Shown: one piece after another, positions 1 through 64,000 of the stretch
Numbering within the stretch: the first letter of the stretch is position 1
Layout: each line of letters starts with the position of its first letter
Virus record (IMG/VR): IMGVR_UViG_3300045971_000344
Coordinates: 1-64,000 of that record
Length of the DNA: 64,000 nucleotides
Direction: 5' to 3' (one strand)
Position numbers and translations under genes: made by a program
Notes under the pieces: model-generated
Told to the model about the DNA's origin: nothing
What the model saw: only the letters and a program-made list of their open reading frames with translations
The model's database searches: none

Positions 1-2
1 AA

Positions 3-116
3 AAAACAGACGATGAAGGTAATATTATCGCTGGTGAGGCACGTAAGATCTCTGGAAAAGAACGTGACCTTTGGGGCTTTGACCTAGGTATTTTTCTTTT
101 TACCTCTCCAGCCTAA
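3..116 (+). pseudogene. Truncated paralog of the downstream putative phage metallopeptidase (5' end outside window)
   Basis: Frame 3 reads KTDDEGNIIAGEARKISGKERDLWGFD, matching KTDDEGNIIAGEAKKLSYKDVSLWGYD in 1198..1935. It diverges where the antisense endonuclease ORF ends (84) and stops at 114-116 before the HExxH motif. Confidence 0.75.
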
Positions 117-1067
117 AACATGCTCGGAGCGTTCTTCAGGGCTCATGCCCTTAAAAAGGTCTTTTACTCTTTTAGAATTAGCTTTTCTTATTTCTAAGTT
201 CTCTTCATCGGTTCTATTTGCTTTTGCCTTTGCTTTACCTTCCGAAATGCCTTTAGACATTTTCTCTTTAGTCTTTAATTTTTCTTCTTCTGACTTATTA
301 CGCATAGTTTCTAGTCGTCTTTTTGTTCTATCTTTAAGAACATCTTCAGGAGTATTTTTAATGGCGTTTTTGACAGCTATAGATATATTTTGTCGTCTTT
401 TATCCTTTTTCTCTTGCGAAGAGTTTTCTCTTCCTTCAATTAGCAGTTGAAGTCTAGTTTCCTTTTCTTCATCCGTCATCTTTTTATATTTTTCTTTCAT
501 TGTTTTTGAGCGTTTATTATTTATTTCTTCTATTTCTTCGTTTGTTTTATTTGACCACATTTTCTTAGACGTTAAACCTTTAGCTAACTTTTCTTCTTTG
601 GTATGCTTACAGCCCAAAGCTGTGCTAAGTCCACCCTTTGAATTATTAAGTAGAGGACCTGTCTTTATGTTTTTTCTACCAATTTTATCAATTAGTTTTT
701 CTTCTAGTTCAGCGGCTTCAAATTTAGTTATCCTAACACTTTTCATTTCAACTATGGCTGAAAGACCTTGTAAAATTAATTTCTTTAACACTCTTTTCAA
801 GTGTTTATTATGACTTTTACCATTTAAATGAGTATATACTCTTTCACCTTTACCTTCACCTACGTATAAAGGTTCGTGGCTAAATTTCCAATGTCCATAA
901 TAAAAAGGACCAGGTTTTCTAGGATCCAGCAAAGCATAGACATAGAAAATCTTTTGGTTATACCTTCTTAGTCTAGCATTGTCTAAACATTGTGCTTTTA
1001 CTTCTTGTACTCTAAGCTTTTCTTTTTTGGAAAGTTTCTTCTTGGATTTGGCTTTAGGGGTCTTCAT
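84..1067 (-). mobile_element. Free-standing GIY-YIG (LEM-3-like) homing endonuclease with basic helical C-terminal repeats
   Basis: FYVYALLDPRK...LYVGEGKGERVYTH...AAELEEKLI...LLNNSKGG fits the GIY-YIG core (Y..Y.G..R..E..N). GGAG lies 10 nt before ATG. Confidence 0.8.
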
Positions 1068-1078
1068 GATTAGATATC

Positions 1079-1162
1079 TCCACAGGATAGTTTGATACAG
1101 TATTGTTAGTTAGCGTACTGTGGATACGCAAAGGTAATTAGGCTCTGTCCTAACAATACTGT
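1079..1162 (-). promoter_or_regulatory. Structured 5' leader of the endonuclease (13-bp stem, nested hairpin, anti-SD loop)
   Basis: Inverted repeats 1097-1109/1150-1162 (13 bp) and 1113-1117/1125-1129. Loop 1118-1124 is complementary to 1079-1085, which overlaps the SD. Confidence 0.5.
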
Positions 1163-1197
1163 CAATAGTAAATTACATAAAATAACAGGAGAAATGT

Positions 1198-1935
1198 ATG
1201 GCTACGAACTATTGGAAAAATACAGACCCAGCTACAGAGAAAATCTTCTCTAAACTGGTAAAAGAATGTTTCCCTCACCTTAAAACAGCTAGTCTTTTGA
1301 TAATTTTTAGGGACAACGAAAAGACCGATGATGAAGGTAATATTATAGCTGGTGAAGCTAAAAAGCTTTCATATAAAGACGTTAGCTTATGGGGCTACGA
1401 CTTCGAGATTTGTTTGGATGCAGAGATCTGGTCAAAAATGAATAAGGCCGATAAGTACCGCTTGGGTTTTCATGAGCTTTGTCATTGTGGAGTTGAAACA
1501 GAGGAAGGCTCTACTGAACCTAAATTTGATGATAACGGTAAATTGAAGACAAAGATAATAAAGCACGATATTTGGCTCAAAACTTTCAAACAAGAAATTG
1601 AGACATTTGGCTTTGACGGTACAGATCAAGAGGTAGCGACGGTATTGTCTGAAATGATGGATAACAAAGCACAAATAAAGAAGAATAAAAAAGAATTCTT
1701 GGCTAAAATGGGAATTGAGATAAACAAAGAAGTTGGCGAGACTGAAGTTAAAAAGAAGAAAAAGAAAAACAAACATACAGAGATTGAGATTTCTACTAAG
1801 AAAAAGAGTAAAGAAGAATTAGAGGAAGAGGCAGACAAGTTGTTAGGTCTCGACCCCAAAAAGAAAAAGAAGGACCGCCTCATTGAGATAGACATGAAAA
1901 AACATAACCGTAAGAAATTCGGAAAGAAAAAATAA
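1198..1935 (+). CDS. Putative phage metallopeptidase (HExxH) with Lys-rich tail
   Basis: LGFHELCHC and downstream KHD motif; RBS AGGAG. Confidence 0.7.
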   Translation: MATNYWKNTDPATEKIFSKLVKECFPHLKTASLLIIFRDNEKTDDEGNIIAGEAKKLSYKDVSLWGYDFEICLDAEIWSKMNKADKYRLGFHELCHCGVETEEGSTEPKFDDNGKLKTKIIKHDIWLKTFKQEIETFGFDGTDQEVATVLSEMMDNKAQIKKNKKEFLAKMGIEINKEVGETEVKKKKKKNKHTEIEISTKKKSKEELEEEADKLLGLDPKKKKKDRLIEIDMKKHNRKKFGKKK

Positions 1936-1950
1936 AAGAGGATTGCTTAT

Positions 1951-2508
1951 ATGGCACGCTTACTTATTCACCCTTGGCAATTAAAACCCATGATGAAGAA
2001 ATATTTTGGTAAGAAGAGTGAACCTTATCAGTGGTTTAAGTCAGAAATATCAATGGTTTTGCCTGACCATATACACTATCTTAGTCTTCCTCTTCATATA
2101 GTTTATACTATAATGGACATTACTGGGTTAAACTCAAATCCCTTTGAAGGTATGCCCTCTCTAGAAGATGAAGGTGGAGAGTGTATCGACTGTACTGACT
2201 GCCCACAATTAGACGAGTGTAAACAAACTTTCCCTTTGGTCGAATTAACTACCGTAGAGTTTGAGGCGTACAAAAAGATACATGAAATAGAAAAACTATC
2301 TGAACCTATTCTTAGAAATAAAGATAATGTCTTAGTCGAAGTTAATTTATCTTCTTTAGAAGACTTGTATTCCTTGATAGTAGAAGCGTATGAAGGCCTT
2401 GATTTTTCTACTGAAGATAAAGGTTCTACTAAAGAAACACCTGTAACAGGAAATCCTAAAGTGTTAGAATTTAAGTCTCTTAATAGCTCAAGTAAGAAAA
2501 AGAAATAA
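1951..2508 (+). CDS. Hypothetical protein with Cys cluster (CxxCxxC..C)
   Basis: ORF with RBS GAGG; no family recognised. Confidence 0.6.
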   Translation: MARLLIHPWQLKPMMKKYFGKKSEPYQWFKSEISMVLPDHIHYLSLPLHIVYTIMDITGLNSNPFEGMPSLEDEGGECIDCTDCPQLDECKQTFPLVELTTVEFEAYKKIHEIEKLSEPILRNKDNVLVEVNLSSLEDLYSLIVEAYEGLDFSTEDKGSTKETPVTGNPKVLEFKSLNSSSKKKK

Positions 2509-2520
2509 AGAGGTAACTGT

Positions 2521-2718
2521 ATGCCAATATACGAATACTCTTGTAATAACTGTGGACATAAATTTGAAAAGAAAAATTACATGGTTTATCGTAATGAATA
2601 TCAAGAATGCCCTAAATGTGGAGGACAGTTATCCTTAGCAGTTAGCGCAAATAGTCGACGATCTGAAAGCTGGGTGGCTAATGTACCAAAGCCTGTTAGT
2701 ACAAAGAAGAAAAGGTGA
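2521..2718 (+). CDS. FmdB-family zinc-ribbon protein
   Basis: MPIYEYSCNNCGHKFE...CPKCGG signature. Confidence 0.85.
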   Translation: MPIYEYSCNNCGHKFEKKNYMVYRNEYQECPKCGGQLSLAVSANSRRSESWVANVPKPVSTKKKR

Positions 2719-3158
2719 GAGTTATGTTTAATAGAGGTCCTGATGTAGTTGTTGCTCTTATAGAGCACAAAGAAAAGCCTGAGCATTTTCTTGTGCAGTA
2801 TAGAGCTCAAAGTAAACAATACTCAGGGTGGTTGGAATTCCCCGGTGGTAAAATGGAGCCGGGTGAAAATCCAGAATCAGCCTTATGCCGAGAAGTTAGG
2901 GAAGAAGTAGATATTACAATAGCCGGACACTGTAAGTTTGTGGAAATGGATTATTTATTCCCTTCTGGATTGTATCATAAAGTAATTTTCTACTTTGTTA
3001 AACCGGAGTACTGGATTAGAACACCTATCGGCATGGAGGGTCAGCGTATTGGATGGTTGACTTTGTTCCAGATAATGACCTATCCTAAAGTTTTGCCCTT
3101 AAATAGAGCAGCGGCATTAATATTAACTACAGAACGACATCCAGATATCCTGGAGTAA
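2715..3158 (+). CDS. NUDIX hydrolase (MutT-like)
   Basis: Nudix box GGKMEPGENPESALCREVREEVDI. Confidence 0.9.
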   Translation: MRVMFNRGPDVVVALIEHKEKPEHFLVQYRAQSKQYSGWLEFPGGKMEPGENPESALCREVREEVDITIAGHCKFVEMDYLFPSGLYHKVIFYFVKPEYWIRTPIGMEGQRIGWLTLFQIMTYPKVLPLNRAAALILTTERHPDILE

Positions 3159-3177
3159 CCAATATGGTGACAGCTCT

Positions 3178-4128
3178 GTGAGATCCGAACAAGAATTTTT
3201 GGATTTATCTGCACAGTTAGAAGAGGCAATCAGTTCTCAGAATGAGATGCAAAGACTATTATCTCATTACCAAGGATTAGCCGAACATTATCAGGACATT
3301 TTTAACCTAGCTCCTGTGGGCAAACTCATTTTAGACCTAAGAGGGAACATTCTCCGTGCCAATGATAAGGCTTGTGCGATATTAGGATGTAAAAAGGAAT
3401 TTGTGATTACAAAGTCTATATTCTCTTTTGTAAATACAAAAGGCTCTTCTGCGTTCTATGAAATGTTGCTAGAGCACTTCCATCATGTTAAGTTTGGAAG
3501 CACTGCAATAAGATGTGATGTGATGCTAAAAGCTAAGTGGTGTGCCTTCCATTCCAGTCTGTTTTCCGATGACCTGATTATGGTCACACTAATAGATATT
3601 ACTGACCGAAAAAACACTGAGCATAGAGTTATCCATAGCAGTACCCACGATAGTCTTACAGGGTTATACAATAGAGCCTTTTTTACTTCCGAACTTGAAA
3701 GACTATCTCTGAGTAGGCTATTTCCTATAACGATAGTAAGTTCAGATATTAATGAGCTTAAAAAGGTTAATGACACCAAAGGACATAAAGCGGGTGATGC
3801 CTTAATTAAGCGAGCCGCTTCCGTGTTAGTTGCCTCATTTAGAGCCGAGGATGTTGTTGCGCGTTTAGGCGGGGATGAGTTCATTGTTCTTCTCCCAACT
3901 ACCACTGAAGAACAAGCCCAGCATATTATTATTAGTTTGAAGAATAATCCTATCATTACTTCAGGTCAACTGAGTTTATCTATCGGTATAGCCACTGCGG
4001 ATTCACAAGACAAGTTGCATAGAGCCTTAAAATTAAGTGATAAACGAATGTACCAGGATAAGCAAAAGTATAGAGATAGGGTCAGTCAAGTAGTTCTTGG
4101 AGTGAACAATGGAAACTATAATCAATAA
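3178..4128 (+). CDS. PAS-domain diguanylate cyclase (GGDEF)
   Basis: HDSLTGLYNR, DINELKKVNDTKGHKAGD, RLGGDEF, RxxD I-site (RAED), SIGIA, SDKRMY; N-terminal coiled coil and PAS (IFNLAPVGKLILD...ANDKAC). Confidence 0.92.
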   Translation: MRSEQEFLDLSAQLEEAISSQNEMQRLLSHYQGLAEHYQDIFNLAPVGKLILDLRGNILRANDKACAILGCKKEFVITKSIFSFVNTKGSSAFYEMLLEHFHHVKFGSTAIRCDVMLKAKWCAFHSSLFSDDLIMVTLIDITDRKNTEHRVIHSSTHDSLTGLYNRAFFTSELERLSLSRLFPITIVSSDINELKKVNDTKGHKAGDALIKRAASVLVASFRAEDVVARLGGDEFIVLLPTTTEEQAQHIIISLKNNPIITSGQLSLSIGIATADSQDKLHRALKLSDKRMYQDKQKYRDRVSQVVLGVNNGNYNQ

Positions 4129-4276
4129 GTTGGGTTTAATACGATTATCCGCTGAGTTGTCTATTAAGGCACTTCAAATGGGTGCTCCTGTTGAAAGTAT
4201 TGAGCAATACCTTAACTCAATATCTGACAGTCTCTATAAAGTGCGAGAGTTATGCTCCAAAGGTGATAAGACATGA
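4109..4276 (+). CDS. Small hypothetical protein (55 aa)
   Basis: METIINKLG...KGDKT, with GGAG upstream; not in the supplied ORF track. Confidence 0.5.
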   Translation: METIINKLGLIRLSAELSIKALQMGAPVESIEQYLNSISDSLYKVRELCSKGDKT

Positions 4277-4407
4277 GGAATACAGGATTTGTTGCTATTT
4301 CCTATCTTAAAAAGGGTGATAATGGTTCCTGGGTTTGCTGTGGTAATAAGAATCCAGTCTATGCAAATGTATGTCTTATCTGTATGCGAAATAAGAATTG
4401 GAGGTAG
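4273..4407 (+). CDS. Small Cys-rich protein, RanBP2-like zinc finger (44 aa)
   Basis: W-V-C-C-G-N-K-N...C-L-I-C pattern; start overlaps upstream stop (ATGA). Confidence 0.45.
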   Translation: MRNTGFVAISYLKKGDNGSWVCCGNKNPVYANVCLICMRNKNWR

Positions 4408-4409
4408 CT

Positions 4410-4679
4410 ATGGACTGTAAAGGTTGTGGTAAATGCTGTGATATTACAAACGACCCTTATTTAGACGTAGAGTTGTTTGAGGAAGACAGGGTACCCATTT
4501 ATGGCCTGGAGTTTCGGTCATCTTCTGGACAATTTTACCTTAAAAGAAATCTTGATGGTACCTGTATTTTTCTAAATGAGAATAAAGAATGTGCTATCTA
4601 TAATGACCGACCTAGAGAATGTAGAGAGTTTACTCAAGAGCACTCAGTGTGTAAACGCTTAACAGGTAACGACTCATGA
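4410..4679 (+). CDS. YkgJ-family cysteine-cluster (CxxCxxCC) protein
   Basis: CKGCGKCC...CIFL...CAIYNDRPRECREF; ATG 4410 follows GGAGG. Confidence 0.85.
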   Translation: MDCKGCGKCCDITNDPYLDVELFEEDRVPIYGLEFRSSSGQFYLKRNLDGTCIFLNENKECAIYNDRPRECREFTQEHSVCKRLTGNDS

Positions 4680-5081
4680 CAAAAGATGAATTGCTTATAC
4701 ACCTTGAATACTGCATGGGCGATACAGAAATAATGGTTAAGATTGATGGCAGACTTTTACAGATTCAAGATGTTAACCACTACGCTCCAAAAGAGTCAAC
4801 AGCTAGATTTTTAATTTTAATACCAAATGAAAGAATACCTAGAAAATAGAGGTATGACTATTATGGATTTTTATATCGTCTTTACAGAACGTCAAAAGGA
4901 TAAAATAGAGCTTTGGAAGAAAACGTTACCAAAGTTAAAAGCAAAGGTTGTCCGATCTTTTGGAATAATCTTTGTTCCTACAGACAATGTAAATAAAGAT
5001 GGTAGAAGGATTTTTAAAGCCTACTTTAAAAGTTCTGATGGTCACAAATTTTTTGTGACTAAGAAAGCAATTTTACACTGA
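4676..5081 (+). other. Two small hypothetical CDS (4676..4849; about 4854..5081)
   Basis: Contiguous, coupled ORFs; no motifs. Confidence 0.5.
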
Positions 5082-5098
5082 TTAAGAAAGGATAACCC

Positions 5099-5755
5099 AT
5101 GTTGGTAACAAAAATATTTCGATTCGAGGCCTGCCATTCAGTAAAAGACGCATACACTTGTAGATGTGACAGAACGCGGACAGATAAATCTGCCGGGGGC
5201 TTACACGGACATTCTTATGTTGTAGAGCTCACCCTTGAAGGGGATGTGGCAAAATCAGATGGAATGGTTATTGACTTCACTCTTGTTAGGGAAACTTTTA
5301 ACCATATAATTGATGCTTTTGACCACACTCTTGTTATTGGGGATACTGATAAAGTAATGGCAACCCTAGGTCCCTACATCTCAGCTCGTTATATAATTTT
5401 CCCTGGTAATCCAACTGCAGAGAATATGGCTGAATACTTCTTTAACTATCTTGATAGTTATCTTACTGACAACTACCTTTTAGGCGTAAGTGTATTCTCA
5501 GTAACCGTGTGGGAAACCGTTACAGGGAAAGCGACTAAGGTAAGAGAGATAAAAGGAGTTTTACCCAGTGACTTGTATATTAGTCCTGCCTTAGCTTATG
5601 GTTGGTCAGACTATGATAAGAAGACTTTTGAGTATAACAACGGACATATTTTAGAAGAAAAGCAGCTGATAACAAACATAACTACCCTAGATACAACTGA
5701 TTCTGCTGGTACTACCCTAAATTTTACTGCTACTCTTGGAAATAAAAACTGTTAA
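5099..5755 (+). CDS. queD: 6-carboxy-5,6,7,8-tetrahydropterin synthase (QueD/PTPS)
   Basis: TKIFRFEACH...LHGHSY...GMVIDF...FDH...NPTAENMA...VWET. Confidence 0.9.
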   Translation: MLVTKIFRFEACHSVKDAYTCRCDRTRTDKSAGGLHGHSYVVELTLEGDVAKSDGMVIDFTLVRETFNHIIDAFDHTLVIGDTDKVMATLGPYISARYIIFPGNPTAENMAEYFFNYLDSYLTDNYLLGVSVFSVTVWETVTGKATKVREIKGVLPSDLYISPALAYGWSDYDKKTFEYNNGHILEEKQLITNITTLDTTDSAGTTLNFTATLGNKNC

Positions 5756-5793
5756 TATACATTGATATTTGCTTAAAGGGGAGGTGATTCTCC

Positions 5794-7161
5794 ATTAGAC
5801 TATTCAGTCCAGAAACAGAGTTTAGAGTAATAGCTTCTATCTGCAATTCTCCTCCTAATTCAGTTACTACTACCTTTCTTTTATCCAGAATTACTACTGA
5901 GCACTTTCATTTTGATCCAGCAAAAGCCGCTTTTAAGCGAATAATGAAGTTGATGCAAACTAGTGGTAATATTCCTGGGTATAGAGAGTTAGAAGCTGAT
6001 CCAATATTGGATGAAGGCTTTAGAGCAGAAATATCTGCGTATGATGATAAAAAGAAAAAGATAAGACAAGAGAAAACCGCTAAGGCGGTATTTGATCTCT
6101 TAGAAAGCTATAGAAAAAAGAGGGTACTGTATAACGTAGCAAAGTCTACAATAGATAAATTAAAAGGCGAAGCTGTAGATGTAGACAGCCTTATACAGGC
6201 AATGGGTGATAATTTAGCTGTTGCAACCTCGGCTGTCTCAACAATTGAACAACTTGTCCACATAGGAGAAGGTAACAACAGCGTTGAGCTCGTTAAAGAG
6301 ATACTAGATGGAGAAGGTTCTCCAACTATTCCAACAGGTTTTAAGACGTTTGATGATAAAAATGGAGGATTCTTTAAGCAGGCAGTTGCGGTATTATCTT
6401 CAAATAGTTCAGGCGGTAAGTCCGTTTGCGCACTTCAGATGGCAATAAATATGTACTGGGCAGGGCAAAGCACTTGCGTACTCTCCTTAGAGATGAGTAA
6501 AGACCAGTACATGGCACGTTTCTTATCTAACATAAGTGGTGTATCTGCCTCAAGAATATTTTTGAAGAAACTTACTGAAGACGAAAAGAATGAAATACGA
6601 GCTGCCTATAAAAAGTTTGTTATCTTCGGAAAGAAAAATAATGTACGATGGACAATACTAGCCCCTGAAACTGGTTTATCACTTGACCAGTTACTTATGA
6701 CTTGTAAGCCCTATAGCTTTGACGTAGTAACAATTGACTATGCTACCTTATTAGAAGAGGCTGATGTAGATAACCAAGCACGAGCTTTGGCCTCAATTAC
6801 ACGCCGTTGTAAAGTATTCTCTCAAGTATCAAAATGTCTAGTTATAGTACTAGCTCAGTTGTCTGATGATGGGTTTATAAAATACAGTAGGGCGATAAAA
6901 GAAAATGCGGACCACGTTTGGACCTGGACTTTTTCCGATACGGAAAGAGAAACTCATAATATAACAATAAAAGTTGATAAAGGTAGAAACCAAATGTGTT
7001 TTCCTTTTGAAGTTACTGAAGATTTCTCAACTATGAGAATTATAGATAATGGACCCGTAAGATCATTCGATGAAGATACTGAAAACGAATTTTCAACAAA
7101 AAAGAAAAAGAAAGAGAAAGAAGAACCTGAAGATGATTATTTAGCGGAGGACGATATCTGA
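5794..7161 (+). CDS. dnaB: DnaB-like replicative helicase (probable ATT start at 5794)
   Basis: IPTGFKTFD, SNSSGGKS (Walker A), LSLEMS, VTIDY, VLAQLS, IKENAD, VDKGRN. The frame is open 50 codons upstream of ATG 5944 to an ATT downstream of GGGGAGGTG. Confidence 0.88.
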   Translation: MRLFSPETEFRVIASICNSPPNSVTTTFLLSRITTEHFHFDPAKAAFKRIMKLMQTSGNIPGYRELEADPILDEGFRAEISAYDDKKKKIRQEKTAKAVFDLLESYRKKRVLYNVAKSTIDKLKGEAVDVDSLIQAMGDNLAVATSAVSTIEQLVHIGEGNNSVELVKEILDGEGSPTIPTGFKTFDDKNGGFFKQAVAVLSSNSSGGKSVCALQMAINMYWAGQSTCVLSLEMSKDQYMARFLSNISGVSASRIFLKKLTEDEKNEIRAAYKKFVIFGKKNNVRWTILAPETGLSLDQLLMTCKPYSFDVVTIDYATLLEEADVDNQARALASITRRCKVFSQVSKCLVIVLAQLSDDGFIKYSRAIKENADHVWTWTFSDTERETHNITIKVDKGRNQMCFPFEVTEDFSTMRIIDNGPVRSFDEDTENEFSTKKKKKEKEEPEDDYLAEDDI

Positions 7162-9035
7162 TGATGAAAAAAGATCCGTTAAAGTCAGAGATTAGAAAAT
7201 TGAAGTCCCTACCTCTTGAGTCTCCTTTTGGAGTAATTGATGACCCACCACCATATAAATCAAAAAAGAAACAAAAAGAAACAATCTATATTCCTGAAAA
7301 AACAAGTTCTGATGTTCCCAAAGCAGCAAAATTAGGTCGTCTTCCAAAAGAAGTAGAAAAGATACAAGGTAAGATAGACAATCTGGTAAAGGTTCCTAAA
7401 GAGCAACTTGACCAATTCATGCAGGTCTATACAGATTCTAGCAAGGGTATAGCTAATGACTTTTTGACCCGAATAGCCCCTGTATTTTTATCCTTTGAAG
7501 ATGCAATGAGCTATTCAACCGTAGCTCTAAGGGATTGTTTGTCTTATGATGGTGAGATTGATCTTGAAATACTACCTCTTTTAGAATGGGCGGCACGTAT
7601 CTCTGTACTAGCAACATTTTTAGATAAATTAGGTTTACCTTACGTCTATAAAAAACGGTTTATGCAACTCTCAATAGCAAAGGCTGTTGAAAAAGCATTC
7701 TTAACTAAAAATTCTATGTTGGGGACAACTGTTGGAATCTCCGCACAGAATAGAGTAGCCGGAATAGTAAACACCCCAAATAAGACTACCACCACCCCAA
7801 ATGTTCCACCTGCGGCTATTCGGACACGGAATTTGAATACAAATCGGAAAACAAAATGATCCGCCATCTGCATATTTGTCCCTTACAAGCAGAATTTAAG
7901 TTCTATAATTGCTGTCCAATTCATTCTTGTCTTTATTACAGCAAAAAGTGTTTTTCTTGTTGCATAAAATTAGGTACAAAAGAATCAGATAACGATTCCA
8001 TAGGAATATCTAACTCAGAACTTTTATTCTATAAAGGATCCGATGAAATTAGATCAAGTAAACATATAGCTGATCTTAAAAAAGGGGGAATACTACGCAT
8101 ACAGCAAATTTATGGTTTCAATGCTTATTTAGATTTTATCCGTGAGAACTACTTTGACCTACGGACACATTTTACTCAAAAATTTAGCTTTGGAAGAAAA
8201 TTACGTTCAAAATGTATAAGTAACACCTTAGCTTTATATCCTTATAATGTAGACCTTTTTAAGATAACAAAAGCAGATTTAGTATTAATCTTAACAAATA
8301 ACGTCTATAGTTCATTTGTAAGTAGAAAAAAATTAGATTCAAATATTTTAGACTATTTCTTAATTATACATCTGTCAAAAGAGAGAGTGGAGAAAGTGCG
8401 GGCGGTACTAAAAAACTATTTTAGAAAAAAGGGGATAACACATGATTTCAGCGAAGAAAGCAATAAAGGGATTGGCCTCATTGAAAGTTAGCTCTCTTGA
8501 GGACAAAAGTTTAAAAGAAATTTGGGTCATAAACGAAACAAAGCCAAAAGGAATTATTATTCTTGATATTAAGAATAAAATGGACGGAAGTCCTACTTTG
8601 GTAACTATTCCTCCTACTTGGATTCCTATTTGTTTAACTGATCAGATACCCAAGTCTATGCTTACAGACAGCCCTAAATTCAGGTCGATTTTATCCTTGG
8701 GTCACATTAAGCTCCTTGATCCAAAAGGTGTTCATGAGATAATTGCAATACCTGAGATTGCAGAAGAGATTACTGCAATAAAGAATAAAACATCGGAAAT
8801 GTTTAAGGAACAACTTCCCGAGGCTATAAAGACAGAAGCGATTTCTGTAATTGTCCTGGATATCCTTTCAAGAGAAGAAAGTAAGACAATAACTGAATCT
8901 GAAGCAAAAGACATTTTGAATAACAAAGAAGATGAACTATCCAATGAAGATCTTGAGCACTTAATCAATAATAGTAACATGGCAAAAGTTAAGAAATGGG
9001 CCGCAGAAATGATTACCGATAGAGATTCAGAATAA
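7161..9035 (+). other. Three hypothetical CDS between helicase and primase (7161..7859, 7856..8491, 8442..9035)
   Basis: Overlapping co-oriented ORFs of 197-232 aa. Confidence 0.65.
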
Positions 9036-9042
9036 CATACAT

Positions 9043-9077
9043 AGGAGGGCGAGGGTCTCTGACCCTCGCTTCTATTC
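9043..9077 (+). promoter_or_regulatory. SD separated from the primase start codon by a 9-bp hairpin
   Basis: AGGAGG 9043-9048, GCGAGGGTC-TCT-GACCCTCGC 9049-9069, 8 nt, ATG 9078. Confidence 0.65.
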
Positions 9078-10067
9078 ATGAGTAATTTATCCGATACAAA
9101 CTCTGCGCTAGATATTATACTTGAAGAATTAGCTAAATACGGAGGGCAACAAAAAACGGGTACCTCTTATAGGCTCGTTGTTTGTCCTTTTCACTCTGAT
9201 AGCTCACCTAGCTTGAGTATAAACTTAAGTAAACCTGGCTTTAAAGTTGGTACCTTTAACTGTTGGAGCTGCCCTGCCTCAGGTAGTTGGAATAAATTTG
9301 CTGAAAAAACGGGCTTAAGAAAGATAAAAGACTGGCAGAATAAAGAACAAACAATATCTGAAATAAGTGCAGATGATGAAGCCCACTTGATGGGGTTTAG
9401 GTCAGAGACAGACTATGCAACGTCACTAGGCGTTGACGTAATAACGGACTGGTTTCCTAATAAATCCTGGAGAGGTTTTAGTGGAAAGCTTTTGGCCCGT
9501 ATTGGGGCAAAATTAGCTATAGACAGAGTAACCAATGACCCGGTGTTATTGTGTCCTGTTATAGTAAATAAGAAGAAGGTTGGTTACGTTAAGGCATTAC
9601 TTGAGAAAAAACAGGGTAGATTGGCTTACGTCTCCAGTAAAGGTCCTTGGACTAAAAACACCGCATTATTTCCTTTTGACTATGTAAAAGCCAAGATAAG
9701 AAAAATGGGTTTTGTTATACTTGTTGAAGGTCCAAGAGACGCATTGAGATTGATAACCGCAGGACTGCCTGCACTTGCTATTTTGGGTGTCCAAAATTTT
9801 GGGGACAAGAAAGCATTGATTTTGGCTTCACTTGGAATTGATATTTATGTAATGCCGGATAATGATGAAGCCGGAATTACTCTATATAAAAAGGCAAAGG
9901 AATCTTTTAAGAAGCTTGGAATATCCATAAAGCACATAAAACTTCCTAAAAAGAAAGATAAACAAGGAAGAATAATAAAGATGGACCCATGTTCTGCTCC
10001 AGATGAAGTAATAAATACCCTAAAAGAACAATTGGAGGATTACTATAATGGCGGAGCAGTTAGATAA
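9078..10067 (+). CDS. DNA primase (CHC2 zinc finger + TOPRIM)
   Basis: CPFHSDSSPS...FNCWSC; LVEGPRDAL; MPDNDEAG. Confidence 0.9.
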   Translation: MSNLSDTNSALDIILEELAKYGGQQKTGTSYRLVVCPFHSDSSPSLSINLSKPGFKVGTFNCWSCPASGSWNKFAEKTGLRKIKDWQNKEQTISEISADDEAHLMGFRSETDYATSLGVDVITDWFPNKSWRGFSGKLLARIGAKLAIDRVTNDPVLLCPVIVNKKKVGYVKALLEKKQGRLAYVSSKGPWTKNTALFPFDYVKAKIRKMGFVILVEGPRDALRLITAGLPALAILGVQNFGDKKALILASLGIDIYVMPDNDEAGITLYKKAKESFKKLGISIKHIKLPKKKDKQGRIIKMDPCSAPDEVINTLKEQLEDYYNGGAVR

Positions 10068-11055
10068 TCATTGGTTACAAAAGAACATAAAGCAGGTCTT
10101 TGATGATGCTAATAAGTTGAAAATAAAAGGAGTATCAACTAAGGAACCTTATATTCGTCCCTCTATGGCTCCCGGATGCGCACTAAAGATGTTTGTTGAG
10201 ATATGCAATGGTTTAAACGATGGATGGGAAACAGAAGAAAACTTCATGATGGCGTACTACACATCCATCGGCACATTGACCCACGAAATATTCCAACGGT
10301 GGTTTGGTCTGACTGGAAAATTAATAGGCAATTGGAGTTGTGGTTGTAAAGGTACAAAAAAGGAGAAAATTCTTCTAGGAAGAACTGTCTATGAAATAGA
10401 TGTCCCGAAGGTTTATATTAAAAACATAGTGTCCCAACAGATCTGTACTCATTGCAAAAAGCCAATGAAGTACGAAGAGATAGGAATAGACGTAAAAGGC
10501 ATAGTAGGACACATAGACGGTATTCTAGAATTTACTGTAAATAACAAAAAATATCATATAGTTATTGACTACAAAGGAACAAATGCAGATAAGCTTAAAC
10601 GTGATAAAGATAATCCAAGGTTCCCTCAATATCCAGATCCTAAGCATATAAAGCAAATAACCCTATACTCTTATGCTTTGAAGAAATATTACTCCGAAGA
10701 TCATGGATTAAATATAGTTGGTTATGCTATTTTATACACTTCAAGGGATACCCCAATTCCTAAGTATAAAATTGTTCCAAAAATTATGGATGAGCTTGAC
10801 TGGGATATCGCAAGTGAATTATTCAAGTCCCAGATAAAACAGGTCCGTATACTAAACAAATGTTTGACCGATGGTAACTTGGAGCGCCTTATAAAGCACC
10901 GGTTATGTCCTGATATGGATTACTATAAGTGCAAGGTACACCATAAGTATAGTGAGTGCGCCTACTCTGCTATCTGTTTTAGCGCGCCTAAACAGTTAAT
11001 GTCATTACTAAAAGAAGCAAAAAAGAAATTAAAACAAAAGAAAGGGGGATACTAA
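10048..11055 (+). CDS. PD-(D/E)xK Cas4/RecB-like exonuclease
   Basis: IGTLTHE, GHIDGIL...VIDYKG, QITLY; C-terminal Cys cluster. Confidence 0.75.
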   Translation: MAEQLDNHWLQKNIKQVFDDANKLKIKGVSTKEPYIRPSMAPGCALKMFVEICNGLNDGWETEENFMMAYYTSIGTLTHEIFQRWFGLTGKLIGNWSCGCKGTKKEKILLGRTVYEIDVPKVYIKNIVSQQICTHCKKPMKYEEIGIDVKGIVGHIDGILEFTVNNKKYHIVIDYKGTNADKLKRDKDNPRFPQYPDPKHIKQITLYSYALKKYYSEDHGLNIVGYAILYTSRDTPIPKYKIVPKIMDELDWDIASELFKSQIKQVRILNKCLTDGNLERLIKHRLCPDMDYYKCKVHHKYSECAYSAICFSAPKQLMSLLKEAKKKLKQKKGGY

Positions 11056-11056
11056 A

Positions 11057-11488
11057 GTGTTAGAAAAAAGAGAAAAAGCAAAGGGCTTAACACTAAAGAA
11101 AATACTTTCTGAATCAATTATTTTGGACCTTAACAACGCAAAAGATGTCCATGTTACGAATGTAAAAGAAACTGTCTCTGCAAAAGGTAGAAAAGCAGTT
11201 GTAGCTACTTGTTTTTCCGATCCTAAGGGAAATAAGGTCCCTACTAAGTATAAGTGCTCCGTTATAGGTCTTGAGGATGATGGCCCACTATCAGGACAAC
11301 GGTGTATGTTTAGCTGTGAGTGTGACCGTTATATGTATTACTATGAGTACGCACTCGCCCAAAAGGGCGCGGCTAAGATTAAGTTCTGTAACGGAAATGC
11401 TCCGACCGTTACGAATCCCTCACTTATTCCTGGTGGGTGCAAACACTTAATTGCGCTATCGCGTAAGCTCGTTAAGGAAAAGAAGTGA
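11057..11488 (+). CDS. SWIM zinc-finger protein
   Basis: FSCECD...CKHLIAL. Confidence 0.75.
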   Translation: MLEKREKAKGLTLKKILSESIILDLNNAKDVHVTNVKETVSAKGRKAVVATCFSDPKGNKVPTKYKCSVIGLEDDGPLSGQRCMFSCECDRYMYYYEYALAQKGAAKIKFCNGNAPTVTNPSLIPGGCKHLIALSRKLVKEKK

Positions 11489-12507
11489 GATACTTTGAAG
11501 TTAACAAGACAAACGTAAACCTTACGGGTAATCAGATATATACTATATTTGAGAGCATTAGTAATCAAATGCTGTATAACTTAAACTTGTTTTCTGGTTG
11601 TTTAGAAAAGAACTTAGTGTCAATGTTAGCGTGGGTCTCTAAAAATAGACGAAAAAAGATATCGTCTATTGATAGGGTAAAACAAATCCAATATTTATTT
11701 TATTACATAAGTACAAGTGATTTGGATGAGCGTTTTAGGGCCCTTCGCAAAATAAAAATGGACAAATTCTATGTAAGAAAATTAGTTCAACTATTTATCC
11801 AAAATTCTGAAAATTATCAAGATTTGTATTTAAAGTATCTAAACAATAATATAGATCTTGATGACATGGTAAAAATGTCTGAAATTGAGTCCCGATTAGA
11901 AACCTCTAGAACTCACCTGTATCCTTTGCTTAAGAATTTAATTTCCTATTTAAAGCTTTATAGTGAAATGACTGACTTAGTTATAAGCAAGTATTATAAG
12001 TTTCTTTTCTCTTTGGTTAAAAAGAGGGTCCATGCTACCAGTAGATACTTTGATGAAGAAGAGCTGTATCAGAATTACATCGGAGCAGCGTTAAAGGCAT
12101 TAGATAGGTATGATCCTAAAAAGGGAGCATTAACTTCTTACATACAACTCTGGATAAAGAATAATATGCAGTCCGCAGAAGAAAATCCAGAGTATGGAAT
12201 TGCGTATGAAATACCTGCTTTACGACTAAAACAGTCTCTAGATGATGATACAAAAAAGGATGAAAATTTTTCTATATCTTTGGACTCGTTATGCGATGAC
12301 CAAAATACTGAAGCTTCGGCAGTAACTAGTCTTATGTATTCTTTCACTGATGACTTGGAAGAGGATACTAAAAGACAAACTTTGTGGCACCTAGCGAAGA
12401 TTGCTGACCCTACAGGAATAGCTCGGTTATCTTTGGGGATAATGGAATACGTAGACTCAAGTATGAAACAGCAAATGAAGGCCTCTATGACTGCTTCATT
12501 TACTTAG
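11485..12507 (+). CDS. Phage sigma70-like transcription factor
   Basis: Region-2-like ELYQNYIGAALKALDRYDPKKGALTSYIQLWIKNNM; later ISLDSL. Confidence 0.7.
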   Translation: MRYFEVNKTNVNLTGNQIYTIFESISNQMLYNLNLFSGCLEKNLVSMLAWVSKNRRKKISSIDRVKQIQYLFYYISTSDLDERFRALRKIKMDKFYVRKLVQLFIQNSENYQDLYLKYLNNNIDLDDMVKMSEIESRLETSRTHLYPLLKNLISYLKLYSEMTDLVISKYYKFLFSLVKKRVHATSRYFDEEELYQNYIGAALKALDRYDPKKGALTSYIQLWIKNNMQSAEENPEYGIAYEIPALRLKQSLDDDTKKDENFSISLDSLCDDQNTEASAVTSLMYSFTDDLEEDTKRQTLWHLAKIADPTGIARLSLGIMEYVDSSMKQQMKASMTASFT

Positions 12508-12510
12508 TTA

Positions 12511-12528
12511 AACTGTAAATATAATACA
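12511..12528 (+). promoter_or_regulatory. Candidate phage-specific promoter motif AACTGTAAAT
   Basis: AACTGTAAATATAATACA, identical to 49241-49258; intergenic, upstream of an RBS. Confidence 0.6.
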
Positions 12529-12565
12529 GTGATGAACAACAACCAAAAAGAAAGGACGGTACAAA

Positions 12566-14065
<1,500 letters not shown>

Positions 14066-14141
14066 TATATAACTTTTGGTGAGGTAAATAGTCTTCACGA
14101 ATCAATACAATCTAACGGATAGAATTGAGAGGAGATTATTT

Positions 14142-14835
14142 ATGATTTTTGAAGAGAATAGAAGCCCACAACAGATTGAACAGGATAAAATTTCGGTTGC
14201 TAGAGATCAATTTGATTTGGACACCATGAAGTTACGTTCAACCCTTGAAACCGAGATAACTAAAACGTCAGCCTTGGCCGATAAACAAATTATCATTCGT
14301 AGAAATTTAGATAGTCTAATTTCTTTACGAAAATGTCTCTGTGTTACGGACCATAAGGACAGAAATGATGGTCTACTTAAGAAAGTAGATGATAAATTGT
14401 CAGAACTTGTTCCCGAAATGCTTTCAAAAATAGACTAACAATTGGCCGACTATTATCCTCACCAAAATTTTCAAAGGTAGAGCGTGCAAAATGGGGAAAC
14501 CTAAACGACTTACAGCATTGGGCCGTATGAACTATAGAAATATAGGTTTAGGTTTCTCCATTGCAATCCTTATGGAGATGAAAAAAGAGCTTATAGAAAG
14601 TAGTACTCAATATAGGTATATTTCAGAGGCAGAAGAAAAATTGGTTAGAGTTTTGAATGGGCTACCTGATGAACTTTACGAAGACGAAGTTGAAAGAAGT
14701 ACTCTAGTATTTTTTGAAATGGAAAAACAAATCCTAAGAGAAAAGGAGTATTCCAAACTTCTTAATCCATTAGAGCAGGACCAGTTGTATGAGTTAATTA
14801 CTCCGGGAGAGAACTGTGGGACTGATTATCTTTAG
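14142..14835 (+). other. Two hypothetical CDS (14142..14438, 14491..14835)
   Basis: ORFs of 98 and 114 aa. Confidence 0.55.
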
Positions 14836-14855
14836 ATCAACAATGGGAGTAACCG

Positions 14856-15479
14856 GTGAATACAGACGAATCGCTTTATGATATTTTAGGTATAACTAAG
14901 GATGCAACCGAAGAAGAAATTAAGAAAGCATATAGAAAACGAGCACAAGAAACACATCCAGATGTAAAAGGTAGTGCTGAAGAATTTTCTTATGTAAATG
15001 AAGCATATACGATTTTATCCGATAAAAAAGCTAGATTAATCTATGATAGATCAGGTAGGAAACAAGGTGAGAAAAATAAGGACCAATTAAGAACAGAAGC
15101 TATTAGAGAAATTCAAAGGGTTATGGTTCAAGTTTTGGATGACTCTGATGATACTATCTTTTTCTCTAATTTACCTGAGCACATACTTAGGATATTCAAT
15201 GCTAATATTGAGCGTTGTAAGTCAATAGTTGCTGAAACTAGAAAGAAAATAAAACGCTTACGCCGTTATAAACAACGTTTTCACTATAAAAAGGGAGACG
15301 ATAATAACTTTATTCAATTTGGTATTGAAGGACAGGTATATCATTTATCTACGTCTATAAGCGTAGAGATTCAAAAGATACGACAGTTTGAGTTGATGTT
15401 AGAGTTGTTGGCTGAATACGATTGGGAACCTGAAAGTATAAAGCCTTCTTTTGGGTTAAAAACGGTATTTGATAAATAA
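14856..15479 (+). CDS. J-domain (DnaJ-like) protein
   Basis: LYDILGITKDATEEEIKKAYRKRAQETHPD...VNEAYTILSD. Confidence 0.9.
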   Translation: MNTDESLYDILGITKDATEEEIKKAYRKRAQETHPDVKGSAEEFSYVNEAYTILSDKKARLIYDRSGRKQGEKNKDQLRTEAIREIQRVMVQVLDDSDDTIFFSNLPEHILRIFNANIERCKSIVAETRKKIKRLRRYKQRFHYKKGDDNNFIQFGIEGQVYHLSTSISVEIQKIRQFELMLELLAEYDWEPESIKPSFGLKTVFDK

Positions 15480-15496
15480 CGAAAGGGCTATTAGAC

Positions 15497-15988
15497 ATGG
15501 ATGTATCAACTATTGAAGACGCAATTTTAGTAAACCCAGAAGAAGAACAACCACTTGAGGAGCTTGATACTGCATATTATACTGTAGCTCAAATTCCTAT
15601 TGTAGGTGGAATAGTCTATATCGCCGTTAAGCACGGCTATACGATGGAGTCAAAGCCCTCAAAGAGCTTGGCTGACGTTGGAATGATGTTTGTTGAGGTA
15701 ACTGTAAATAATAGTCAAGGCGATTTTGTAGAGGCATTTGTCTTTGGTGCAACCTTTGAACTAGCAACAGAATACTTTCTTAATAAGAAAACGATAGGGG
15801 TAGACATTGAGATCGAACCGATGAATATCCCGTATTTTGATAAAAAGAAAGTAGGCTTTAGAAAACCCAAGCAAGTAAGTAGTACAACCGAAGGTAAAAA
15901 TGTTACCCAATATTTAGAAAACAAAAAGAAGTCTAATAGAAATGCTCGTAAAAAAGCTGCACTTTCAAAAAAGAAAAATAGAAAGTAA
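15497..15988 (+). CDS. Hypothetical protein with basic C-terminal tail
   Basis: ORF 163 aa. Confidence 0.6.
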   Translation: MDVSTIEDAILVNPEEEQPLEELDTAYYTVAQIPIVGGIVYIAVKHGYTMESKPSKSLADVGMMFVEVTVNNSQGDFVEAFVFGATFELATEYFLNKKTIGVDIEIEPMNIPYFDKKKVGFRKPKQVSSTTEGKNVTQYLENKKKSNRNARKKAALSKKKNRK

Positions 15989-16003
15989 TAGAAAGGTTAA
16001 TCC

Positions 16004-16519
16004 ATGTCTATTCACGTTACTAAAGCACTCGCTAGAATCCAAAAGGCACACGATACGTTTAAGGGGTCGTTATTTTGTGGACACTCTGGAGGAAAAGACA
16101 GTACGGTTATCTTAGACCTTGCTCTAAAGGTTGACCCAGGAATAAAGATCATTCATAATAGTAAGGACTCAACTCATCTTGAGACTATATTATTCTTATA
16201 TGAGTTATCAAAAGTCCATACAGTGTTCTTTGTACCCGGAAAAGACATGCAGGAATTTTTAGAATCGAATGACCTCAGCTGCCAGATTGACGGGACGCGA
16301 ATTGCCGAGGCTACTAGAGAAGATGGAAGAAGTGTAGACCTGATCTCAAATGGAGAAAATCTTTCTAGAAGCGATATGAGGTTGTTTGAAAATCGCGGGT
16401 TGTATAACATGAGTATGTTATACCCAATATATGACTGGTCTGATGAGCAAATTTGGACCTATATTGTCCAGAATAACATACCAGTATCTAAAGAATATAA
16501 AGGGAACGGTTATGTCTAA
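16004..16519 (+). CDS. PAPS-reductase-family (PP-loop) protein
   Basis: CGHSGGKDSTVIL, IDGTRIAE, YPIYDWSDEQIWTYI. Confidence 0.8.
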   Translation: MSIHVTKALARIQKAHDTFKGSLFCGHSGGKDSTVILDLALKVDPGIKIIHNSKDSTHLETILFLYELSKVHTVFFVPGKDMQEFLESNDLSCQIDGTRIAEATREDGRSVDLISNGENLSRSDMRLFENRGLYNMSMLYPIYDWSDEQIWTYIVQNNIPVSKEYKGNGYV

Positions 16520-17324
16520 TATAATATTTGCCCCACACTGCGATGATGAGACAATCGGATGTTGGACCTTGTTGTCTGAAAGAAAAATAGACGCAGTATA
16601 CTATTTCTTTGAGCTTTCAGAACAACGTAGGATTGAGGCAAGAAACTGTGCTGAGATGTATGGTTTCTTGCCGTACTTTAATACTGGTAGTACTCTTTAT
16701 GCTTTTACTAGCTTGTGGGAACCTGGGGATACGGTCTATGTTCCTCATATTAAGGATAATCACCCTCACCATAAGACTATAAATCAGCTTGCTAAATCTG
16801 AGGCCTCCAAATTAGGATTGGTTTTAAAGTATTACTCAGTTGATATGAATACTAAAGAGCTGACCGTGTTAGAAAAAGGGAGCCAAAAGAGAGAGGACTT
16901 GATAACGCTCTTTCCTTCTCAGGACACTTTGTGGGGTGGTGACGATAAATATTGGTTATTTGAGAGTCTTTCAGATACTGACTTCAGCTCAAAGATTTTC
17001 ATAAAGACCACTTTTGAAGGGATTCATGCTTATCCAGCAGCACCTGAAGGTGTAGAATTTTTGGCACATCCACATAGGCATATTTTTCATGTAGAAATTA
17101 AGGTGGACGTGTTCCACCATGATAGGGAGATAGAATTTATCCTGTTTAAGCGAGAAATAGAGAATTACATAGTCGTTAACCTTAGGTCTTTACAGTACAA
17201 ATCTTGTGAAATGATCGCCGAAATGTTCTTGAATTACGTTATTTGTAAATATAAGAAAAGGTCTTGTAGTGTTATAGTTAGTGAAGATAATGAAAACGGG
17301 GCTGAGGTGTCCTATGTCTATTAA
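16512..17324 (+). CDS. PIG-L-family deacetylase fused to a T-fold QueD-paralog (DpdL-like) domain
   Basis: N-term FAPHCDDETIGC...HPHH; C-term FEGIHAYP...LAHPHRHIF...REIEF...SCEMIAE...VSEDNENGA (LxxxHRHxF). ATG 16512 is the likely start. Confidence 0.7.
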   Translation: MSNIIFAPHCDDETIGCWTLLSERKIDAVYYFFELSEQRRIEARNCAEMYGFLPYFNTGSTLYAFTSLWEPGDTVYVPHIKDNHPHHKTINQLAKSEASKLGLVLKYYSVDMNTKELTVLEKGSQKREDLITLFPSQDTLWGGDDKYWLFESLSDTDFSSKIFIKTTFEGIHAYPAAPEGVEFLAHPHRHIFHVEIKVDVFHHDREIEFILFKREIENYIVVNLRSLQYKSCEMIAEMFLNYVICKYKKRSCSVIVSEDNENGAEVSYVY

Positions 17325-18675
17325 GTCCTCAATTCCCTTAATGAATATCTTTGGACTAAATCCTACAAGTAAGAATATTCAAAAATTTTACATACCACAT
17401 TTTTCACAAGTTAAGTCTATTTATGGTAATACTAAAGAGACTCTTTTAGATGTAAAGAGCGTAATGTTTACCCGAGACGCGTGGGCCAATGTTGACTTTT
17501 GGAATAGCGATGCAGATGTAATGTACGTAGAAGATAGTTTAAGTTGGCGCGATGCTATGAATACTAGTGGAAACCATTTTGATTACTTCGATGGGTTCTT
17601 AAAGATTTATAGAGTAGCTCATAGTAATTTAGAGTTGGGCTTTGGCGAAAAAAATGACAACCATGTCCATGATATTTATGCTAATTTTCTAACTGCTGAC
17701 ATTTTATGGGTTAGTCCAATTGTATATGATAGAATTTTTCCTTTCTTGAAAAAGCTGTACTGTAGGTCCACGTTGGAGACTTTGAAAGCAAAAACAGTTT
17801 CATTACCGTATCCTGCGTTTTATAAAATTTCAAAAAATAAGGAGTTGGAAAAAACTCTTAGAATACATAAAGCAAAACCTTTAGTGTTTTTGTGGAATCA
17901 TAGACTAGTACCTAATAAAAACTATAAGGACTTTTGTACTATTCTTTGTGAATTGAATAGTCAACATCCTGAAATACCTTTTGAAATTCATTATGTTTGT
18001 GCCGAGCCCGAAGAAAACATACAAAAAGCTACGCCTAATCAGTTAAAGCCTTTTATTAAGTACGTGGGCTTTATTACAGATAAATCTACTTATGAAAAGG
18101 CTTTGAGGGATACTAACATAACAATAGCAACAGCTAAATTAGAAAGCTTTGGAAGTTCTGTTTTTGATGCAATTGGGTTAGGAGTACTTTTACTTAATCA
18201 GGATTGTAATGACGCCCTTTGCTCTTTGATTGGAAAGACCTATACTTTCTCTAAAAAAGACATGGTTGCTGCTATAGTAAAGGCATATAAGAGTAAAACT
18301 TATAGAGAAGAAATGCACGGGCACAACTTGGACGGGGTAAACTCTCTATTGAAGAATGCTCCTGAAAAGGTATTGTCTGAAAAAATAAATGAGTATTTTT
18401 CAGTAAAGAAACAGCAAGGCCCTGTTAAGTCACGTGTTCTTTCAGACGCATTACGAGCATTGGAAAAGACTGCTTTAACAAAGAAACAGCTGTTTCAAGC
18501 TGTAGGATGGAATGTTGCTAAAAATCCTGTAAATGCTCACTGGGCGGGTTACTACTACGCACTTCGCCGAGAAAATGTAAATATTAGTTTAGTAAACGGT
18601 ATACAATACTTTCATTTAACAGCTAAGCCAGAAGTAAGAGAAGCAGCTCTTAAAAAGAAAGGATTATTTTCATGA
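17314..18675 (+). CDS. GT-B (GT4-like) glycosyltransferase with extra C-terminal domain
   Basis: FLWNHRL..NKN, TAKLESFGSSVFDAIGLG (ExFG motif). Confidence 0.75.
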   Translation: MSIKSSIPLMNIFGLNPTSKNIQKFYIPHFSQVKSIYGNTKETLLDVKSVMFTRDAWANVDFWNSDADVMYVEDSLSWRDAMNTSGNHFDYFDGFLKIYRVAHSNLELGFGEKNDNHVHDIYANFLTADILWVSPIVYDRIFPFLKKLYCRSTLETLKAKTVSLPYPAFYKISKNKELEKTLRIHKAKPLVFLWNHRLVPNKNYKDFCTILCELNSQHPEIPFEIHYVCAEPEENIQKATPNQLKPFIKYVGFITDKSTYEKALRDTNITIATAKLESFGSSVFDAIGLGVLLLNQDCNDALCSLIGKTYTFSKKDMVAAIVKAYKSKTYREEMHGHNLDGVNSLLKNAPEKVLSEKINEYFSVKKQQGPVKSRVLSDALRALEKTALTKKQLFQAVGWNVAKNPVNAHWAGYYYALRRENVNISLVNGIQYFHLTAKPEVREAALKKKGLFS

Positions 18676-19094
18676 AGATAGGATATGAAGTTGAGGGAAG
18701 GCTAAAGGGAGTAAGATCATTATTTTTAGATGTTTCCGAATTGGATAAATTTTATGAGCACTTTGTACGATGTAACTGCATAAAGACAGTACATGAAGTA
18801 TGTCAGATCTATGTATCTGACCATTCAAATACTTTAGACTTATTTAGTATTAAGCTTCTTAACCTTTCAAAAGAATTTTTACTGACAGTTGAAGTAACAG
18901 AACTCAAGGTGGATCCGCCTCGGTATATAAATACTATGTTGTGTATAGACTCACCTAGTTTCTGGTTTTTACGGAGCATTGACCAAATTAAGATCTCTAA
19001 GGATCTTAGAGTGTTTTCTACAACGGTTGAGAATATGAGTATAACAAACCCTGAAGAATTTAAAAATGATACTGAGGTAACCTTACATGGCTAG
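18672..19094 (+). CDS. Hypothetical protein within the modification cluster
   Basis: Coupled between the two glycosyltransferases. Confidence 0.65.
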   Translation: MKIGYEVEGRLKGVRSLFLDVSELDKFYEHFVRCNCIKTVHEVCQIYVSDHSNTLDLFSIKLLNLSKEFLLTVEVTELKVDPPRYINTMLCIDSPSFWFLRSIDQIKISKDLRVFSTTVENMSITNPEEFKNDTEVTLHG

Positions 19095-20187
19095 AATTAT
19101 ATATATCCCTATTGAACCGCTCCAAGAGCGTTACTCACAGCAGTGGTACGATAATTTTCCGAAAGCCTTTAAGACCCAGGGTTATGAGACAATAGTTATT
19201 GATGGTATTGTCTTGTCTGATACGGTTGAAGTTGGAACTTTTTTGGATATAAATTCAACCATACACTATAAGTGCGCACAACTTCAAACTATCTCCAAGA
19301 TGTTTAGATCAAAGCAAATACAGGACGGTGATATATTCTTTTTTGGGGACTTAGAATTTTGGGGTATAGAAAGCGTACGCTTACTTGCAGATCTAAACCA
19401 GGTCGATATTAAGATAACCGCATTTTTACACGCCGCGTCTTATACTATTGAGGATGCCTTTGCAATAGCAGAACCTTATCAGCGGTATACTGAGGTTGGA
19501 TGGATTTCGATCTGTGATTTTGTCTTTGTAGGATCTGAGTATCATAAACAAGCTGTAGTAGACCGAAGACTTGCCCCAGTAAACCGGTTGGACCTAGCTG
19601 ATAGAATTGTTGTAACAGGTAACCCTCTTTGGAAAGAAGACTATGCACTTACTAGTGTCCCGGAGAAAAGGGACCAACTTATCATAAGTAATAGATTCGA
19701 TTGGGAAAAGAGGCCCAATTTAAGTTTGGACTTCGCATATATTCTTAAGAAGAGAAATCCAGATTTGCAGATTATGATAACTACCAGTAGGAACGAATTT
19801 AAGTCAAATAAGCAGTGGTTAGTTGACTACGCAACAGCTTTAGAAAAAGATGGTATTGTAACAATAAAGAGTGGACTGTCTAAAGCAGAGTACCATGAAA
19901 TTTTGGCGCAGAGTAAAGTAATGCTAACAAACTCTATTGAAGAGAATTTTGGGTATTGTATTATTGAGAGCTGTGTCTATAATACTTATCCTGTGCTAAA
20001 GAACGCGCTTTCACATCCAGAATTGGTCCAAGGTGATGAACGGTTATTGTTTAACGATGAAGACGAAGTTGTTAGCAAGATCGAGCGTCTCTTAAGCGCA
20101 GATTTTTCTGTTGTACACTATGCAGAAAACTATTTTTACAGTATAGATAGAATAATGACCTATATAAATACTTTAAGTCCGTGTTAA
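19087..20187 (+). CDS. GT-B (GT4-like) glycosyltransferase
   Basis: ISNRFDWEKRP, YHEILAQSKV..TNSIEENFGYCIIES, HPELV. Confidence 0.85.
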   Translation: MARIIYIPIEPLQERYSQQWYDNFPKAFKTQGYETIVIDGIVLSDTVEVGTFLDINSTIHYKCAQLQTISKMFRSKQIQDGDIFFFGDLEFWGIESVRLLADLNQVDIKITAFLHAASYTIEDAFAIAEPYQRYTEVGWISICDFVFVGSEYHKQAVVDRRLAPVNRLDLADRIVVTGNPLWKEDYALTSVPEKRDQLIISNRFDWEKRPNLSLDFAYILKKRNPDLQIMITTSRNEFKSNKQWLVDYATALEKDGIVTIKSGLSKAEYHEILAQSKVMLTNSIEENFGYCIIESCVYNTYPVLKNALSHPELVQGDERLLFNDEDEVVSKIERLLSADFSVVHYAENYFYSIDRIMTYINTLSPC

Positions 20188-20200
20188 ATCGAGGTAGTAT

Positions 20201-21682
20201 ATGTCTTATAGTTTTGTGCCAGCAGCAATAGATTCTTTCGATGCTCGAGGAATGACCTTGTACGTTAAGTATACTAAGTCAAAGTCAAATAACGTCTTTA
20301 TTAAAGAGGACAACCCTAGATACACTTGGTTTATTTGCCCTGACCGAGAGCTCTTAATAGTTAAGAATACAGCACAAGAGTATCACCCTGCAGGTGAAAA
20401 CTTTGATGAGGCTATAAATCTAGATGTTTATGATGATAGAGTCTTACAAGAACTGGGCACCGATATCTATATGCTAAATAGTGGTGCCTTTGGAGACAAC
20501 CCAGAGAGGAGTCCGAGGCTTAGGCGTAATGGAAGAAATCCAAAGTTGGTCCAACCACATATTTTAGCAGACTCCGGAGGATTTCAGATTTTATCCGGGC
20601 GAACGGACTACATTGACCCTATAAAAGTAGTAGAATGGTATAACGAAAATACCGACTGGGGAATGGTATTGGACGTTCCACCAATTGTTTCTGATTGGGA
20701 CAACGTTAAACGCGGTGCTCGTATCCAGGCAAAAAATACTGAAATAATGTTTAAGCACAAAACTAAAGAGCTTGAACTTGTAAATGTTATCCAAGGATTT
20801 GACTCTAAGCAACGTGCCGCATTTTTAGACATGGTTGACCACCCGGAAATAAATAGGCTCGCTATAGCCGGCTCTTATAGGATTGAAAATCTTGTAGAGC
20901 GAATAACTGATATACTTAAGATTATTCACCTTGATAGAAAATTCAAGCATTACCATATTCTTGGTATCTATAGTTTGACCACGCTTTTACCTTTGATTCA
21001 GATCTCTAATTTGTCTACAGTAAATGCGCTTATAACTTCGGACGCAAGTACTCCCTTACAAAGTGCAGTTAATAAATTTTATCATCACCAACAAAGTATT
21101 TTTTCCCCAGAAAGGCGGCTACCTATTGGGCATAAAGATATCGTCTATAACTCACGTCTATATCTTCCCTGTCATTGCCCAGTATGTAGTGCAGTTAAAT
21201 ACCAGAATATTTTTAGTTTCGTAGATACTGGAGTTATAACGGCTCTTTTAACTTTGCACAACCTTTATGAGATTAATCGCTATACATCTATGATGAATGA
21301 GTTATCTCAAACAATAAGCTATAAAGAATATAGATCTATAACTCGGCATCAACTAGGCGGTCGAGCTCCGGCCACACTTCAAGCTCTGGATCTTATCCAT
21401 GAGTATTCAAAAGATCCAGATAAAGCGTTTAAGATCTATTCAGCTATAAATACAGGCTCTATGTTATTCAAGCCCTCACCTTTATACAAAGATATTTCTG
21501 ATACACCAATAGCGTTATTGGTAAAAGGTAATGGAGGAATTGAGAGAAAAGAAGAGACTGCGGAAGAAATGGTCGAACGCCAAAAGAGAGTATTACATAA
21601 CTACGAATCACGTTATAAAATAAAACCCAAGGATAACACAAAGAAAAAGAAAAAGAAGAAAAAATCTAAGGTAAAAGGATGA
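20201..21682 (+). CDS. Guanine transglycosylase (TGT/DpdA-like)
   Basis: ADSGGFQ, VLDVPP, VIQG, HILGI, SDAS, Zn site CHCPVC...HNL. Confidence 0.85.
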   Translation: MSYSFVPAAIDSFDARGMTLYVKYTKSKSNNVFIKEDNPRYTWFICPDRELLIVKNTAQEYHPAGENFDEAINLDVYDDRVLQELGTDIYMLNSGAFGDNPERSPRLRRNGRNPKLVQPHILADSGGFQILSGRTDYIDPIKVVEWYNENTDWGMVLDVPPIVSDWDNVKRGARIQAKNTEIMFKHKTKELELVNVIQGFDSKQRAAFLDMVDHPEINRLAIAGSYRIENLVERITDILKIIHLDRKFKHYHILGIYSLTTLLPLIQISNLSTVNALITSDASTPLQSAVNKFYHHQQSIFSPERRLPIGHKDIVYNSRLYLPCHCPVCSAVKYQNIFSFVDTGVITALLTLHNLYEINRYTSMMNELSQTISYKEYRSITRHQLGGRAPATLQALDLIHEYSKDPDKAFKIYSAINTGSMLFKPSPLYKDISDTPIALLVKGNGGIERKEETAEEMVERQKRVLHNYESRYKIKPKDNTKKKKKKKKSKVKG

Positions 21683-23298
21683 CCCGTATGGCTCCAAAAA
21701 CTGTTGCTAAAAAAGAAATGTCTAAACAAGACATCGTTAAAGAGAAACTTAAAAAAGTAAAAGATAAAAAGAGTAAGAAGGAAGAAGTACCTGTTGAGGA
21801 TAACAAGAAAAGCAAGAAAAAGAGTAAGGGTGATGAAGCTGTGGACGAACTTGTTGAGATCAAGAAGGGTAAGAAAAAGGCAGTAAAGGTTGTGGATGCA
21901 ATAAAAGAAAAGAAAAGTAAGAAGGAAGAAGCAAAGGCAATTTTGAACTGCGCGGTAGACTATGGTGACGTCATGGATGGTATCGAGAAAAAGTACGATA
22001 CTGGAAGTAGTCAGCTAACATCTGATCCTCGTGCTAAATTAAGCATCGGCCTGCTTTCTTTAGACCTTCTTCTTAATGGGGGAGTTTTAGGTGGGGGTTG
22101 GTATACCTTTTTCGGGCAAGAGCAATCAGCAAAATCCACCCTTGCAATGCTAACCTTAGTTTCTGCCTTAAATACCGATGTACCTTTGCTTGGATACTAT
22201 GATTACGAAGGCAGTTCTAGTTATGACTACATCTCAAATATAATGAAAAGCATGAATGTAAAAGGAAACATAGAAAATATTTTTGGCTTAAGAGATGATG
22301 AAGGACATTGGTTGATAAAGCCCAGAGTGCGTTACTATCAGCCAAGTACAGCCGAAGCATTTTTCGATTCAGTAGCTAAATTGCTTAGAGCACTACCGGA
22401 TATAAAGATGATAGGCGATAAGCAGTACTATGTTTATCCAGATGAGAAGACTGTTAGAGCTAAGATAAAAACCTGGGATGAAAAACTTCTTAAAAAGACA
22501 GGTCAGCTATATGTTGAGACATCCAGTTATATAAAGCACCAAGCAATCTTTGTAGTTGACTCTTATCCTGCGATGCTTCCTGAGAAGCAAGACGAAGATG
22601 ATCCAGGTTCAGCAATGGCTGTCCAGGCGCGTATGTTCAGTGAACAAATCAAGCGCATAAAGGCCCGCCTTAAGCCAAAGAAAGTTACTATCATTGGTAT
22701 TAACCAGATCCGTTTGAAGCCCGCAGTTATTTATGGTTCGCCTGAGTATGAACCTTGTGGTGAAGCTTTAAAGCTATTCAGTGATGCTCGTATTCGCTGT
22801 GCCTCTAGATCTATACCGCATGGTAAGGGAGCTATTGAAGAAGAACCTAGTGCAACAGGTGAAGGTATTGACACTTATCGCTATGTTGCATGGCGTACGC
22901 AGAAAAATAAATTGGGAGGAATTCCTAATTCAGAAGCCTGGGGCCGTATCTGGGTTTCAAATAACGAAGGTCAAGGTTGTGGTTTCTGTCCGGTTTTTGA
23001 CGTTTACGAATTTTTAAAAATGACGGGCCAAATAAGTGGTTCCAGAAATAAACTTGTGCTTACTATCCCCCAGTTTAAAGGGTTGAAGGCTAAGTTAAGT
23101 TGGATGCAATTCAAGGTCCTTGTTATCGGTAAGAAAGAGCAGGTTGAAAAGGTATACAAACAGATTGGGTATAAAGATAAATACTTTAACCTACGAAAAG
23201 AGTGCTTTAAACAGTTTGAAAAGGGTGTTGCTACTAAAATGTATTTGGACAAGAAAGTGAAGAACGTAGATGCTAAGGGAGACGAAGATGAGGATTGA
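21679..23298 (+). CDS. RecA/UvsX-like recombinase with Lys-rich N-terminal extension
   Basis: SIGLLSLDLLLNGG, GQEQSAKST, VVDS, INQIRLK..YGSPEYEPCGEALK. Confidence 0.85.
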   Translation: MTRMAPKTVAKKEMSKQDIVKEKLKKVKDKKSKKEEVPVEDNKKSKKKSKGDEAVDELVEIKKGKKKAVKVVDAIKEKKSKKEEAKAILNCAVDYGDVMDGIEKKYDTGSSQLTSDPRAKLSIGLLSLDLLLNGGVLGGGWYTFFGQEQSAKSTLAMLTLVSALNTDVPLLGYYDYEGSSSYDYISNIMKSMNVKGNIENIFGLRDDEGHWLIKPRVRYYQPSTAEAFFDSVAKLLRALPDIKMIGDKQYYVYPDEKTVRAKIKTWDEKLLKKTGQLYVETSSYIKHQAIFVVDSYPAMLPEKQDEDDPGSAMAVQARMFSEQIKRIKARLKPKKVTIIGINQIRLKPAVIYGSPEYEPCGEALKLFSDARIRCASRSIPHGKGAIEEEPSATGEGIDTYRYVAWRTQKNKLGGIPNSEAWGRIWVSNNEGQGCGFCPVFDVYEFLKMTGQISGSRNKLVLTIPQFKGLKAKLSWMQFKVLVIGKKEQVEKVYKQIGYKDKYFNLRKECFKQFEKGVATKMYLDKKVKNVDAKGDEDED

Positions 23299-23334
23299 TA
23301 CCCTCACTATAACAACAGCTAAAAGGAGAGAAAG

Positions 23335-24037
23335 ATGAGTGAGATCGTGAATGAAGGTAAGAGTGTAATGTTTGTAGATAAAAAGGTGTGCTTGATTTGT
23401 ACCCACTTGGTAGGGGCTGAACTGGGTAAGAAGACTAAGTCTTGTACTGCCAAGAAAGGTAATACTAAATGCCCTGCACAGTATTACACAATCGAGATTG
23501 GTTTTGACGTAAACCAAATCCTAAGTGACTTCTACAATGCTCTAGCAGTAGGTGACGTAGCTCAAATGATGAAGATACTGGCTGAAGCACAGACCAATCC
23601 AAAGGTTGAGGCAACTATTGTCCAGGATCTAAAGGATCGTTTGTTTGAACCTACTTCCCCTTCAGAAGCCGCTGTTGAAGCTCTTGTAGTAGACTCTTCA
23701 GCTGAAGAGGATGAAGATGAGGATGAGGATGTAGACTAATCTAGTTTAACCTTAGATTACTGTTAATAACTTATGGCTCTGGCTCAGTTTGTCAGAGCCA
23801 TAATCTTATCTTACGTAAGGAGAAATACATTCTATGACTCGAACAGTAGAAATCTTTATAGATGGGTTATGGCAACCTATTACAATTGATCTTATAGTTA
23901 AGGGAGACCGCTTTAGACTAATTGAACCTGATGGATCATTTGTTACAGATGAAGAAGGAAACTCAGAGTGGGTGGCAAAAGCAGATAGCTTTTATAGTGA
24001 AATTTATAAAGATCATATAGTAGAAATAGAGGTGTAG
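23335..24037 (+). other. Two hypothetical CDS (23335..23739, 23834..24037) separated by an 11-bp hairpin (23771-23803)
   Basis: ORFs with RBS; TTATGGCTCTG/CAGAGCCATAA inverted repeat. Confidence 0.6.
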
Positions 24038-24039
24038 AC

Positions 24040-25080
24040 GTGAAGACAAGCCTTGAATGGGTTTTTACTTCTGACTTTCATTTGGGGAAATTGAAGAAAT
24101 TATTTCCCGAGGACCATATTAACTTAGTTATGACTGAAGTAAGAAAACCTTTTGAATATGCTGTAAAGAACGGTGTCAGTACAGTAATACTTGGTGGGGA
24201 CTTGTTTGACGTTCCTACTCTTGACCATCGCTATAGTCGTGCAATGATAAAGGTCTTACTGGAATTTAGTAACCTAGAGGTTTATATTTTATTGGGTAAT
24301 CATGACTATGAGGACACTGATAGTAACAGTTTGCACCTTATAACGCTCTGTGTTGAGCTGAATATATTACCCAAGATAAAAGTTATAACTGAGAAAACAT
24401 ATCTCACCATTGAAGGCCTACCTTTCTATTTTCTACCTTTCCCTTATGTTAAGTTCAGTAAAAAGTGTGCCGTAAATATCGCACATCTTGAGCCTTCGGG
24501 CGCGCGTAGGGACAATGGTATGCTTATAAAGGGAGGATACTCGATAGACAAGAATGAGGCCTTCATCGGGCATATTCATAAAAAACAGAGTATAGGTAAG
24601 ATGCATCTTTGTGGGGCCCTTTATCAGACAAACTTCGGTGAAGATAGTATGAAGGGCTGGTATCACGTTGAGACTACTTATGATAAGAAAAAAGAACGGA
24701 CAAAAAGTAAGATCAAATTTGTAAAGAATATTTGTGGGTTTGAACTTGTAAATCTTGAAATAAACGTAACTGATGATTTTGATAAAATAGAGAACAACCC
24801 ACGAATTTTATATAAACTACGTCTTGCTGACGGAGTTGAACTGCCTAAGAAATTGATGCTTAAATATCCAAATATTGTCCAGATGGTAGGCTTCAAAGGT
24901 GGCGAAGAGCGTGCTATCTTTGATAAACAACTTCCACCGGAAATGTTTGATGGGTCGGCCGAACTTGATATAGCCACGGATCCTTTATTTGGACTCTTGT
25001 CGTTCTTAAAGAACGAAGGTCTAGATAAGAAACAGCGAAAGAGAGCAATAGAATTAATAGAAGTCTATCTAAAGCAATAA
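24040..25080 (+). CDS. SbcD/Mre11 (gp47)-like metallophosphoesterase nuclease
   Basis: SDFHLG, GGDLFD, GNHD, GHIH. Confidence 0.9.
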   Translation: MKTSLEWVFTSDFHLGKLKKLFPEDHINLVMTEVRKPFEYAVKNGVSTVILGGDLFDVPTLDHRYSRAMIKVLLEFSNLEVYILLGNHDYEDTDSNSLHLITLCVELNILPKIKVITEKTYLTIEGLPFYFLPFPYVKFSKKCAVNIAHLEPSGARRDNGMLIKGGYSIDKNEAFIGHIHKKQSIGKMHLCGALYQTNFGEDSMKGWYHVETTYDKKKERTKSKIKFVKNICGFELVNLEINVTDDFDKIENNPRILYKLRLADGVELPKKLMLKYPNIVQMVGFKGGEERAIFDKQLPPEMFDGSAELDIATDPLFGLLSFLKNEGLDKKQRKRAIELIEVYLKQ

Positions 25081-25088
25081 CTGTAAAT
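25079..25088 (+). promoter_or_regulatory. AACTGTAAAT motif copy
   Basis: Overlaps upstream stop codon and precedes the RBS of 25107. Confidence 0.5.
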
Positions 25089-25106
25089 AAGAAAGGACGA
25101 CCTTTT

Positions 25107-25877
25107 ATGACAATGGTATCTTACGTTCCTTTTGGAACAGCAATGAAACATGGTAAATACACTGAGCATATAAACGGTGTTTTGTACTATGCAGATAGAT
25201 ATATTATTTTAGGTGAAGACCATTCCTCAAAGGTAATGATTTCAAAGTATAGTGCTTCGCACTTACTGCGTTATCTAGAGTTGATAAAATTTCTAGCTGT
25301 ATCTTTTGGTATTTATTTTGAGGGAGCTGAGGCTAAACCACCTCCTCAAGGTGGGGTCTTACCTTTTATTACTAAGCATAAGTTAAAAGGTAAATGGCAC
25401 TCTTGGGAACCCGAAGGCTCAATTAAACAAACAAAACAAGAACACCTTTTGCTTATGACCCTAGGTTGTTGCTTTGAGGAATATTGTACTCTATTAGAGG
25501 CACCTGGTGGAAATAAAGTACTTCAAATGAGCGTAATAGAAAGGTTCTCTGAAAAAAGTAGTAAGTGGATGAAGAGAAACGTACCTATTAAAGAATACGT
25601 GAACTTAATAAACTTAAGTAACGATAAAGAGCTAATAAGATTAGCAAATGAGCCTTTTAGTAAGAAAAATCTTCAGTGGTTTAACGAGTACGGAATGTGC
25701 GTGGCTTTTAACGATGACGGATTACATGGTAACAATTCGTTGTATAAAATTCAGGAAAGTATAAACACTAAACGAGGACACCATCTTAGGGACTTTGCTA
25801 AGAAACATGGAGGAGTGTACTTTGTAGGTGCATCTCATATAGAAGTAGAATACCTAAGAAAATACGGAATGCTATAA
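25107..25877 (+). CDS. Hypothetical protein, weak TraB/TIKI-like metalloprotease motifs
   Basis: ILGEDH, YFEGAE, VYFVGASHI. Confidence 0.4.
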   Translation: MTMVSYVPFGTAMKHGKYTEHINGVLYYADRYIILGEDHSSKVMISKYSASHLLRYLELIKFLAVSFGIYFEGAEAKPPPQGGVLPFITKHKLKGKWHSWEPEGSIKQTKQEHLLLMTLGCCFEEYCTLLEAPGGNKVLQMSVIERFSEKSSKWMKRNVPIKEYVNLINLSNDKELIRLANEPFSKKNLQWFNEYGMCVAFNDDGLHGNNSLYKIQESINTKRGHHLRDFAKKHGGVYFVGASHIEVEYLRKYGML

Positions 25878-25900
25878 ACGCTCCAAGGAGGAATATACCA

Positions 25901-27076
25901 ATGGCAAAAGAGAAAGACTCTAAAAAGACTAAAGAGAAAGAAGAGCCAAAAGCCGAGCTAGTTATAAGTGAGAGCCTGGCCGTTAAATACCGTCCGCAGT
26001 CATTCAGAGATGTTGTAGGTCAATCTAAAATACTGACCCAATTGAAAGGTGCCATAAAGTCAAAAAAGATTCCTTCAACAATCCTCTTTCACGGACCCGC
26101 AGGTTGTGGTAAGACCACATTGGCTCGGTTGTTTGCCATGTACTTAAATTGTGCTACAAATAACCTTTGTGGTACCTGTCCAAGTTGTATGCAAGGGATT
26201 GACAGTCATCAAGATATAACAGAAATAAATATGGCTTCAGCTACAGGTAAGGCCGAGGCAGAGAACTTAGTAAAGATGGCGAAATATAGCCCACGTTTTA
26301 AGATCAGGGTCTTTATTTTGGACGAGTATCACCAGGTTTCGGCAGCCGCAGAACAGACCTTCCTTAAACCTTTGGAAGAGCCTCCTCCAAATACTATCTG
26401 GATTCTTTGTACGACAAATCCCGAAAAGTTTAAAACTGCTACACTTACACGCTGTCTAAAATTACAGGTTACTACCCCTTCCCCAGAAGAGCTTTGTGAA
26501 AGACTGATGCAGATTTCTTCAAAAGAAGGACTAGATTTATCTGATAAAAGAGGTAAGAGTCTTTGCATGACTATTGCTAATTACTCTAACGGTCATGTTA
26601 GGGATGCAATATCCATATTGGAATCTGTACTATTATCTCACGCAGGATCAAAGAAATCAGATTTAGCCAAAGTTGTAGAAGACTTTGCCGCAACATTAGA
26701 ATCAACAACTGAAAAGGCCGCGGCCCGTTGTATGGTTGCGTACTTAAAGAAAAATTTGAAGACAATTTGTATCCAGTCCTCTCAAGTTTCTGATAGCCGT
26801 CAGCTTCTGTCTGCACTTAGATGGCTTTGCATGACTATTTTGGATGACTACGCAGGTACAATAAAATGGAAGACCTATGCTTTTGATGATTTTAAGTCAA
26901 TGATTAAAGCCGCTGAGATCAAATATGATTTCAAAGCCATTGTACCATCTGTTATAGAACTTCTTACGGTTTTGAATGAAATAGAGACCAAGATGTATCT
27001 GACAAATATTGATATCCGAGTTTTGTTTACTACGGGAATGTGTAACCATATAATGGAGCTGAAACAAAGGGATTAA
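25901..27076 (+). CDS. dnaX: DNA polymerase III gamma/tau-like clamp-loader ATPase
   Basis: KYRPQSFRDVVGQ, GPAGCGKTT, CGTCPSC, LDEYH, LKPLEEPP, SNGHVRDA. Confidence 0.88.
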   Translation: MAKEKDSKKTKEKEEPKAELVISESLAVKYRPQSFRDVVGQSKILTQLKGAIKSKKIPSTILFHGPAGCGKTTLARLFAMYLNCATNNLCGTCPSCMQGIDSHQDITEINMASATGKAEAENLVKMAKYSPRFKIRVFILDEYHQVSAAAEQTFLKPLEEPPPNTIWILCTTNPEKFKTATLTRCLKLQVTTPSPEELCERLMQISSKEGLDLSDKRGKSLCMTIANYSNGHVRDAISILESVLLSHAGSKKSDLAKVVEDFAATLESTTEKAAARCMVAYLKKNLKTICIQSSQVSDSRQLLSALRWLCMTILDDYAGTIKWKTYAFDDFKSMIKAAEIKYDFKAIVPSVIELLTVLNEIETKMYLTNIDIRVLFTTGMCNHIMELKQRD

Positions 27077-27082
27077 TTAACT

Positions 27083-29443
27083 ATGCGAATCCTGAAAAGC
27101 ATTGAGCTCGATAATATTCTTTATTATAAAAAAGCAAAGTTTATTTTTAAGCCCGGAATAACAGTTGTAAGAGGCCTAAATAAGAACTCAAAGGATATTG
27201 AGAAAAATACAAATGGTGTAGGAAAATCACTATTGTTTTCTTGTATACCCAATGTTAGATTTGCAACTACACCTTTGGCAAAAAAGAATGATAAGAAGTC
27301 GCTGTTTAGTAATACCAAAGGTACATCTGAGATACGTCTGACGTTTAAGGACCAGGTTAATACTTGGACATTGATCCAGCGTTCAAGAAAGACCACTGTT
27401 GCCTATGATATTCTTAAGAACAAAGAGTCTATACATCCTAGAACTGTACCTATTGCAGAATCAAAGATAAAAGAGCTTTTTGGAAATGTTTCTGAAGAGC
27501 TATTTTATACTTTGGAATACATAAGTATTCAGCGCCCTCACGTATTCTTAAGAGGTACCGCTACGCAAAGACAGGAATTTTTTACCGAGGTCTTCAATTT
27601 AGATCATTATGATAAATTGAAGGCAAACTTTTTGTCTCAAATACGAGAGTTGAAAGTTAAGAAAGTAAAGATTGATGTACTGAAAGAACAACTTGTAGAG
27701 AGCATAAATCGTCTAAAGGTAATTGACTGGGACATAAGTAAAGAAAAAAGAATAAATGAACTTGAAACTATCCTACAGACTACCAATGCGGATTATGTTT
27801 CACATATCGCGACCGTTACAAAGTTGCAGTCTGAGTTGCATCTTTCGATGACCATTTCTAAAAAGAAAAAGAAGGCGAGTACAGAGAATACAATAGCTGA
27901 ACTTAAGGTTAAGGTCAAGAAGCTTAAAACGTTAATTTCAGCTGTTAAGGACTATGCTGAGTATAAGCGTGCAAAGAAGAAATACGAGAAAGATACTGCA
28001 TCACTACAGGATCGTCTGGATGAATTAACTTCACAGTTAAAGGAATTAAAACATGATGGCTCTGATGAATACTCAGTCAAAGACATTAAGCTCAAGCTTG
28101 AAAAGCTTAACGCTAGAAGAGCTAGTGAGGAATCAAGAGTCGAGAGCATCATTTCTCTCCGCAATAAGTATACCACCATTGAAGAGTCTCTGCCTGAAAA
28201 GCACCCAAAGTTATCGTTGGAGCAGCTTGGAACAAGAATCGGAGAACTTGAGCAAATCATCGAGCTTCACGGAGCAGTTGGAACAATCTCAAAGAACTGT
28301 CCTTTATGCGGATCAGTCATCGAAAAGTCTGTTTTCGGACGAATTGCAGGTGACGCTGAAGATGAATTGCCAAGAAGAAAGAAAGAACTTAAGACTGCAC
28401 AGGGCTATGCTAAGCTCAAAGAGATCCAAAAAGAGGCTAAGGAATATAAAGGTTGTGAAGACGCTCTTGCAGATCTTGAAGCTAAAATCAAGGTCCTGGA
28501 GAGTAAGAAATCACTGGTCGAGAGATCCAGTAGGTTACAAGCTAGTATTGAAGACGTTACAGCTTCTCTTAAACAAATCCGCAAGCCAAGGTCTGTTGAC
28601 AACCCAGGAACAGACAAAGATGAAGGGGCTCTCGAGTCGGAACTATGTGTCGTTAATGAATCTATTGTCCTCTTAGAGGAGATTGAAGAGTTGAAGGCTG
28701 AACAGGTCCGTAATTTTGGTACAACCACCACTAGAGCGGTTTCTGAAATAGAGAAAGAAATAGCTAAACGTAGTAAAGAACAAAAGAAACTGTCTAAGAA
28801 CATAAATAAAATAAATGAAGAACTACCTTCGTTACTTTCGTACCAAAAACAGTACGTAGATGGAACAAGCATAAAGACTAATCTAGAATCTAAGATTGAA
28901 AAGCTAGAGCGTGATCTTTCTGATCTGCCTGTACTTGAGGCTCTTGTTAAGGCATACGGATCAAAAGGTCTTAAAGTAGACGTAATGCGGCACATAGGTA
29001 CAATTGTTGAGGCAAATCTTAATAAGTACCGAGAGCTTTTATTTGCCGAGCCTTTTGTTTTTAGTATAAAGATAGAAGAATCATCCTTTGAGGTTATAGT
29101 TGACCGAGGAAACGGTTTAATCTCTGATGTAAGCAAGCTAAGTGGTGCCGAAGGTGCAGCGTTTATCTTATTGCTCTTGTTGTCTATGCTGCCCTTGATT
29201 CCTAGAAAGCTCAGGTCCGATACTATTATCTTAGATGAGTGTGATGCTTATCTTGGACCTCCTTTGAAAGCAATGTACTTTAATAGTTTTCTTCCTGTTT
29301 TAAGTACAGTGGTACCAAAAGTGGTAGTTATAACCACTGCTGGGTCTAACCTGAAGATCGAAGGTGCACGGAACATTCTGATTGAAAAAGATGGCGATAC
29401 TACCGAAATAAAAGAGCTGTATTCCTTAGAAGGAATAATCTAA
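27083..29443 (+). CDS. SbcC/Rad50 (gp46)-like SMC ATPase
   Basis: NGVGKS, coiled coil, CPLCG zinc hook, LSGAE, IILDE. Confidence 0.9.
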   Translation: MRILKSIELDNILYYKKAKFIFKPGITVVRGLNKNSKDIEKNTNGVGKSLLFSCIPNVRFATTPLAKKNDKKSLFSNTKGTSEIRLTFKDQVNTWTLIQRSRKTTVAYDILKNKESIHPRTVPIAESKIKELFGNVSEELFYTLEYISIQRPHVFLRGTATQRQEFFTEVFNLDHYDKLKANFLSQIRELKVKKVKIDVLKEQLVESINRLKVIDWDISKEKRINELETILQTTNADYVSHIATVTKLQSELHLSMTISKKKKKASTENTIAELKVKVKKLKTLISAVKDYAEYKRAKKKYEKDTASLQDRLDELTSQLKELKHDGSDEYSVKDIKLKLEKLNARRASEESRVESIISLRNKYTTIEESLPEKHPKLSLEQLGTRIGELEQIIELHGAVGTISKNCPLCGSVIEKSVFGRIAGDAEDELPRRKKELKTAQGYAKLKEIQKEAKEYKGCEDALADLEAKIKVLESKKSLVERSSRLQASIEDVTASLKQIRKPRSVDNPGTDKDEGALESELCVVNESIVLLEEIEELKAEQVRNFGTTTTRAVSEIEKEIAKRSKEQKKLSKNINKINEELPSLLSYQKQYVDGTSIKTNLESKIEKLERDLSDLPVLEALVKAYGSKGLKVDVMRHIGTIVEANLNKYRELLFAEPFVFSIKIEESSFEVIVDRGNGLISDVSKLSGAEGAAFILLLLLSMLPLIPRKLRSDTIILDECDAYLGPPLKAMYFNSFLPVLSTVVPKVVVITTAGSNLKIEGARNILIEKDGDTTEIKELYSLEGII

Positions 29444-30984
29444 TGAGCAACAATGACCTATCACGAGATTACTTTAAAGAAGGCCGAGAATTAGAACTAG
29501 CGCTTGCTTTAAAGGGTATATTGAATTGGGAAGGACAAACTTTAGTTGAATTGGTAGATTTCTATGCTCAGTCATTTAATACCTATGGATCCTTAATCTC
29601 CACTACAAGTGTTTCTCCTGCAATTGCTAGTGAACCCGCACTAGTTCCTGTAACGGTCACACCTATTGAACTACCTAAGTCTGCAATACCCTTTGAGTTT
29701 GACCTGAAGCCCGCTTCTCTTGTTCCTGCAGAACCTGTTATTACTCTAAGCGATGACCAACAAGACGCCTGGGATAAGCTAATGGTCTGGCTATATAATG
29801 ACGCTCCTTATTTTGTTCTTAGGGGCTACGCGGGTACAGGCAAGTCATTTCTTTTAAAGAAACTTGCTGATATAAAAGGTATGAAGGTCTATTTCAGCGC
29901 ACCTACTAACAAAGCGACCAAAGTACTGGGTTCTTTTGTAGGTGGGGTCCATAAGACCACGTACTCAATTTTGGGTCTCCGGATGGAACAAATAGAGGAT
30001 AAACTAGTTCTGGTTCCTTCTAGAGAGACTCCATACTTTCCAAGAAAGTCTATACTTGTTATAGACGAAGCTTCCATGTGCGGGTCACAACTCTGTGAAG
30101 TGGTTGAGACCGTCCGAAAAAAGTGTGGCATAAAGATACTTTATGTAGGTGACTCTGCACAGCTCAATCCTGTAGGCGAAAAGAGGTCTCAATCTTGGGA
30201 TTCTACAAAGCTAAGATCTTGTAGGTCAATTCTAAGGCAGGTAATGCGTTATGACAATGAGTTATTGGTCTTGGCTACTGAACTAAGGGATTGCATAAAG
30301 ACAAAGACCTGGACGTCCCCTCTAGAGTCGAACCACGGTGAGACGCACGGCGTTTGGAAATATAAAAATCAGGATCAGTTTGAACGAAAGATCTTGATGC
30401 TAATAGACTCTGGGTATAACCTTCAAGACATGAAGATCATAGCCTGGAGAAACCGAACAGTCGATGCCTATAATGCTATGGTTCGGCGTCACTTGGGTTA
30501 TGCAGAGCCTTATTGTGTTGGGGAGTTGATACTTCTTGCAGAGCCCGTAGAAAAAGATGGGGATCTGGTTGCACATACTGATGACGAGTATAAAATAGAA
30601 AATATTGTCCATACAGAAGTGGAAATTGATAAAATAAAGATTAAGGTATGGAGATTAACCTTAAAGGGAGACCGTGATCTAGTTGTAACTGTTCCAAAAG
30701 ATCAATCCATAGTAGACTCAATATTACAACGTAAGGCTGATTTTGCTAAGACTGCCAACAAGCTGTTTAGAGCAGGAGCCTGGCAGGATTTCTGGAAAAC
30801 AAAGGCTCTGTTTACTAAGATTAGGTATGCGTATGCACTTACAGCTCACAGAGCACAAGGTTCCAGTATACCTATTGTGTTTTGTGACCAAATGGATATT
30901 CTTTCCAATCGAAATAGTCTGGAGGCGTTCCGGTGTTTATACGTTGCGTGTACTCGCGCAATGGAGCGTCTGATAAGTTTTTAG
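29443..30984 (+). CDS. Dda/RecD-like SF1B helicase
   Basis: GYAGTGKS, APTNKA, IDEASM, GDSAQLNPV, YALTAHRAQGS, YVACTRA. Confidence 0.92.
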   Translation: MSNNDLSRDYFKEGRELELALALKGILNWEGQTLVELVDFYAQSFNTYGSLISTTSVSPAIASEPALVPVTVTPIELPKSAIPFEFDLKPASLVPAEPVITLSDDQQDAWDKLMVWLYNDAPYFVLRGYAGTGKSFLLKKLADIKGMKVYFSAPTNKATKVLGSFVGGVHKTTYSILGLRMEQIEDKLVLVPSRETPYFPRKSILVIDEASMCGSQLCEVVETVRKKCGIKILYVGDSAQLNPVGEKRSQSWDSTKLRSCRSILRQVMRYDNELLVLATELRDCIKTKTWTSPLESNHGETHGVWKYKNQDQFERKILMLIDSGYNLQDMKIIAWRNRTVDAYNAMVRRHLGYAEPYCVGELILLAEPVEKDGDLVAHTDDEYKIENIVHTEVEIDKIKIKVWRLTLKGDRDLVVTVPKDQSIVDSILQRKADFAKTANKLFRAGAWQDFWKTKALFTKIRYAYALTAHRAQGSSIPIVFCDQMDILSNRNSLEAFRCLYVACTRAMERLISF

Positions 30985-31029
30985 ATAAAATGTAAATACT
31001 AACAATAAATAACGGTGAGGTAAAATACA

Positions 31030-31872
31030 ATGGCAAAGGTTATCGCGGTCTGCAATACAGTTCCGGATACTATCAGTTCAATGCTTAAAAGTTGCACCGA
31101 GGTTGTTCCAACATATCTAGAAGTAGGTACGAGGCTTAGTAAAGTTCCAAAAAAAGAAATTATCTATGTTCTTACTCACAGGGATTTTATTAGTAATCTT
31201 AAAATAATAAATAGTGAAGCCTACGGGGAGACCACTATATTCTTATTCTGCCCGGTGGTTAATGCAAAGACATTGACCCGTATTCTTTTTCTTGATGTTG
31301 CTAAAAATAGTACATCTTCAAATACAATCCGGTCGTTGTATAAAGACCCTTCACCGGATGCCCTTAAAGGGTATCTAGATAAAGAGTTTAAAAGGCAGAC
31401 AATAAAAGAAATAGATAAAGAATATAAATATTGCATAGTGGAAAGTATGGTAAAAGGGTCGCTATTAAATCCCCTCATGACCTTGCTTTATTCGATTAAA
31501 GCCGAAGAGAACTTAAGAATCAAAAATTTAATCTTTGATTATTTTTCCTCAAAGACTAAGTTTTCAAATTTTGAAGAACAGCTCGTTCACTCTTATGAGT
31601 GGAAGACTGTTACAAAACAGATCAGATTAAAGTTATTAACCTTGTTGGATTCTGAAGTGGGTAGAAAGTATGTTTCAACCCTTAGGGATTTTATTGCCTC
31701 AAAGTCCGATAAAGAGCACTCGTTTAATCTTAAGGGCGCCTGTAAAAAGGCAGGTATAGAGGAGTATGAAATAAAGTACATCGCTAATAATATGATGAAA
31801 AAGAGGCAAAAGAATCTTACAGGGGTTTACTTGAAGGATCTGCATAACAAGAGCAAATCAAAACTTAATTAA
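31030..31872 (+). CDS. Hypothetical protein
   Basis: ORF 280 aa; preceded by a TGTAAATA variant (30991). Confidence 0.65.
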   Translation: MAKVIAVCNTVPDTISSMLKSCTEVVPTYLEVGTRLSKVPKKEIIYVLTHRDFISNLKIINSEAYGETTIFLFCPVVNAKTLTRILFLDVAKNSTSSNTIRSLYKDPSPDALKGYLDKEFKRQTIKEIDKEYKYCIVESMVKGSLLNPLMTLLYSIKAEENLRIKNLIFDYFSSKTKFSNFEEQLVHSYEWKTVTKQIRLKLLTLLDSEVGRKYVSTLRDFIASKSDKEHSFNLKGACKKAGIEEYEIKYIANNMMKKRQKNLTGVYLKDLHNKSKSKLN

Positions 31873-31891
31873 AAATACCTTTATTTCTGAT

Positions 31892-31927
31892 AAAAGTGCG
31901 TGGATTTTATTTATCCACGCACTTTTT
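31892..31927. terminator. Bidirectional-type intrinsic terminator ending the replication block
   Basis: AAAAGTGCGTGGAT / ATCCACGCACTTTT 14-bp inverted repeat with A- and T-tracts. Confidence 0.85.
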
Positions 31928-32101
31928 CTACTTTATACCTAAATTTTTACCTGAATTCCATTAAAATTAACCCGAATTCCATGAAAAAACCTCATAAAAT
32001 AACCCATTTCTATGGGTGTTTTATGCGATAAAAACCCCTTAGGGGTCAAAAACCGTAGTATTTTGCATAGGTTACCAAGAAAACGAACCTTTTAGGTAAT
32101 T

Positions 32102-32130
32102 TTGACATTTGGGTAAAAATTTGATAAAAT
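32102..32130 (+). promoter_or_regulatory. sigma70-type promoter
   Basis: TTGACA-17-TAAAAT with TGn extended -10. Confidence 0.8.
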
Positions 32131-32227
32131 AAAATTGAAGGGGAATAGAAAAAGGAATACATCACGAATTTTCGCAGATTTGCGAAATCATTACAAACCC
32201 AAAGAGTTGTACGAAAAGGAGATCATC

Positions 32228-33055
32228 ATGGCACGCACAGCAAAAATTTCGGCAATCGCAGCAGTTGAGACGCTCACATCTAACGCTACATCATCCAAAA
32301 AGGAGAACACCATGAAAACCAACGCTATCGAGATCATCTTCACCCCGGCCAAATCGCTTGTCGCTATCGTAAACCCCGCAACTCCGGCCGTTGTCGTTCC
32401 CGAAGTCGCAGTCGAAGCAGTTGCTCCGAAGCGCACCCGCAAAGCAAGAGTTGTTGCCCCGGTTGTGGTCGCAGTTGTTGAAGAGCCCAAGAAGCGCACT
32501 CGCAAGACAAACAAGATCGCAACTCCGGTTGAGGTCGCTGAAGTCGTGGTAGTCGCTCCGAAGCGTGAGCGCAAAGCAAAAGTCGGCGTTAACTTCGAGA
32601 ACGAACTCGGCATGATCTTCAAACCCGCATCGCAGTTCAAGAAAGCGCTGTCCGCAACTCCGGTAGTCGAGGTCGAGGCAGTTGCTCCGAAACGCACTCG
32701 CAAGTCCTCCAAGATCGCAACTCCGGCAGTCGAGGTTGCAGAAGTGGTTGTTGAAACTCCGAAGCGTGGTCGCAAGGCAAGAGTTGCAGTCGAAGTCGAA
32801 GTCGTAGCAGCTCCGGTATCGGCCAAAGTTATCTCGATGGACGAGCATCGCGCACGCCGCAGCATGAAGGCCCTGGCAGAAGTTTCGGAAAAAATCATCT
32901 CCGCAGATTCCGAAAAGGCAGCAAAAAAGTTCTTCAAGAAGTATGTTGCTGAAGTCGGTATCGAAGATGCAGCACGCAACCTGCGTTACATCCTCCGCAA
33001 GCTGAACTCCGAAAAAGCAACAGAGTTGTTCGCTCAGTACAGCGTTAACCAGTAA
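32228..33055 (+). CDS. Ala/Val/Pro/Lys-rich repeat protein (histone H1-like); second in-frame start at 32312
   Basis: VEAVAPKRTRK-type repeats; AAGGAG before both ATGs. Confidence 0.7.
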   Translation: MARTAKISAIAAVETLTSNATSSKKENTMKTNAIEIIFTPAKSLVAIVNPATPAVVVPEVAVEAVAPKRTRKARVVAPVVVAVVEEPKKRTRKTNKIATPVEVAEVVVVAPKRERKAKVGVNFENELGMIFKPASQFKKALSATPVVEVEAVAPKRTRKSSKIATPAVEVAEVVVETPKRGRKARVAVEVEVVAAPVSAKVISMDEHRARRSMKALAEVSEKIISADSEKAAKKFFKKYVAEVGIEDAARNLRYILRKLNSEKATELFAQYSVNQ

Positions 33056-33166
33056 CAGTTGTTCAACCTCGGCGAGAGGGAATGGTTTTATCTACATTCC
33101 CTCTCGACACTCTTTCATTTTCACTTATCGATCCATGCAGTACAAATTAACTAAAGGAGAATTATC

Positions 33167-34603
33167 ATGGCCAAGGTAAAGAAAATCAAGTGTATGATCT
33201 GTACAGACCCCTTTCAGGCAACAGAGTTGTTGTATAACGAAGCGCAGCACGGCATCAATGTTTGCCCCGAATGCGCCGCTCCGGCTGAGTCACGTGTCCT
33301 CGAAGAAAAGATCGCAGAGTTTATCGCTAAAAAGGGCATGAGCAAAAAGGCCGCCACGCAGAAAGCAAATGAACTGAATCTGGAAAAAGGCGTAGTCGCG
33401 CTCCTCACAGAAATCATCGAGTCGGACGATATGGACGAGAACGAAACTACCCCCGCAACTCTCGATCCTCATGATGACTTCGCCGATGAAGATATCGATC
33501 TGGGCGATGATGATGAAGACGAAACCAAACCCGCAACTCCGGAAGTTAAACCCTCGAAGGTCAATAAAAAAGAAAAGGAGATTTCAACCATGAGTGACAA
33601 CAGCAAACAGGCAATCAAAGATGCACGGACAGAGTTGAACGCAGTTAAGGCCAAGATCGCAGAACTGGAAGCAAAAGCCGCCGCCGGCAAAAAGGTCACC
33701 AAGGCATTGGCGACCGCTCAGGAAGAACTCAGCGCAGCTAAGGCAGCACTGAAAGAGTTGAAGGCCGATTCCAAGACCTCTGCTGCACCCGAAGTTGAAA
33801 CAACAACCCCGAAGGTTCGCAAGCAGAAAGACAGCGCCGCTCCAGCAGTTGAGGCAACCATCCAGGAAACGAATAAAACGACCGCAAAAACTCTTCGCGG
33901 TTACATCAGCGAAGCCAAGAACGACATTGAAACTCTGAAAGCTGAGTTGGAAACCGCCGGTGGTACGGACAAGAAGATCAGCAAGAAGTTGACTCACGAG
34001 CTCCTGCACCTGGAAAACTTGAAGGCGATGCTTAAAGATGTTAAGGGCGCATCTTCAGTAGGCGCACCCGCAACTCCGGCCCCGGTTGTCGACAACAAAG
34101 CGGCCCTGAAAGACGCTCGCGCCAACGTCCGCGAAGCACGCAACGCAGTAAAAGAGTTGAAGGCGCAGGTTGCCGCTGACCCCGACAATAAAAAGCTCAT
34201 CAAGAAACTGGCCGCAGCTATCGAGACCTTCAACGCCTGCAAGAGCACTGCAACAGAGTTGAAACCTCAGAAGGACTCAGCAGCTCCGAAGGCTGAAAAG
34301 GTTCCGCGGGCGCCTAAGGCAGATGCAACCATCGCAGAAACGTTCAGCATCGAACTCGAACTCAGCGGTAAGAAGTTGAACCGCGCAGTTGCCGAAGCGT
34401 TCTTCGCAGTTAAGGAGTCCCTGAAGCACATGAAAATTAAACCGGGTGTATCCGCGGCAGACATTTTCGAGAGCAACGCTACAGAGCAGATCGAAGCATC
34501 AATTTCGGAAATGGTCCTGCGGGCAGTAAAGAAACAACTCTCGGAGCAGGATTTCAATATCGGCCGCATCGTCCGCGCAGAGAAGAAATCCATCGGAGCA
34601 TAA
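33167..34603 (+). CDS. Zinc-finger plus helical-repeat protein; second in-frame start at 33590
   Basis: CMIC...CPEC, acidic linker, three Ala/Lys-rich helical repeats. Confidence 0.7.
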   Translation: MAKVKKIKCMICTDPFQATELLYNEAQHGINVCPECAAPAESRVLEEKIAEFIAKKGMSKKAATQKANELNLEKGVVALLTEIIESDDMDENETTPATLDPHDDFADEDIDLGDDDEDETKPATPEVKPSKVNKKEKEISTMSDNSKQAIKDARTELNAVKAKIAELEAKAAAGKKVTKALATAQEELSAAKAALKELKADSKTSAAPEVETTTPKVRKQKDSAAPAVEATIQETNKTTAKTLRGYISEAKNDIETLKAELETAGGTDKKISKKLTHELLHLENLKAMLKDVKGASSVGAPATPAPVVDNKAALKDARANVREARNAVKELKAQVAADPDNKKLIKKLAAAIETFNACKSTATELKPQKDSAAPKAEKVPRAPKADATIAETFSIELELSGKKLNRAVAEAFFAVKESLKHMKIKPGVSAADIFESNATEQIEASISEMVLRAVKKQLSEQDFNIGRIVRAEKKSIGA

Positions 34604-34732
34604 AATCATTCTGATCTGAATTGTGGGGGAGAGCGTTTTGGTGCTCTCCCCATTCAGAGTTTTTGGCTGTGGTAAGCGCCCTTTACAGGGCCTTTATCAG
34701 ATTCAAAAAACCTGAGAAATGAGGATTACACC

Positions 34733-35974
34733 ATGGGAAGAGGTTCCGTACTTAGAAACAGAACGCATCTGTCTGATGACACTGCAGTAGTCGAGGGATT
34801 TAAAAACTCCGCAGGGAAGGTTGTTATTCGGCTCACAGTAGAAAGCGATAAAGTAAATCCAGTAAAAGGTGAAAAGGACTTGCAGGTCATCGCGCTGTCA
34901 ATTGATGAAATGAAATACCTTTTGGAGTTTTTGGGGGATGCAGTAAAATCCGCAGAAAAACTTTTTGCATAAAAAAGGAGTATCAGATGACTAAAAAAGT
35001 AAATGCACCACCCGTCATTTTGTTAGTCGAAGAAGACCGCAAGAAAAAGATTCAAGATGCCTTTGCGGTTCTCCAGGATGTTGTTAAAAACCTGTCCCCA
35101 ACGCTGTCAACTCTGGTAAACCTTGAAAAGTCTGAATACAAGGAAGACGAGCAGTGTTTGGCGTTTGGGTCCTCTCCAGAGTTTAATTTGTACTACTACG
35201 TTAAGCCCGAGGGCTGTAAAAAACGGGTTTACCCAGAGTTTGAGTACTCTATCACCGTATTTGTGTCCACGTACTCTTATGAAGACGGACCATCTTGCGA
35301 TGAAGTCGATCTTGTAAATGCGGCTAACCCGTATGCACTGGTGAGGAGTTTCCTTATCGCCCTCGCAACAGAAGAAATTAACAATGCAGTTACAGCAAGC
35401 GCAGAATACGCTGAACATCTCGAAAATAAAAGAATGGAGGAACTTACTCATGGCGCCTAAGATTACGGAATTCAACAGACAGAACTGCAGGGAACTGAGT
35501 ACAGAGTTGTTGGGGTTCCTCACAAAGTTCGCTGAACAGCATGGTCTCACCGTTGTGGACGAAGGTGGCAAGTTTAACGCTACTACGTACACGCCCAAGT
35601 TCACCTTTCAGGTCCCAACCGAAAATTTGGGGGCAAAAAAGAACGTTGTGGATAAGACGTTCAACCCCAAAAACCCCGCAAACGGTACGATAACTGAGGC
35701 TCAAGCAAGATCAATAAACCCCGAGTACGTTGACTTCGCAGTGGGTAAAAAGGGCAGCAACAGGTCCTCATTTTATCTGTACGACAAGGCCCTTAAAAAG
35801 GGAATGACCGTTTTGGTGCATGATGGCTACGGTAAAGGAAAAGTGACCTTCAAAGTGGCCCGAATATCCTCAGTCGGGATGGATATGAGCGGTGAGAAAA
35901 ATTCAAAGGTAAGAGTGACCGATGGTGCGTACAGCTGGCGCATAGATTCCTGCTACATTATCCCTATCAAATAG
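34733..35974 (+). other. Three hypothetical CDS (34733..34972, 34987..35460, 35450..35974)
   Basis: ORFs each with GGAG-type RBS. Confidence 0.65.
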
Positions 35975-35986
35975 GGACCGAAAACC

Positions 35987-36048
35987 AACGGTTGTCAAAT
36001 TCCAATAATTTAAATGAATTTGACAACCGTTTCGCTGTATGTTATAAT
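35987..36048 (+). promoter_or_regulatory. sigma70 consensus promoter with a 15-bp inverted repeat over the -35
   Basis: TTGACA 36020-36025, 17 nt, TATAAT 36043-36048; AACGGTTGTCAAATT/AATTTGACAACCGTT. Confidence 0.85.
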
Positions 36049-36107
36049 GAAATTGAAGGGACAATCTGGAGAATAAACGTTCATTAAGAAGATTTAAGAA
36101 AGGAGAA

Positions 36108-36873
36108 ATGATGAAAAAATTGGTTTTTACGTCGGATTTTGTTTTGAACGGAAAGCAGTACTTTATCGGTGAGTGTAAGAGTTTTCACTCCGATGAAGAC
36201 GCGTCTGATTGGATGTCCAAGAGTTTTTTGCCCTCAGATTTCATTACCAATATTGTAGAAACCGCTGGTGCAGTAGTAGTGGATACCTCTGAACAGGATC
36301 TGCAGATTCTCCGGGCGATGGATAACCTTAAGGTTGATGTAGAAGAGTATAACAAAGAGTTTATGCAGGGCTACATTTCCGCCAATCAGTGCTGTCAGAA
36401 AATTATGCTGGCTTCGCTCAATGCAATGAATACTATCGACCATGCAGAAGCAGTTATGCTCTGCAAAGAAGACGATGCTCAGAAGAAGGTCAAAGAAGTC
36501 TTAAATAAAAGGAGGATTACCCCAAATGACCAAGCACAAGCTTAAGTTTGTTCTAAAAGAAATTGTGTATCGTATCCGGCGCAGGGTCCACATGAGTATT
36601 GAGTCCCTTAAACACTGGTTCGGTGTATACAACTCTACGAAGGTTGATGATCCGCATGAACTCAGAATGTGTAAGCATGCAATGGTTAATGACCCGAAGG
36701 CAGATGTAGCATACCGGTACTTCCGAATTGGTCATCGGTTCTTTTACAGAGATGAACTCCAACGCTTTTATGAGTACGATCCAGAGTTTATTGGGCAGAA
36801 AAATCAGAAGCATCAAGAGTGGATGGCAGTCGGTTTGGTTATTGCTTTAGGTTATATATTACTTCTTAGATAA
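36108..36873 (+). other. Two hypothetical CDS (36108..36545, 36526..36873)
   Basis: Strong RBS; the second ends in a hydrophobic segment. Confidence 0.65.
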
Positions 36874-36889
36874 AAGGGGGACCACGATT

Positions 36890-37363
36890 ATGGACGACCG
36901 GTTGTTTGATGCTCAAATGGAGTTTGTGGACAACGCTTTAGAAATCTTGGGGATTTGTGCCAAGAGAGATAAAGAACGCTCTGCGTCTACACTTACTGTA
37001 ACAGTATTTTATTCAAAAGAAATGCCTTGGCCCTTTACACCGGTGTACCCAGAGTTGACGCTGGAGAACTTGGAAGAGACTCATGTGGAGTTGATGGATC
37101 TGGTTATTCCTAATTCCACTGCCCCTGAGGTATCTCTGGAGGAGGTTTTTGTCCGTATGCAGAGCGATGTCTGGAGCCTTAACGGTGAGGCCAAGGAGCT
37201 TATACGGTCAAAAGGATTGGCCCATACCAGCATGTCCGTTGGGGATGTGGTAAAAACAAAGTCAAATATTCTGTATGTCTGTGAAGCGCACAGTTGGAGA
37301 AAAATCAAAAAGGAGAATCACTCAGATGACCAAAAAACTTGTGGAGTTGTTGAAGGCCCTTGA
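36890..37363 (+). CDS. YodL-like domain protein
   Basis: HTSMSVGDVV motif. Confidence 0.5.
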   Translation: MDDRLFDAQMEFVDNALEILGICAKRDKERSASTLTVTVFYSKEMPWPFTPVYPELTLENLEETHVELMDLVIPNSTAPEVSLEEVFVRMQSDVWSLNGEAKELIRSKGLAHTSMSVGDVVKTKSNILYVCEAHSWRKIKKENHSDDQKTCGVVEGP

Positions 37364-38425
37364 GGCAGATGAAACCATTGAACCTTGTCAGCATTTGACC
37401 GATGGTGGTCGAGGCGTAAATAACCTGATTGACGAGATTGAAGATGAGGCTTGTGTTCAGCTCATCCTCAGTACAGGTCAGCCTAACTTCCAGGCACATC
37501 GGCAATTGGAGTTGTCAGGGTACAAAGTATTTGCCGAGGAGAAAGACAGTTTCGGCTGGCTCACGGGTTGTATCCGGACGGCCAAGGGAATCATTGTTTA
37601 CGGGTGATCAAAGGTTGTAAACCCTATAGCGAGCACCAGATATTATGGACGGTATCTGGTGCTCGGTGAAGGGCGTACAACAAACAAAAGTACGTTACTT
37701 TCACGGCCATAATGAGCCACAGAAAAGGAGAAACATCATGAGTGAGATCGACAATGAGATTGAAAAACTAGAGGTTAGAATTAAGCACGGCGCAGAAGGA
37801 CCGGCACACGACCCGTACAGCTTCACCGAGTATTCGGCCACACTTAAAAATGGTCAGATCGTTACTCTTCATCTTGGACTTATGGAGTACATTCGGTTGG
37901 ACGGTACTGAAGTACACACTCAGTCGGAGCCATCTGTAGAGTTGTTCAAGAAACTGGTTGGTGTTGATCCGTTTGAAGCCGAAGAGGCTTACAACAACCC
38001 GCGCTGTAAAGATCACCCTGATGCGGATCTAGAATCAATGTCTGGCTATCCAGGTGAGACCTTTGCAATCTGTTCGGTCTGTAAGTGCGTTCTTGAGTGC
38101 TACTTTTCTGAATCGGCAATTATCTAAGAAAGGAGTATGATCCATGTTACCCAAAATGTTCAAGAATAGCATTTGTGGTGAGGTTGAGATTGATGAAGAA
38201 GATAAATTCAGTATGCCCGTTGTTTTGATTTCTAAGGATATTAAGGTGGGAATGAGATATAATTCCTACGTTATTCGTAAGGATACTATTGCCAGGATAA
38301 TGGAGCAGGACGGTGATGATGCTGTATTGCTCGTAAACTCCAATAAAATGTTTGGCTGGACCTCATTGAAGGAAAACACAAACTATCGCCCTATCGGAAT
38401 TCATAACCAAATAGTGGAGGTATGA
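37326..38425 (+). other. Three hypothetical CDS (37326..37607, 37738..38127, 38144..38425)
   Basis: ORFs with AAGGAG RBS. Confidence 0.65.
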
Positions 38426-38428
38426 TCC

Positions 38429-38872
38429 ATGAAACTCTTTATTCTTACTCTTTTGGTTGTAGTACTCACCAGTGGTTGTGCCGGGTCCAAACAGCAAATT
38501 TTTGTTTTGAAGAAAACAGAAACCGCCATAATGAATTACGTGGCGATTGTACCCATGAAAGAGCCACAAGGAAGATACGTGGCGAACCTTTTCGGTGAGT
38601 ACGAGGAACGCCGGTATCAGGTACCCGTTGAGCAGGAATTTCTAAACGCCTATGTAAAGAAATTTTTATCTGGCAGAGGAAACCAGTTGTATGTCCAGGA
38701 AGGTGTGTTGCTGATTAAAAACTCCGAAGGTGGTAAACTTAGGATAGGCGGGGATTTCACGCGAGATGAAGGGATGGGTGAAGTATCGGTGGACAGTAAC
38801 GGTGGGGTGTTCTTGCCACAATCGGAACGCTCGGGTGGACTTGTTACCTCAATTTTAGGTTGGATATTCTAA
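38429..38872 (+). CDS. Predicted lipoprotein
   Basis: MKLFILTLLVVVLTSGC signal peptide with lipobox-like Cys. Confidence 0.65.
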   Translation: MKLFILTLLVVVLTSGCAGSKQQIFVLKKTETAIMNYVAIVPMKEPQGRYVANLFGEYEERRYQVPVEQEFLNAYVKKFLSGRGNQLYVQEGVLLIKNSEGGKLRIGGDFTRDEGMGEVSVDSNGGVFLPQSERSGGLVTSILGWIF

Positions 38873-38891
38873 CAGAAAAGAGATATAAATT

Positions 38892-41690
38892 ATGAACTCA
38901 AAAGACAAGATTGAACGCCATAATGCTATCGCTGCACATGCCAATGCACTGGAAACATTATCCGAGCAATTTATTGATGGCACAATATCTGATATTCAGT
39001 TGTTATGTGCCCAAATGCAGTCCTGCCTCAATACTCTTAAGGTTCTTACAAAGGAGAATTAAACCATGAACTCAAAAGTAGTTCTTAACTCAGCGATTCA
39101 AGGAGCCTCTGCAGATTTTAAAATGCAGGGCCTGCAACTCTATAGTCGATTTTTGTCTATCGTTGCAGGTATGGACCCAAAACCTGTTAGAGGGGGATTG
39201 GAGAGACACCTCAATACTTTTCTTGCGGCACAGGACATTTTGGAAGGAAGTGACCTGTATTCAGAGGTTTGGGCGCAAAAAGAACACCTGGATACCATTT
39301 CATCCGCCACAGCAATAGAAGTAAAAAGTTGGAAGGAATTACCGGATTCAGCTGATGTAGAGTTGTATATAAGCTCTGATGAACAGTTGCGGTATGTTCG
39401 TTGGAAAGCTGGTGATAATACGGATAAACAACCACCAAAGGTTTTGTACCGTGCGCCTGCCTGGGTATGGCAGTTGTACCAACAGGGCTTCGATAAAGGG
39501 TTTAAGATAAGGAGGAAATTATGAACTATTTTATAGACCATCCTATAAATCCTCGGCCAGCCAATGTGGGAAAAGTTGTATCACGCTGAGATCAAAAGGC
39601 CTACAGGCTTCACCTACTGAAAGGAGAACAAGTATGCGGTCAATAGCAATAGTATTAGGTGATAACGATTTTGGTTCAATGTTTCGAGGTCTTCTGGAAA
39701 CAATGGTCAACTTCTTTATTTATCATGACGGTACGAAAGGAATAACTGAAAATAACATTCGGCTGCTTATAAAAGAGGGCCTGAGGTTTCATTATCTTGC
39801 GTATCAGACACGCTGGGACATGCAGGTAAAGGAAGCTAAGGATCAACCTCTTTCAGGTGTACATGAAAAAGAGTTGCAACGAGTTGTAGATTACCTTCTT
39901 TATGGTAATATGCCAAATAAGAATTATAATCATCTTCGCATCTTGTTTGACAATGATGCAGATGCCGCCTTTAATACGGAAGACCATGATGGTGGTGCCT
40001 GGCATTTGGATATCAAAAGCGGACAAATAAATTCATTTTAAAGTGAGGAGTGACTTATGAAAACAAGGATCAAGCGAGTTATAACTACTTTTTCGTATCC
40101 AGGATTGGCATCTTCGGAAAATGACGTTGTACCCAGAGAGTACTTTTTCAGTACGGATGACTGTCAGCCCACAGGAAATCTTCCGTACAACCCGTATAGA
40201 AATTTGGTTTTACACTCACTGGAGATACCTCATGAAATTAATCCAAAGCTTGATGATCTTAAAGGGTCCACAATAAAGATAATCACCTCAATAGAAGAGT
40301 ATCAGTTAGCCTGTCATCCAAATGACACCTTGGTTGCTAATCCAGATTCTAAGTATAAAATTCCAGAGGAAGAACTGTTATTAACTGTTAAGAGGAACAG
40401 ACACTGATATCTTGCTCTGGGAAGAGATGAAGAAAAAAGTGAGGAGATAGCTATGAGAGCACCTATGAAGGAAAAACGGATCAGGAAGCGACCTGCCACT
40501 AATAAGAATCCTACCAAACGGGCAGACGCTCTGCACACCCAATTGGGTAACGTTCTGTTTGCTATTAACAACTCTACAGACGACGTTAAATCCTGTCTGG
40601 TCCAGATGCTTTATGCGGATGCTACAGATGATCTGCGCTATGAGCGCTGGAACCAAGCAATGCTCGACGCTATAAACTTCATAGAGGCACCCAAGCAGGA
40701 TGAATACGATGGACGTTTCCCTTAAGGGGAAAAGGGGGTTGAACCAAATGAAATTAGTACGAGTTTCTATTTTCCGAAAAGGTACAACTACTGAGGGAAA
40801 ACTGTTTGGCTTGTTTATGAATGAAGAACGAGCCAAACAGTATATAAATAATAGTATCAGTAAGTATTTTGGTCGGCCAATTCAGCTCCGCTGGACCAAA
40901 GGTAAAGATGAAGTTACCGCGCGTTCTCAGAACTTGAGAGTTCATTCAAAAGCTTTTGGTGATAAGGTGAATCCAAATAGTTATTTCTTGTGGGCAGATG
41001 ACTATGAAAGTCATGCCGTCCAGTGCACCTGTGGTCATGCGGCCCGATTAATCCAGGGACATAGTCGGTATCAATGCCTTAATTGTTACTCTGATATTTA
41101 TTACAATGTCTGTTGGAGTTGCGGGGCTACCATTGACAGCCGGGTAAATAAAGGACGATGTGGGTGCTGTGGATACTTTTATTGTACCTGTGGCGCTCAT
41201 AGTCAGTATTGTGATTTACTTATGTACTCTCACTAGAAAGGAAGAACTGACTATGATAACAAAATTGATTATTGAAAAGTCTAAACGCGGGTTACCAGTG
41301 GCCTGGGAACAAGGAGGGTCGTATTCCAATACTGGAAATGCAACCATAATAACAGATGAATTTGGTAAGCCACAGCACTCTATCTATGTACGGCGTTCCG
41401 GTAGCTTGGCTTGTGAGAAACACGCCTTGATCCCGATTAAGCTCGGTTCTGTAATAATTAGTGCTTCTCATCACCGAGAGGACTTTACGGTAAATATTTA
41501 TCGAGTCGTTGACTTCACAACTGAAGAACACTATGAAACAGCCACTTTAGAAGTTATTGATACTTTTGATAAAGGTGAGTGGAATAAAGAAGACTCACCA
41601 GGAGTGTTCAGTGATGCTGTTAGAGTTGTTAAGAAAAAAGCGTTGACCTATCATTGTAGAGTACCCATGTATATAACCAATAACCAATAA
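38892..41690 (+). other. Run of hypothetical CDS (38892..39062, 39066..39524, 39634..40041, 40057..40407, 40453..40725, 40748..41236 Cys-rich, 41253..41690)
   Basis: Tightly packed ORFs with RBS. Confidence 0.6.
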
Positions 41691-41706
41691 CCAAAAGGAG
41701 AAACGT

Positions 41707-42570
41707 ATGAAGACAGGTCCAAAATCGCTAGCAATAAGTTTACACCCGGTAGCTTCTGCATTAATCAAGGCCCAGAAGACCGCAAAATGGCTGGGCAAGT
41801 CCACGTTCAGGCATACAAATAACGGTCAGAAAATGTTTCTCGACCACTTATCCAGTTTGGTTAAGGACTCAAAGAAAATTCCTGAAATGAAGTCCCTGGT
41901 ATCCGCCGACCCAGAAAAGATAAAAGAGTTTTTGGGGTCCAACGGAAAGACAAAGAGTACTAAGATAACCGAGAGCGACCACGAATGGTACGCTGCGGGA
42001 ATGTTTGAAATCTTTCTGACATGGAAAGAAAAGGGAGAAATCCTTAACCTAAAATTTGACGGCAAGAACGTTAAAGGGTCATACCTTAAGAATTGTTTGG
42101 TTTCAAAAGGTATGGTCAGCATTGAGACGAAGTCAGGCGATATCGCCTTCATGAAGATCGGTAAGGTCGATACTGAGCTTGATTTATACTCGCAGGTTAT
42201 TGACCTCATGGTCAGTACCCCTGTAAAAGGAGCTGAAAAGGTTGATGTCCATTTTCCGTTTGTTAAGCTCAACCTGGATTCAGAGTTTAAATGGATGAAG
42301 GGTCTTAATCTCAATCCAGAATCCGGTAAGGGAATTGACCACCCAGGGTATTTTGTTAAGCGCGCTCTTACCCATAACGAGCTCGATATTGACAACACCG
42401 GGGCGCGTATCAAATCCTCTGCAGTTGTAACCATGAGAACAAAAGGCCTGGCTCCCCCAAAGCCTAAGGTTGTAAAAATAGATTCACCCTTTCTTTTTTG
42501 GGTCATCCGACCAGGTTGTGACCTTCCAATTTTTGTTGCCTACGTAAACACTGACTCCGTTGTTTCTTAA
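41707..42570 (+). CDS. Serpin-like protein (shortened)
   Basis: VDVHFPFVKL...HNELDIDNTG-RCL-KVVKIDSPFLFWVI...PIFVAYV matches the serpin s5A/RCL/s1C/s4B/s5B order. Confidence 0.65.
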   Translation: MKTGPKSLAISLHPVASALIKAQKTAKWLGKSTFRHTNNGQKMFLDHLSSLVKDSKKIPEMKSLVSADPEKIKEFLGSNGKTKSTKITESDHEWYAAGMFEIFLTWKEKGEILNLKFDGKNVKGSYLKNCLVSKGMVSIETKSGDIAFMKIGKVDTELDLYSQVIDLMVSTPVKGAEKVDVHFPFVKLNLDSEFKWMKGLNLNPESGKGIDHPGYFVKRALTHNELDIDNTGARIKSSAVVTMRTKGLAPPKPKVVKIDSPFLFWVIRPGCDLPIFVAYVNTDSVVS

Positions 42571-42578
42571 TTCTAGAT

Positions 42579-42621
42579 GGGCCTTGTGGATCATTGTTTT
42601 GTACCACAAGGCCCCTTTTTT
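42579..42621 (+). terminator. Intrinsic terminator
   Basis: GGGCCTTGTGG/CCACAAGGCCC plus T-tract. Confidence 0.85.
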
Positions 42622-42660
42622 AATCTTTAATGAAAATAATTTTTGAATAAAATCAAATAT

Positions 42661-42689
42661 TTGACAGGTCAATTTTTCTATGTTATAAT
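42661..42689 (+). promoter_or_regulatory. sigma70 consensus promoter
   Basis: TTGACA-17-TATAAT. Confidence 0.88.
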
Positions 42690-42753
42690 GAATTACGGGG
42701 ATAATCCGGGGAGAAATTCAACATTAAAATTGATGAACAATGAAAGGGGGTAC

Positions 42754-43645
42754 ATGATGAGTAAAGAGTTTGAAGCACCGGCGATTCTGAAACTGTATGT
42801 TAAGCCGGATTGTGAGGCCTTCATTTCCAGAGTTGGCTTTCCTACGGATGCAGAGGCCTCAGAGTTTGCGGCCCACTGGATGAAAGATGGACACTCAGTC
42901 TCTTGGGTCAAGTGCGGCCAAAGTGGTCCGTCTGTCCAGACAAACAAAACCATGATGGAGCTTGCTGCGTCTTTGGTTAATCAAGACGACCATGAAGAGC
43001 CGAAGTGCATTATCTGCGGAACGCTTCATCCAGAGGTTGCACTTGTTACGGGTCCAAATGCTTGGCTTATAATACCTCATTCAGTGCTTGGTTATGCCTC
43101 TGTCTGTCCTGATTGCAATGACGGTAGTTTTAGAACGGAGGTGGGGTCCAGATGAGTCATGTAAAATCAAGTGAACTGGAGTTGTTGGTCTCACAGTTTA
43201 AGTCCAAGGAAATAGATCTTGAAAACTTTTTAGAGATTGCTTCTGATATTGAGTGCCCCAATTGTGGGTGCTCTGGGTTAGACGGAGAAATTACGGATAC
43301 CGATGAAAAAGACCTTCATTCGGCTACCGCTGAGTATTCCTGTAATGAGTGCAACAAATACTCTTTTAGTATCTACGTTCTTATGTCTGACAACTCTGTT
43401 ACTCTTGTGGAGGATTGATCCAAATGAAACATCCTCAAACAGTATGGACAAACGGCAAAATTTCTCTTGGTAACGACCTCATATTTGGACCTGTAGTATT
43501 AACCGAAGAGGGCTGGCATCCAGTTGATGACGTAGACGATAGCGGACTTGAACTTATTCTTAAACTTATTGACAACAACCCCGGGTGTCTGTTTTTGGAC
43601 AAAATTCGAGAAATTAAGTTGAAAAGAAAGGAGGAGTCGGGATGA
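42754..43645 (+). other. Three small CDS (42754..43155 and 43152..43418 with CxxC pairs; 43415..43645)
   Basis: Coupled ORFs. Confidence 0.6.
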
Positions 43646-44172
43646 AACTACTACGGGTAGTAATTGAAGAAATGGCAGTGGCCTTAGCAAGTAATGATAG
43701 CTATGAAAGAAAGATAGAGCGAGTGTTATCTTCCGCAGATGCCTTAAATGATACAAGATTAGAAATAAGATCAATTTCAAAGGTTATTTTAATCCATATT
43801 GCCAAAATAATGATATTTAAAGAGTTGACGTGTAGTTGGGAAAAGGAAATCTCGGATAATATGCTTAATGATATTGGTGATCAAAAGCTTAAAATAACTA
43901 ATAAATACCCAACAAAGACTCAAATTGAATCCTGGATGTTTTCTGCAGGAAATGAAGTTTCTGATATGATAAAGTATTTAAAAATAGCAAAAAGAGAAGT
44001 TAAAAATATGCCAAGAATAGCTGCAAAAAGTTTTGAGGTCAGTCCTGAAAACCTCTTTCATGTCTGGAAATCTTTTGTAACCGAGTTCAGTTCAAAATAT
44101 TGTCCAAATAAAGATTGGACTGAGCATGAAGTTAAAGAAATATTAACCAATTCTAAAGCGTATGAAACCTAA
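43642..44172 (+). CDS. Hypothetical protein, paralog of 54385..54879 (DUF29-like pattern)
   Basis: Shared RVLSSA...HxAK...WEKxI; similar N-terminus. Confidence 0.6.
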   Translation: MKLLRVVIEEMAVALASNDSYERKIERVLSSADALNDTRLEIRSISKVILIHIAKIMIFKELTCSWEKEISDNMLNDIGDQKLKITNKYPTKTQIESWMFSAGNEVSDMIKYLKIAKREVKNMPRIAAKSFEVSPENLFHVWKSFVTEFSSKYCPNKDWTEHEVKEILTNSKAYET

Positions 44173-44186
44173 AAGGAGGAATCAAA

Positions 44187-44915
44187 ATGAAACTGCGGTG
44201 TGTAACCGTCTCAGGAGTAGGGTCTGAAATTGCGCCGCAAGAGTTGATAGAGCTTTCGGTGCAATTTCCTTTTGTAGAGTTTGGAATTCAGCTCGCGTCA
44301 GAGTCAAACCGGTATTGGGATCGCTTTCCACAATCAGATTGGTTAAACCGTCTAACTGAAACCTGTTCAGGTAAGGGTTTTAAATTCTCAGGTCACCTTT
44401 GTGGTAAGTATGTAAAAGACATTTTACTTAAAGGTCTGTTTCCACGCTTTAATGTTCACCCGGAGTTTGAGGGCTTGTTTCAGCGTTGGCAGTTAAATAC
44501 TCATGGGTCGTATCACCACATAAATTTTAACTTGTTCCCAGAGTTGTTGGTTGACTTGGAACAAAGAGGACAGGCGTTTATTTTTCAGCTCGATGGACCA
44601 AATGATGAGAACATAGAACATTGTGCTGCTCTGGGATTTGGAAATGTTGAAGCCCTTTATGATGAGTCTCATGGGTCAGGAAGTTTACCCGATGACGGGT
44701 GGACCTCGCCTCTAAATTGCCCTACAGGCTACTCCGGAGGATTAAGTCCAGACAACCTCGAACAGCAATTAGAACTCATTTCCGAAGTTGTTGGGCCAGA
44801 TAGAACTGATATTTGGATAGACGCAGAAAGTAAACTTCGAACATCTGATGGTAGATTATTTGATCTTGAAAAAGCAAGATCGTTTTTAGAAGTGGCTAAA
44901 AGGTACGTTGTTTAA
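44187..44915 (+). CDS. TrpF (phosphoribosylanthranilate isomerase)-like TIM barrel
   Basis: VTVSG, LYDESHGSG, GYSGGLSPDNL, WIDAESKLRT...FDLEKARSFL. Confidence 0.6.
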   Translation: MKLRCVTVSGVGSEIAPQELIELSVQFPFVEFGIQLASESNRYWDRFPQSDWLNRLTETCSGKGFKFSGHLCGKYVKDILLKGLFPRFNVHPEFEGLFQRWQLNTHGSYHHINFNLFPELLVDLEQRGQAFIFQLDGPNDENIEHCAALGFGNVEALYDESHGSGSLPDDGWTSPLNCPTGYSGGLSPDNLEQQLELISEVVGPDRTDIWIDAESKLRTSDGRLFDLEKARSFLEVAKRYVV

Positions 44916-44931
44916 ATGACGGAGGAATTAC

Positions 44932-46098
44932 ATGAAAAGAATTCAGGTAAGGGTACCTATCTCCAGGCATTCAAAAGTATTTTTAAAGTGTGTTGCTTCG
45001 GCTGACCCTTATAAGGCAATAAGGACAATTACTCATAAACAACCTTTGTTAATTTTTTGGGTTAGTCCAGAAGGGGCGGTAGTTGATGCCAACCCAGCAC
45101 ATAGAATTTCTCCTCCTAATGGAGACCCCTCTATTTTTGGGTCCAAGACACACAAGGGTTATTTAAGAGGAAGGGCAGCATATTTAGGTAACGTGGTCTA
45201 TATAGTTATTTACGGAACTGAGGACCGCAAACTAACTAATCAGCAGTTGGCCCTACTTCGTAGATCAGCTCCAAGATTAATTGATGAAATAAGTAAAAGG
45301 GTTGTAAATCCTGAAGAAGCCTATTCCTCAATCTTTATAGATGAAACTGGAGAGGACCTTGTAGTATAACCTAACAAAAGGAGAGTAAACCGTATGAGAG
45401 CATCAAATGAATTGTCGGCAATGGTGAGTGTATTTAACAAGGGCAATGCAACAGCAAAAGACGTTCTAGAGTTGTGGGAAAAAGAAGTTTGTCCGGATTG
45501 TGGGGCAGAGCTTGAGGGCGAAGTGGATGACTACACAGATGAAGAGCTCGATGACCTTGCGGTTAACGGAACGGTGTGGTGCAATAATTGCGACAACGGT
45601 GAACTTGATCTGAGCATCCGCTACAAACCGGCAAAGAATATTCACAAAGCAGTTCTGACAGATGCCGAGGAAGAAGAAGATGAAGAAGACTATGGGGATG
45701 AAGAGGACGAGGACGAAGATGAAAACTACCTCAACCCAGATGGATCGCATAAAAACCTGAGATCGGTTCATGGGCTTGCAACCTTGCTCCATCAGATCTT
45801 CACTGATGAAAACAACAACTCCGGAAGTAGTGCATACCAAGAGCTTCATCTTGGTGTTGACAGTGGGATAGTGGATCTGGTTATGAATGACGAGTATGAA
45901 GGCCCTCATGGTGAACCCACGCCATTCCCTGTGGACGCCCTGAATGAAGAGTTTTGGAATGGGGATTACATACCCAAGCTGGAAGTCGTGGATAACAGCG
46001 CCCTTGATTACTACATCGTCCGAATAAAAGGTCAACCCAGTGGTATCCTTGTAACAACCCTTATGGTTGAGTCCGCCCTCGAAACTCTTGAAGGTTAA
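44932..46098 (+). other. Two hypothetical CDS (44932..45369; 45394..46098 with zinc ribbon and acidic tract)
   Basis: ORFs with RBS. Confidence 0.65.
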
Positions 46099-46115
46099 TA
46101 CTTAATAACCCGCGC

Positions 46116-46144
46116 GTGGGCTCAAACGGTTTGAGCCCACTTTT
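46116..46144 (+). terminator. Intrinsic terminator
   Basis: GTGGGCTCAAA-CGG-TTTGAGCCCAC-TTTT. Confidence 0.85.
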
Positions 46145-46186
46145 ATCCACAAGTAATAAACCCTCAAAAAAAAGGAGAAACATCAA

Positions 46187-47101
46187 ATGAAGAAAAAACA
46201 GCTTATTTCGGCAGGAGAAATTCTTAAAGGGGTATATGCCAGAGTGGTTTTGGAAACACCGGAAATAAAGACGGTGGTTGTTAAGCGCAAGGACCTGAAG
46301 AAGCTGACCGGTTTTGACCTTACAAAGAAAAACTCAGTAAAATTGGCACACACGTTCTCAGATTTAACTTCTCTGGTTATCGTATATCATAACGATCTGT
46401 TTTCCGTTATCCAGTATACACCGTCTTATGAGGTTTCAAAGGAGAGGTTGAAATCACTTATCGAAATTCAAAACTCCGATTCTGAAGCGATATCTACTCT
46501 TGTTACAAATGAAGTTAAGAGCGAAGGCGAAAACTACAAATATGCGGATTAAATAAAAGGGGAAGGAAGGAAGGTCCATGATGAGACAAGAATTTCCAGA
46601 GTTGTCGATCCAAACAAACTTTGGTCGTTACGTTTTAAAAGACGCAGTATGGGTCGAAGAGGAAAATCGCCCTGGAGTAGGAACCGTAACAGGGCACGTT
46701 GTATCGGGAGGAGACACCAGCAGAATTCTTCAGTACACTTCATTTGAGGATAAGGCTGGAACAGAGCAGTCATTTTACAATGTTGTCCTTAATCGGATGC
46801 ACTCAGGTTATCCTCCACATTTTGATCTAACTTTTTTCTAACAACAGAAAGGTAATGGAGGTAGGCTACTATGAACGCTAAGATGATACTTAGGGTATCC
46901 AGAATTGAGACCATTCTTAGTAAGGTTTCGTTCGTTACAACCAAGGCGTGCGTAGTAGCCTACAACCAGACTTTTCCTGGGCACAAGGTTGACTACACGC
47001 AGGTAAATAAGGTTCTTAATGATCTGGTTCGACTTGGAGTAGCAGGTAAAATAACTGATCTGAAAAGAGGAGTATCATACCATGGCATGGGACGAAAGTA
47101 A
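46187..47101 (+). other. Three hypothetical CDS (46187..46552, 46578..46841, 46871..47101)
   Basis: ORFs with RBS. Confidence 0.6.
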
Positions 47102-47330
47102 AAACAAGGTCATACAGACAAAGAAGATTAAGGGACCCAATGGTGAGGCCCTATATCTTGAGTTGTTCTCTTACAACAAGGGACCTCAGAAAATAGGGCT
47201 CCGACATGAAGTTGAAATTAAGGGCAAAAAAGAGTTGCGTCCGCTCCCAAATTTCACTCCTGAACAAGGATTGAAAATCTCAATTGGACTAAAAAAGTTT
47301 TGTAAAGAAATTCTTGGATTAACAGAGTAA
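47082..47330 (+). CDS. Small basic protein, possibly PC4/YdbC-like nucleic-acid binder
   Basis: LELFSYNKGPQKIGLR pattern. Confidence 0.4.
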   Translation: MAWDESKNKVIQTKKIKGPNGEALYLELFSYNKGPQKIGLRHEVEIKGKKELRPLPNFTPEQGLKISIGLKKFCKEILGLTE

Positions 47331-47384
47331 TGGTAGCCATCAAACTTTAGAAATAACAACTATAAAAAACAAAGGAGACTTAAG

Positions 47385-48956
47385 ATGGAAACTACAAAAC
47401 AGAAAATTACGTGGCGTGAAGCAGTTAAACTGGCAAGGGTTCAGAACGTTCAGGCCATAAAAGAGGCAGGGACTATTGTTGTTTCGGATGGACTTTCAAT
47501 TTCGGCAGTATCTATGGGACTCAATAAGTGGGATTATTATAAATCGGGATCCGAGGTGTTCATTACAGAAAGTGATACTCCCGAAGTTGTACCGGCAGTA
47601 GTAGAAGAAAACAAATGGAAGCATATAAATATGCCAACGCTGAACAGTATACTGGAATCTTCCAGAATAGCAGAACCTGAAAAATACGAGGGACTTCGCG
47701 GTAGTTCAGCTTATCGTAGGCTTCGTGATAGCGGTGATGAAATAACTCTCAGGAACGGTATTAAGATACGAAAGATCGTAACCGAAAAGACTGGTACGAA
47801 GTATGAAATGCTTGAACCTGAGCAGGACCTGACAGATCCTATTGTCCAGTTATTTATTGGCACCAATGGGTCTTCTGTTATTCAGACTCCATCCGGTACA
47901 GAGTTGCTGCTCCAGCAGATGGAAGTAATGTTGGAATCAGGGCTCGGAGACCGTGAATATAGAAGCCATGACTTTGATGAAGACAACTATGATGAAGACG
48001 ATGAAGATGAGGATTATGATGGCAATGGGTCTGGTAGACCACCTCGTGCCAAATTATCCTGGTCTAAAGAAGCGCTGATTAAGCGCGCGGCAAATTCAAT
48101 AGTCATAACACCGGATATTTACTTCCAGTTTGTTAAGTCAAAAATGACGGACCTGCAACTGGAAGATCTTACTGATAGACTACGCAAACTCTCAGTGTTG
48201 GTAAAGCAGGCGGACGAGATCGGGCAGACCGCAGTATATGAATCACTTGCACTTCAGATAGCGATAATCGCCAGGGAGCAAGAGGCTGCCTCAATAGGTT
48301 GCGGTAAAAGGATTGACGTTAACACTGTTAAACACTTCATTGGAAAAATAGAGGGCAAAACTATAAAGTTCGATGACTTTGAGAACTTCCCTCGAATCGT
48401 TCCTGTAGAAATCGCTACCCGGATCAAAGCAGTAAGGGAAACAAAAGTGTTTGACAAATATAAAATTGTCTATGTTGACTATACAAAGGAGAAGGTTGAG
48501 ACGAATGAGCAAAAAATAAGGACGAAAGATCCTATCCTGTTTGGGACCTTTGACCACGAACCTCAAAAACTCTATTTTATTATCGACTGGATTGATGAGT
48601 ACTGTGACCTTACATTAGATAAAATGGTTGGTACTCTTTCAGCGCATGACCCCAATTTTGCTCTTGACCAGGTCCCTGACCTTGATAAGGACTTCATTAA
48701 GCGTACACTGGATGATGTGGAAGCGCGCCACTTGAGGCTGAAAAATACCAATTCTCGAAATTATAAACAACTGATGAGAGAAGAAGAGCAGGCAAGAGAA
48801 GACCGAAGAGAAGCTCTTCGAGAGCGTAATGAGCAATTAAGCGCAGAGCTGGCGTCTGTTCCCTTAGTTGAAGAAGGACAGAACATACCTAAAACAGATA
48901 ATGAAGGAAAAAGCTTCTTGAAACGCCTTGCGGCTCTTTTTACCAAAAAGGAGTAG
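47385..48956 (+). CDS. Large hypothetical phage protein
   Basis: 523-aa ORF; C-terminal KDPILFG...YFIIDWIDEYCDLTL block. Confidence 0.7.
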   Translation: METTKQKITWREAVKLARVQNVQAIKEAGTIVVSDGLSISAVSMGLNKWDYYKSGSEVFITESDTPEVVPAVVEENKWKHINMPTLNSILESSRIAEPEKYEGLRGSSAYRRLRDSGDEITLRNGIKIRKIVTEKTGTKYEMLEPEQDLTDPIVQLFIGTNGSSVIQTPSGTELLLQQMEVMLESGLGDREYRSHDFDEDNYDEDDEDEDYDGNGSGRPPRAKLSWSKEALIKRAANSIVITPDIYFQFVKSKMTDLQLEDLTDRLRKLSVLVKQADEIGQTAVYESLALQIAIIAREQEAASIGCGKRIDVNTVKHFIGKIEGKTIKFDDFENFPRIVPVEIATRIKAVRETKVFDKYKIVYVDYTKEKVETNEQKIRTKDPILFGTFDHEPQKLYFIIDWIDEYCDLTLDKMVGTLSAHDPNFALDQVPDLDKDFIKRTLDDVEARHLRLKNTNSRNYKQLMREEEQAREDRREALRERNEQLSAELASVPLVEEGQNIPKTDNEGKSFLKRLAALFTKKE

Positions 48957-48991
48957 TATAGAGAGTTTCTCGGAAAGGAAGGTAATTTATT

Positions 48992-49240
48992 ATGAGATTT
49001 TGGATCCCCATCATACTGGGTTTTCTTATAGGGATATTTTATCCCTTTTTTACCCAACACGTAAGTTCAGAGTTTCTGGCATCAATACTGTTAATACTAT
49101 TTGTAATATCCGTATATGAGTACAAGCAGAAAAGAGAAAAAGAGTTTTATGAAGGTTATGTCTGTGAGATTTGTGGTTCAGACTATGACCAGTGTGAACA
49201 CTCTATCTGTGAAGATTACACCTTGGTAAAGAAATACTAA
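48992..49240 (+). CDS. Small membrane protein with C-terminal Cys cluster
   Basis: Two hydrophobic segments plus CEICG...C..C. Confidence 0.55.
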   Translation: MRFWIPIILGFLIGIFYPFFTQHVSSEFLASILLILFVISVYEYKQKREKEFYEGYVCEICGSDYDQCEHSICEDYTLVKKY

Positions 49241-49258
49241 AACTGTAAATATAATACA
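49241..49258 (+). promoter_or_regulatory. AACTGTAAAT motif copy (18 nt identical to 12511)
   Basis: AACTGTAAATATAATACA. Confidence 0.6.
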
Positions 49259-49277
49259 ACGAAAGAGAGGAACCGTT

Positions 49278-50510
49278 ATGGCACGCGCAAAAACCTTGGT
49301 AGAAAGATTTCTGAACAAAACAATAATACTTCCGGATCGTTCAGAGCTCATGGTTATGAAAGTTGATGAAGACTCGAAAGTATTGATGGTTAGTACCTTC
49401 GAAAACTCTACACTTGATCCATCATTTGTAAATGGAATATCTGTAAATAATGTAGAAGCAAGAGGTGGTAAATTCTGGTACAATAATAACACTACTACAG
49501 AAAGGAAGATCGCGATGGAAACAGCAGAGAACAGCAATGGAGTTACAGCTCAGGTAAAGAACGTAATGAGCACCGCAGAGGAAGTAACGGTTAAACCAGT
49601 TGAAGTTAAAGATGGGGTTGAGGTAGTAGGACCTACAGTTGATGGTATCGCAGACCTCGTCTGTCAATTCTGCGGACATAAATTTTCATCAAAAGATGAA
49701 AACTCTTTTGTTCGGCCCGAGGTTGCAGTAGACATTTGCTCCGGGTGTATTTCAATGGCGGAAGACCGGCTGTTAATGGCTGGAGTACCCGGGTATGACA
49801 TTATACCTAAATTGGTTATGGAATACTTGCTCCGTTTTTATGGAATGGTAAATACTGATCTTGTTATTGCAATCCCGGAACAGGGTCAAGTTCAACCCAC
49901 GGAGACAACAGGTTGTTGCACCGAGTGTATCTGTGATACCTCACCAGCTGAAGTTGTGGATACTGTAAATGAAGTCGTATCAAATGAGGTTGTCCTTAAG
50001 ACTCCTGTCGAAGCCTTTTTGGCCGCACGTTTGAAGGTTGCAGCAACTATCTGTGAAACAATCCAGAGTTTAAACGCACAGGCAAACATCGACTCTTCAG
50101 ATAACGAAGATGCGTATGTAAAGATTATCTTTGCTCCCTTCGATTTTCATCTAACTGCTCTGTGCGGGGGCTTTATCGTAAAAGATGAGATCGTAGATGA
50201 AGAGTTTTGTAGTCTCGATGACCTACTTTCGTACTTTGCGGATTCAACTTCAACTGTCCTGGGTTACGAAGATGAAGCAGAAGAAGATCTGGACGACGAG
50301 GATGAAGATACAATAGTACTTCCTATCGGAACATTCTATCGCCTGCAAAACTGCGTGAAAGAAGAAAATAACAAAAAGCTGGTCAAGATAATTGAGACCA
50401 TTATCCCCGAAGGCGATGAAACACAGGTCGTGTACCGCGTACAAGATAAAGCCGGAAAGAAATACAAAGTAACAGAAGACAAGCTCAAACCTTCAATAAA
50501 GGAGTTCTAA
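49278..50510 (+). CDS. Multi-domain acidic hypothetical protein; second in-frame start at 49515
   Basis: CQFCG...CSGC zinc site; C-terminal SH3/KOW-like strands. Confidence 0.65.
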   Translation: MARAKTLVERFLNKTIILPDRSELMVMKVDEDSKVLMVSTFENSTLDPSFVNGISVNNVEARGGKFWYNNNTTTERKIAMETAENSNGVTAQVKNVMSTAEEVTVKPVEVKDGVEVVGPTVDGIADLVCQFCGHKFSSKDENSFVRPEVAVDICSGCISMAEDRLLMAGVPGYDIIPKLVMEYLLRFYGMVNTDLVIAIPEQGQVQPTETTGCCTECICDTSPAEVVDTVNEVVSNEVVLKTPVEAFLAARLKVAATICETIQSLNAQANIDSSDNEDAYVKIIFAPFDFHLTALCGGFIVKDEIVDEEFCSLDDLLSYFADSTSTVLGYEDEAEEDLDDEDEDTIVLPIGTFYRLQNCVKEENNKKLVKIIETIIPEGDETQVVYRVQDKAGKKYKVTEDKLKPSIKEF

Positions 50511-50526
50511 AACTGTAAATCATAAT
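50511..50526 (+). promoter_or_regulatory. AACTGTAAAT motif copy
   Basis: AACTGTAAATCATAAT immediately after a stop codon. Confidence 0.55.
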
Positions 50527-50585
50527 TTACGAGTACAATTAAAAAGAGTGTGCCATGCACACTTATATCCCGAAAGGAGTCTTTT

Positions 50586-51236
50586 ATGAAAAAGGACAAG
50601 AAGGAAAAGGCAGTTGAAGTTGAGGTTAAGGAAGTAAAGAGTAAGGATAAGAAGAAAGACAAAACACCGAAGTCGGAGAAAACTCCAAAGTCTGAAAAAG
50701 CTCCGAAGGCAGACAAAGAGCCAAAGGCAGAAAAGGCACCGAAGGCAGACAAGTGCGAAGTTAAGAAAGACGCTTGCCTGGCAGCAGCTGTAAAGGTTTC
50801 GGACCTTGAAAAGCTGGCAAAGAAAATCGAGAAGGACTACGTTGCCCCTAAGAAGGCTGACAAAAAGGTTATTCTCGCAGGCGTAACCGAGGCGTTTAAC
50901 ACTGCAGTTGGCGAACTTGTTACTAAAGAGTTTTTGAAGATCGTTAAACATTCAAAGCTTCCTCTGGTAGCAAATGCGGTTAAGGCCTTAACAGCCAAGC
51001 TCGAAGTAAAGACCGAAAAAGAAGTAAAGGTCGACAAGTCCGAAAAAGCCCCTAAGGTAGACAAAGCTGAAAAGGCCGATAAAAAGGACAAAAAGAAAGA
51101 CAAGAAAGACAAAAAGGTAGTAGCCCCTAAAGAAGGAAAGGTTGAGAAAGCTCCGAAGGCCGAGAAGGCTGAAAAATTGGCTAAGGTAGACAAAGCTGAT
51201 AAGAAAGACAAAAAGAACAAAAAGAAAGATAAGTAA
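50586..51236 (+). CDS. Lys-rich histone H1-like protein (EKAPKADK repeats)
   Basis: Repeats flank a short globular core; AAGGAG before ATG 50586. Confidence 0.65.
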   Translation: MKKDKKEKAVEVEVKEVKSKDKKKDKTPKSEKTPKSEKAPKADKEPKAEKAPKADKCEVKKDACLAAAVKVSDLEKLAKKIEKDYVAPKKADKKVILAGVTEAFNTAVGELVTKEFLKIVKHSKLPLVANAVKALTAKLEVKTEKEVKVDKSEKAPKVDKAEKADKKDKKKDKKDKKVVAPKEGKVEKAPKAEKAEKLAKVDKADKKDKKNKKKDK

Positions 51237-51324
51237 TCGTCTGTCTGAGTGAAGAGTGTGTATTGGGCGACCCCTGCGTAGTGGAGTGACAGTCGGGAGA
51301 GACCGACTTAGTTACGAATAACTT
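51231..51324 (+). ncRNA. Candidate structured cis-regulatory RNA with K-turn-like tandem GA motif
   Basis: CTGTC/GACAG stem, TGAAG...TGGAG, TGTGTA/TGCGTA stem, AGTCGG/CCGACT hairpin, outer stem next to the SD. Confidence 0.4.
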
Positions 51325-51334
51325 GGAGGTACCC

Positions 51335-52099
51335 ATGGTAGCTAAATTAGTAACCTCAATCTCAGATCGAGAATTGATGGTTAATTTTATCAGACAGGAC
51401 TTTTATAGAGACAAATTTGTATTGGCTTTAATTTCAGGAAACACTGCGGAGTATTCAAGTAAAAGTATACTTCTTTTTGATGATCTAAAAACCTTGAAGG
51501 ACAGTGCAAAAGAAATAAAAAATGTAAATGATAATATGTCATACGTTGCCTATGCGTATGGCATAGAAATCGGGTCTGACAGCTGGATGGATGAAAACAT
51601 AAGCGAAGAAATGCTTAAGTTAAATAAGGCCCCTGTTTGGATTGATATACAAAGAACCGCCACTAAGATACCTGTAATAGGAGTAGGTGGAGGAGCGATG
51701 GCGAATCTGTTCTCTTGTCGCTATGTATTGACTCCAAAGAAAACGCTGAAGCGAGCACTGTTTATTAGACACGCAGGTGACCTTTGCAACTCTAAAAATC
51801 AGGCTTTAGTTCCAGTTATGTGCAATGATCTTATAGTAGATGTTTCTGGAATGAAACCGTTTGATTTAAACAATCCGGACATTACCATTAAGCTTTATCG
51901 GGTAGCAACTATCCATGAAATGAAATTAGAATGTGAAGATGTGTCGGAAAAACTTGATGGGTCCTGTATAATACAAAAAGTAGTGGAAGGTGCCCATACC
52001 TATCATAATAGGGATGGTTCATACTTCTGTTCGGAGTTGAAGGTAAAAAATAAGAAGGAGGGGGTTCCAGAGCAAGACGAAGATACACAACAAGAGTAA
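51335..52099 (+). CDS. Hypothetical protein
   Basis: ORF with GGAGG RBS. Confidence 0.65.
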   Translation: MVAKLVTSISDRELMVNFIRQDFYRDKFVLALISGNTAEYSSKSILLFDDLKTLKDSAKEIKNVNDNMSYVAYAYGIEIGSDSWMDENISEEMLKLNKAPVWIDIQRTATKIPVIGVGGGAMANLFSCRYVLTPKKTLKRALFIRHAGDLCNSKNQALVPVMCNDLIVDVSGMKPFDLNNPDITIKLYRVATIHEMKLECEDVSEKLDGSCIIQKVVEGAHTYHNRDGSYFCSELKVKNKKEGVPEQDEDTQQE

Positions 52100-52112
52100 G
52101 TGTAAAGAAGGA

Positions 52113-52128
52113 AACTGTAAATTATTAT
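52113..52128 (+). promoter_or_regulatory. AACTGTAAAT motif copy
   Basis: AACTGTAAATTATTAT in the intergenic region. Confidence 0.55.
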
Positions 52129-52206
52129 CAGTAGCAGCCATCGCAGTAGAAGCAACTATCAAACTCAGCCAAGTCTGAGTAAAACCCAGAAAGGAAGACA
52201 ATCACC

Positions 52207-53154
52207 ATGGCAAAAGAAACTAAAGAAGAAAAAGCAGCACGTTTGGCCAAAGAAGCAAAACTCGCAGAGCGCGCCCGTAAGAAGGCTGAAAAAGAAGCCG
52301 CAGCTAAACAGGCCGCCAAAGAAGCAGAGAAGGCTCGCAAGAAGGCTGAGAAGGAAGCAGCTTCTAAAAAGCCTGCGAAAGCTGAAAAGCCTGCTAAGTC
52401 AGAAAAGGCACCCAAAGCAGGTAAAGGTAAGGCAGCGAAAGCAGAAAACAATGCAACTGTTCTGGTCCAGGCACGAACCGTGCGTGAACTCACAGGAACA
52501 ATCGCTTCAATCACCGGCGAAGAGATTCAGCTTATTCACAAAATGCCGAGGTCTTCAAAAGCTGTTCTCCGTACAATCGCTATCGCCGATGTACTGTTCT
52601 TTAAAGGTGAAGAAGGTTCCTACGGTGAAGTTTCTTTCTACGGTAACGAAGTTCTGGTCGATGATAAAGGTATTAGCGGCAAAGACAAGACTACGGGGTT
52701 TGTTACTGTCACTAACAGAAACGGCGAAGTTATCGCCATCAACCCTGATCAGCCAGAAGGTTCTGATTCAGAAATCCTCGTTCTGGTAGACGAAGAGATT
52801 GCAAAGCGTCCTAAGAAAGAAAAGGGCGAAAAAGAAGAGAAATCCGGTAAGGGCCGTAAGGCAAAAGACGAGGACGAAGATGAGGACGAGGACGAGGATG
52901 ATGAAAAACCTAAGCGTGGCCGTAAGCCTGGTAAGCCCGTAGAGGATGATGAGGATGATGAGGATGAAGAAGATGAAGATGATGATGATGAAGATGAGGA
53001 TGAAGATGAGGATGAAGATGATGATGATGAAGATGATGATGATGATGATGAAGACGAAGATGATGAGGATGATGATGAAGATGAGGATGAAGATGAGGAT
53101 GAAGATGAGGATGAAGATGAGGATGAAGATGAAGATGAAGATGATGACGACTAG
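52207..53154 (+). CDS. Protein with Lys/Ala-rich N-terminus, beta-rich core and ~70-residue Asp/Glu tail
   Basis: Translation; GAT/GAG/GAA repeat tract about 52870-53151. Confidence 0.7.
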   Translation: MAKETKEEKAARLAKEAKLAERARKKAEKEAAAKQAAKEAEKARKKAEKEAASKKPAKAEKPAKSEKAPKAGKGKAAKAENNATVLVQARTVRELTGTIASITGEEIQLIHKMPRSSKAVLRTIAIADVLFFKGEEGSYGEVSFYGNEVLVDDKGISGKDKTTGFVTVTNRNGEVIAINPDQPEGSDSEILVLVDEEIAKRPKKEKGEKEEKSGKGRKAKDEDEDEDEDEDDEKPKRGRKPGKPVEDDEDDEDEEDEDDDDEDEDEDEDEDDDDEDDDDDDEDEDDEDDDEDEDEDEDEDEDEDEDEDEDEDDDD

Positions 53155-53209
53155 TCATTAGCTTAATCTGAAGACGAGGATGATGACGAAGAGGAATTTC
53201 ATTTAGCCT

Positions 53210-53490
53210 GAACTTACCAGGTAGTATCTGAGTTATAGTAAGTCAGCTCTTTATCAGAGTTGTCGAGAAGCTCAGGTGCTGTATAGAGACGAAATAGATA
53301 GGACAGTGAAATGTACCACAGTGTTTAAGCCCTTAGCGGCAGTCCCGACCGGTATCCGGTCATTGCCATCCCCCGAATTGAACAGCGTAAGATAGCTGTT
53401 AGTTCTTCGCCCACAGATGTTATGCCATGTGGGCGCCGTCGGCGCGTAGGGAGTCGCTTGCTTTTACACACATCGCCCGGTACAACTAGC
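53210..53490 (+). ncRNA. Structured RNA with collinear similarity to the 16S rRNA head (about nt 976-1240)
   Basis: GAACTTACCAGGT, TCAGAG, CAGGTGCTG, GTGAAATGT, TTAAGCCC, TATCC..TTGCCA, GATG, TACACAC..TACAA in rRNA order and near-rRNA spacing; many hairpins; no ORF. Confidence 0.55.
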
Positions 53491-53494
53491 CGAC

Positions 53495-53593
53495 AAGTTA
53501 TAATTGTCCGTTTAGGATAGTGCGGAGACTATGAAGCTGTGGCGCCAGCAGCGGTGGAGTCACCCTTGAAATACGCACCGGAAATTATAATTT
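53495..53593 (+). ncRNA. 23S rRNA L1-stalk (H76-H78) mimic
   Basis: Ungapped match to recalled E. coli 23S 2113-2178 with compensatory pairs; 15-bp closing stem 53495-53510/53579-53593. Confidence 0.85.
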
Positions 53594-53629
53594 CTATTTC
53601 GTTTTCTAAAATCTTAGGAGTGATGAGCC

Positions 53630-54175
53630 ATGAGAACAAAAACCTTAAAAGTAATAATACGAAATGCCATAGCTATGGCTTCAAGTCCTTTTGAATGTGT
53701 AAAGTATATCGCTCGTGAGTTGGAAGAAAATAATGTAGAGTACTGCGTTATCGGGGGAGTAGCACTTTCAACTTATAACTACGAAAGAAATACTAATGAC
53801 GTAGATCTATTGGTATCTAAAGAAGGCTTTAGTATAATAAAAAATAACTTTATTGGTCGTGGGTATACGCTTAGACCAGGTTCAACAAAAAACCTTAATT
53901 ATTTAGCTCCTTCTGGTAAAGTACCTATTGATATACTTGTAGAGGGAGACCGAGAGGGAACAATTGTTCTACCCAAACCAAAAGGTATACGAGAAAAACG
54001 TGGTGGTATATGGTACTTAACCTTACCCAAACTCATTGAGTTTAAGTTAAACGCTAATAGACCGGAGGACAGACAAGACGTACTGAAATTAATAAAGTTA
54101 AATGACTTGGGTCCCGAATTGGTTCAGGCAATTGAAGGCCCTGCTAGTATAAAATACTTAGAGTTGTTGGGTTGA
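53630..54175 (+). CDS. Minimal nucleotidyltransferase (Pol-beta superfamily)
   Basis: YCVIGGVAL...RNTNDVDLLV...IDIL...LIEFKL..RPEDRQDV. Confidence 0.8.
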   Translation: MRTKTLKVIIRNAIAMASSPFECVKYIARELEENNVEYCVIGGVALSTYNYERNTNDVDLLVSKEGFSIIKNNFIGRGYTLRPGSTKNLNYLAPSGKVPIDILVEGDREGTIVLPKPKGIREKRGGIWYLTLPKLIEFKLNANRPEDRQDVLKLIKLNDLGPELVQAIEGPASIKYLELLG

Positions 54176-54185
54176 TAACGCTAAT

Positions 54186-54272
54186 GGGCGAGTAGTCGAA
54201 TGGCATAGACAAAGGATTTAAAATCCTTGGCCCGTAAGGGAGTGATGGGTTCAAGTCCCTCCTCGCCCACCA
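54186..54272 (+). tRNA. tRNA-Leu (anticodon UAA), CCA encoded
   Basis: GGGCGAG/CTCGCCC acceptor stem, AAGGA-TTTAAAA-TCCTT anticodon arm, long variable arm, GTTCAAGT T-loop, ACCA end. Confidence 0.95.
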
Positions 54273-54295
54273 TAAAATAAATGTCCGTCAAGAAT

Positions 54296-54324
54296 TTGAC
54301 ATTTAATATCAGCTATGTTATAAT
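54296..54324 (+). promoter_or_regulatory. sigma70 consensus promoter
   Basis: TTGACA-17-TATAAT; leader similar to that of the 42661 promoter. Confidence 0.88.
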
Positions 54325-54384
54325 GAATTATGGGGAATACTCCGGAGGAACTCACATTAAAATTAATGAAAGGGGGTGAATTGA

Positions 54385-54879
54385 ATGAAAATGTTAAAAG
54401 TTATAATCGAAGAAATAAGAGTTGCAGTTAATTCCTCCGACCTCTCCGATGAAGAAAAGTACCAAAGAGTGCTATCTTCGGCTATGCCAATTTCAGCCGC
54501 AAAATTTAAGATTATTGCTCAGTCAGAAGCTTTGATCTTGCACGTAGCAAAAAGAAAGTTATTTCCGCAAGACATTCATAATTGGGAAAAAGATATTGCA
54601 ACAAAAATGCTGGAAAGAATTTCCAGAATAAAATCAGATTTAGATAATTCTGATATAAAGAACTTATTGCTGGAAGGTAAAAATGAAGACCACGAAATGT
54701 TGGATTATTTAGAAGATGCAGTTGAAGCAGTTACAAAGAAGAATAAAAAAGCAAAGCCGATTCAATTTACAGAACAGCAGTTGTTACAAACCTGGACAAC
54801 CTTTGTAGAACTATTTATACAAAATTATGAACAAGGATCACATTATACGGAACACCAGGTCAGAGCCTGGTTACAATAA
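54385..54879 (+). CDS. Hypothetical protein, paralog of 43642..44172
   Basis: Direct sequence comparison. Confidence 0.6.
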   Translation: MKMLKVIIEEIRVAVNSSDLSDEEKYQRVLSSAMPISAAKFKIIAQSEALILHVAKRKLFPQDIHNWEKDIATKMLERISRIKSDLDNSDIKNLLLEGKNEDHEMLDYLEDAVEAVTKKNKKAKPIQFTEQQLLQTWTTFVELFIQNYEQGSHYTEHQVRAWLQ

Positions 54880-54939
54880 TTAAATAACCCGCAAACCACC
54901 CCAACGGCGCTCTAAAAGGTCAACGGAAAGGATCGCATC

Positions 54940-55656
54940 ATGAAAACAAAGTCAATATCGTACCAGAAAGCAATCTCGCTTTTAAAAGCCCACCTTGAGA
55001 CTTCCCTTCAGCATATAACGTCACTCAATCCAGAGTGTACGTTGCTCAACGCCACAAAATCCTATCTTAGCAATAAAAATGAAATCCTACTTAGTAGTGG
55101 AGCAAAGCTCTATTACAACCCCGAGTTTCCTGAACCTTGGTTTATCGGAGGGTATTCAGGTGACGGATCCGATGTAGACTGCTATTTCGATAGGTCTATA
55201 ATGAACCGGTTAATAAAATTCCATAGCATCTGTCCCTCATGCAACCCCGTAGTTAAACAGAAAATAAAGCTCCGAAAACTCCTTAAAGATTTTTTGGAGT
55301 CAGATATCAGATGCACCTGGATCAGAACAGGTAAAGTATCAGTGTATATTCGTAAGAGTTGGAGGTCGTTTAATGGAGAGCAGTCCTCTGTTAATAAAGG
55401 GCTTATCTCTAATTGCTTTGATATTGCAAATATACAAATCCACCCGTCCCTTAGAAACCTGGGCATCTTTAAGTCCTTCATGCAGATCGTAGATGAAGAG
55501 GTAAGGTCTACGGAAACCGGAGTGTATATCCTTATCGAGAACATTGAAAACAAGTTCCTAAAGAATTGGTGCATAAATAATAACTGGAAAAAAGTATCAT
55601 CCGAGTATGATGAAGTAAGTTACTACAAACCCATGGAAAGGAGAAGCGTATTATGA
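54940..55656 (+). CDS. Protein with C-terminal GNAT-like acetyltransferase domain
   Basis: FDIANIQIHPSLRNLGIFK (motif A-like), ILIENIENKFLKNW. Confidence 0.6.
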   Translation: MKTKSISYQKAISLLKAHLETSLQHITSLNPECTLLNATKSYLSNKNEILLSSGAKLYYNPEFPEPWFIGGYSGDGSDVDCYFDRSIMNRLIKFHSICPSCNPVVKQKIKLRKLLKDFLESDIRCTWIRTGKVSVYIRKSWRSFNGEQSSVNKGLISNCFDIANIQIHPSLRNLGIFKSFMQIVDEEVRSTETGVYILIENIENKFLKNWCINNNWKKVSSEYDEVSYYKPMERRSVL

Positions 55657-58209
55657 TTGAGTCGTATATTAAGTCCAACACTGTAGAACGAAAGACCTGT
55701 CTTGGTGAGGAGGCTAGTGATTGGGGACAAATGTCTTTGGAGACAGTCCGGGCGTTAGTCTCAGTAGGTATTCCCCTTGGATTCAATTTTTCTTTCAGCA
55801 AAATCTATGAAGGTCCAAATGATGACTATGAACCGGTTGTCATAACAGCATTGGGTGACAACCTTTTTGTTTATCCAGAATATCCGGGCGATGACAGAGA
55901 AGAGGCGATGGCAGGATTCTGGGGCGCAGTAGATGCCTACAAAAACAATCAAAAACAGATAATATCAGATATCTGTGCTGATGTGGTTGACGAGTGGAAC
56001 AATACTCGAAAAGGGAACAGGCGTAATAACCGGGTCGGTCTAATTAGTCTGGCCGGAAAAGCAAAACATACCCGAATAATTTCTGATTGGCTGGCAACAT
56101 TTACCTCTGGTATGACTATAAGTGAGGCATGTGCAGTAATTTCAACTAATCCTGCAATTGTTAAGAAACTAGAGGATGTACGCGATACTGTTAGACTGAA
56201 TATCTGTGAAAAGAGTTTATTTAATCTTGAAGGAGAGAGACGTAGTACAACAGGAGATAGGAGGAAAAAATGACTGGAACTTTATCCGCGCTAGGACAAA
56301 ATGATTCTCTTATAATTCCAGAATTGACGGAATTAGAAAAAGAATTGGACTTAGACTTTGTAAAGATCAAGCGTAGGTGTAGCGATGCAATGTGGAAAAC
56401 TGATGATACTACTATTATCCTATTTATAGCAAAGTTGTTAAGGGTAAAATTACAATAACCTGGAGGAAGCATCTATGAAGACGTCGCATGAGCAACATAA
56501 AGGGATGAAGATCGCATTACTTGATGGACGTTCAGGTAAGGTTGTAAAGGTATTGCCAGACCGTTATAAAATAAAGATCGCAGATGAGCAATTTTGGATA
56601 AGTATAAAAGATATAAAATGGACAAAGACAAACAAGCTATTTCAGACAGAAACGGACTACACGGGTAAACTTTGTGTACTTCAAAGTAGCGGAGTTGCAA
56701 ATGGAACAATAGTTAAGATCCAAAAGAAGGAATCAGACGGGTGGAGGTTTCATTATTCCACAGGTTGTGGGGGAGTAACCCACGGGTGTAATCTAAAGCC
56801 GATAGAAAAAGGCAATGGCTCTATTCGGATGACAGCAGAAGGTCAGTGTATCTGTGACTGTTGTGGAGCAACGTTTGAGCAAGAACAGATGCAGTTGTAC
56901 TTCATCCGAAATTCCGATGGACCTAAAAACGGTGTTGTCTGTAATATTTGTAATAAATTTATTCATCCGTTTTTGGTATTCAATTCTTCATACAACCTCG
57001 AATTGGATGTTGTTCTACCCACGACTCCAGGTTCGCACCCTATCCGGACATTTGATGTAAAGAACTTAAAAGAACTGAATGACCGGGTTAGGACCAAATT
57101 AGAGACCCTGTCAAAGGACTTGGATTTGGTAATAATAGAGTCGCATAAACAGGTCCGTCCTACTGCAATGGAGTACAAAGTTCTGGTTAAGTTACATTCT
57201 GATGTTGAGCCAAAATTAAACTCTCAAGGTAAGACCACTAAGAAAGGAAAATGATATGGGACAACAAAGGTCACAGAATAAATCCGATAAAGTGGTTTGG
57301 GTTTGTTGTATCTGCGGGGCCAACCCAGACACCTTTTCTTGTAAGCACAAAAATTTAGGCCCATCTGGAATGGTTAGTGAGATCGATTACAAGAAGGTCC
57401 AAAAAATGATTGAGGACCAAAAAATTAGAACAGAAAATCAACTAAAAATATTAAGAAAATAATAGGGGAATCTTACTTATGAAAGTAGCATACTGTCCAA
57501 AATGTAAAGACCTGTTTAAACTGATTTTTGATGTCCGTTCATGCCGTTGCGGAGAGTCAAGTGGTGTCCTAATGCAGGATAAAATGTCCGTCCAGATAAA
57601 CGGACCTACAAAGGTAATTGGTATTGAGGACCGAAGTTTCTTTGAGGCAGTAAATAAGCAACCTAAAAGCGGTAGCGGGAAGGACTTTAAGGCCTTTGTT
57701 TTGCCCATTGAAAACAAAAGCGTTAGGGCAATTATTCCAAATCCAGCGCCGGCCCAAGCAGTTCCAGCTTCAACTCCAATTATAGAAGATTTGATAAGTG
57801 TAGATATCGAGGTTAAAAAAGAAGATAATGAGTTAAAAGGAGAATGACCATGAATACTAATAAGGACCCTCAAGCGAGAGCACACAACCTGGAGAAGGTT
57901 AGAGAAATGATGACGGTTCCTCCAAATGAAGATGTTACTGTTACTCAAAAGGTTCATCGGATAATGATTACCCGATTGAGCTTACAAGGGTTGCAACCTA
58001 AAATAGATGTATTGAACAGTACGCCCTTGTGCACTGGGTGGATGGTTTTTCTTAACAAGGCCGGCACATTGGCTCATATTATGCACGCTGAAGATGTTGT
58101 GGACGGGTCTTACATACGGATGAAAATTCCGAGCGGAGTGGCGGGTGCGCATGAGGAATTCATGCGTCGCTGGTTTTATAACCGTATGGTTCATCGCTAC
58201 GTTATTTAA
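55653..58209 (+). other. Run of hypothetical CDS (55653..56273, 56270..56458, 56475..57254, 57256..57462, 57479..57847, 57844..58209)
   Basis: Coupled ORFs with RBS. Confidence 0.6.
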
Positions 58210-58226
58210 AAAAAGAGAGGGTTATC

Positions 58227-58856
58227 ATGGAAATCTTAAATTCGGAATACCTGAGAGTGGCAGACATTGAAATGGTCGATGAAGAGAAAAGAATTATAGT
58301 CCTGTCTAAACAAAGTGCGGATAAATTTCCACATCGAATTAGCTTTGATGAAAAATTTTGGTCATTTTATAATTATCTACCAATAACACAAGAAGAAGGT
58401 CTTGAATATTTGACAAAAGCAAGCTATAGGTTATCAACTGTTCAAGATACATCAACCGAAGATGATCTTACTACTCTTGTTATTTCTAAGGGTACGCAAT
58501 ATTTCCTCGTTGGATCCATGTTTGCTAATGGCACAATAGATATGTTGCCTGAATTTCTCAAACGGAAGTACTGGTATAATGGGTATCTGAGAACACACTC
58601 TGGTTACAATGCTGTATTTGACCAAGTTCAAGTCGGAGATCGACTTGCGGTTAAGCGTTTGAACGGTCAAGCTGCAAAGGATATGCGGATCCTGGCATTA
58701 GGAATTGTTACAGACATAGACGATGATGGAATAACCTTATATGTAAACTGGATAATTCAGTTCAACCAAAAGGTTGTACCAATGGCAGGTTGTACTGGAA
58801 CTATAATCGGACCTATGGCTAAATCATCCGCAAGAGCCGAAATTTTTAGCATTTAA
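58227..58856 (+). CDS. Hypothetical protein with possible EVE/PUA-like C-terminal domain
   Basis: YFLVGS...YWYNGY...VGDRLAVK...ILALGIV...VNW. Confidence 0.4.
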   Translation: MEILNSEYLRVADIEMVDEEKRIIVLSKQSADKFPHRISFDEKFWSFYNYLPITQEEGLEYLTKASYRLSTVQDTSTEDDLTTLVISKGTQYFLVGSMFANGTIDMLPEFLKRKYWYNGYLRTHSGYNAVFDQVQVGDRLAVKRLNGQAAKDMRILALGIVTDIDDDGITLYVNWIIQFNQKVVPMAGCTGTIIGPMAKSSARAEIFSI

Positions 58857-58981
58857 AGGAGATAAAATGGTATATACTTATGTAGTTTACTCTTTGGCTT
58901 TTCATAAAATAGTAACAATCCAAACAATAGCTATAATATTTTTAGACTTAAGCATTCCATACTAAGATAACTGGAGGTTTT

Positions 58982-59400
58982 ATGGATCAACAACAGGTAA
59001 GTTGGAAATTTGGAAAAGGTCAACTGGTAAAAGTTGTCAACCATGAATTGCAGGGTACTATCGGGGTCATTGTAGACAGGTACTCTAAACCGGCCCGATA
59101 TTTCGGACCCTTGTGCTTAGGTCCCTATCCAGAATTATATGAGGTTTCAACTCCGGCACAAACTCTGGAATTATTGCCTTGCTGTTTAACACCTTTATTA
59201 CTAGGAGCCGACTGATGAAAGTAACAATCCGGTGTCCGGTATGTGGAGTGTTAAATGTCGTAGATTGCATTACTTCAAACGTAAGTGATAATCCCGTACT
59301 TACTATTGAGTCCGAGGCAATCTATGACTCTACGGAGTTTGAGTGTCCAAAGTGTAAAAAGGAAGTACGGGTTCAAATATCAGTCGAATTATTTGAATAA
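58982..59400 (+). other. Two small CDS (58982..59215; 59215..59400 zinc ribbon)
   Basis: CPVC...CPKC in the second. Confidence 0.55.
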
Positions 59401-59408
59401 AGGAGATA

Positions 59409-60062
59409 ATGATGATGATGAATATAGATCGCGCCTCAACTATACTGGGAATAAATCCTCCGATACCGATTGAAAAGTTGATGCAAATATATCGAGCGAA
59501 GGCACAGGAACTACACCCGGATAAGGAATCCGGAAGTCACGAGAAATTCCTGGAGCTTAAACAGGCGTTTGATTTATTCAGGACCTTGGTTAGAGATGAG
59601 CGGAGTTATGATTCCACGGTATATACAACCAACGGGATAGCACTTCACACCTTGGGAAAAGGGCTTGGCAACAAAAATGGATTGACTTGTACTGACTGTG
59701 AAGGCCGTGGTTATAATTCGTATCCTAAACATAAGTATTCGGACTGCCCGCACTGCAAGGGTCATGGAAACATTTGTTGTGACTGTTCCGGTACTGGTAA
59801 GTTTATTCAGAAGAATACCAAACGCGAAGTTTCGTGCAAGACCTGCGAAGGTCAGGGATTTATCTCGGATATTACTCCATATATTAACTGGAGAAAATTC
59901 CAAAGGTCGATGTGTATCCATTGTTGGGGTTCTGGTCGGGGGTACTACGAGACAACGGAACTCGCACACGAATTTTGCCATAAGTGTAAAGGTACTGGAG
60001 AAACAGAAATGTGGAATCCGGTGCTGCAAAAACTTGCAATTCTGAAAGAGAGGCTTAAATGA
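59409..60062 (+). CDS. DnaJ-like protein: J-domain plus six CxxCxGxG repeats
   Basis: LHPDK motif; CTDCEGRG, CPHCKGHG, CCDCSGTG, CKTCEGQG, CIHCWGSG, CHKCKGTG. Confidence 0.85.
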   Translation: MMMMNIDRASTILGINPPIPIEKLMQIYRAKAQELHPDKESGSHEKFLELKQAFDLFRTLVRDERSYDSTVYTTNGIALHTLGKGLGNKNGLTCTDCEGRGYNSYPKHKYSDCPHCKGHGNICCDCSGTGKFIQKNTKREVSCKTCEGQGFISDITPYINWRKFQRSMCIHCWGSGRGYYETTELAHEFCHKCKGTGETEMWNPVLQKLAILKERLK

Positions 60063-61070
60063 AACTTAAGAACATAACTATTTATTTCAAGAACGGTGAG
60101 GTTACTTGTGTCCACAATGCTCAAAACTTTAGCATAAGTAATGAGCAGGTAATAGTGGACTTCATAGCCGCCAATGATAATCCGTCTTGTGTTCAGTGCA
60201 ATCAAGATTCGATTGAGCGCATTGTAATGACCCAACTCCCAGTTAAAGGAGCTAAGTATGAGTGAGGATATAAGTAAAAGAGTTATAACACCAAATCAGC
60301 GAAAGGCCATTTTGGAAATTGACCCAAAGGCTACATTCTCTGAGGATGGTAGCATAGTTTACACCTGCATAGTTTATGACTACCTGTGTGATATTTTTGA
60401 CAACATAGATTAGAGGTGAATATGAATAAGATAGAGCACCTAACACGGGAACAAATACTGACAGAAGTTGACAACGCAGGTTTCATCTTGATGTATCGCC
60501 TATCAGATGAAACCTGCGCTGAACTTGACAGGCTACAAGCAGAAGGTATATTGGCAACGGCTAGGGAAGAAGGAATTTCATTTATAAATGAGGATTACTT
60601 TTATATGCGTAAAGGCAACCCGGCTGGAGTCCACAGAGTAAGTGACAAGCGCGGAATGGAATCCTGGCTTGAAAAGGAGAAAGTATGACATACACAATGG
60701 AGTATATCAATGAACAATGGCCTGAGCATGGGTATAGTAGCTGTAATGACAAAAATATGGCAAATTCAGGTTTCAACCGATGTGCCAGATGTACGGCACT
60801 AGAACTTCGGGAACTTGAGATTCGCAGACTCAAGGATAAAGGTGTAGAAATTGACGAAGAGGAGTAACTATGGACTTTTTATTTACACAAGAAGCAATGC
60901 AGTTGTATTTTACCGCAGTAAGTTTTACATGCCTAGGTTATTGTATAGGCCTCCGTTACCGTCTAAAACTCCGATTGGTAATAATCAATATGGAGTATGA
61001 TTTTGCACAACGTACTGGACAATTCTCACGTTCTATAGAAAAAGTTATTGAAACTTACAAGGAGAAATAA
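60059..61070 (+). other. Small hypothetical CDS (60059..60265, 60422..60688, 60685..60867, 60870..61070)
   Basis: ORFs with RBS. Confidence 0.55.
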
Positions 61071-61072
61071 TC

Positions 61073-61267
61073 ATGAGTAAACCACAGATATTTTAATGGC
61101 TACGGACAAGGGGGGTTGAAATTTCTACCGTAGCGTTCGACCATAAAGAACGTGATGCAAATGTAATAGAAGTTAAAGAGGTTGCTTTCAATACACACCC
61201 TAATGCCACACAAAATATTCTGAGAAACATTCTGTTCAAAGCCGGAGTTGATGTAGTAATGGAATAG
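61073..61267 (+). pseudogene. Small gene with an in-frame TAA at codon 8
   Basis: AAGGAG RBS, ATG 61073, MSKPQIF*WLRTRGVEI...VVME*. Confidence 0.5.
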
Positions 61268-61459
61268 ACTAAACTAAAAAGGAGAGTAAAATGTACGGAG
61301 ACCAACTTGAGGTAAATGATGCCTTCATGATTTTTATAAACACAATCAGACCTCGCCCATTACTGGGCGAGATACAACTTCTTGCCGCCTTCTGTCAGTA
61401 TTTGAATACTGAGGACGTAACAACTATTCCAGGTTATGGACTTGATAAAGGAGTATCCG

Positions 61460-62050
61460 ATGCGAAATAAAATGAAAATAAAAGGCACAATTACTGGTAG
61501 GGCATCAAGAGTTTCATCGAAAGCTGGTTTACTTCTGAATGATCTTCTGGTATTTATAGGCATTGCTTTTGACTTTACATATGCTCATAACAGACTTACT
61601 ACTCAGATAGCAGATAGTGTTTCATTTCTGGAGGAGTCAGAGTTGATTGAGTGGGAGGAAGTGGACTCAGAAAATCCAGATGAGGGTTCAGACCGCTTTT
61701 TACGCCTTACAGATAAGGGCAAAGTGTATCTTAATGGGCTGACTAGCTTGCCTCTTCCAGTTCCAAAAACTGTTTGGGCAGTTCCAACAAAGGAGTGACC
61801 AATGGCTAAAATTTCAGAATGGGTACACTTAGAAACTATTGGCGTTTTGTTCTGTATAGACCAGGAGTATGAACTTAAAGAAGGTGAGGCTACGGAGTTA
61901 GCCTTGCGTTGGCTAATGACACACGATGTAATTCTGTGTGAGTCTGATGCTAAAATGAAGAAAGAACTTCCTTTTTACTTGCTGGACTATGCAGTTACCA
62001 CAAAGGGTAAGGACTATCTCATGTCATTATTAACCGTACCACTGGTTTAA
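61460..62050 (+). other. Two winged-helix-like paralogs (61460..61798, 61802..62050)
   Basis: LTDKGKVYL and VTTKGKDYL motifs. Confidence 0.5.
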
Positions 62051-62072
62051 CAAATAAATAAAGGAGAAACCG

Positions 62073-63250
62073 ATGAGCACAGATAAACTTGAACTTTATA
62101 TTTGTACAACCTGCAATCAAGGTTTCAACGCTAAACTAGATGCAGAAAGATGTCATAAAGCGATACCAGTAAAAGTTGAAGGTACGCTATACACTGAGTT
62201 TAATACCGTTCAGGTAGAAATAGTTTCTGATGTTAAAGACTACTACTATAAAAATTCTCATGGAAACCTTAGGAGCGTACCACCAAGAGCAAAAATAGTA
62301 GCAATTTGGGATGCACCAGTAGTTGACGGCGAAACCTTGATGGAGGTATACTAAAATGAGAGATGAAGAACTCTGTGCTTTCGACCGCAAGTATGGATCA
62401 AAGCATCCAGACTTAATTCAGCGCATGGCCTTTCGCAAAGAGCCTAGAAAGACACCGTTTGACTTTGATGATTTGCTGTCAATGGATTACATGGGTTCAT
62501 CAGAGTTTGAGTGGGGTGCAATGCCTAAGTCACTAAAGCGTATTGTCAGGACGATAAACTCAAGGTTTATCCACAAGTATCCTGCAGTTGACTTTCGTGG
62601 TGACAACCTTTGCTTGCTGGCCCGAACACAAGAAGAAGCGGATAAGTACTATGGCTGGCTCGTCCAACTTTTGTCAGGTAAATCATATCAGGAAGTTGGT
62701 TGGAAACCACGAGAGTTTACAAACTTGTGGGAACAACTTCCACATGAAAAACCGTATTTGAATGACCCTGTTATTCACCGACAGAAAATTGAGGTCTACC
62801 GCTATGGTAGAGAGTCAACTAATGCTTGGTGGGACTTGGAATTCGATATAGTTTTCTGCTTCGGTCATAAAAAGTTGACAAAAATAAAACACTCTATTAT
62901 ACAAATACTGAGGAATAAACAAGCCATTATATTTGAACCTACGACTATGCCGAATGAGCGTATGAAGGCAGAGGAATGGGTTAACGAACCTGAATAAGGA
63001 GTGAACTATGGCACGGATGAAGTACATTGTTATTGACCGAGAGAAAGTTGCGGTGTTCAGCGATTTATTTACCCACTCGGAGTTTAAACCAATGGGTAAT
63101 ATCACCAGTGCAGGATTTGTTGTTATAGGTGAAGACCACGGTAAGTGCGATACCACTTGTACCATTTGGGGCGAGTCAGTTTCCTTGGGAGTTAAGTCAG
63201 ACCAAGAACTTGACGAAAAGTTGATAAACAGAATGTTGACCAGATACTAG
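62073..63250 (+). other. Three hypothetical CDS (62073..62354, 62356..62997, 63008..63250)
   Basis: ORFs with RBS. Confidence 0.6.
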
Positions 63251-63259
63251 GAGGTACTA

Positions 63260-63766
63260 ATGGAAAGAATAAAATGTCCTGTGTGCAATCGAAAAGTTGA
63301 CGTTATAAGGAATCGACTAAAGTCACATCCAGTCTATATTGGGAACAGCACAATGAGTGGCGGAATCTGCCAAGGAAGTATGTTAGATATAACAAGAGAA
63401 AAGGAGAAAGTTATGGGAGCAAAAGGTAAGAAGAAGATATATGTACCGACCAGAGCAGAGGGTATCGTGCTGTCCGTAATGGATATTATGGTGCTGACTA
63501 AAATACTATTAACTCCAGGTTGTTATTTCAGTATGAATGGAATACCTTTCATTGAAAAAGAATCAATTACTTATTTGGAAGAACACCAGTTGATTGATAC
63601 TACTGATGAATGGGTTGCACCGGAAGATTCAGATGAGGATGACGACTGTGATGACTCAGAAGGTGAATTCTACAAGGTAACAGAGAAGGGTGAAATATAT
63701 TTGGATGCACTGACTAAAGTTAAACTTCCAATCCCAACAACTGTGTGGGCTATACCAAAGGAGTGA
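63260..63766 (+). CDS. Zinc-ribbon plus winged-helix-like protein; second in-frame start at 63413; paralog of 61460
   Basis: CPVC...; VTEKGEIYL...LPIPTTVWAIPKE versus LPVPKTVWAVPTKE. Confidence 0.6.
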   Translation: MERIKCPVCNRKVDVIRNRLKSHPVYIGNSTMSGGICQGSMLDITREKEKVMGAKGKKKIYVPTRAEGIVLSVMDIMVLTKILLTPGCYFSMNGIPFIEKESITYLEEHQLIDTTDEWVAPEDSDEDDDCDDSEGEFYKVTEKGEIYLDALTKVKLPIPTTVWAIPKE

Positions 63767-63769
63767 ACC

Positions 63770-64000
63770 ATGCAAGGTAAACCAGTGGAAGTAATAAGAC
63801 ACATTGATACCGGAAGACTAGGTTTCTACGGAACTTATACGGGACGGTCAGTTGGAAGAATAATTCACTTCCTCTATGACATTTATAAACTGCATAATGC
63901 AGACCGATATACTATAGGCTCAGGTGAAGTTATGTATGCCAGAGATTTAGTGGCTACTTATAGTTGGCTTGAGGATACAGATGTACCTATATTTGATGAT
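63770..64000 (+). CDS. Partial hypothetical CDS running off the window
   Basis: AAGGAG plus ATG 63770; no in-frame stop noticed before the window end. Confidence 0.45.
   Translation, partial: MQGKPVEVIRHIDTGRLGFYGTYTGRSVGRIIHFLYDIYKLHNADRYTIGSGEVMYARDLVATYSWLEDTDVPIFDD

Follow-up and report, generated by a model that had tools for sequence, protein, structure and literature searches.

A phage-owned PAS-GGDEF gene with intact catalytic and inhibitory motifs in a pond-water phage genome of ~295 kb

When c-di-GMP is high, bacteria cease to be motile and produce adhesins and exopolysaccharide. Phages are known to interfere with the second messengers of bacteria, in most cases through the destruction of immune signals. 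The closest described counterparts of the gene analysed here are cellular PAS- and LOV-GGDEF diguanylate cyclases (DGCs) such as PA0861 (5xgd) and a LOV-activated enzyme (8c05), the I-site archetypes PleD and WspR, and a scattered set of GGDEF genes in phages and viromes. Among isolated phages, annotated GGDEF genes are present in Bacillus phage G (gp350), Bacillus phage SP-15, the Escherichia phages vB_EcoS-683R6 and vB_EcoM-613R3, and Pseudomonas phage Y1, with partial copies in the Bordetella phages FP1, CN1, CN2 and MW2; phage GGDEF annotation has already been published (PMC12484599). In viromes, DGCs of a Mu-like virus from the Cariaco Basin (PMC7785012) and of sargassum viruses (PMC11295528) have been read as auxiliary genes for biofilm formation or signalling. 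Peptides of P. aeruginosa phages bind host YfiN and interfere with c-di-GMP (PMC8085984); their presumed target, the host c-di-GMP level, is the same as that considered below, but the peptides act on a host cyclase, whereas the phage described here brings a cyclase gene of its own.

A tblastn search detected GGDEF sequences in 119 of 50,697 phage records, most of them doubtful fragments or mislabelled bacterial assemblies, and PHROGs holds seven GGDEF families, all labelled "unknown function". In IMG/VR, two GGDEF peptide patterns match at least 487 stretches, some of them in putative phage contigs of 191–448 kb, and RxxD and GGDEF are both kept in 68 of the best 80 of these pattern matches. 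The view taken in the initial annotation, that DGCs are normally cellular genes, has to be qualified, as a small minority of phage records do carry GGDEF genes; the rarity that it implied was overstated, as phage and virome DGCs had been annotated before. Phage GGDEF genes are rare but not new, and the present one joins a known, functionally uncharacterised kind; its enzyme class is textbook, and the finding is at the level of annotation. Our literature search found no demonstration of c-di-GMP synthesis by a phage-encoded GGDEF protein.

The window analysed covers the first 64 kb of a viral record of 294,944 bp from pond water (G000; 100% complete according to CheckV), which carries exactly one GGDEF gene. 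This gene, on the plus strand at 3178–4128, consists of one uninterrupted reading frame of 316 codons; it starts with GTG and encodes a 316-aa protein, P0001, precisely where the initial annotation had placed a PAS-GGDEF protein. The JGI gene call is identical, and the start position is backed by the orthologues described below, which have ATG at the equivalent site and the N-terminus M-RSEQ in common. Pfam GGDEF (PF00990) matches residues 156–300 with 116.4 bits (cut-off 23.8; E = 1.4e-33) and NCBIfam TIGR00254 scores 113.4 bits (cut-off 37.4), while the PAS region is recognised by Pfam PAS (PF00989; 34 bits, cut-off 22.6), PAS_9 (PF13426; 28.7 bits, cut-off 27) and PAS_8 as well as by NCBIfam TIGR00229 (38.4 bits, cut-off 22.9). 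None of the NCBIfam equivalog models passes its cut-off on P0001, which is therefore not an orthologue of any named DGC.

The catalytic domain (residues 156–300; 3643–4077, an interval also returned by the genome search) contains the complete set of class motifs. The substrate- and metal-binding motifs (3745–3798) read D190-INEL-K195-KV-N198-D199 for DxxxxKxxND, followed by G202-H-KA-G-D207; the A-site G231-G-D-E-F235 (3868–3882) is preceded by R229-L; the I-site R222-A-E-D225 (3841–3852) lies exactly 5 residues upstream of GGDEF; and a K295-QKY-R299 motif stands near the C-terminus. In an alignment with the solved cyclase Dcsbis (4zmm), D190, N198, D207, K295 and R299 coincide with identical residues and the RxxD motif with RPED; we take these five residues to be the equivalents of PleD D327, N335, D344, K442 and R446. 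Across 35 homologues, most of the metal, base and phosphate ligand positions are invariant, as are R222 and D225. P0001 thus has the profile of the GGDEF diguanylate cyclase class with A-site and I-site all intact, and the earlier statements that the active site (DxxxxKxxND, GH..GD, RLGGDEF) and the RxxD feedback site are complete were both borne out.

An AlphaFold2 model built on an alignment of 35 sequences (mean pLDDT 89.4) predicts a long N-terminal helix at residues 2–44 (3178–3309; assigned by DSSP), a five-stranded PAS fold at 48–140 within the PAS domain (residues 45–140; 3310–3597), a linker helix at 142–154 and the GGDEF domain to residue 300. The PAS assignment combines the Pfam matches with the PAS topology of the model and with conservation. 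The linker between the two domains (residues 141–155; 3598–3642) carries a DITxRK motif that related PAS-GGDEF proteins of cellular origin have as well, and the columns D140, I141, T142, R144, K145 and E148 are conserved in the homologue alignment. Foldseek returned the PAS-GGDEF part of PA0861 (5xgd) and the LOV-activated DGC (8c05) as best full-length matches, and PleD, WspR, DgcR, SadC and others for the GGDEF domain. When modelled as a homodimer, P0001 reached an ipSAE of 0.41 against 0.00 for the best control, with at least 88% contact agreement between runs and a partner pLDDT of at least 82; the mark used is attained by 21 out of 30 solved homodimers and by none of 23 monomers. The predicted interface consists of an in-register parallel coiled coil (residues 2–47; contacts 10-10, 14-14, 17-17, 21-21, 24-24, 28-28, 31-31, 35-35, 38-38 and 42-42) and the PAS sheet (125–139), so that P0001 is predicted to form a homodimer that brings two GGDEF domains together. 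Both fold and dimer predictions may reflect memory of, or likeness to, solved PAS-GGDEF dimers.

In its general plan, P0001 resembles the cellular PAS/LOV-GGDEF enzymes 8c05 and PA0861 as well as PleD and WspR: it likewise has an N-terminal helix, a PAS domain, a coiled-coil linker and a GGDEF domain, it has the catalytic and RxxD residues in common with them, and a parallel dimer is predicted for it. It differs in being only 22–33% identical to the solved structures and at most ~41% identical over its full length to any cellular protein found, in being encoded by a phage, and in having a PAS domain with an invariant His/Cys set of its own. With the GGDEF proteins of isolated phages, several of which also reside in jumbo genomes, P0001 shares being phage-borne, but identity is at most 37% and limited to the GGDEF domain; these are independent acquisitions. 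The virome DGCs are temperate, Mu-like or unverified, and many of the IMG/VR matches lie at the end of a contig, where they could represent flanking host DNA, whereas ownership of the P0001 gene was tested by independent assembly, read depth, synteny and selection.

The genomic context is that of a phage. Replication-type genes of G000 include DnaB, primase, a PD-(D/E)XK nuclease, a sigma factor, SSB, UvsX, SbcCD, a clamp loader and Dda, and all same-strand neighbours of the DGC gene are of the phage replication type. Directly upstream, separated by a gap of 19 nt, lies a gene for a MutT-like NUDIX hydrolase (2715–3158, plus strand; Pfam NUDIX E = 2.5e-13, NCBIfam MutT-like below the equivalog cut-off, and synteny), and downstream follows a replication/early-type block with QueD/PTPS, DnaB helicase, primase, PD-(D/E)XK nuclease and sigma factor (5099–12507, plus strand; PHROGs and Pfam). 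Tail sheath, tail fibres and NAD ligase are encoded elsewhere in the genome according to PHROGs, which found the sheath and fibres where Pfam sheath and terminase models gave no match to G000. We looked for a tyrosine integrase in the phage and found none. The closest isolated relatives are the jumbo myoviruses PaBG, Lu11, Erwinia Y3 and Dickeya AD1, at amino-acid identities of only 27–36%, and G000 is probably a virulent jumbo myophage of ~295 kb.

That a host gene was misassembled onto phage DNA, or that a host flank remained at the contig end, could be suspected from the position of the DGC gene only 3.2 kb from the start of a contig that IMG/VR classes as linear. This position is accounted for by a polymorphic insertion resembling a GIY-YIG homing endonuclease (84–1305, minus strand; identified from its ORF, the sister contig and Logan contigs), at which the assembly opened. 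In an independently assembled 293,540-bp sister contig from another sample, the far end of G000 continues straight into window position ~1306, and the identical P0001 protein is encoded at 39–60 kb. Logan contigs from two pond-metagenome runs contain a joint that skips from 80 to 1399 at a depth of 27/23, while the insertion itself has a depth of 7–10. Based on the far-end joins in the sister and Logan contigs, the genome is circular or circularly permuted in assembly. In the same two runs, the DGC contig has a depth of 26/25 and a 60-kb far-end contig 27/25, so the DGC gene is as abundant as the rest of the phage; its GC content of 0.386 lies at the 46th percentile of a genome with 0.391, and its GC3 is like that of its neighbours. 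The check for a chimeric host insertion by read depth and assemblies that the initial annotation had called for thus lent no support to a chimera, and an assembly artefact is extremely improbable, also in view of the orthologues in related phage contigs. With a complete genome, equal depth and GC, an independent assembly, synteny and selection, the gene belongs to the phage, as had been claimed.

Among 5.8 billion clustered proteins, P0001 has only two close relatives, at 78% and 73% identity. The 78% orthologue is located in a 13-kb contig (L002) with the same gene order (ORF185, NUDIX, DGC … PTPS, DnaB, primase), in which the NUDIX-DGC pair is kept and the proteins neighbouring the DGC are 48–66% identical to their G000 counterparts. 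The 73% orthologue (L004) lies in a different neighbourhood without the NUDIX gene, where one neighbouring gene product shares 34% identity with an ORF of the window. Searching exhaustively with residues 1–150 yielded a third, truncated orthologue at 49% identity. The next matches are cellular PAS-GGDEF proteins with ~41% identity over the full length and 50–58% over the GGDEF domain, the named ones belonging to Geobacter, Desulfuromonadales, Desulfobulbaceae, Nitrospirae and Dongiaceae. A near-DNA search against the 50,697 phage records gave no match, and a single-protein scan of IMG/VR gave no close relative beyond the phage's own record.

In the phylogeny against cellular DGCs that had been proposed at the outset, the three full-length phage sequences form a phage-only clade with 100% support, separated from the nearest cellular sequences by ~2.5 substitutions per site. 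The stem of this clade is long, and the tree resolved neither a donor nor a host; likewise, an alignment-based scan of genome contigs returned, among the matches listed, only distant homologues (at most 47% over the GGDEF domain) and named no donor. Pairwise dN/dS among the three full-length copies is 0.09–0.16 across both domains, with dS saturated; the GGDEF domain has the lowest values (0.085–0.13), and the PAS domain lies at 0.12–0.16. These ratios indicate that the gene is kept as a working protein by purifying selection through long divergence in the phage lineage. The phage tmRNA was used in a search for the host: in BLAST searches of first 5 and later 401 genomes, the only matches were 23–35 nt long and fell on the tRNA-like ends, and comparison of its tag peptide, ADNYGFEARLAA, with the tags of five representative genomes did not discriminate between hosts. 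A suspected likeness to a rhizobial tag was unsupported in the literature search and in Chelatococcus.

The position that sets guanine specificity through Watson-Crick pairing is Asp207 in P0001, and Asp occupies it in 119 of 120 proteins among the matches listed (query included). The Hypr GGDEF enzymes that make cGAMP have Ser there (Ser348 in GacA), and GacA carrying the substitution S348D is a pure diguanylate cyclase (PMC6456294). P0001 shares the GGDEF fold with these synthases (GacA, 5VS9/6D9M), and they have homologues in the bacterial groups of its nearest cellular relatives, but with Asp207 in place of Ser348, and hence without the Ser/Thr that marks Hypr GGDEFs, it is not a member; its expected product is therefore c-di-GMP. 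Given the intact residues, P0001 is probably an active enzyme, most likely an active, dimeric, product-inhibited and GTP-specific cyclase. The product inhibition predicted from the intact RxxD motif suits signalling rather than nucleotide depletion.

The PAS domain offers a lead on regulation. H100, H102, C113, W121, C122 and H125 are invariant in four of four phage orthologues, including the 49%-identical copy, while the nearest cellular PAS domains are without this set; with n = 4 sequences in the phage lineage, such conservation statistics are weak, and the three close orthologues all agree in only 47% of the PAS columns. In the model, H100 and H102 are placed in the F-alpha helix, C113 in G-beta, and W121, C122 and H125 in H-beta. 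A four-Cys cluster in the same domain was considered as well and is weakened, C66 and C71 being replaced in the 49% orthologue. The translation contains neither NCRFLQ nor CxxCH, which we take to be the signatures of LOV domains and of c-type heme, respectively. The invariant His/Cys set suggests a candidate metal, heme or redox site, a lead rather than a finding. That P0001 is a cofactor-bearing sensor, in which a pocket of H100, H102, C113, C122 and H125 binds heme or metal and oxygen, redox or metal status gates c-di-GMP synthesis, is a specific proposal that we regard as unlikely. If it were true, a virulent jumbo phage would sense the physiological state of its host and adjust to it either the behaviour of the host or its own programme, through a second-messenger sensory pathway owned by the virus.

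Taking these data together, we favour, as the rather more probable account, a phage-owned c-di-GMP synthase that acts on host circuits. P0001 would be a soluble, cytoplasmic, homodimeric PAS-GGDEF diguanylate cyclase in which the coiled coil at the N-terminus, together with the PAS domains, keeps the two GGDEF domains parallel. Each GGDEF domain would bind GTP/Mg2+ via D190, N198, D207, D233/E234, K295 and R299, and the paired domains would condense GTP to c-di-GMP; product inhibition at R222/D225 would keep the signal bounded rather than let GTP be consumed in bulk. The gene would be transcribed with the replication/early-type block, as judged by spacing and strand only, because a promoter and terminator scan gave counts equal to the shuffled expectation. 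A cue sensed by the PAS domain may control activity, possibly via the conserved His/Cys pocket. P0001 would accordingly be expected to raise c-di-GMP inside the infected cell and to push host circuits towards a non-motile, adhesive, matrix-producing state; candidate effects are a stop to motility, a changed surface or matrix, and the exclusion of superinfection. Likely benefits would be the loss or masking of receptors, by which superinfecting phages are excluded, and the retention of the infected cell among susceptible neighbours. The specific role in superinfection exclusion or lifestyle is a tentative reading, which we consider possible but somewhat doubtful. The proposals of the initial annotation, that the host surface or lifestyle would be reprogrammed by the phage or that the phage cycle may be timed through a cue sensed by PAS, are reasonable extrapolations from what is known of c-di-GMP. 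Searches of the phage for PilZ and EAL proteins recognised none, and Rfam detected no riboswitch for c-di-GMP over the full 295 kb; the signal is therefore most simply read as one that acts on effectors of the host, and these searches gave no genomic pointer to the target.

The same absence of PilZ, EAL and riboswitch speaks against c-di-GMP made for the phage's own use, in which a PAS-gated signal would act on an unrecognised phage effector and time replication, lysis or pseudolysogeny by the redox, oxygen or metal state of the host. Such an effector could hide among the phage ORFs, most of which have no assigned function, and the purifying selection on the PAS domain, its His/Cys set kept to the 49% orthologue and missing from the nearest cellular PAS domains, and redox-type small proteins encoded downstream (a CxxCxxCC protein in G000, a thioredoxin in L002) would all fit a signal of this kind; yet the distant orthologue has other residues in place of C66 and C71 and only four sequences are at hand, and we hold the proposal to be improbable. 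A different way to engage host signalling would be a protein that no longer works as a cyclase and lowers or rewires c-di-GMP signalling as an I-site binder or sponge, or as a protein-protein regulator. Many GGDEF proteins are indeed degenerate receptors, and the I-site of P0001 is intact. However, degenerate receptors normally lose GGDEF, whereas P0001 retains its entire A-site and every metal, base and phosphate residue, none of which varies among the orthologues, and the GGDEF domain is the part with the lowest dN/dS, which makes this reading very unlikely.

Nor do we expect a product other than c-di-GMP, be it 3',3'-cGAMP, a linear pppGpG-type molecule or another dinucleotide, that would serve as a decoy or interfere with cyclic-nucleotide immune signalling. 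Hypr GGDEFs do exist in Geobacter/Desulfuromonadales, where the nearest named cellular homologues are found, and a decoy-nucleotide logic is described in phage-defence biology (PMC12657218); against this, the specificity position of P0001 is Asp207, and an Asp at that place made GacA a pure diguanylate cyclase (PMC6456294), and P0001 has no match among the PADLOC families at E ≤ 0.001 and hence none to a defence-system component, so that a non-canonical product seems highly improbable. We give equally little credence to a role in managing guanine-nucleotide pools together with the MutT-like NUDIX protein and the 7-deazaguanine genes (FolE, QueD, QueE-like, TGT/DpdA-like). Genes in the neighbourhood do draw on or act on guanine nucleotides and the NUDIX-DGC adjacency is kept in L002, but a cyclase inhibited through its I-site would be a poor GTP sink, and in L004 the DGC gene occupies another neighbourhood from which the NUDIX gene is absent.

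P0001 is a clean candidate for a first demonstration of activity: the protein is short and predicted to be soluble, its catalytic and regulatory residues are all intact, and its gene is part of a complete jumbo-phage genome and of a phage-only clade under purifying selection. If a phage brings a regulated c-di-GMP synthase of its own, motility, adhesion, matrix and receptor display would be under direct control of the virus.

Immediately upstream of the cyclase, at a distance of 19 nt, lies a MutT-like NUDIX hydrolase (2715-3158), and this NUDIX-cyclase pair is kept in L002, a related phage contig carrying a cyclase orthologue. The hydrolase also matches PDC-S07, a candidate defence-system model of PADLOC (4.7e-21). 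A short way downstream of the cyclase, small redox- or metal-type proteins are encoded in both cases: the window has a CxxCxxCC (PF03692) protein (4398-4679), and L002 has a thioredoxin (L002:2599-2943). The His/Cys richness of the cyclase's PAS domain may make these neighbours of interest. Internal GGDEF genes, unrelated to the window's cyclase, were also found in five IMG/VR contigs of 191-448 kb from putative jumbo phages (L103, L144, L168, L169 and L179), three of which keep both the RxxD and the GGDEF motifs.

The assembly opens at the window start because a polymorphic insertion sits there. This GIY-YIG-like homing-endonuclease insertion (84-1305; ORF 84-1067, minus strand) adjoins a phage metallopeptidase gene and is carried by approximately one-third of the population (depth 7-10 versus 26). 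The endonuclease-free joint 80->1399 is present at full depth. The insertion flank (1306-1531) shows only 89% identity to the endonuclease-free allele at the far end of the 294,944-bp genome, a divergence that looks like the result of co-conversion. A second mobile element within the phage genome may be represented by a 523-aa ORF (47385-48956) that matches a PHROG 'transposase' family (phrog_10081, 1e-29; no Pfam match).

Further phage proteins include a sigma factor (11485-12507; phrog_17569, 1.4e-53), with a gene start at 11623 in the JGI call, a DnaJ-domain protein (14856-15479; PF00226, 1.4e-20) and an SSB-like protein (12566-14065; phrog_15004, 8e-74). The tail of the latter is extremely acidic, with (GAT)n runs at 13502-13764 encoding ~70 Asp and 72-nt Lys/Asp-Glu repeats at 13805-14041, and this tail accounts for a local peak of GC- and AT-skew. 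GC content rises to 0.47-0.49 at 32000-36000; it is ~0.37 over the initial 31 kb of the window, and the genome-wide value is 0.39. None of the four ORFs of this stretch (32135-33055, 33167-34603, 34987-35460 and 35384-35974) had a Pfam match, and a PHROGs scan of the first, second and fourth yielded none.

Outside the window, the genome encodes a full-length, one-piece tmRNA (85,845-86,257; L008:2045-2457; Rfam 121 bits) with the tag peptide ADNYGFEARLAA. Comparing it with bacterial genomes by BLAST and tag peptides yielded no host name. Three tRNAs accompany it: tRNA-Leu(taa) in the window (54186-54272), and tRNA-Met and tRNA-Gln at ~83,570-83,890 of the genome.

The window additionally contains QueD/PTPS (5099-5755), a PP-loop/PAPS-reductase-like ORF (16004-16519) and a TGT/DpdA-like protein located between two GT1 glycosyltransferases (17281-18675, 19087-20187 and 20201-21682). 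Upstream, at the genome's far end (L005:1-400 and L005:2433-3140), lie genes for GTP cyclohydrolase I and for a radical-SAM (QueE-like) protein; a Pfam search recovered no QueC. Together, these genes likely constitute a 7-deazaguanine DNA-modification set, which may point to a glycosylated deazaguanine hypermodification.

Follow-up and report, generated by a model that had tools for sequence, protein, structure and literature searches.

The gene at the centre of this study, found in a jumbo phage from a pond, encodes a genuine and evolutionarily conserved two-domain protein, in which a predicted minimal zinc hydrolase of the LmbE/PIG-L type is fused to DpdL, the proposed but unproven maker of 7-deazaguanine. 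In all 12 of 12 informative genomic contexts, the LmbE domain, fused or stand-alone, lies in one gene string together with a PP-loop ATP-pyrophosphatase (annotated as PAPS reductase), a 140-aa protein of unknown function (small140) and a GT4 glycosyltransferase, suggesting that some phages may decorate the 7-deazaguanine in their DNA with an amino sugar. We analysed a 64,000-nucleotide stretch (the window; positions 1 to 64,000 of IMG/VR record IMGVR_UViG_3300045971_000344), and extended the gene searches to the whole 294,944-bp record.

Table 1. Features of the deazaguanine gene region, in window positions.
Feature	Position	Strand	Length	Remarks
QueD (6-carboxytetrahydropterin synthase)	5099..5755	+	218 aa	genuine QueD of the pathway, distinct from the DpdL domain
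PP-loop ATP-pyrophosphatase, PAPS-reductase family	16004..16519	+	171 aa	stop codon overlaps the start codon of the fusion (ATGTCTAA)
LmbE–DpdL fusion	16512..17324	+	270 aa
Fusion, N-terminal domain (predicted LmbE/PIG-L-type zinc hydrolase)	16512..16985	+		residues 1-158
P8-H9-C10-D11-D12-E13 motif	16533..16550
H84-P-H-H87 motif	16761..16772
Fusion, C-terminal domain (DpdL)	16986..17324	+		residues 159-270, plus the stop codon
L184-A-H-P-H188-R189-H190-I-F192 motif	17061..17087
Second GT4-like glycosyltransferase	17281..18675	+	464 aa	from GTG 17281; an in-frame ATG at 17314 would overlap the stop of the fusion by 11 nt
small140, unknown function	18672..19094	+	140 aa
Core GT4-type (GT-B) glycosyltransferase	19087..20187	+	366 aa
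DpdA-like DNA guanine transglycosylase (TGT family)	20201..21682	+	493 aa

The LmbE–DpdL fusion is a genuine, conserved protein

The fusion gene translates without internal stops, and a longer reading frame beginning at 16431 is not supported, because all homologues begin at the M-x-x-(I/V)-I-(L/F)-A-P-H position. To determine whether the fusion could be an artefact, we searched for homologues and retrieved 24 full-length fused proteins at 38-62% identity from independent metagenomes, with a conserved linker and with residues H9, D11, D12, E13, D82, H84, H87, H172, L184, H188, R189 and H190 invariant in the 25 family members. Furthermore, two assemblies are identical across the region, without indels, at 23-27x depth, and an AlphaFold2 model has a mean pLDDT of 93.7 with no drop across the junction. 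About 16% of the top 150 representative clusters of the N-domain family carry a full DpdL domain, stand-alone forms being the majority (about 84%).

Structural comparison of the model (VIA) matched residues 1-159 to LmbE enzymes, including 2ixd (BC1534, Z 15.5), 3dfi (14.6), 1uan (14.1), 3we7 (13.8), 5cgz (the GalB hydratase, 13.3) and 1q7t (MshB, 11.3), and Foldseek likewise recovered 2ixd (3.6e-6) and BshB 6ull (1.1e-5). The catalytic motifs align in register with those of TT1542 (APHPDDG and DRHPDH) and BC1534 (DRHPDH), giving H9, D12 and H87 as predicted zinc ligands, D11 as the predicted general base and H84 as the second catalytic histidine. The H.DDE motif is found in 148 of 150 family representatives, and the N-domain matches the homologue of Xanthomonas phage X1 at 4e-25. 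However, the match of this protein to the Pfam PIG-L model (PF02585) is below threshold, at 19.5 bits against 28.2 with only residues 5-23 aligned, and eleven of 25 family members match at E<=0.01 (best 1.3e-5), indicating a divergent, truncated branch whose substrate may not be a sugar.

The C-terminal domain carries the LxxxHRHxF signature by which the DpdL family was defined (PMC10516641), with leucine in place of the QueD cysteine and HRH in place of HGH. It matches PHROG 17812 over residues 160-268 (E 1e-24), and tblastn connects it to the DpdLs of Acidovorax phage ACP17 (2e-16) and Cellulophaga phage phiST (CGPG_00067, the founding DpdL; 2e-10). In a tree, it clusters with the phiST, ACP17, X1, BCSR5 and PA5oct DpdLs and excludes four phage QueDs with 99/95 support, although no cellular QueD was included. 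Its T-fold matches include 3d7j (Z 12.0), 3qn0 (Z 11.8) and E. coli QueD 4ntk (TM by target about 0.7), and the three zinc-binding histidines are shared with QueD. Nevertheless, the Pfam PTPS model (PF01242) does not reach E 0.01 for this protein and hits one of 25 family members at 0.008, whereas the true QueD of the genome scores 1.2e-25 (NCBIfam QueD, 7e-20).

A gene string linked to DpdL in phages

We next examined the genomic setting of the fusion. The record encodes FolE, QueD, a QueE-like radical-SAM gene and a DpdA-like TGT (Pfam TGT 28.0 bits against a cut-off of 26.3, with weak NCBIfam matches to tgt_general and TgtA), and no QueC was detected in the whole record. Homologues of the TGT are found in the ACP17, PA5oct and BCSR5 clusters, and in the contexts L008, L011 and L020 (L numbers denote gene contexts compared here).

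The fusion gene is the second gene of a translationally coupled, co-inherited string in the order PP-loop protein, LmbE(-DpdL), small140 and core GT4. These components occur together with DpdL in the window and in L008, L009, L011 and L020-L023, where LmbE and DpdL are fused, and in X1, Burkholderia phage BCSR5, L027 and L029, where they are separate genes. In X1, the gene directly downstream of the LmbE gene is the small140 homologue, and DpdL lies three genes further on. The second glycosyltransferase is an accessory part, with homologues in L008, L011, L020 and L029 only; its matches to Pfam Glycos_transf_1 and Glyco_trans_1_4 (E 2e-4) are below threshold.

Among 50,697 phage genomes, the N-domain, the PP-loop protein and small140 each hit only X1, Xanthomonas phage BUDD and BCSR5. 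The core GT4 (Pfam Glycos_transf_1, E 3.9e-12), the best-conserved member of the module at 46-61% identity in all module contexts, hits only 18 records by tblastn (E<=1e-10), all of them DpdL phages in which it lies next to DpdL. A megablast search of the region against phage genomes found no near relative.

The PP-loop protein matches Pfam PAPS_reduct (E 1.5e-13) and has an invariant SGGKDS motif, but lacks the C-terminal catalytic cysteine of CysH and any conserved cysteine at all. Single-sequence searches of the PDB with this protein and with the glycosyltransferases found nothing, and only family profiles gave matches, albeit weak ones: CysD (2e-6), FAD synthase (1e-5) and PAPS reductase (5e-4) for the PP-loop protein, and TreT (5e-4) and MshA (0.15) for the core GT4.

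The small140 protein has no Pfam, PHROG or NCBIfam hit. The three best structural matches of its model (pLDDT 90.4) are all QueE (Z 5.5-5.7), although it lacks the radical-SAM cysteines; however, Foldseek against the PDB found nothing below E 0.07, hhalign against five phage QueEs gave a probability of 0.1, and only a short N-terminal motif matches the QueE of the genome (E 0.035). AFDB clusters gave one unnamed relative and the ESM Atlas nothing usable; a link to QueE remains a lead rather than a finding. We also inspected DpdL proteins with a 125-aa N-terminal extension for a second informative fusion, but the extension has no Pfam match and their context lacks the glycosyltransferase.

These results support the first-pass annotation, which had described a PIG-L deacetylase fused to a DpdL-like domain, noted that no QueC was seen and proposed that the fusion ties the base pathway to a sugar pathway, as far as computation can test these points. 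It missed the PP-loop ATP-pyrophosphatase directly upstream, which belongs to the same enzyme superfamily as QueC and is as tightly linked as the glycosyltransferase.

A proposed amino-sugar extension of the deazaguanine pathway

FolE, QueD and the QueE-like enzyme are enough to make 7-carboxy-7-deazaguanine (CDG), and the published proposal is that DpdL decarboxylates CDG to 7-deazaguanine. We infer, with a probability of roughly 0.5, that the DpdL domain supplies this DpdL-dependent base and that the rest of the string tailors it by the logic of mycothiol, bacillithiol and GPI-anchor synthesis: the GT4 would transfer an N-acetylhexosamine, the LmbE domain would remove the N-acetyl group with a zinc-activated water, and the PP-loop enzyme would use ATP to adenylylate a carboxylate or phosphate and join it to the product, or alternatively make the activated donor. 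Fusing LmbE to the base-binding T-fold implies that both domains handle one molecule containing both the deazapurine and the sugar, and the predicted end product is therefore a glycosylated 7-deazaguanine in virion DNA rather than plain dDG.

This reading is in line with GT4–LmbE pairs that typically act in sequence (MshA/MshB, BshA/BshB, PIG-A/PIG-L), followed in mycothiol synthesis by the ATP-dependent ligase MshC, and with BshB and MshB being among the structural matches. One relative has a GNAT-like gene, of the MshD class, directly after the fusion. No ThyA/hydroxymethylase family gene was found in the genome, so within the limits of that search no hydroxymethyl-pyrimidine acceptor is evident for the glycosyltransferases. 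In addition, dDG could not be obtained from dpdL plus dpdA alone, including the ACP17 genes, and further enzymes were suggested to be needed (PMC10516641), while PA5oct, which has DpdL with an adjacent glycosyltransferase, has restriction-resistant DNA attributed to a modified G of unknown chemistry (PMC12191111).

Several considerations weigh against it. No activity has been demonstrated for DpdL, for this LmbE domain, for the PP-loop protein or for the glycosyltransferase, and plain 7-deazaguanine offers no obvious hydroxyl or carboxyl group for O-glycosylation, leaving the acceptor unexplained. phiST makes dDG with DpdL but without the GT, LmbE or PP-loop genes, so the additional genes are not needed for DpdL function as such. 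The LmbE domain has 158 aa against 220-300 aa in characterised deacetylases, its fold family contains the non-deacetylase GalB, and the nearest relatives of the PP-loop protein (CysD, FAD synthase) adenylylate sulfate or phosphate rather than carboxylates, which fits donor activation as well as ligation.

Alternative interpretations

A possible though less likely alternative is that the LmbE-type domain acts on the deazapurine itself, for example by hydrolysing an amide or nitrile-derived intermediate (7-amido-7-deazaguanine to CDG, salvaging host preQ0/ADG), or by serving as the zinc-dependent (de)carboxylation or hydration catalyst while the Cys-less T-fold merely binds the base; the PP-loop enzyme would then play a QueC-like role, adenylating the CDG carboxylate, and the glycosyltransferase would act later or on something else. 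In support of this, the domain is fused to a purine/pterin-binding T-fold rather than to the glycosyltransferase, it lacks the C-terminal parts of sugar deacetylases (aligning over 157 of 230 residues of 2ixd and 156 of 310 of MshB), its fold includes the GalB hydratase, DpdL lacks the catalytic cysteine of QueD, dpdL plus dpdA gave no dDG in E. coli, and a relative of QueC by superfamily is encoded next to the fusion in a genome lacking QueC. However, phiST makes dDG with DpdL alone and has no LmbE or PP-loop homologue, and the LmbE domain was never found without the GT4, a classical arrangement that would be unexplained under this reading.

A more doubtful alternative is an amide-linked conjugate, in which the PP-loop enzyme adenylates the CDG carboxylate, as in the first half-reaction of QueC, and couples it to the amine exposed by the LmbE domain on a GT4-installed hexosamine instead of to ammonia, giving an N-glycosaminyl-7-amido-7-deazaguanine, with DpdL binding and presenting CDG rather than decarboxylating it. 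CDG is the expected end point of FolE, QueD and QueE without QueC, the order of steps would mirror MshA, MshB and MshC, the PP-loop motif is intact in a gene translationally coupled to the fusion gene, and decarboxylase activity of DpdL has never been shown. On the other hand, DpdL phages of the phiST type contain dDG, which needs a decarboxylation for which DpdL is the only candidate, the closest solved relatives of the PP-loop protein do not act on carboxylates, and ACP17 and PA5oct have DpdL and the glycosyltransferase without LmbE or PP-loop genes.

That a lost stop codon or an assembly error joined two neighbouring genes, or that the C-domain is a diverged QueD, is refuted by the homologues, assemblies, model and tree described above and by the separate bona fide QueD, even though the two domains are separate genes in X1, BUDD, BCSR5, L027 and L029, where they still share one cluster.

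Relationship to known systems

The DpdL domain is homologous over its full length to the phiST and ACP17 proteins (39-41% identity), with FolE, QueD, QueE and DpdA but no QueC in the genomic setting. phiST lacks the PP-loop/140-aa/GT4 string and has MazG-like and AAA_18 kinase-like neighbours, while ACP17 has only the glycosyltransferase, the protein upstream of its DpdL being GT4-like. The N-domain shares its predicted Rossmann-like fold, its (A/P)-H-x-D-D-E and H-P-x-H motifs and a GT4 partner with LmbE/PIG-L zinc de-N-acetylases (MshB, BshB/BC1534, TT1542, PIG-L, diacetylchitobiose deacetylase, Dbv21/Orf2*), but is phage-encoded and fused to, or clustered with, a deazapurine T-fold enzyme. 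The PP-loop protein shares the SGGxDS motif with QueC and PAPS-reductase-type enzymes (CysD, CysH, FAD synthase, DndC) and, like QueC, sits in a deazaguanine pathway, but it is not a QueC homologue by the Pfam search and is only 171-216 aa long. As in T-even 5-hmC glucosyltransferase and similar systems, a phage glycosyltransferase is linked to a non-canonical base pathway; here, however, it is GT4-type and specific to DpdL phages, and its presumed target is a 7-deazapurine. We found no description of this module or of a glycosylated 7-deazapurine in DNA in the literature we could search, which is incomplete.

Discussion

7-Deazaguanine DNA modifications are a major phage counter-defence against restriction enzymes, the list of known derivatives is short, and DpdL is the least understood enzyme of the pathway. 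The physical fusion of DpdL to an LmbE-type hydrolase, and its genetic linkage to a PP-loop ATPase, a small unknown protein and a DpdL-specific GT4, name concrete candidates for the missing enzymes. More speculatively, and rather less likely than not, a clade including this phage, X1, BUDD, BCSR5 and hundreds of metagenomic relatives would write a previously undescribed base into its DNA, a 7-deazaguanine carrying an amino sugar made by a five-protein addition (PP-loop adenylyltransferase, LmbE-type deacetylase, the weakly QueE-like 140-aa protein and one or two GT4s) to the FolE/QueD/QueE/DpdL/DpdA core, while DpdL-plus-GT phages (PA5oct, ACP17, BUCT-ZZ01, Phosso) would make a simpler glycosyl-deazaguanine. 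This would be the first glycosylated purine analogue in any DNA, and would explain why DpdL plus DpdA alone failed to reconstitute a product for ACP17. If confirmed, it would add a new chemical class of DNA hypermodification, and would provide new enzymes for nucleic-acid engineering and a new target class for modification-dependent defence systems.

Domain architecture of the predicted LmbE-DpdL protein

The 294,944-bp virus record, which is rated by CheckV as 100% complete, is a jumbo phage with nearly all genes on the + strand. To define the start of the reported gene, we compared its stop-free ORF of 270 aa with homologous proteins. Although a purely mechanical ORF call extends the reading frame back to 16431, all homologues start at the MxxxI(I/V)xAPH position, and the ATG at 16512 also overlaps the stop of the upstream gene (ATGTCTAA), so 16512 is the start. 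The three motifs reported in the first-pass annotation, which had read the protein as a PIG-L deacetylase fused to a DpdL-like T-fold domain, are present and correctly placed, namely PHCDDE at residues 8-13, HPHH at residues 84-87 and LAHPHRHIF at residues 184-192.

We next examined an AlphaFold2 model of the protein built on 25 homologues, which is confident throughout (mean pLDDT 93.7, pTM 0.79), with no dip at the domain junction. The modelled N-domain (residues 1-159) superposes on LmbE/PIG-L-family enzymes, including BC1534 (Z 15.5), Dbv21 (14.6), TT1542 (14.1), diacetylchitobiose deacetylase (13.8) and MshB (11.3), as well as on the LmbE-fold hydratase GalB (Z 13.3). At sequence level, the Pfam PIG-L match of this protein is sub-threshold (19.5 against 28.2 bits); however, eleven of 25 family members match PIG-L at E<=0.01, and a profile of the N-domain aligns both catalytic motifs in register with TT1542 and BC1534 (APHPDDGELGC; DRHPDH). 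Residues H9, D11, D12, E13, D82, H84 and H87 are invariant, and by analogy with MshB and BcZBP, H9, D12 and H87 are predicted to be the zinc ligands and D11 the general base. The N-domain thus belongs to the LmbE superfamily by predicted fold and catalytic residues, as a divergent, minimal branch whose substrate is unknown.

The modelled C-domain (residues 157-270) superposes on PTPS/QueD T-folds, including SCO6650 (Z 12.0), E. coli QueD and PH0634. It matches the stand-alone phage family phrog_17812 (E 1e-24) and the two proteins on which DpdL was defined, phiST CGPG_00067 and the ACP17 protein. A maximum-likelihood tree placed all fusion C-domains and six stand-alone DpdLs in one clade that excludes four phage QueDs (99/95 support), and the Pfam PTPS model does not match the C-domain, whereas the genome's own QueD scores 1e-25. 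The C-domain therefore does not cluster with ordinary QueD, and its sequence signature, phylogeny and context all fit membership of the DpdL family, although this assignment does not extend to activity. The genome's QueD is itself 218 aa long, with the PTPS domain covering only residues 3-146, followed by an unannotated C-terminal extension of about 70 aa.

The fusion is conserved in independent sequences

To determine whether the fusion is real, we searched 5.8 billion proteins and retrieved 24 that cover 96-100% of the query at 38-62% identity, originating from different samples and assemblers. The linker is conserved in these proteins, and there are invariant residues on both sides of it. 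Additionally, two Logan assemblies from pond-metagenome runs reproduce 15400..20400 with no substitutions or indels at 23-27x depth, although either run may be the source sample.

An exhaustive profile search with the N-domain alone found 1,214 representative clusters, 182 of them at E<=1e-30. Of the top 150, about 16% carry a full DpdL domain, and the rest are stand-alone proteins of 205-245 aa. Stand-alone LmbE-type proteins carry diverse C-terminal tails of 50-85 aa, apparently of beta-alpha-beta type, which in Xanthomonas phage X1 keep a 'G-Y-H' that aligns with the DpdL 'G-I-H' strand, and these tails may be degenerate remnants of a T-fold left after fission. In the tree, stand-alone DpdLs nest among fused ones (100/98 support), so fusion or fission has occurred more than once, suggesting that the two functions are linked.

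Pathway context in the phage genome

We subsequently asked whether the same genome carries the remaining steps of a 7-deazaguanine pathway. It encodes QueD, FolE, a QueE-like radical-SAM protein and a TGT/DpdA-like protein, with only one DpdL copy and no QueC, extending to the whole record the absence noted for the window in the first-pass annotation. The QueE-like and FolE genes lie at the far end of the linear record; if the genome is circularly permuted or terminally redundant, they are within about 10-25 kb of QueD and the module, and the whole pathway would be loosely clustered around the record ends. This is the gene set that the DpdL paper associates with 2'-deoxy-7-deazaguanine, dDG (PMC10516641). 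That paper measured dDG only in phiST-like Cellulophaga phages, and DpdL's activity is a proposal that has not been demonstrated.

Features of the phage record and of related contigs (L-numbers denote the phage and metagenomic contigs compared here).
Location	Strand	Feature
Window 3178..4128	+	PAS-GGDEF diguanylate cyclase
Window 5099..5755	+	QueD
Window 14856..15479, 11485..12507, 21679..23298	+	DnaJ-domain protein, sigma-70 region-2-like protein and RecA-like protein
Window 16004..16519		PP-loop ATP-pyrophosphatase of the PAPS-reductase family
Window 16512..17324	+	LmbE-DpdL fusion
Window 17281/17314..18675		GT4-like protein
Window 18672..19094	+	140-aa unknown protein ('small140')
Window 19087..20187		GT4 glycosyltransferase
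Window 20201..21682		TGT/DpdA-like protein
Whole record, about 286292..286990		QueE-like radical-SAM protein
Whole record, about 289158..289688		FolE
L008:8842-9324		GNAT-like acetyltransferase (weak Pfam hit)
L021:4306-5076		Amidoligase_2
L023:2727-3494		Amidoligase_2
L024:5085-5558		Phosphoribosyltransferase (PF00156)
L025:5085-5558		Phosphoribosyltransferase (PF00156)
L027:4832-5311		Phosphoribosyltransferase (PF00156)
L019:5962-6339		DpdL homologue of Pseudomonas phage PA5oct (gp166)

A co-inherited gene module

The fusion gene is one of a tightly packed, mostly overlapping gene string. The same order (PP-loop, LmbE(-DpdL), ~140-aa protein, GT of 363-427 aa) recurs in every contig long enough to judge, 12 of 12. 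These comprise the fused form in L008, L009, L011, L020, L021, L022, L023 and the window itself, and separate genes in Xanthomonas phage X1, Burkholderia phage BCSR5, L027 and L029, where DpdL is a separate gene in the same cluster. FolE, QueD, QueE or a DpdA-like gene often lie alongside. In several DpdL clusters of marine T4-like contigs, a phosphoribosyltransferase sits between QueD and FolE, or beside them, hinting that some DpdL phages convert the deazapurine base to a nucleotide, rather than, or as well as, exchanging it into DNA through DpdA. Amidoligase_2 genes lie a few kb upstream of the module in L021 and L023 and are possible further tailoring enzymes, as is the GNAT-like gene directly after the fusion gene in L008.

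Against 50,697 phage genomes, the distribution of these families is very narrow. The N-domain, the PP-loop protein and the 140-aa protein each hit exactly three records, X1, BUDD and BCSR5. The 366-aa GT hits 18 records at E<=1e-10, all of which belong to the 29 DpdL-bearing records, and the GT is adjacent to DpdL in ACP17, the PA5oct group, Synechococcus phage BUCT-ZZ01 and Sinorhizobium phage Phosso. DpdL phages thus fall into three tiers: those with DpdL only (phiST, in which dDG was measured, RHph_I1_18 and others); those with DpdL plus a DpdL-specific GT4 (ACP17, the PA5oct group, BUCT-ZZ01 and Phosso); and those with DpdL, GT4, PP-loop, LmbE and small140 (X1, BUDD, BCSR5, this phage and its metagenomic relatives). 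PA5oct DNA resists several restriction enzymes in a pattern attributed to a modified G whose chemistry is unknown (PMC12191111). The PA5oct DpdL homologue reads HFH instead of HRH in the signature motif, its upstream neighbour gp167 is the DpdL-specific GT4 homologue and gp168 is DpdA-like; both neighbours are annotated as hypothetical and are candidates for the uncharacterised G modification.

We also examined the partner proteins individually. The PP-loop protein keeps an invariant SGGKDS motif and has no conserved cysteine, so it is not a PAPS reductase or a DndC-type sulfur enzyme, and its nearest solved relatives adenylylate oxyanions (CysD 2e-6, FAD synthase 1e-5). The GT is a GT4/GT-B enzyme, with TreT nearest and MshA matched weakly. 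The 140-aa protein has no family assignment. Its predicted fold is confident (pLDDT 90), and its three best PDB matches are all QueE, from E. coli, B. multivorans and B. subtilis, but only at Z 5.5-5.7 over residues 1-133. Its N-terminus (E-V-E-G-r-l-k-G-x-x-x-L-F) resembles the QueE 'EGEG..G...LFIR' motif but lacks the CxxxCxxC cluster; it may be a cluster-less QueE derivative that binds CPH4 or CDG, although profile comparison did not support homology and other tests gave no support, so that we regard this only as a lead.

Elsewhere in the window, the phage encodes a diguanylate cyclase (GGDEF E 1.4e-33), which could let it manipulate host c-di-GMP signalling. The nearby RecA-like protein is unusually long (539 aa), with the RecA domain matched only at residues 290-374, and in the relative L011 the RecA-like and DpdA-position genes carry inteins or LAGLIDADG domains.

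Proposed function of the module

From the architecture, the conserved catalytic residues, the pathway context and the co-inheritance, we infer that FolE, QueD and QueE make CDG, and that the DpdL domain converts it to the DpdL-dependent base, which is 7-deazaguanine on the published proposal. The module would then add and tailor a sugar, with the GT4 transferring an N-acetylhexosamine, the LmbE domain removing the acetyl group, and the PP-loop enzyme spending ATP either to ligate an acid to the freed amine or to activate a donor. This corresponds to the accepted order of MshA, MshB and MshC in mycothiol synthesis, and of BshA and BshB in bacillithiol synthesis, and the GNAT-like gene of L008 is of the MshD class. 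Fusing the putative deacetylase to a purine-binding T-fold argues that both domains see one molecule containing both base and sugar. We assign a probability of about 0.5 to this general reading, the weakest point of which is that 7-deazaguanine has no obvious O-glycosylation site.

The main rival, which we consider possible but unlikely, is that the truncated LmbE core acts on the deazapurine itself, with the PP-loop enzyme in a QueC-like role. A more specific variant, in which the PP-loop enzyme amidates CDG with the exposed sugar amine, appears more doubtful still, and an artefact or a plain QueD is essentially excluded.

The DpdL paper does not mention PAPS reductase, deacetylase or glycosyl functions, and in the incomplete body of literature searched we found no paper linking LmbE, PAPS reductase, hexosamine or a glycosyltransferase to deazaguanine DNA modification; the predicted chemistry has not been reported. 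What we describe is therefore a known pathway, DpdA/DpdL 7-deazaguanine, with an undescribed, conserved add-on module and a Rosetta-stone fusion.

Follow-up and report, generated by a model that had tools for sequence, protein, structure and literature searches.

The locus examined here raises the question of whether a phage can extend the known exchange of guanine in DNA for a 7-deazaguanine base by attaching a sugar to the exchanged base. It lies within a 64,000-nucleotide stretch of jumbo phage DNA (hereafter the window), the first 64 kb of the 294,944-bp IMG/VR contig IMGVR_UViG_3300045971_000344. A sequence-only reading had proposed that a deazaguanine base-exchange system is functionally joined here to two glycosyltransferases and an N-deacetylase in a combination not previously described. 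The gene content was re-examined, the distribution of the module was surveyed in cultured phages and viral contigs, and the resulting functional model was compared with its alternatives and with known systems.

Gene content of the locus

All six open reading frames of the span are confirmed (Table 1), and they are translationally coupled. Start and stop codons overlap at four of the five internal junctions (PP-loop/PIG-L, PIG-L/GT1, GT1/orphan and orphan/GT2), only 13 nt separate GT2 from the TGT-like gene, and the TGT stop also overlaps the start of UvsX; no convincing terminator lies inside the span. The fusion gene and GT1 most likely start at internal ATG codons, at 16512 and 17314, respectively. 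No FolE, QueE or QueC was found within the 64-kb window.

Table 1. Coordinates, predicted products and profile hits of the features discussed in the text.
Coordinates	Strand	Open reading frame	Predicted product	Profile hits
5099-5755	+		QueD/PTPS-like T-fold enzyme (6-carboxytetrahydropterin synthase-like)	Pfam PTPS 1.2e-25; NCBIfam QueD 7.3e-20 (71 bits, below the 89-bit equivalog cut-off)
16004-16519	+	16004-16519	PP-loop ATP pyrophosphatase of the PAPS-reductase / FMN-adenylyltransferase / CysD family	Pfam PAPS_reduct 1.5e-13 (51.6 bits, cut-off 22.5)
16512-17324	+	16431-17324	PIG-L/LmbE-type zinc N-deacetylase (about residues 1-155) fused to DpdL, a QueD-like T-fold (about residues 160-270)	Pfam PIG-L 0.0024 (weak); phrog_17812 1.3e-24 on the C-terminal third
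17314-18675	+	17281-18675	GT1, GT4-like GT-B glycosyltransferase with a C-terminal extension of about 90 aa	Pfam Glycos_transf_1 2e-4 (below threshold); NCBIfam best match SdgA 4.7e-7
18672-19094	+	18672-19094	Orphan alpha/beta protein of 140 aa, function unknown	No Pfam, PHROG or NCBIfam hit
19087-20187	+	19087-20187	GT2, GT4-family GT-B glycosyltransferase with EX7E motif	Pfam Glycos_transf_1 3.9e-12 (46.5 bits, cut-off 26.4)
20201-21682	+	20201-21682	TGT-superfamily base-exchange transglycosylase (DpdA-like) with a lysine-rich C-terminal tail	Pfam TGT 1.5e-6 (28.0 bits, cut-off 26.3)

The first gene had been read as a member of the PAPS-reductase family. The PP-loop motif SGGKDS is invariant in 10 homologs, but no C-terminal cysteine is conserved, so the protein is an ATP pyrophosphatase-type enzyme rather than a sulfonucleotide reductase; the earlier suggestion of a sulfur-activated sugar is consequently not supported. 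A profile search against PDB returned FAD synthase (1.3e-8) and CysD (1.5e-8), followed by TtuA and GMP synthase. The enzyme is predicted to adenylate an oxygen (carboxylate, carbonyl or phosphate) of the pathway intermediate.

The T-fold of the fusion protein is specifically a homolog of DpdL, the proposed 7-carboxy-7-deazaguanine decarboxylase of Cellulophaga phage phiST (PMC10516641), although DpdL activity has never been demonstrated, even for phiST. The C-terminus is 37-46% identical to DpdL of phiST, ACP17 and X1; it carries the DpdL signature LxxxHRHxF as LAHPHRHIF, and all invariant residues are kept. The AF2 model (pLDDT 89) matched E. coli QueD (4ntk) in Foldseek with probability 1.0 and TM 0.68. 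The N-terminal part contains the motifs APHCDDE and HPHH, and all 11 family members hit Pfam PIG-L (best 6.2e-6); as single sequences, however, PIG-L and GT1 fall below Pfam gathering thresholds, and Foldseek with the two-domain model did not list LmbE structures.

The structural neighbours of GT1 in the ESM atlas are GT4 families (TM 0.6-0.76). In GT2, E286 and E294 are invariant, and the N-terminal acceptor domain is strongly conserved; the family has at least 5662 clusters at 90% identity. The atlas places GT2 nearest to tRNA-queuosine mannosyltransferase (QTMAN) clusters among named families (TM 0.81; 18 of 100 feature hits), but this similarity is fold-level only, since 0 of 34 family members hit QTMAN_N. 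The orphan protein has 304 clusters at 50% identity among 1.84 billion proteins; its AF2 model (pLDDT 77) gave no PDB fold match, and the atlas search was uninformative. The transglycosylase has all catalytic and zinc residues; D124-S-G-G, D158, D281, C324, C326, C329 and H353 are invariant in 29 homologs, and its best PDB sequence match is ArcTGT (1iq8). The separate QueD-like gene is a conserved core gene of this phage clade and sits next to a MutT-like NUDIX gene in sister contigs, with orthologs in the same position in contigs L003 and L004; it has an HGH motif, and the aligned Cys23 is invariant, but this copy has a 9-residue insertion before HGH.

Conservation of the module in other phages

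The module is not an accident of this genome. In Xanthomonas phage X1 the module comprises FolE, PP-loop, PIG-L, orphan, GT2, TGT, DpdL and QueE; in Burkholderia phage BCSR5 it comprises DpdL, PP-loop, PIG-L, orphan, GT2, TGT, QueE and FolE. The same set is shown by the metagenomic viral loci L017-L019, L030, L256 and L257. Homologs of the PP-loop protein hold the same module position in X1, BCSR5, L017-L030, L256 and L257, and the orphan, a constant member of the long module always just upstream of GT2, has homologs in X1, BCSR5, L017-L020, L027, L030, L256 and L257. GT1 occurs only in a subset of the long modules; homologs of 37-58% identity lie in the same module in L256, L257 and a 59-kb JGI contig, whereas no hit was obtained in GenBank phages. 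PIG-L is fused to DpdL in at least 5 loci, including L017, L022, L025 and L256.

Of 79 viral loci recruited through GT2, 73 carry DpdL within the flanks, 64 carry FolE, 59 carry QueE and 67 carry a transglycosylase; likewise, 18 of 18 GenBank phage records with a GT2 homolog also have DpdL. Conversely, 56 of 80 loci recruited through DpdL carry GT2. Of the 24 without it, 19 have the phiST-like gene order and no GT, 7 of them with a detected DpdA3, and 4 are cut off just after DpdL; the phiST-like class is the one in which plain 7-deazaguanine DNA was measured. GT2 pairs with five different transglycosylase types, which ties it to the base rather than to one enzyme. Within the literature that could be searched, no paper was found that links deazaguanine DNA with these enzymes.

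A proposed pathway to a glycosylated deazaguanine

Comparative genomics strongly supports the central idea of the sequence-only reading. The span is best explained as the long form of a widespread, chemically uncharacterised class of phage 7-deazaguanine DNA-modification clusters, defined by DpdL plus a dedicated GT4 glycosyltransferase, GT2. This interpretation is more likely than not, but every chemical step, the order of steps, the identity of the sugar and the attachment atom are inferred, in the absence of chemical data for any GT2-class phage. In the proposed course, GTP is turned into 7-carboxy-7-deazaguanine by GTP cyclohydrolase I, the phage QueD and QueE, with FolE and QueE supplied by the host or by the unseen 231 kb of the genome. 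The DpdL domain processes this base (for the phiST homolog, the proposed reaction is decarboxylation to 7-deazaguanine), the TGT-like enzyme exchanges guanine in phage DNA for the deazapurine, and GT2 attaches a sugar to the deazapurine either before or after insertion. In this long form the sugar is probably an N-acetyl-hexosamine that the fused PIG-L domain de-acetylates to a free amine; the PP-loop enzyme then uses ATP to activate an oxygen function for attack by, or coupling to, that amine, and GT1 adds a second sugar. As a caveat, 7-deazaguanine itself has no obvious hydroxyl or amine handle at C7; if DpdL really decarboxylates, the attachment point is unclear. The alternative that a second base is modified is not supported, since nothing in the window points to a modified pyrimidine.

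Two observations on other phages are consistent with this model. PA5oct carries TGT, GT2, DpdL and QueE, and its virion DNA resists restriction enzymes whose sites contain G (PMC12191111). The dpdA and dpdL genes of ACP17, expressed without the intervening GT gene, gave no dDG in E. coli, and the authors suggested that other enzymes may be required (PMC10516641). On the other hand, sister phages keep the TGT-like gene and QueD without any GT or DpdL, so the transglycosylase can work without the module.

Alternative interpretations

A possible but less likely alternative is that the DNA carries only a plain 7-deazaguanine (dDG or a close derivative), while GT2, PIG-L, the PP-loop enzyme and GT1 work on the free base or a pterin precursor to make a soluble glycoside – a storage, export or detoxified form, or a nucleoside-antibiotic-like effector – that never enters DNA. 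DpdL was modelled as acting on the free base (PMC10516641), and its fusion to PIG-L points to small-molecule chemistry; the accessory genes in short clusters resemble aminoglycoside and nucleoside-antibiotic tailoring enzymes (class-B-like and SPASM radical SAM enzymes and a Zn-dependent alcohol dehydrogenase), and pterin glycosides, including glucosamine-bearing ones, appear to exist in nature. However, GT2 is almost always directly adjacent to a DpdA-type gene, often with overlapping start and stop; a cluster-3 DpdA-like ORF accompanies GT2 in 63 of 79 loci, usually directly after it, and the genes are also adjacent in the window, X1 and BCSR5. A base modified before insertion would still be compatible with DNA incorporation, because TGT enzymes generally accept bulky C7 substituents such as queuine, and there is no export or resistance gene in the module.

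It is doubtful that GT2 and the other module proteins are needed for DpdL or DpdA to work but leave no sugar in the final product, for example by making a transient glycosyl or adenylyl intermediate or by serving as a structural partner. The inactivity of ACP17 dpdA plus dpdL would fit this view, and phiST-class clusters reach dDG without a GT but use a different transglycosylase, DpdA3; yet the EX7E catalytic glutamates and about 30 other positions are invariant across the GT2 family, and a deacetylase and a second GT make little sense for a transient handle.

Modification of tRNA rather than DNA, of the queuosine or archaeosine type, is unlikely. The sequence matches are to tRNA enzymes (ArcTGT, Pfam TGT), and the substrate cannot be read from the sequence; but the gene is a core gene of the DNA replication and recombination module in sister phages, next to primase, PD-(D/E)XK nuclease, SSB and UvsX, the only tRNA of the window is Leu(TAA), which is not a TGT substrate, phage TGT homologs found in deazaguanine clusters are DNA enzymes in every tested case (PMC10516641), and the restriction resistance of PA5oct DNA also speaks against it. 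Equally unlikely, and already disfavoured, is an unrelated role in modifying another DNA base, capsid proteins or host envelope glycans: GT4 enzymes are common in phage surface-glycan clusters (PMC7824862), and GT1 and PIG-L are weak single-sequence hits, but synteny with DpdL, DpdA, FolE and QueE holds in well over 100 independent loci, the deacetylase is fused to DpdL, no GenBank phage record has GT2 without DpdL, and no sugar-nucleotide synthesis or membrane genes lie in the module.

Relation to known systems

Among the closest known systems is the 7-deazaguanine pathway of phiST, with FolE, QueD, QueE, DpdL and DpdA3 (Cui, Hutinet et al., NAR 2023, PMC10516641). It shares with the locus a DpdL homolog with the same signature and the same invariant His and Glu residues, a QueD-like gene and a TGT-superfamily transglycosylase, and no QueC was seen. 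The transglycosylase here, however, is a 493-aa Zn-binding TGT of another subfamily, not the 259-aa DpdA3; DpdL is fused to a deacetylase, and the two glycosyltransferases, the PP-loop ATPase and the orphan protein do not occur in phiST-class clusters. The DpdA preQ0 and G+ systems of phages and bacteria (phage 9g, CAjan, Vibrio nt-1 and Achromobacter phage Motura) likewise use a base-exchange enzyme of the TGT superfamily set in the replication region; the Motura homolog (28% identical) lies inside a QueC-AsnB-TGT-QueE-FolE cluster. No QueC, Gat-QueC, ArcS or QueF is found here; DpdL and sugar-handling enzymes are present instead. The transglycosylase was not assignable to the named DpdA1-4 subfamilies with the data at hand.

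In animal tRNA, queuosine is glycosylated to mannosyl-Q by QTMAN/GTDC1 and to galactosyl-Q by QTGAL. Both there and in the proposed pathway a GT4-type GT-B enzyme would put a sugar on a 7-deazaguanine derivative in a nucleic acid, although the tRNA substrate offers a cyclopentenediol hydroxyl as acceptor; this is an analogy of logic, not family membership. A GT4 glycosyltransferase working with a PIG-L/LmbE zinc deacetylase is, by established precedent, the standard pair for transferring and then de-acetylating GlcNAc: MshA/MshB in mycothiol, BshA/BshB in bacillithiol, PIG-A/PIG-L in GPI-anchor and BtrM/BtrD in aminoglycoside synthesis. In the thiol pathways an ATP-dependent ligation onto the freed amine follows, which parallels the PP-loop enzyme, although the ATP enzyme here is of the PAPS-reductase/FMNAT family and not a Cys ligase, and the acceptor is presumed to be a deazapurine or DNA rather than inositol, malate, a lipid or an aminocyclitol.

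The glucosyl- and arabinosyl-hmC of T-even phages and base J offer a parallel for the biological role, in that a post-replicative sugar decoration of a modified base, made in T4 by GT-B-fold DNA glycosyltransferases, would serve as an anti-restriction shield. Those bases are pyrimidines with a hydroxymethyl acceptor, made from modified dNTPs or by oxidation, whereas the base here is a purine analogue installed by base exchange. Phages with this module may decorate a purine in their DNA with a sugar; the result would be a glycosylated, probably amino-sugar-bearing, 7-deazaguanine in virion DNA that blocks restriction and other DNA-targeting defences.

Gene content of the span

The six open reading frames reported by the sequence-only reading between 16004 and 21682, together with a QueD/PTPS-like gene elsewhere in the window, were confirmed (see table). 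Overlapping stop and start codons occur at four of the five junctions inside the span; the TGT-like gene is preceded by a 13-nt gap with a GAGG, and an ATGA overlap leads from it into the UvsX recombinase gene that follows. Promoter and terminator scans inside the span gave nothing above the shuffled background, and no convincing terminator lies inside it; the first convincing terminator-like site is a strong hairpin downstream, suggesting that the module is co-transcribed with UvsX and the next small gene. A megablast of the span against 50,697 GenBank phage records found no match.

Coordinates and family matches of the features discussed in the text (bit scores are followed by the cut-off; contigs and phage loci other than the window are named in the first column)
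Sequence	Position	Strand	Feature	Family match or remark
Window	2715-3158		MutT-like NUDIX gene
Window	3178-4128	+	316-aa PAS + GGDEF protein, putative diguanylate cyclase	GGDEF motif at residue 231
Window	5099-5755		QueD/PTPS-like gene	NCBIfam QueD equivalog, 71.2 bits (89.25)
Window	12566-14065		499-aa protein after the sigma factor	lysine-rich C-terminal tail
Window	15497-15988		unknown 163-aa protein just upstream of the module	lysine-rich C-terminal tail
Window	16004-16519	+	PP-loop protein	PAPS_reduct 1.5e-13, 51.6 bits (22.5)
Window	16431-17324	+	PIG-L~DpdL fusion protein; most likely start ATG 16512	N-terminal PIG-L 0.0024 (weak), 19.5 bits (28.2); C-terminal phrog_17812 1.3e-24
Window	17281-18675	+	first glycosyltransferase (GT1); most likely start ATG 17314	Glycos_transf_1 2e-4, 21.3 bits (26.4)
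Window	18672-19094	+	140-aa orphan protein	no family
Window	19087-20187	+	second glycosyltransferase (GT2)	Glycos_transf_1 3.9e-12, 46.5 bits (26.4)
Window	20201-21682	+	TGT-like protein	TGT 1.5e-6, 28.0 bits (26.3); lysine-rich C-terminal tail
Window	21679-23298	+	UvsX/RecA-like recombinase gene
Window	23771-23803	+	hairpin	13-bp stem followed by a T-rich run
Window	32001-36000		rise in G+C	0.47-0.49, against 0.35-0.40 in the first 32 kb
Window	54186-54272	+	tRNA-Leu (anticodon TAA)	only tRNA in the 64 kb
L256 (related contig)	17640-20297		RecA gene	intein with a LAGLIDADG endonuclease
L014 (Vibrio phage Bakedbeans gp176)	6218-7369		DpdL fused to an unknown N-terminal region of about 260 aa	no Pfam hit in the N-terminal region
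L013 (Rhizobium phage RHph_I1_18)	7405-8229		DpdL and a macro-domain (Appr-1-p processing) gene directly following it
L042; L061; L053; L031 (short GT2-class clusters)	8658-9998; 2371-3762; 8493-9413; 8917-9978		450-aa class-B-like radical SAM enzyme, SPASM or twitch radical SAM enzymes, or Zn-dependent alcohol dehydrogenase	between DpdL and GT2

Identification of the encoded proteins

The TGT-like protein keeps every hallmark of the tRNA-guanine transglycosylase superfamily; in an alignment of 29 homologs, including those of Achromobacter phage Motura and Burkholderia phage BCSR5, the residues D124-S-G-G, D158 and D281 and the zinc ligands C324, C326, C329 and H353 are invariant, and the DSGGFQ and CHCPVC motifs align with their counterparts in archaeosine TGT 1iq8 (CSCPVC at the zinc site). 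An HMM built from DpdA3 of Cellulophaga phage phiST does not hit this protein. Its lysine-rich tail ends KKKKKKKKSKVKG; this and the tails of the 163-aa and 499-aa proteins are possibly non-specific DNA-binding tails.

The protein with a PAPS reductase domain has a PP-loop SGGKDS that is invariant in 10 homologs, yet no cysteine is conserved in its C-terminal part, where the ECGLH-type catalytic motif would be expected; the window protein ends ...KEYKGNGYV, and all CysH and APS-reductase NCBIfam scores are far below their cut-offs. By profile its nearest solved relatives are FAD synthase (FMN adenylyltransferase), CysD, TtuA and GMP synthase. It is therefore treated as an ATP pyrophosphatase that adenylates a substrate oxygen, and not as a sulfonucleotide reductase or sulfur-transfer enzyme.

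In the N-terminal half of the fusion protein, the PIG-L/LmbE motifs APHCDDE and HPHH are present, with A7, P8, H9, D11, D12, E13, H84 and H87 invariant in 11 homologs, and both motifs align with the LmbE-family structure TT1542 (1uan). Each single sequence falls below the Pfam threshold, but all 11 hit PIG-L (best 6.2e-6) and share no other family; Foldseek with the two-domain model listed only generic Rossmann-like folds for this half. The C-terminal half is 37-46% identical to a small phage protein that includes CGPG_00067 of phage phiST, which was named DpdL and proposed as the decarboxylase that turns 7-carboxy-7-deazaguanine (CDG) into the 7-deazaguanine found in place of all G in phiST DNA; it was defined by the signature LxxxHRHxF in place of CxxxHGH in QueD (PMC10516641). 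The window protein reads LAHPHRHIF and keeps all invariant residues of the family; L32, H36, H38 and F40 are invariant in the alignment with phiST CGPG_00067 and the homologs in ACP17, X1, BCSR5 and PA5oct. An AlphaFold model (pLDDT 89) matches E. coli QueD (4ntk) with Foldseek probability 1.0 and TM 0.68.

GT2 is a clear GT4-type GT-B enzyme, with the EX7E glutamates E286 and E294 invariant in 34 homologs and a strongly conserved N-terminal domain. GT1 is weak by sequence; most of its homologs carry a precomputed PF00534 hit and its structural neighbors in the ESM atlas are GT4 families (TM 0.6-0.76), so that it is GT-B-like, with only probable membership in the GT4 family. The 140-aa orphan forms 304 clusters at 50% identity among 1.84 billion proteins; its predicted small alpha/beta model (pLDDT 77) has no Foldseek match in the PDB (best E 0.1, TM below 0.35), and its atlas scores were below 0.7. 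In the QueD-like protein, HGH is present and the aligned Cys23 is invariant, but 12 residues separate them in this copy, whereas the sister contig L003 has CxxxHGH.

Genomic surroundings

The region upstream of the span is a replication module with genes for a DnaB helicase, a primase, a PD-(D/E)XK nuclease, a sigma factor, the lysine-rich 499-aa protein and a DnaJ protein; the rise in G+C further downstream probably marks the change from the replication and modification module to another module. A scan of IMG/VR with the TGT-like protein as a single sequence found nothing, and alignment-based scans were needed. The TGT-like gene is a core gene of the replication module in related jumbo phages, namely the P. 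putida phages of the Voja-6 group, Vibrio phages GR7B and GR11A, Xanthomonas PhiXhv phages and phage NCTB, at 30-35% identity. In the closest metagenomic relatives (48-55% identity), the gene order is NUDIX, PTPS, DnaB, primase, PD-(D/E)XK, TGT, sigma factor, with no glycosyltransferase and no DpdL. These relatives (L003, L004, L005) keep the QueD-like gene as well as the TGT-like gene, and neither they nor Voja-6 and GR7B (L001, L002) have DpdL, QueE, QueC or a glycosyltransferase nearby. In L003 and L004 the NUDIX gene is directly followed by PTPS, so that the putative diguanylate cyclase between the two in the window is a lineage-specific insertion of a c-di-GMP-type signaling gene in a phage. 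A more distant homolog of the TGT-like gene in Achromobacter phage Motura lies inside a complete QueC, AsnB-like, TGT, QueE, FolE cluster that was already read as a deazaguanine DNA system (PMC7824862). The transglycosylase and the QueD-like gene are thus ancestral to the clade, and the sugar module is an accessory set that sits next to the transglycosylase.

Recurrence of the gene combination

In GenBank phages, GT2 homologs occur in 18 records, every one of which also has DpdL; DpdL occurs in 29 records. Xanthomonas phage X1 carries FolE, PP-loop, PIG-L, orphan, GT2, TGT, DpdL and QueE in one row, and Burkholderia phage BCSR5 carries DpdL, PP-loop, PIG-L, orphan, GT2, TGT, QueE and FolE. A shorter set of GT2 next to DpdL was found in PA5oct-like phages, ACP17, Synechococcus phage BUCT-ZZ01 and Sinorhizobium phage Phosso, with a TGT-type gene alongside in PA5oct and ACP17.

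A scan of IMG/VR with a GT2 alignment gave 79 loci besides that of the window, and HMMs built from the annotated phage genes found DpdL in 73 of these, FolE in 64, QueE in 59 and QueD in 52; of the six loci without DpdL, four are cut off by a contig end beside GT2, and a fifth has under 2 kb upstream of its module. In 63 loci, a 336-aa ORF with no Pfam hit accompanies GT2, and in most of them it follows GT2 directly; profile-profile comparison shows it to be DpdA-like (hhalign probability 83%, E 8.6e-6), with motifs DSGA, LD, HGF and SvDS. Overall, 67 of the 79 loci have a recognizable transglycosylase, and these are of five different types, which ties GT2 to the base rather than to one enzyme. 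The converse scan with DpdL found at least 585 stretches, of which the best 80 were kept; 56 of these have GT2. Of the 24 without it, 19 have the phiST-like order QueE, QueD, FolE, DpdL, followed by DpdA3 where one was detected (7 loci), 4 are truncated just after DpdL, and 1 has full flanks but no GT2. There are thus two classes of DpdL cluster, the DpdA3 class in which plain dDG was measured, and a larger GT2 class for whose product no report was found. A scan of 185,579 cellular genomes with two motif patterns of the long-type GT2 found no relative.

The long form of the module, in which PP-loop, PIG-L and orphan accompany GT2, occurs in X1, BUDD, BCSR5 and the contigs L017-L019, L027, L030, L256 and L257; the PIG-L domain is fused to DpdL in the window and in the contigs L017, L256, L022 and L025. 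GT1 has no GenBank phage homolog, but its metagenomic homologs (37-58% identity) lie in the same module, in the order TGT, GT1, PP-loop, PIG-L~DpdL, orphan, GT2 in L256 and GT1, PP-loop, PIG-L, orphan, GT2, DpdL, FolE, TGT in L257. The gene set of the window is therefore a recurring eight-part unit, not a local accident. Short clusters carry other tailoring genes between DpdL and GT2; the class-B-like radical SAM enzyme, encoded by a gene of roughly 1.3 kb, has its best NCBIfam matches in PhpK and AprD4. The tailoring genes belong to families used to tailor amino sugars in aminoglycoside and nucleoside-antibiotic pathways, and suggest several different tailored sugars or base substituents across phages.

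Inferred pathway

The chemistry of the module is inferred from the enzymes, their catalytic motifs, operon coupling, synteny and fusions. In the most likely course, CDG is made from GTP by FolE, QueD and QueE and is processed by DpdL; the TGT-like enzyme exchanges G in phage DNA for the deazapurine, and GT2 adds a sugar to it. In the long form, this sugar would be an N-acetyl-hexosamine that is de-acetylated by PIG-L, in keeping with the universal role of the GT4 plus PIG-L pair in mycothiol, bacillithiol, GPI-anchor and aminoglycoside synthesis. The PP-loop enzyme would activate an oxygen function with ATP for reaction with an amine, the common chemistry of QueC, TilS, NAD synthetase and GMP synthase, or alternatively make an ADP-linked intermediate as FMN adenylyltransferase does; GT1 would add a second sugar. 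The fusion of the deacetylase to DpdL argues that both see the same sugar-deazapurine conjugate. As a caveat, 7-deazaguanine has no obvious acceptor group at C7, so that either the acceptor is CDG or another intermediate, or the linkage is unusual (C- or N-glycosidic), or DpdL, whose decarboxylase activity is undemonstrated even for its founding member, does something other than proposed; moreover, FolE, QueE and QueC were not found within the 64-kb window of this 294,944-bp IMG/VR contig. Two published experiments fit the inferred pathway. PA5oct carries TGT, GT2, DpdL and QueE, and its DNA resists enzymes whose sites contain G, although the modification itself is unidentified (PMC12191111); and dpdA plus dpdL of ACP17, expressed without the glycosyltransferase gene that lies between them, gave no dDG (PMC10516641).

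Comparative genomics supports the interpretation of the sequence-only reading, which had joined deazaguanine exchange to glycosylation and deacetylation, with the exception of its suggestion of a sulfur-activated sugar. It is very likely that the module belongs to the deazaguanine pathway, whereas the presence of a sugar-bearing deazapurine in virion DNA is at best slightly more likely than not.

Comparison with known systems

The span would work like, and is in part a member of, the phage 7-deazaguanine (Dpd) systems, with membership of the TGT superfamily and of the DpdL family supported by sequence and fold. GT2 resembles tRNA-queuosine mannosyltransferase (QTMAN) in the ESM atlas (TM 0.81; 18 of 100 feature hits), but none of 34 GT2 family members matches the QTMAN_N domain (PF12038) at E<=1, and the resemblance is an analogy only. 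Full-text searches returned no paper describing the combination, although a description elsewhere cannot be ruled out since most subscription journals lay outside the search; the 2023 DpdL paper does not contain the words glycosyl or PAPS (PMC10516641), and a 2026 review still speaks only of predicted deazaguanine incorporation in jumbo phages.

Implications for phage DNA modification

All known 7-deazaguanine DNA modifications (preQ0, preQ1, G+, ADG, CDG, DG and methyl- or formyl-preQ1) are small, and all known sugar-bearing DNA bases are pyrimidines; a sugar-decorated deazapurine would be a new chemical class of DNA hypermodification. It is about as likely as not that phages of the GT2 class, which spans at least 5662 GT2 protein clusters at 90% identity, carry the first known glycosylated purine in DNA, a 7-deazaguanine bearing a sugar and, in the long form, an amino sugar further elaborated by an ATP-dependent step and a second sugar. 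Such a base would be a DNA counterpart of the mannosyl- and galactosyl-queuosine of tRNA, and would also explain why DpdL plus DpdA alone failed to reconstitute the modification; it offers a concrete, testable answer to the question left open in the 2023 DpdL paper, namely which "other unknown enzymes" are needed. New DNA glycosyltransferases and a bulky, enzyme-installable purine label would also be of interest for tool development. The GT2-DpdL pairing is very common in viral metagenomes and in cultured phages of Pseudomonas, Xanthomonas, Burkholderia, Acidovorax, Sinorhizobium and Synechococcus; it could therefore account for unexplained restriction resistance, for example in PA5oct, and could also explain sequencing artefacts and sensitivity to defences that depend on DNA modification.

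Follow-up and report, generated by a model that had tools for sequence, protein, structure and literature searches.

A compact serpin-superfamily protein encoded in a 295-kb phage genome and its possible role as an inhibitor of a host protease

Serpins are the textbook protease inhibitors of animals, plants, and poxviruses. The virus-encoded members CrmA/SPI-2 and myxoma Serp-3 are smaller than cellular serpins and block host death proteases inside the infected cell. CrmA comes from a eukaryotic virus, lacks helix D, carries Asp at P1, and has caspases as its targets. The serpin fold is also found in proteins that are not inhibitors, such as ovalbumin, maspin, HSP47, and vaccinia K2. Phage T4 encodes PinA, an inhibitor of Lon. 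Gasdermin and related operons, which encode trypsin-like proteases with CARD-like domains, are triggered by RIIB of T4-like phages, and a phage CARD-only protein blocks this gasdermin/trypsin-like protease defense (PMC10312443). In the full-text literature, neither "phage serpin" nor "phage-encoded serpin" was found, the word serpin is absent from a comparative study of 224 jumbo phages, and the phage-genomics literature that we found makes no mention of serpins. Viral serpins and the way in which serpins act have been described before, but neither a serpin carried by a phage nor the pared-down architecture reported here appeared in the literature that we found.

The window analyzed in this study, a 64-kb stretch of DNA, is the start of a 294,944-bp IMG/VR virus record with a completeness rating of 100%. 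The ORF list and translation place a gene encoding a 287-aa protein (P0001) at positions 41707 to 42570 of the plus strand, stop codon included. A strong ribosome-binding site can be read from the sequence, with the Shine-Dalgarno motif AAGGAG at 41695 to 41700 (plus strand), 6 nt 5′ of the ATG. A 226-aa ORF on the minus strand (41826 to 42506) was rejected as the shadow of the conserved plus-strand serpin gene. The 295-kb phage genome has one serpin copy. The window also carries a T4-like replication and recombination module, including a DnaB-like helicase, a gp32-type single-stranded DNA-binding protein, UvsX, an SbcC/gp46-like protein, and a Dda helicase. UvsX is approximately 40 to 44% identical to the UvsX proteins of Phage NCTB and of jumbo phages of Erwinia, Pseudomonas, and Dickeya, and because these are its nearest relatives, the phage likely infects a Gram-negative host. 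The small ORFs around the serpin gene have no family match and hold nothing informative in Pfam, and the DNA of the serpin region has no match among GenBank phages.

By its predicted fold and by profile homology, P0001 is a serpin, as a sequence-only reading of this DNA had proposed in calling it serpin-like. The homology is seen at the profile level. On its own, P0001 misses the gathering score of the Pfam Serpin family (PF00079), with 15 bits against a cutoff of 27 (E value of 0.014) and a match confined to residues 212 to 280 (profile positions 301 to 367 of 370), and its matches to solved structures are weak ones to the bacterial serpin tengpin (E value of 0.05). No PHROGs or NCBIfam model matches P0001 or its compact clade. 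A word search identified six relatives, three of which (P0003 to P0005) pass the Pfam Serpin threshold with 27.1 to 28.5 bits, over the same C-terminal part. A profile built from these seven sequences matches 99 solved serpin chains (best E value of 4.3e-7), and a second family profile matches 75 (best E value of 3.9e-9), with serpins making up all of the top matches. Pfam Serpin is detected at an E value of ≤0.01 in 93 of 114 sampled relatives, again in the C-terminal part only, and hhalign aligns the family with canonical serpins over 216 columns (E value of 8e-6). The near-invariant residues of the family's C-terminal part (G232, A233, P261, F262, W265, R268, and P274) are all present in P0001.

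Structure prediction, the check that had been suggested with the sequence-only reading, points to the same family. The first AlphaFold model had a modest pLDDT of 61 and matched serpins only, with a Z score of 17.5 to latent PAI-1; a Foldseek-independent structure search with this model returned 29 chains with Z scores of at least 8, all of them serpins, and the next unrelated fold scored 3.5. The absence of a serpin fold, which had been named as the result that would speak against the assignment, was thus not what the search returned. A model predicted from a 114-sequence alignment reached a pLDDT of 86.3 and a pTM of 0.83, and its only low-pLDDT stretch, residues 241 to 252, is the tip of the proposed loop. 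This better model matches cleaved PAI-1 with a Z score of 18.3 (root mean square deviation of 3.7 Å over 254 aligned residues); 415 chains had Z scores of at least 2, all of these had Z scores of at least 8, and the 50 best listed are all serpins. The structural alignments span residues 2 to 287. The earlier statement that the C-terminal half follows serpin order therefore holds for that half, but its limit was wrong, as the whole protein does so.

The architecture is nevertheless much reduced in comparison with PAI-1, α1-antitrypsin, and antithrombin (PF00079, MEROPS I4), with which the phage protein shares the fold (Z scores of 16 to 18, approximately 250 residues aligned). From helix F to the C terminus, its elements follow one another as in canonical inhibitory serpins, and it also has their P15 Gly hinge, the strand 4B motif P-F-L-F, and an exposed loop whose length matches theirs, but it is approximately 90 residues shorter, phage encoded, and inferred to be cytoplasmic. 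Canonical references for the profile comparison were five serpins of 374 to 545 aa from ultrasmall genomes, and hhalign places residues 64 to 280 of P0001 colinear with residues 119 to 368 of a 374-aa canonical serpin. Several landmarks fall within this colinear part: the IN.(W/F) motif in helix F, the conserved Trp that follows strand 3A, an L-P-x-F-type motif in strand 2C, strand 5A with the hinge, and the P-F motif in strand 4B. On the plus strand, helix F, with the family-conserved IN.(F/W) motif, is encoded at 41911 to 41940 (residues 69 to 78, from hhalign against canonical serpins). Strand 3A follows at 41989 to 42024 (residues 95 to 106, from alignments and the model) and ends in the near-invariant Trp106, the equivalent of the conserved serpin Trp after this strand. 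Strand 5A (42352 to 42390, plus strand; residues 216 to 228) runs into the hinge in the models and in HMMER alignments to PAI-1, and the conserved strand 4B motif P-F-L-F-W (42487 to 42501, plus strand; residues 261 to 265) occupies near-invariant columns and aligns with tengpin, antiplasmin, and PAI-1.

DSSP of the model and structural alignments assign residues 8 to 25 (41728 to 41781, plus strand) to strand 6B and helix B, and helix A is absent; model residues 2 to 3 align with residue 44 of α1-antitrypsin, 27 of PAI-1, 71 of antithrombin, and 21 of ovalbumin, which is just after helix A. Residues 39 to 66 (41821 to 41904, plus strand) supply candidate equivalents of helix E (39 to 55) and strand 1A (59 to 66), based on an N-terminal structural anchor and on a forced global hhalign alignment that is weak and of low confidence. 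Between helices B and E, the 13 residues 26 to 38 occupy the place of canonical helices C and D and strand 2A, with a three-residue strand remaining, and we infer that the elements lost there are helices C and D and most of strand 2A. The model holds four helices of four or more residues and does not have the full canonical set of helices A to I and a five-stranded sheet A. In total, what is missing comprises helix A (approximately 25 residues), approximately 37 residues between helices B and E, and approximately 33 residues from later loops. To our knowledge, the combined absence of helix A, of helices C and D, and of most of strand 2A has no parallel among studied serpins, and the spring mechanism may not survive it.

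The shortness of the protein, also pointed out in the sequence-only reading and borne out by the ORF, is a hallmark of a large compact clade. An exhaustive profile search identified 1,952 representative clusters at an E value of ≤1e-3, 1,253 at ≤1e-10, and 612 at ≤1e-30. Since the best 150 clusters are mostly 280 to 305 aa and match end to end, the length is a feature of the clade and not a sign of truncation, and the idea of a truncated or broken serpin was rejected on the grounds of these hundreds of relatives of equal length. Longer family members have no informative fused domain, except for one WGR fusion. P0001 is thus a complete, folded member of a compact (approximately 290 aa) serpin-superfamily clade. 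A 2021 phylogeny of the superfamily dropped sequences more than 25% shorter than the median, and the compact clade would have been left out because it falls below this length filter (PMC8233489).

P0001 shares length, deletions, and hinge consensus with clade members from uncultivated organisms, and most of the relatives with a readable context lie in cellular DNA. Eight loci from metagenome-assembled genomes (MAGs) with a clade member are labeled Woesearchaeota, Pacearchaeota, Aenigmatarchaeota, Paceibacterota, "bacterium," and "uncultured Gammaproteobacteria," and the five carrier genomes examined are 0.7 to 1.1 Mb with one serpin copy each. Three of the loci (L003, L008, and L009) have clearly cellular neighbors, including gyrase A, topoisomerase I, PGK, ribosomal protein S1, and ABC transporters. 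L002 and L005 are surrounded by small same-strand ORFs; an M50B peptidase is also present in L002, L005 has both a zinc peptidase and an ABC transporter, and the neighbors in L007 have no family match. Four further sampled contexts comprised two cellular ones, a phage-like one, and a short contig, and that of P0003 is cellular. The distribution is patchy, with approximately 6 full-length matches among 401 genomes of one phylum and 3 among 401 of another, and no neighbor gene is conserved across the eight MAG loci and the window.

Other phages also carry compact serpins. Two unrelated large IMG/VR phage contigs (435 kb and 152 kb) have one in accessory regions; these loci came from an IMG/VR scan with alignment A5, and a scan with the close alignment A1 found none. 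The Gp23 and NCLDV capsid families gave no match anywhere, even in the controls, and are therefore uninformative. The nearest ESM Atlas cluster, found both by features (0.99) and by shape (TM score of 0.81, root mean square deviation of 2.4 Å over 259 residues), is a 312-aa "Serpin domain-containing protein" with 119 members, whose commonest labeled phylum is Uroviricota. Among 50,697 GenBank phage records, queries with P0001, P0003, and the serpin of locus L020 detected no short serpin, and a canonical serpin query gave only two matches, both in unannotated fecal "Bacteriophage sp." contigs. The GenBank phages with the nearest UvsX have no serpin, and the serpins in BFVD are those of eukaryotic viruses only.

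In a FastTree phylogeny, the two other phage copies fall into different clades, and P0001 groups with P0002 on a very long branch (stem of 1.85 changes per site). The placement of this pair is unreliable owing to the long branch, but its divergence is real, with 25 to 31% identity to the rest of the family. P0002 is 48 to 50% identical to P0001 and lies on a 2-kb contig, in which no synteny with the window was detectable. Such divergence from all relatives but one, together with the absence of a serpin from related phages, is what a recently acquired passenger gene, drifting without a present function, might display. We consider this explanation extremely improbable, as the frame is intact and full length, the ribosome-binding site is strong, the near-invariant C-terminal core is retained, the fold is predicted with confidence, and P0002 has the same hinge.

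The hinge and reactive-center loop are encoded at 42400 to 42447 of the plus strand (residues 232 to 247, delimited by conservation, entropy, and pLDDT). The loop, G232-A-R-I-K-S-S-A-V-V-T-M-R-T-K246-G247, is the one quoted in the sequence-only reading, and counting from P15 = G232 gives P1 = Lys246, as had been stated there, and P1′ = Gly247, with Arg244 at P3, I235 at P12, and K236 at P11. HMMER and hhalign both align residues 232 to 247 with the hinge and reactive-center loop of solved and canonical serpins, and the resemblance greatly exceeds what chance would give. The P15 Gly and the P-F motif are 29 residues apart; this spacing is 30 in a canonical prokaryotic serpin, and in the family it is most often 27 to 28.

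The hinge is strongly conserved across the 114 aligned family members. Gly occupies P15 in all of them, Glu occupies P17 in 74 (Asn in P0001), and Ala occupies P14 in 103 (A233 in P0001). Basic residues (Arg, Lys, or His) stand at P13 in 97 and Glu, Lys, or Gln stands at P11 in 111, while P12 is Ala, Val, or Ile in 101 (Ala or Val in 91), P10 is Ser in 100 and Asp or Glu in 8, and P9 is Ala in 99, giving a clade consensus of G-A-R-[AVI]-[EKQ]-S-A. Mean column entropy is 1.39 bits for P17 to P7, against 2.25 for the whole protein and 3.08 for P6 to P3′. Among the residues tallied, the core-facing positions P14, P12, P8, P6, and P4 hold none that is charged, and charges concentrate at P13 and P11; in P0001, the inward positions P14, P12, P10, P8, P6, and P4 are all uncharged. 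An inward/outward periodicity of this kind would be expected of a strand that inserts into sheet A. Beyond the hinge, the tip is variable, but Arg or Lys occurs 12 to 14 residues after P15 in 103 of 137 members (75%), compared with approximately 28% expected from composition. The commonest basic position is +13 (72 members), followed by small residues; P0001 has Arg244 at +12, Lys246 at +14, and Gly247 at +15. In the AlphaFold model, P15 to P8 form a strand alongside strand 5A, and the serpins that match the model best have their loop inserted, being in the cleaved or latent state, so that the predicted placement is compatible with loop insertion. The conserved periodicity, variable tip, and basic residues near P1 support the earlier suggestion of a protease inhibitor or decoy at the level of sequence features.

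The same region also supplies an argument that the protein may be non-inhibitory, with the serpin fold serving as a chaperone or as a binder of a ligand, of DNA, or of a protein from the host or the phage. Set against the hinge consensus of inhibitory serpins (P17 Glu, P15 Gly, P14 Thr or Ser, and small residues from P12 to P9), P0001 fits at P15 Gly, P10 Ser, and P9 Ser and departs at P17 (Asn), P14 (Ala), P12 (Ile), and P11 (Lys); the family consensus is nearer to the inhibitory canon at P17 and P12. In canonical serpins, P17 Asn, P14 Ala, and the bulkier Ile at P12 could slow insertion and favor substrate behavior. The predicted absence of helices A, C, and D and of strand 2A points in the same direction, the structural matches include the non-inhibitory serpins HSP47, maspin, PEDF, ovalbumin, and vaccinia K2, and the function of the phage copy may have changed along its very long branch. 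However, the clade hinge is among the best-conserved segments and strictly periodic, and it leads into a variable tip with a strong basic excess, a pattern expected for loop insertion and protease specificity and unneeded by a mere binding scaffold. The Ile and Lys in the hinge, over which the sequence-only reading had expressed concern, are for the most part accounted for, since Lys at the outward-facing P11 is common in the clade and Ile235 is within its Ala/Val/Ile range at P12, although this Ile could still slow insertion. On balance, we regard a non-inhibitory function as unlikely, albeit with a probability that has to be taken seriously.

The position of the gene suggests when it is expressed. 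The nearest strong promoter upstream is a perfect sigma-70 promoter with an extended −10 element, found by motif match at 36020 to 36048 of the plus strand, which probably starts a transcription unit that ends with the serpin gene. The next perfect sigma-70 early promoter (42661 to 42689, plus strand, also by motif match) is 91 nt past the serpin stop codon and starts the following unit. Perfect TTGACA-17-TATAAT sites with an extended −10 element occur three times on the plus strand of the window (36020, 42661, and 54296), compared with 0.01 expected, and they have a longer motif in common, which marks them out as a family of early phage promoters that a host polymerase of the sigma-70 type would read. 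A weak promoter-like site with a 9/12 match just 5′ of the serpin gene (41626 to 41654, plus strand) is uncertain, and sites of this quality are not more frequent than in shuffled sequence. No ORF lies between the serpin gene and the second of the two perfect early promoters that bracket it, and the stretch between these promoters has a single, weak terminator-like site; as judged from promoter motifs, the gene is therefore likely expressed early.

This context, together with the protease content of the genome, bears on which protease might be the target. No Trypsin_2 (S1), subtilase (S8), or caspase-family (C14) protease was found in the 295-kb phage genome, where the only hint of a protease is a match, below threshold, to S77, the T4-type prohead protease family, at approximately 101.4 kb (E value of 0.025). 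That match leaves room for a serpin that delays or restrains the phage's own maturation protease. We know of no serpin that inhibits an assemblin-fold S77 protease, however, and the serpin gene is far from the S77 locus and belongs to a unit that is probably early, away from the late structural genes; in addition, the closest phages by replication genes lack a serpin, yet must process their heads. Inhibition of the prohead protease is therefore a very improbable role. A similarly low probability attaches to an extracellular inhibitor, released by lysis or carried on the virion, that shields particles or progeny from extracellular proteases. Many characterized bacterial serpins do target extracellular proteases, but in the phage protein the fold begins with the very first residues, in strand 6B and helix B, so that there is no signal peptide, and the gene lies in a probable early, non-structural region.

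Since the phage has no trypsin-, subtilisin-, or caspase-type protease, a host protease is the most economical target, and an inhibitory, host-directed function is the reading toward which we lean, with restrained confidence. The infected bacterium would produce the serpin in its cytoplasm, probably at an early stage. The target protease would cut the exposed loop behind Lys246, the basic residue given by canonical counting, or alternatively behind Arg244, and the cleaved loop would then insert as a strand into β-sheet A, trapping the acyl-enzyme. This target probably belongs to the host and is a serine or cysteine protease with Lys/Arg specificity. Under the favored sub-hypothesis, it may be one that executes or activates an abortive-infection defense; a housekeeping protease would be the alternative.

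An anti-defense role, with the target in an anti-phage defense system, is speculative. It draws on the probable early unit, the lack of a signal peptide, and the lack of an S1, S8, or C14 protease of the phage's own. No protease or defense gene was found as a conserved neighbor in any relative's locus looked at, and the ancestral role of the clade would not be anti-defense, because most identifiable relatives are in ordinary cellular DNA. The phage CARD-only protein that blocks gasdermin-associated proteases is a functional precedent and not evidence for the phage serpin gene (PMC10312443). Together with T4 PinA, it resembles the phage serpin in the proposed role of neutralizing a host protease or a protease-driven defense, but the folds and mechanisms are unrelated, as the two described proteins act by binding or competition and the serpin would act as a covalent suicide trap.

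Comparison with other non-eukaryotic and viral serpins shows both kinship and distance. Thermopin, tengpin, miropin, chloropin, and the siropins belong to the same superfamily, are likewise of non-eukaryotic origin, and match the model with Z scores of 12 to 16; they are full length (approximately 370 to 420 aa) and often secreted or acting on extracellular proteases, whereas the phage serpin has 287 aa. The cleaved form of CrmA, a caspase inhibitor (PMC8233489), matches with a Z score of 9.3, and a BFVD search also matched myxoma M152R. In sequence, the poxvirus serpins are no closer to the phage protein than any other serpin and thus show no specific kinship with it, and the sets of deleted elements overlap only in part, with helix D missing from CrmA as well. 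The putative P1 residue of the phage serpin is basic, as in PAI-1 and antithrombin. The phage protein might still be a counterpart of CrmA, that is, an irreversible trap of a Lys/Arg-specific protease that activates gasdermin or other suicide effectors, but we consider this doubtful. A CARD-linked trypsin-like protease, or a caspase/metacaspase-like one, would be the candidate for such a target.

If the serpin inhibits a host protease, a covalent suicide-substrate mechanism would join the known phage countermeasures, and the protein would provide a handle for finding the protease-based host system that it targets. The compact clade illustrates how much of the serpin scaffold can be dispensed with, namely helix A and probably also helices C and D and nearly all of strand 2A, which bears on serpin folding, on the spring mechanism, and on the engineering of small serpins. 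If the phage protein does act as a counterpart of CrmA, the conflict between a viral serpin and a host death protease would be played out in bacteria as it is in animals, and the approximately 290-aa clade would represent a minimal working serpin scaffold that is exchanged by mobile elements and ultrasmall cells.

The window carries three perfect sigma-70 promoters on the plus strand, at 36020-36048, 42661-42689, and 54296-54324, against a chance expectation of 0.01. Each consists of TTGACA-17-TATAAT with a TG extended -10, and a longer motif, ATTTGACA ... TATGTTATAATGAA, is common to all three. Further near-perfect promoter sites occur at 32102 and 60525. The three perfect promoters resemble an early-promoter family of the phage, and they split their region of the window into units. 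A tRNA-Leu gene (anticodon TAA; 54186-54272, plus strand) directly precedes the early promoter at 54296.

Positions 5944-30984 on the plus strand hold a T4-like module for replication and recombination, with a DnaB-like helicase, a gp32-type SSB, a UvsX-like recombinase, an SbcC/gp46-like protein, and a Dda-like helicase. The UvsX protein is closest to those of Phage NCTB and of Erwinia, Pseudomonas, and Dickeya jumbo phages, with identities of ~40 to 44%. The serpin gene is flanked by four small plus-strand ORFs rich in paired cysteines (40700-41236, 42643-43155, 43152-43418, and 45394-46098), the pairs forming zinc-ribbon-like CxxC motifs. The family signals of these ORFs are no more than weak hints of DUF5651, CpXC, and DUF7351.

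The G+C content is 0.44 to 0.49 across positions 32001-38000, up from 0.35 to 0.41 in both flanks, and this stretch, which may be a foreign island, holds two large ORFs without an assigned function (32135-33055 and 33167-34603), the second of which had no match in a PHROGs comparison. A 523-aa ORF at 47385-48956 (plus strand) matches a PHROGs transposase family (E value, 1e-29), and it may therefore mark a mobile element within the phage genome.

Among members of the compact serpin clade (serpins of ~290 aa from uncultivated organisms), one metagenome-assembled genome (MAG) locus, L006, carries a tandem pair of genes (3612-4499 and ~4583-5437) showing just ~30 to 37% identity to each other's nearest relatives; this pair would stem from an ancient duplication and have loops that diverged. 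One clade member, P0120 (367 aa), is fused to a WGR domain. In the MAG loci L005 and L002, the serpin surroundings are a phage-like series of small ORFs, all on the same strand. MAGs that NCBI labels "uncultured Gammaproteobacteria", as for L005 (G001), belong to a GTDB class whose sampled genomes measure 0.5 to 1.8 Mb, and for this reason the NCBI label is probably wrong.

The ESM Atlas has a cluster of Bacillota proteins, 608 aa long and bearing sigma-70 regions 2 and 4, in which one part resembles the AlphaFold model of the compact serpin (TM score by query, 0.65). The top viral structural match in BFVD is A0A481Z725, a 657-aa protein of Pithovirus LCPAC201 that carries the mistaken name "Sine oculis-binding protein" (TM score by query, 0.77; E value, 1.7e-14). 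A0A481Z725 may contain a compact serpin domain, in which case the clade would reach giant viruses.
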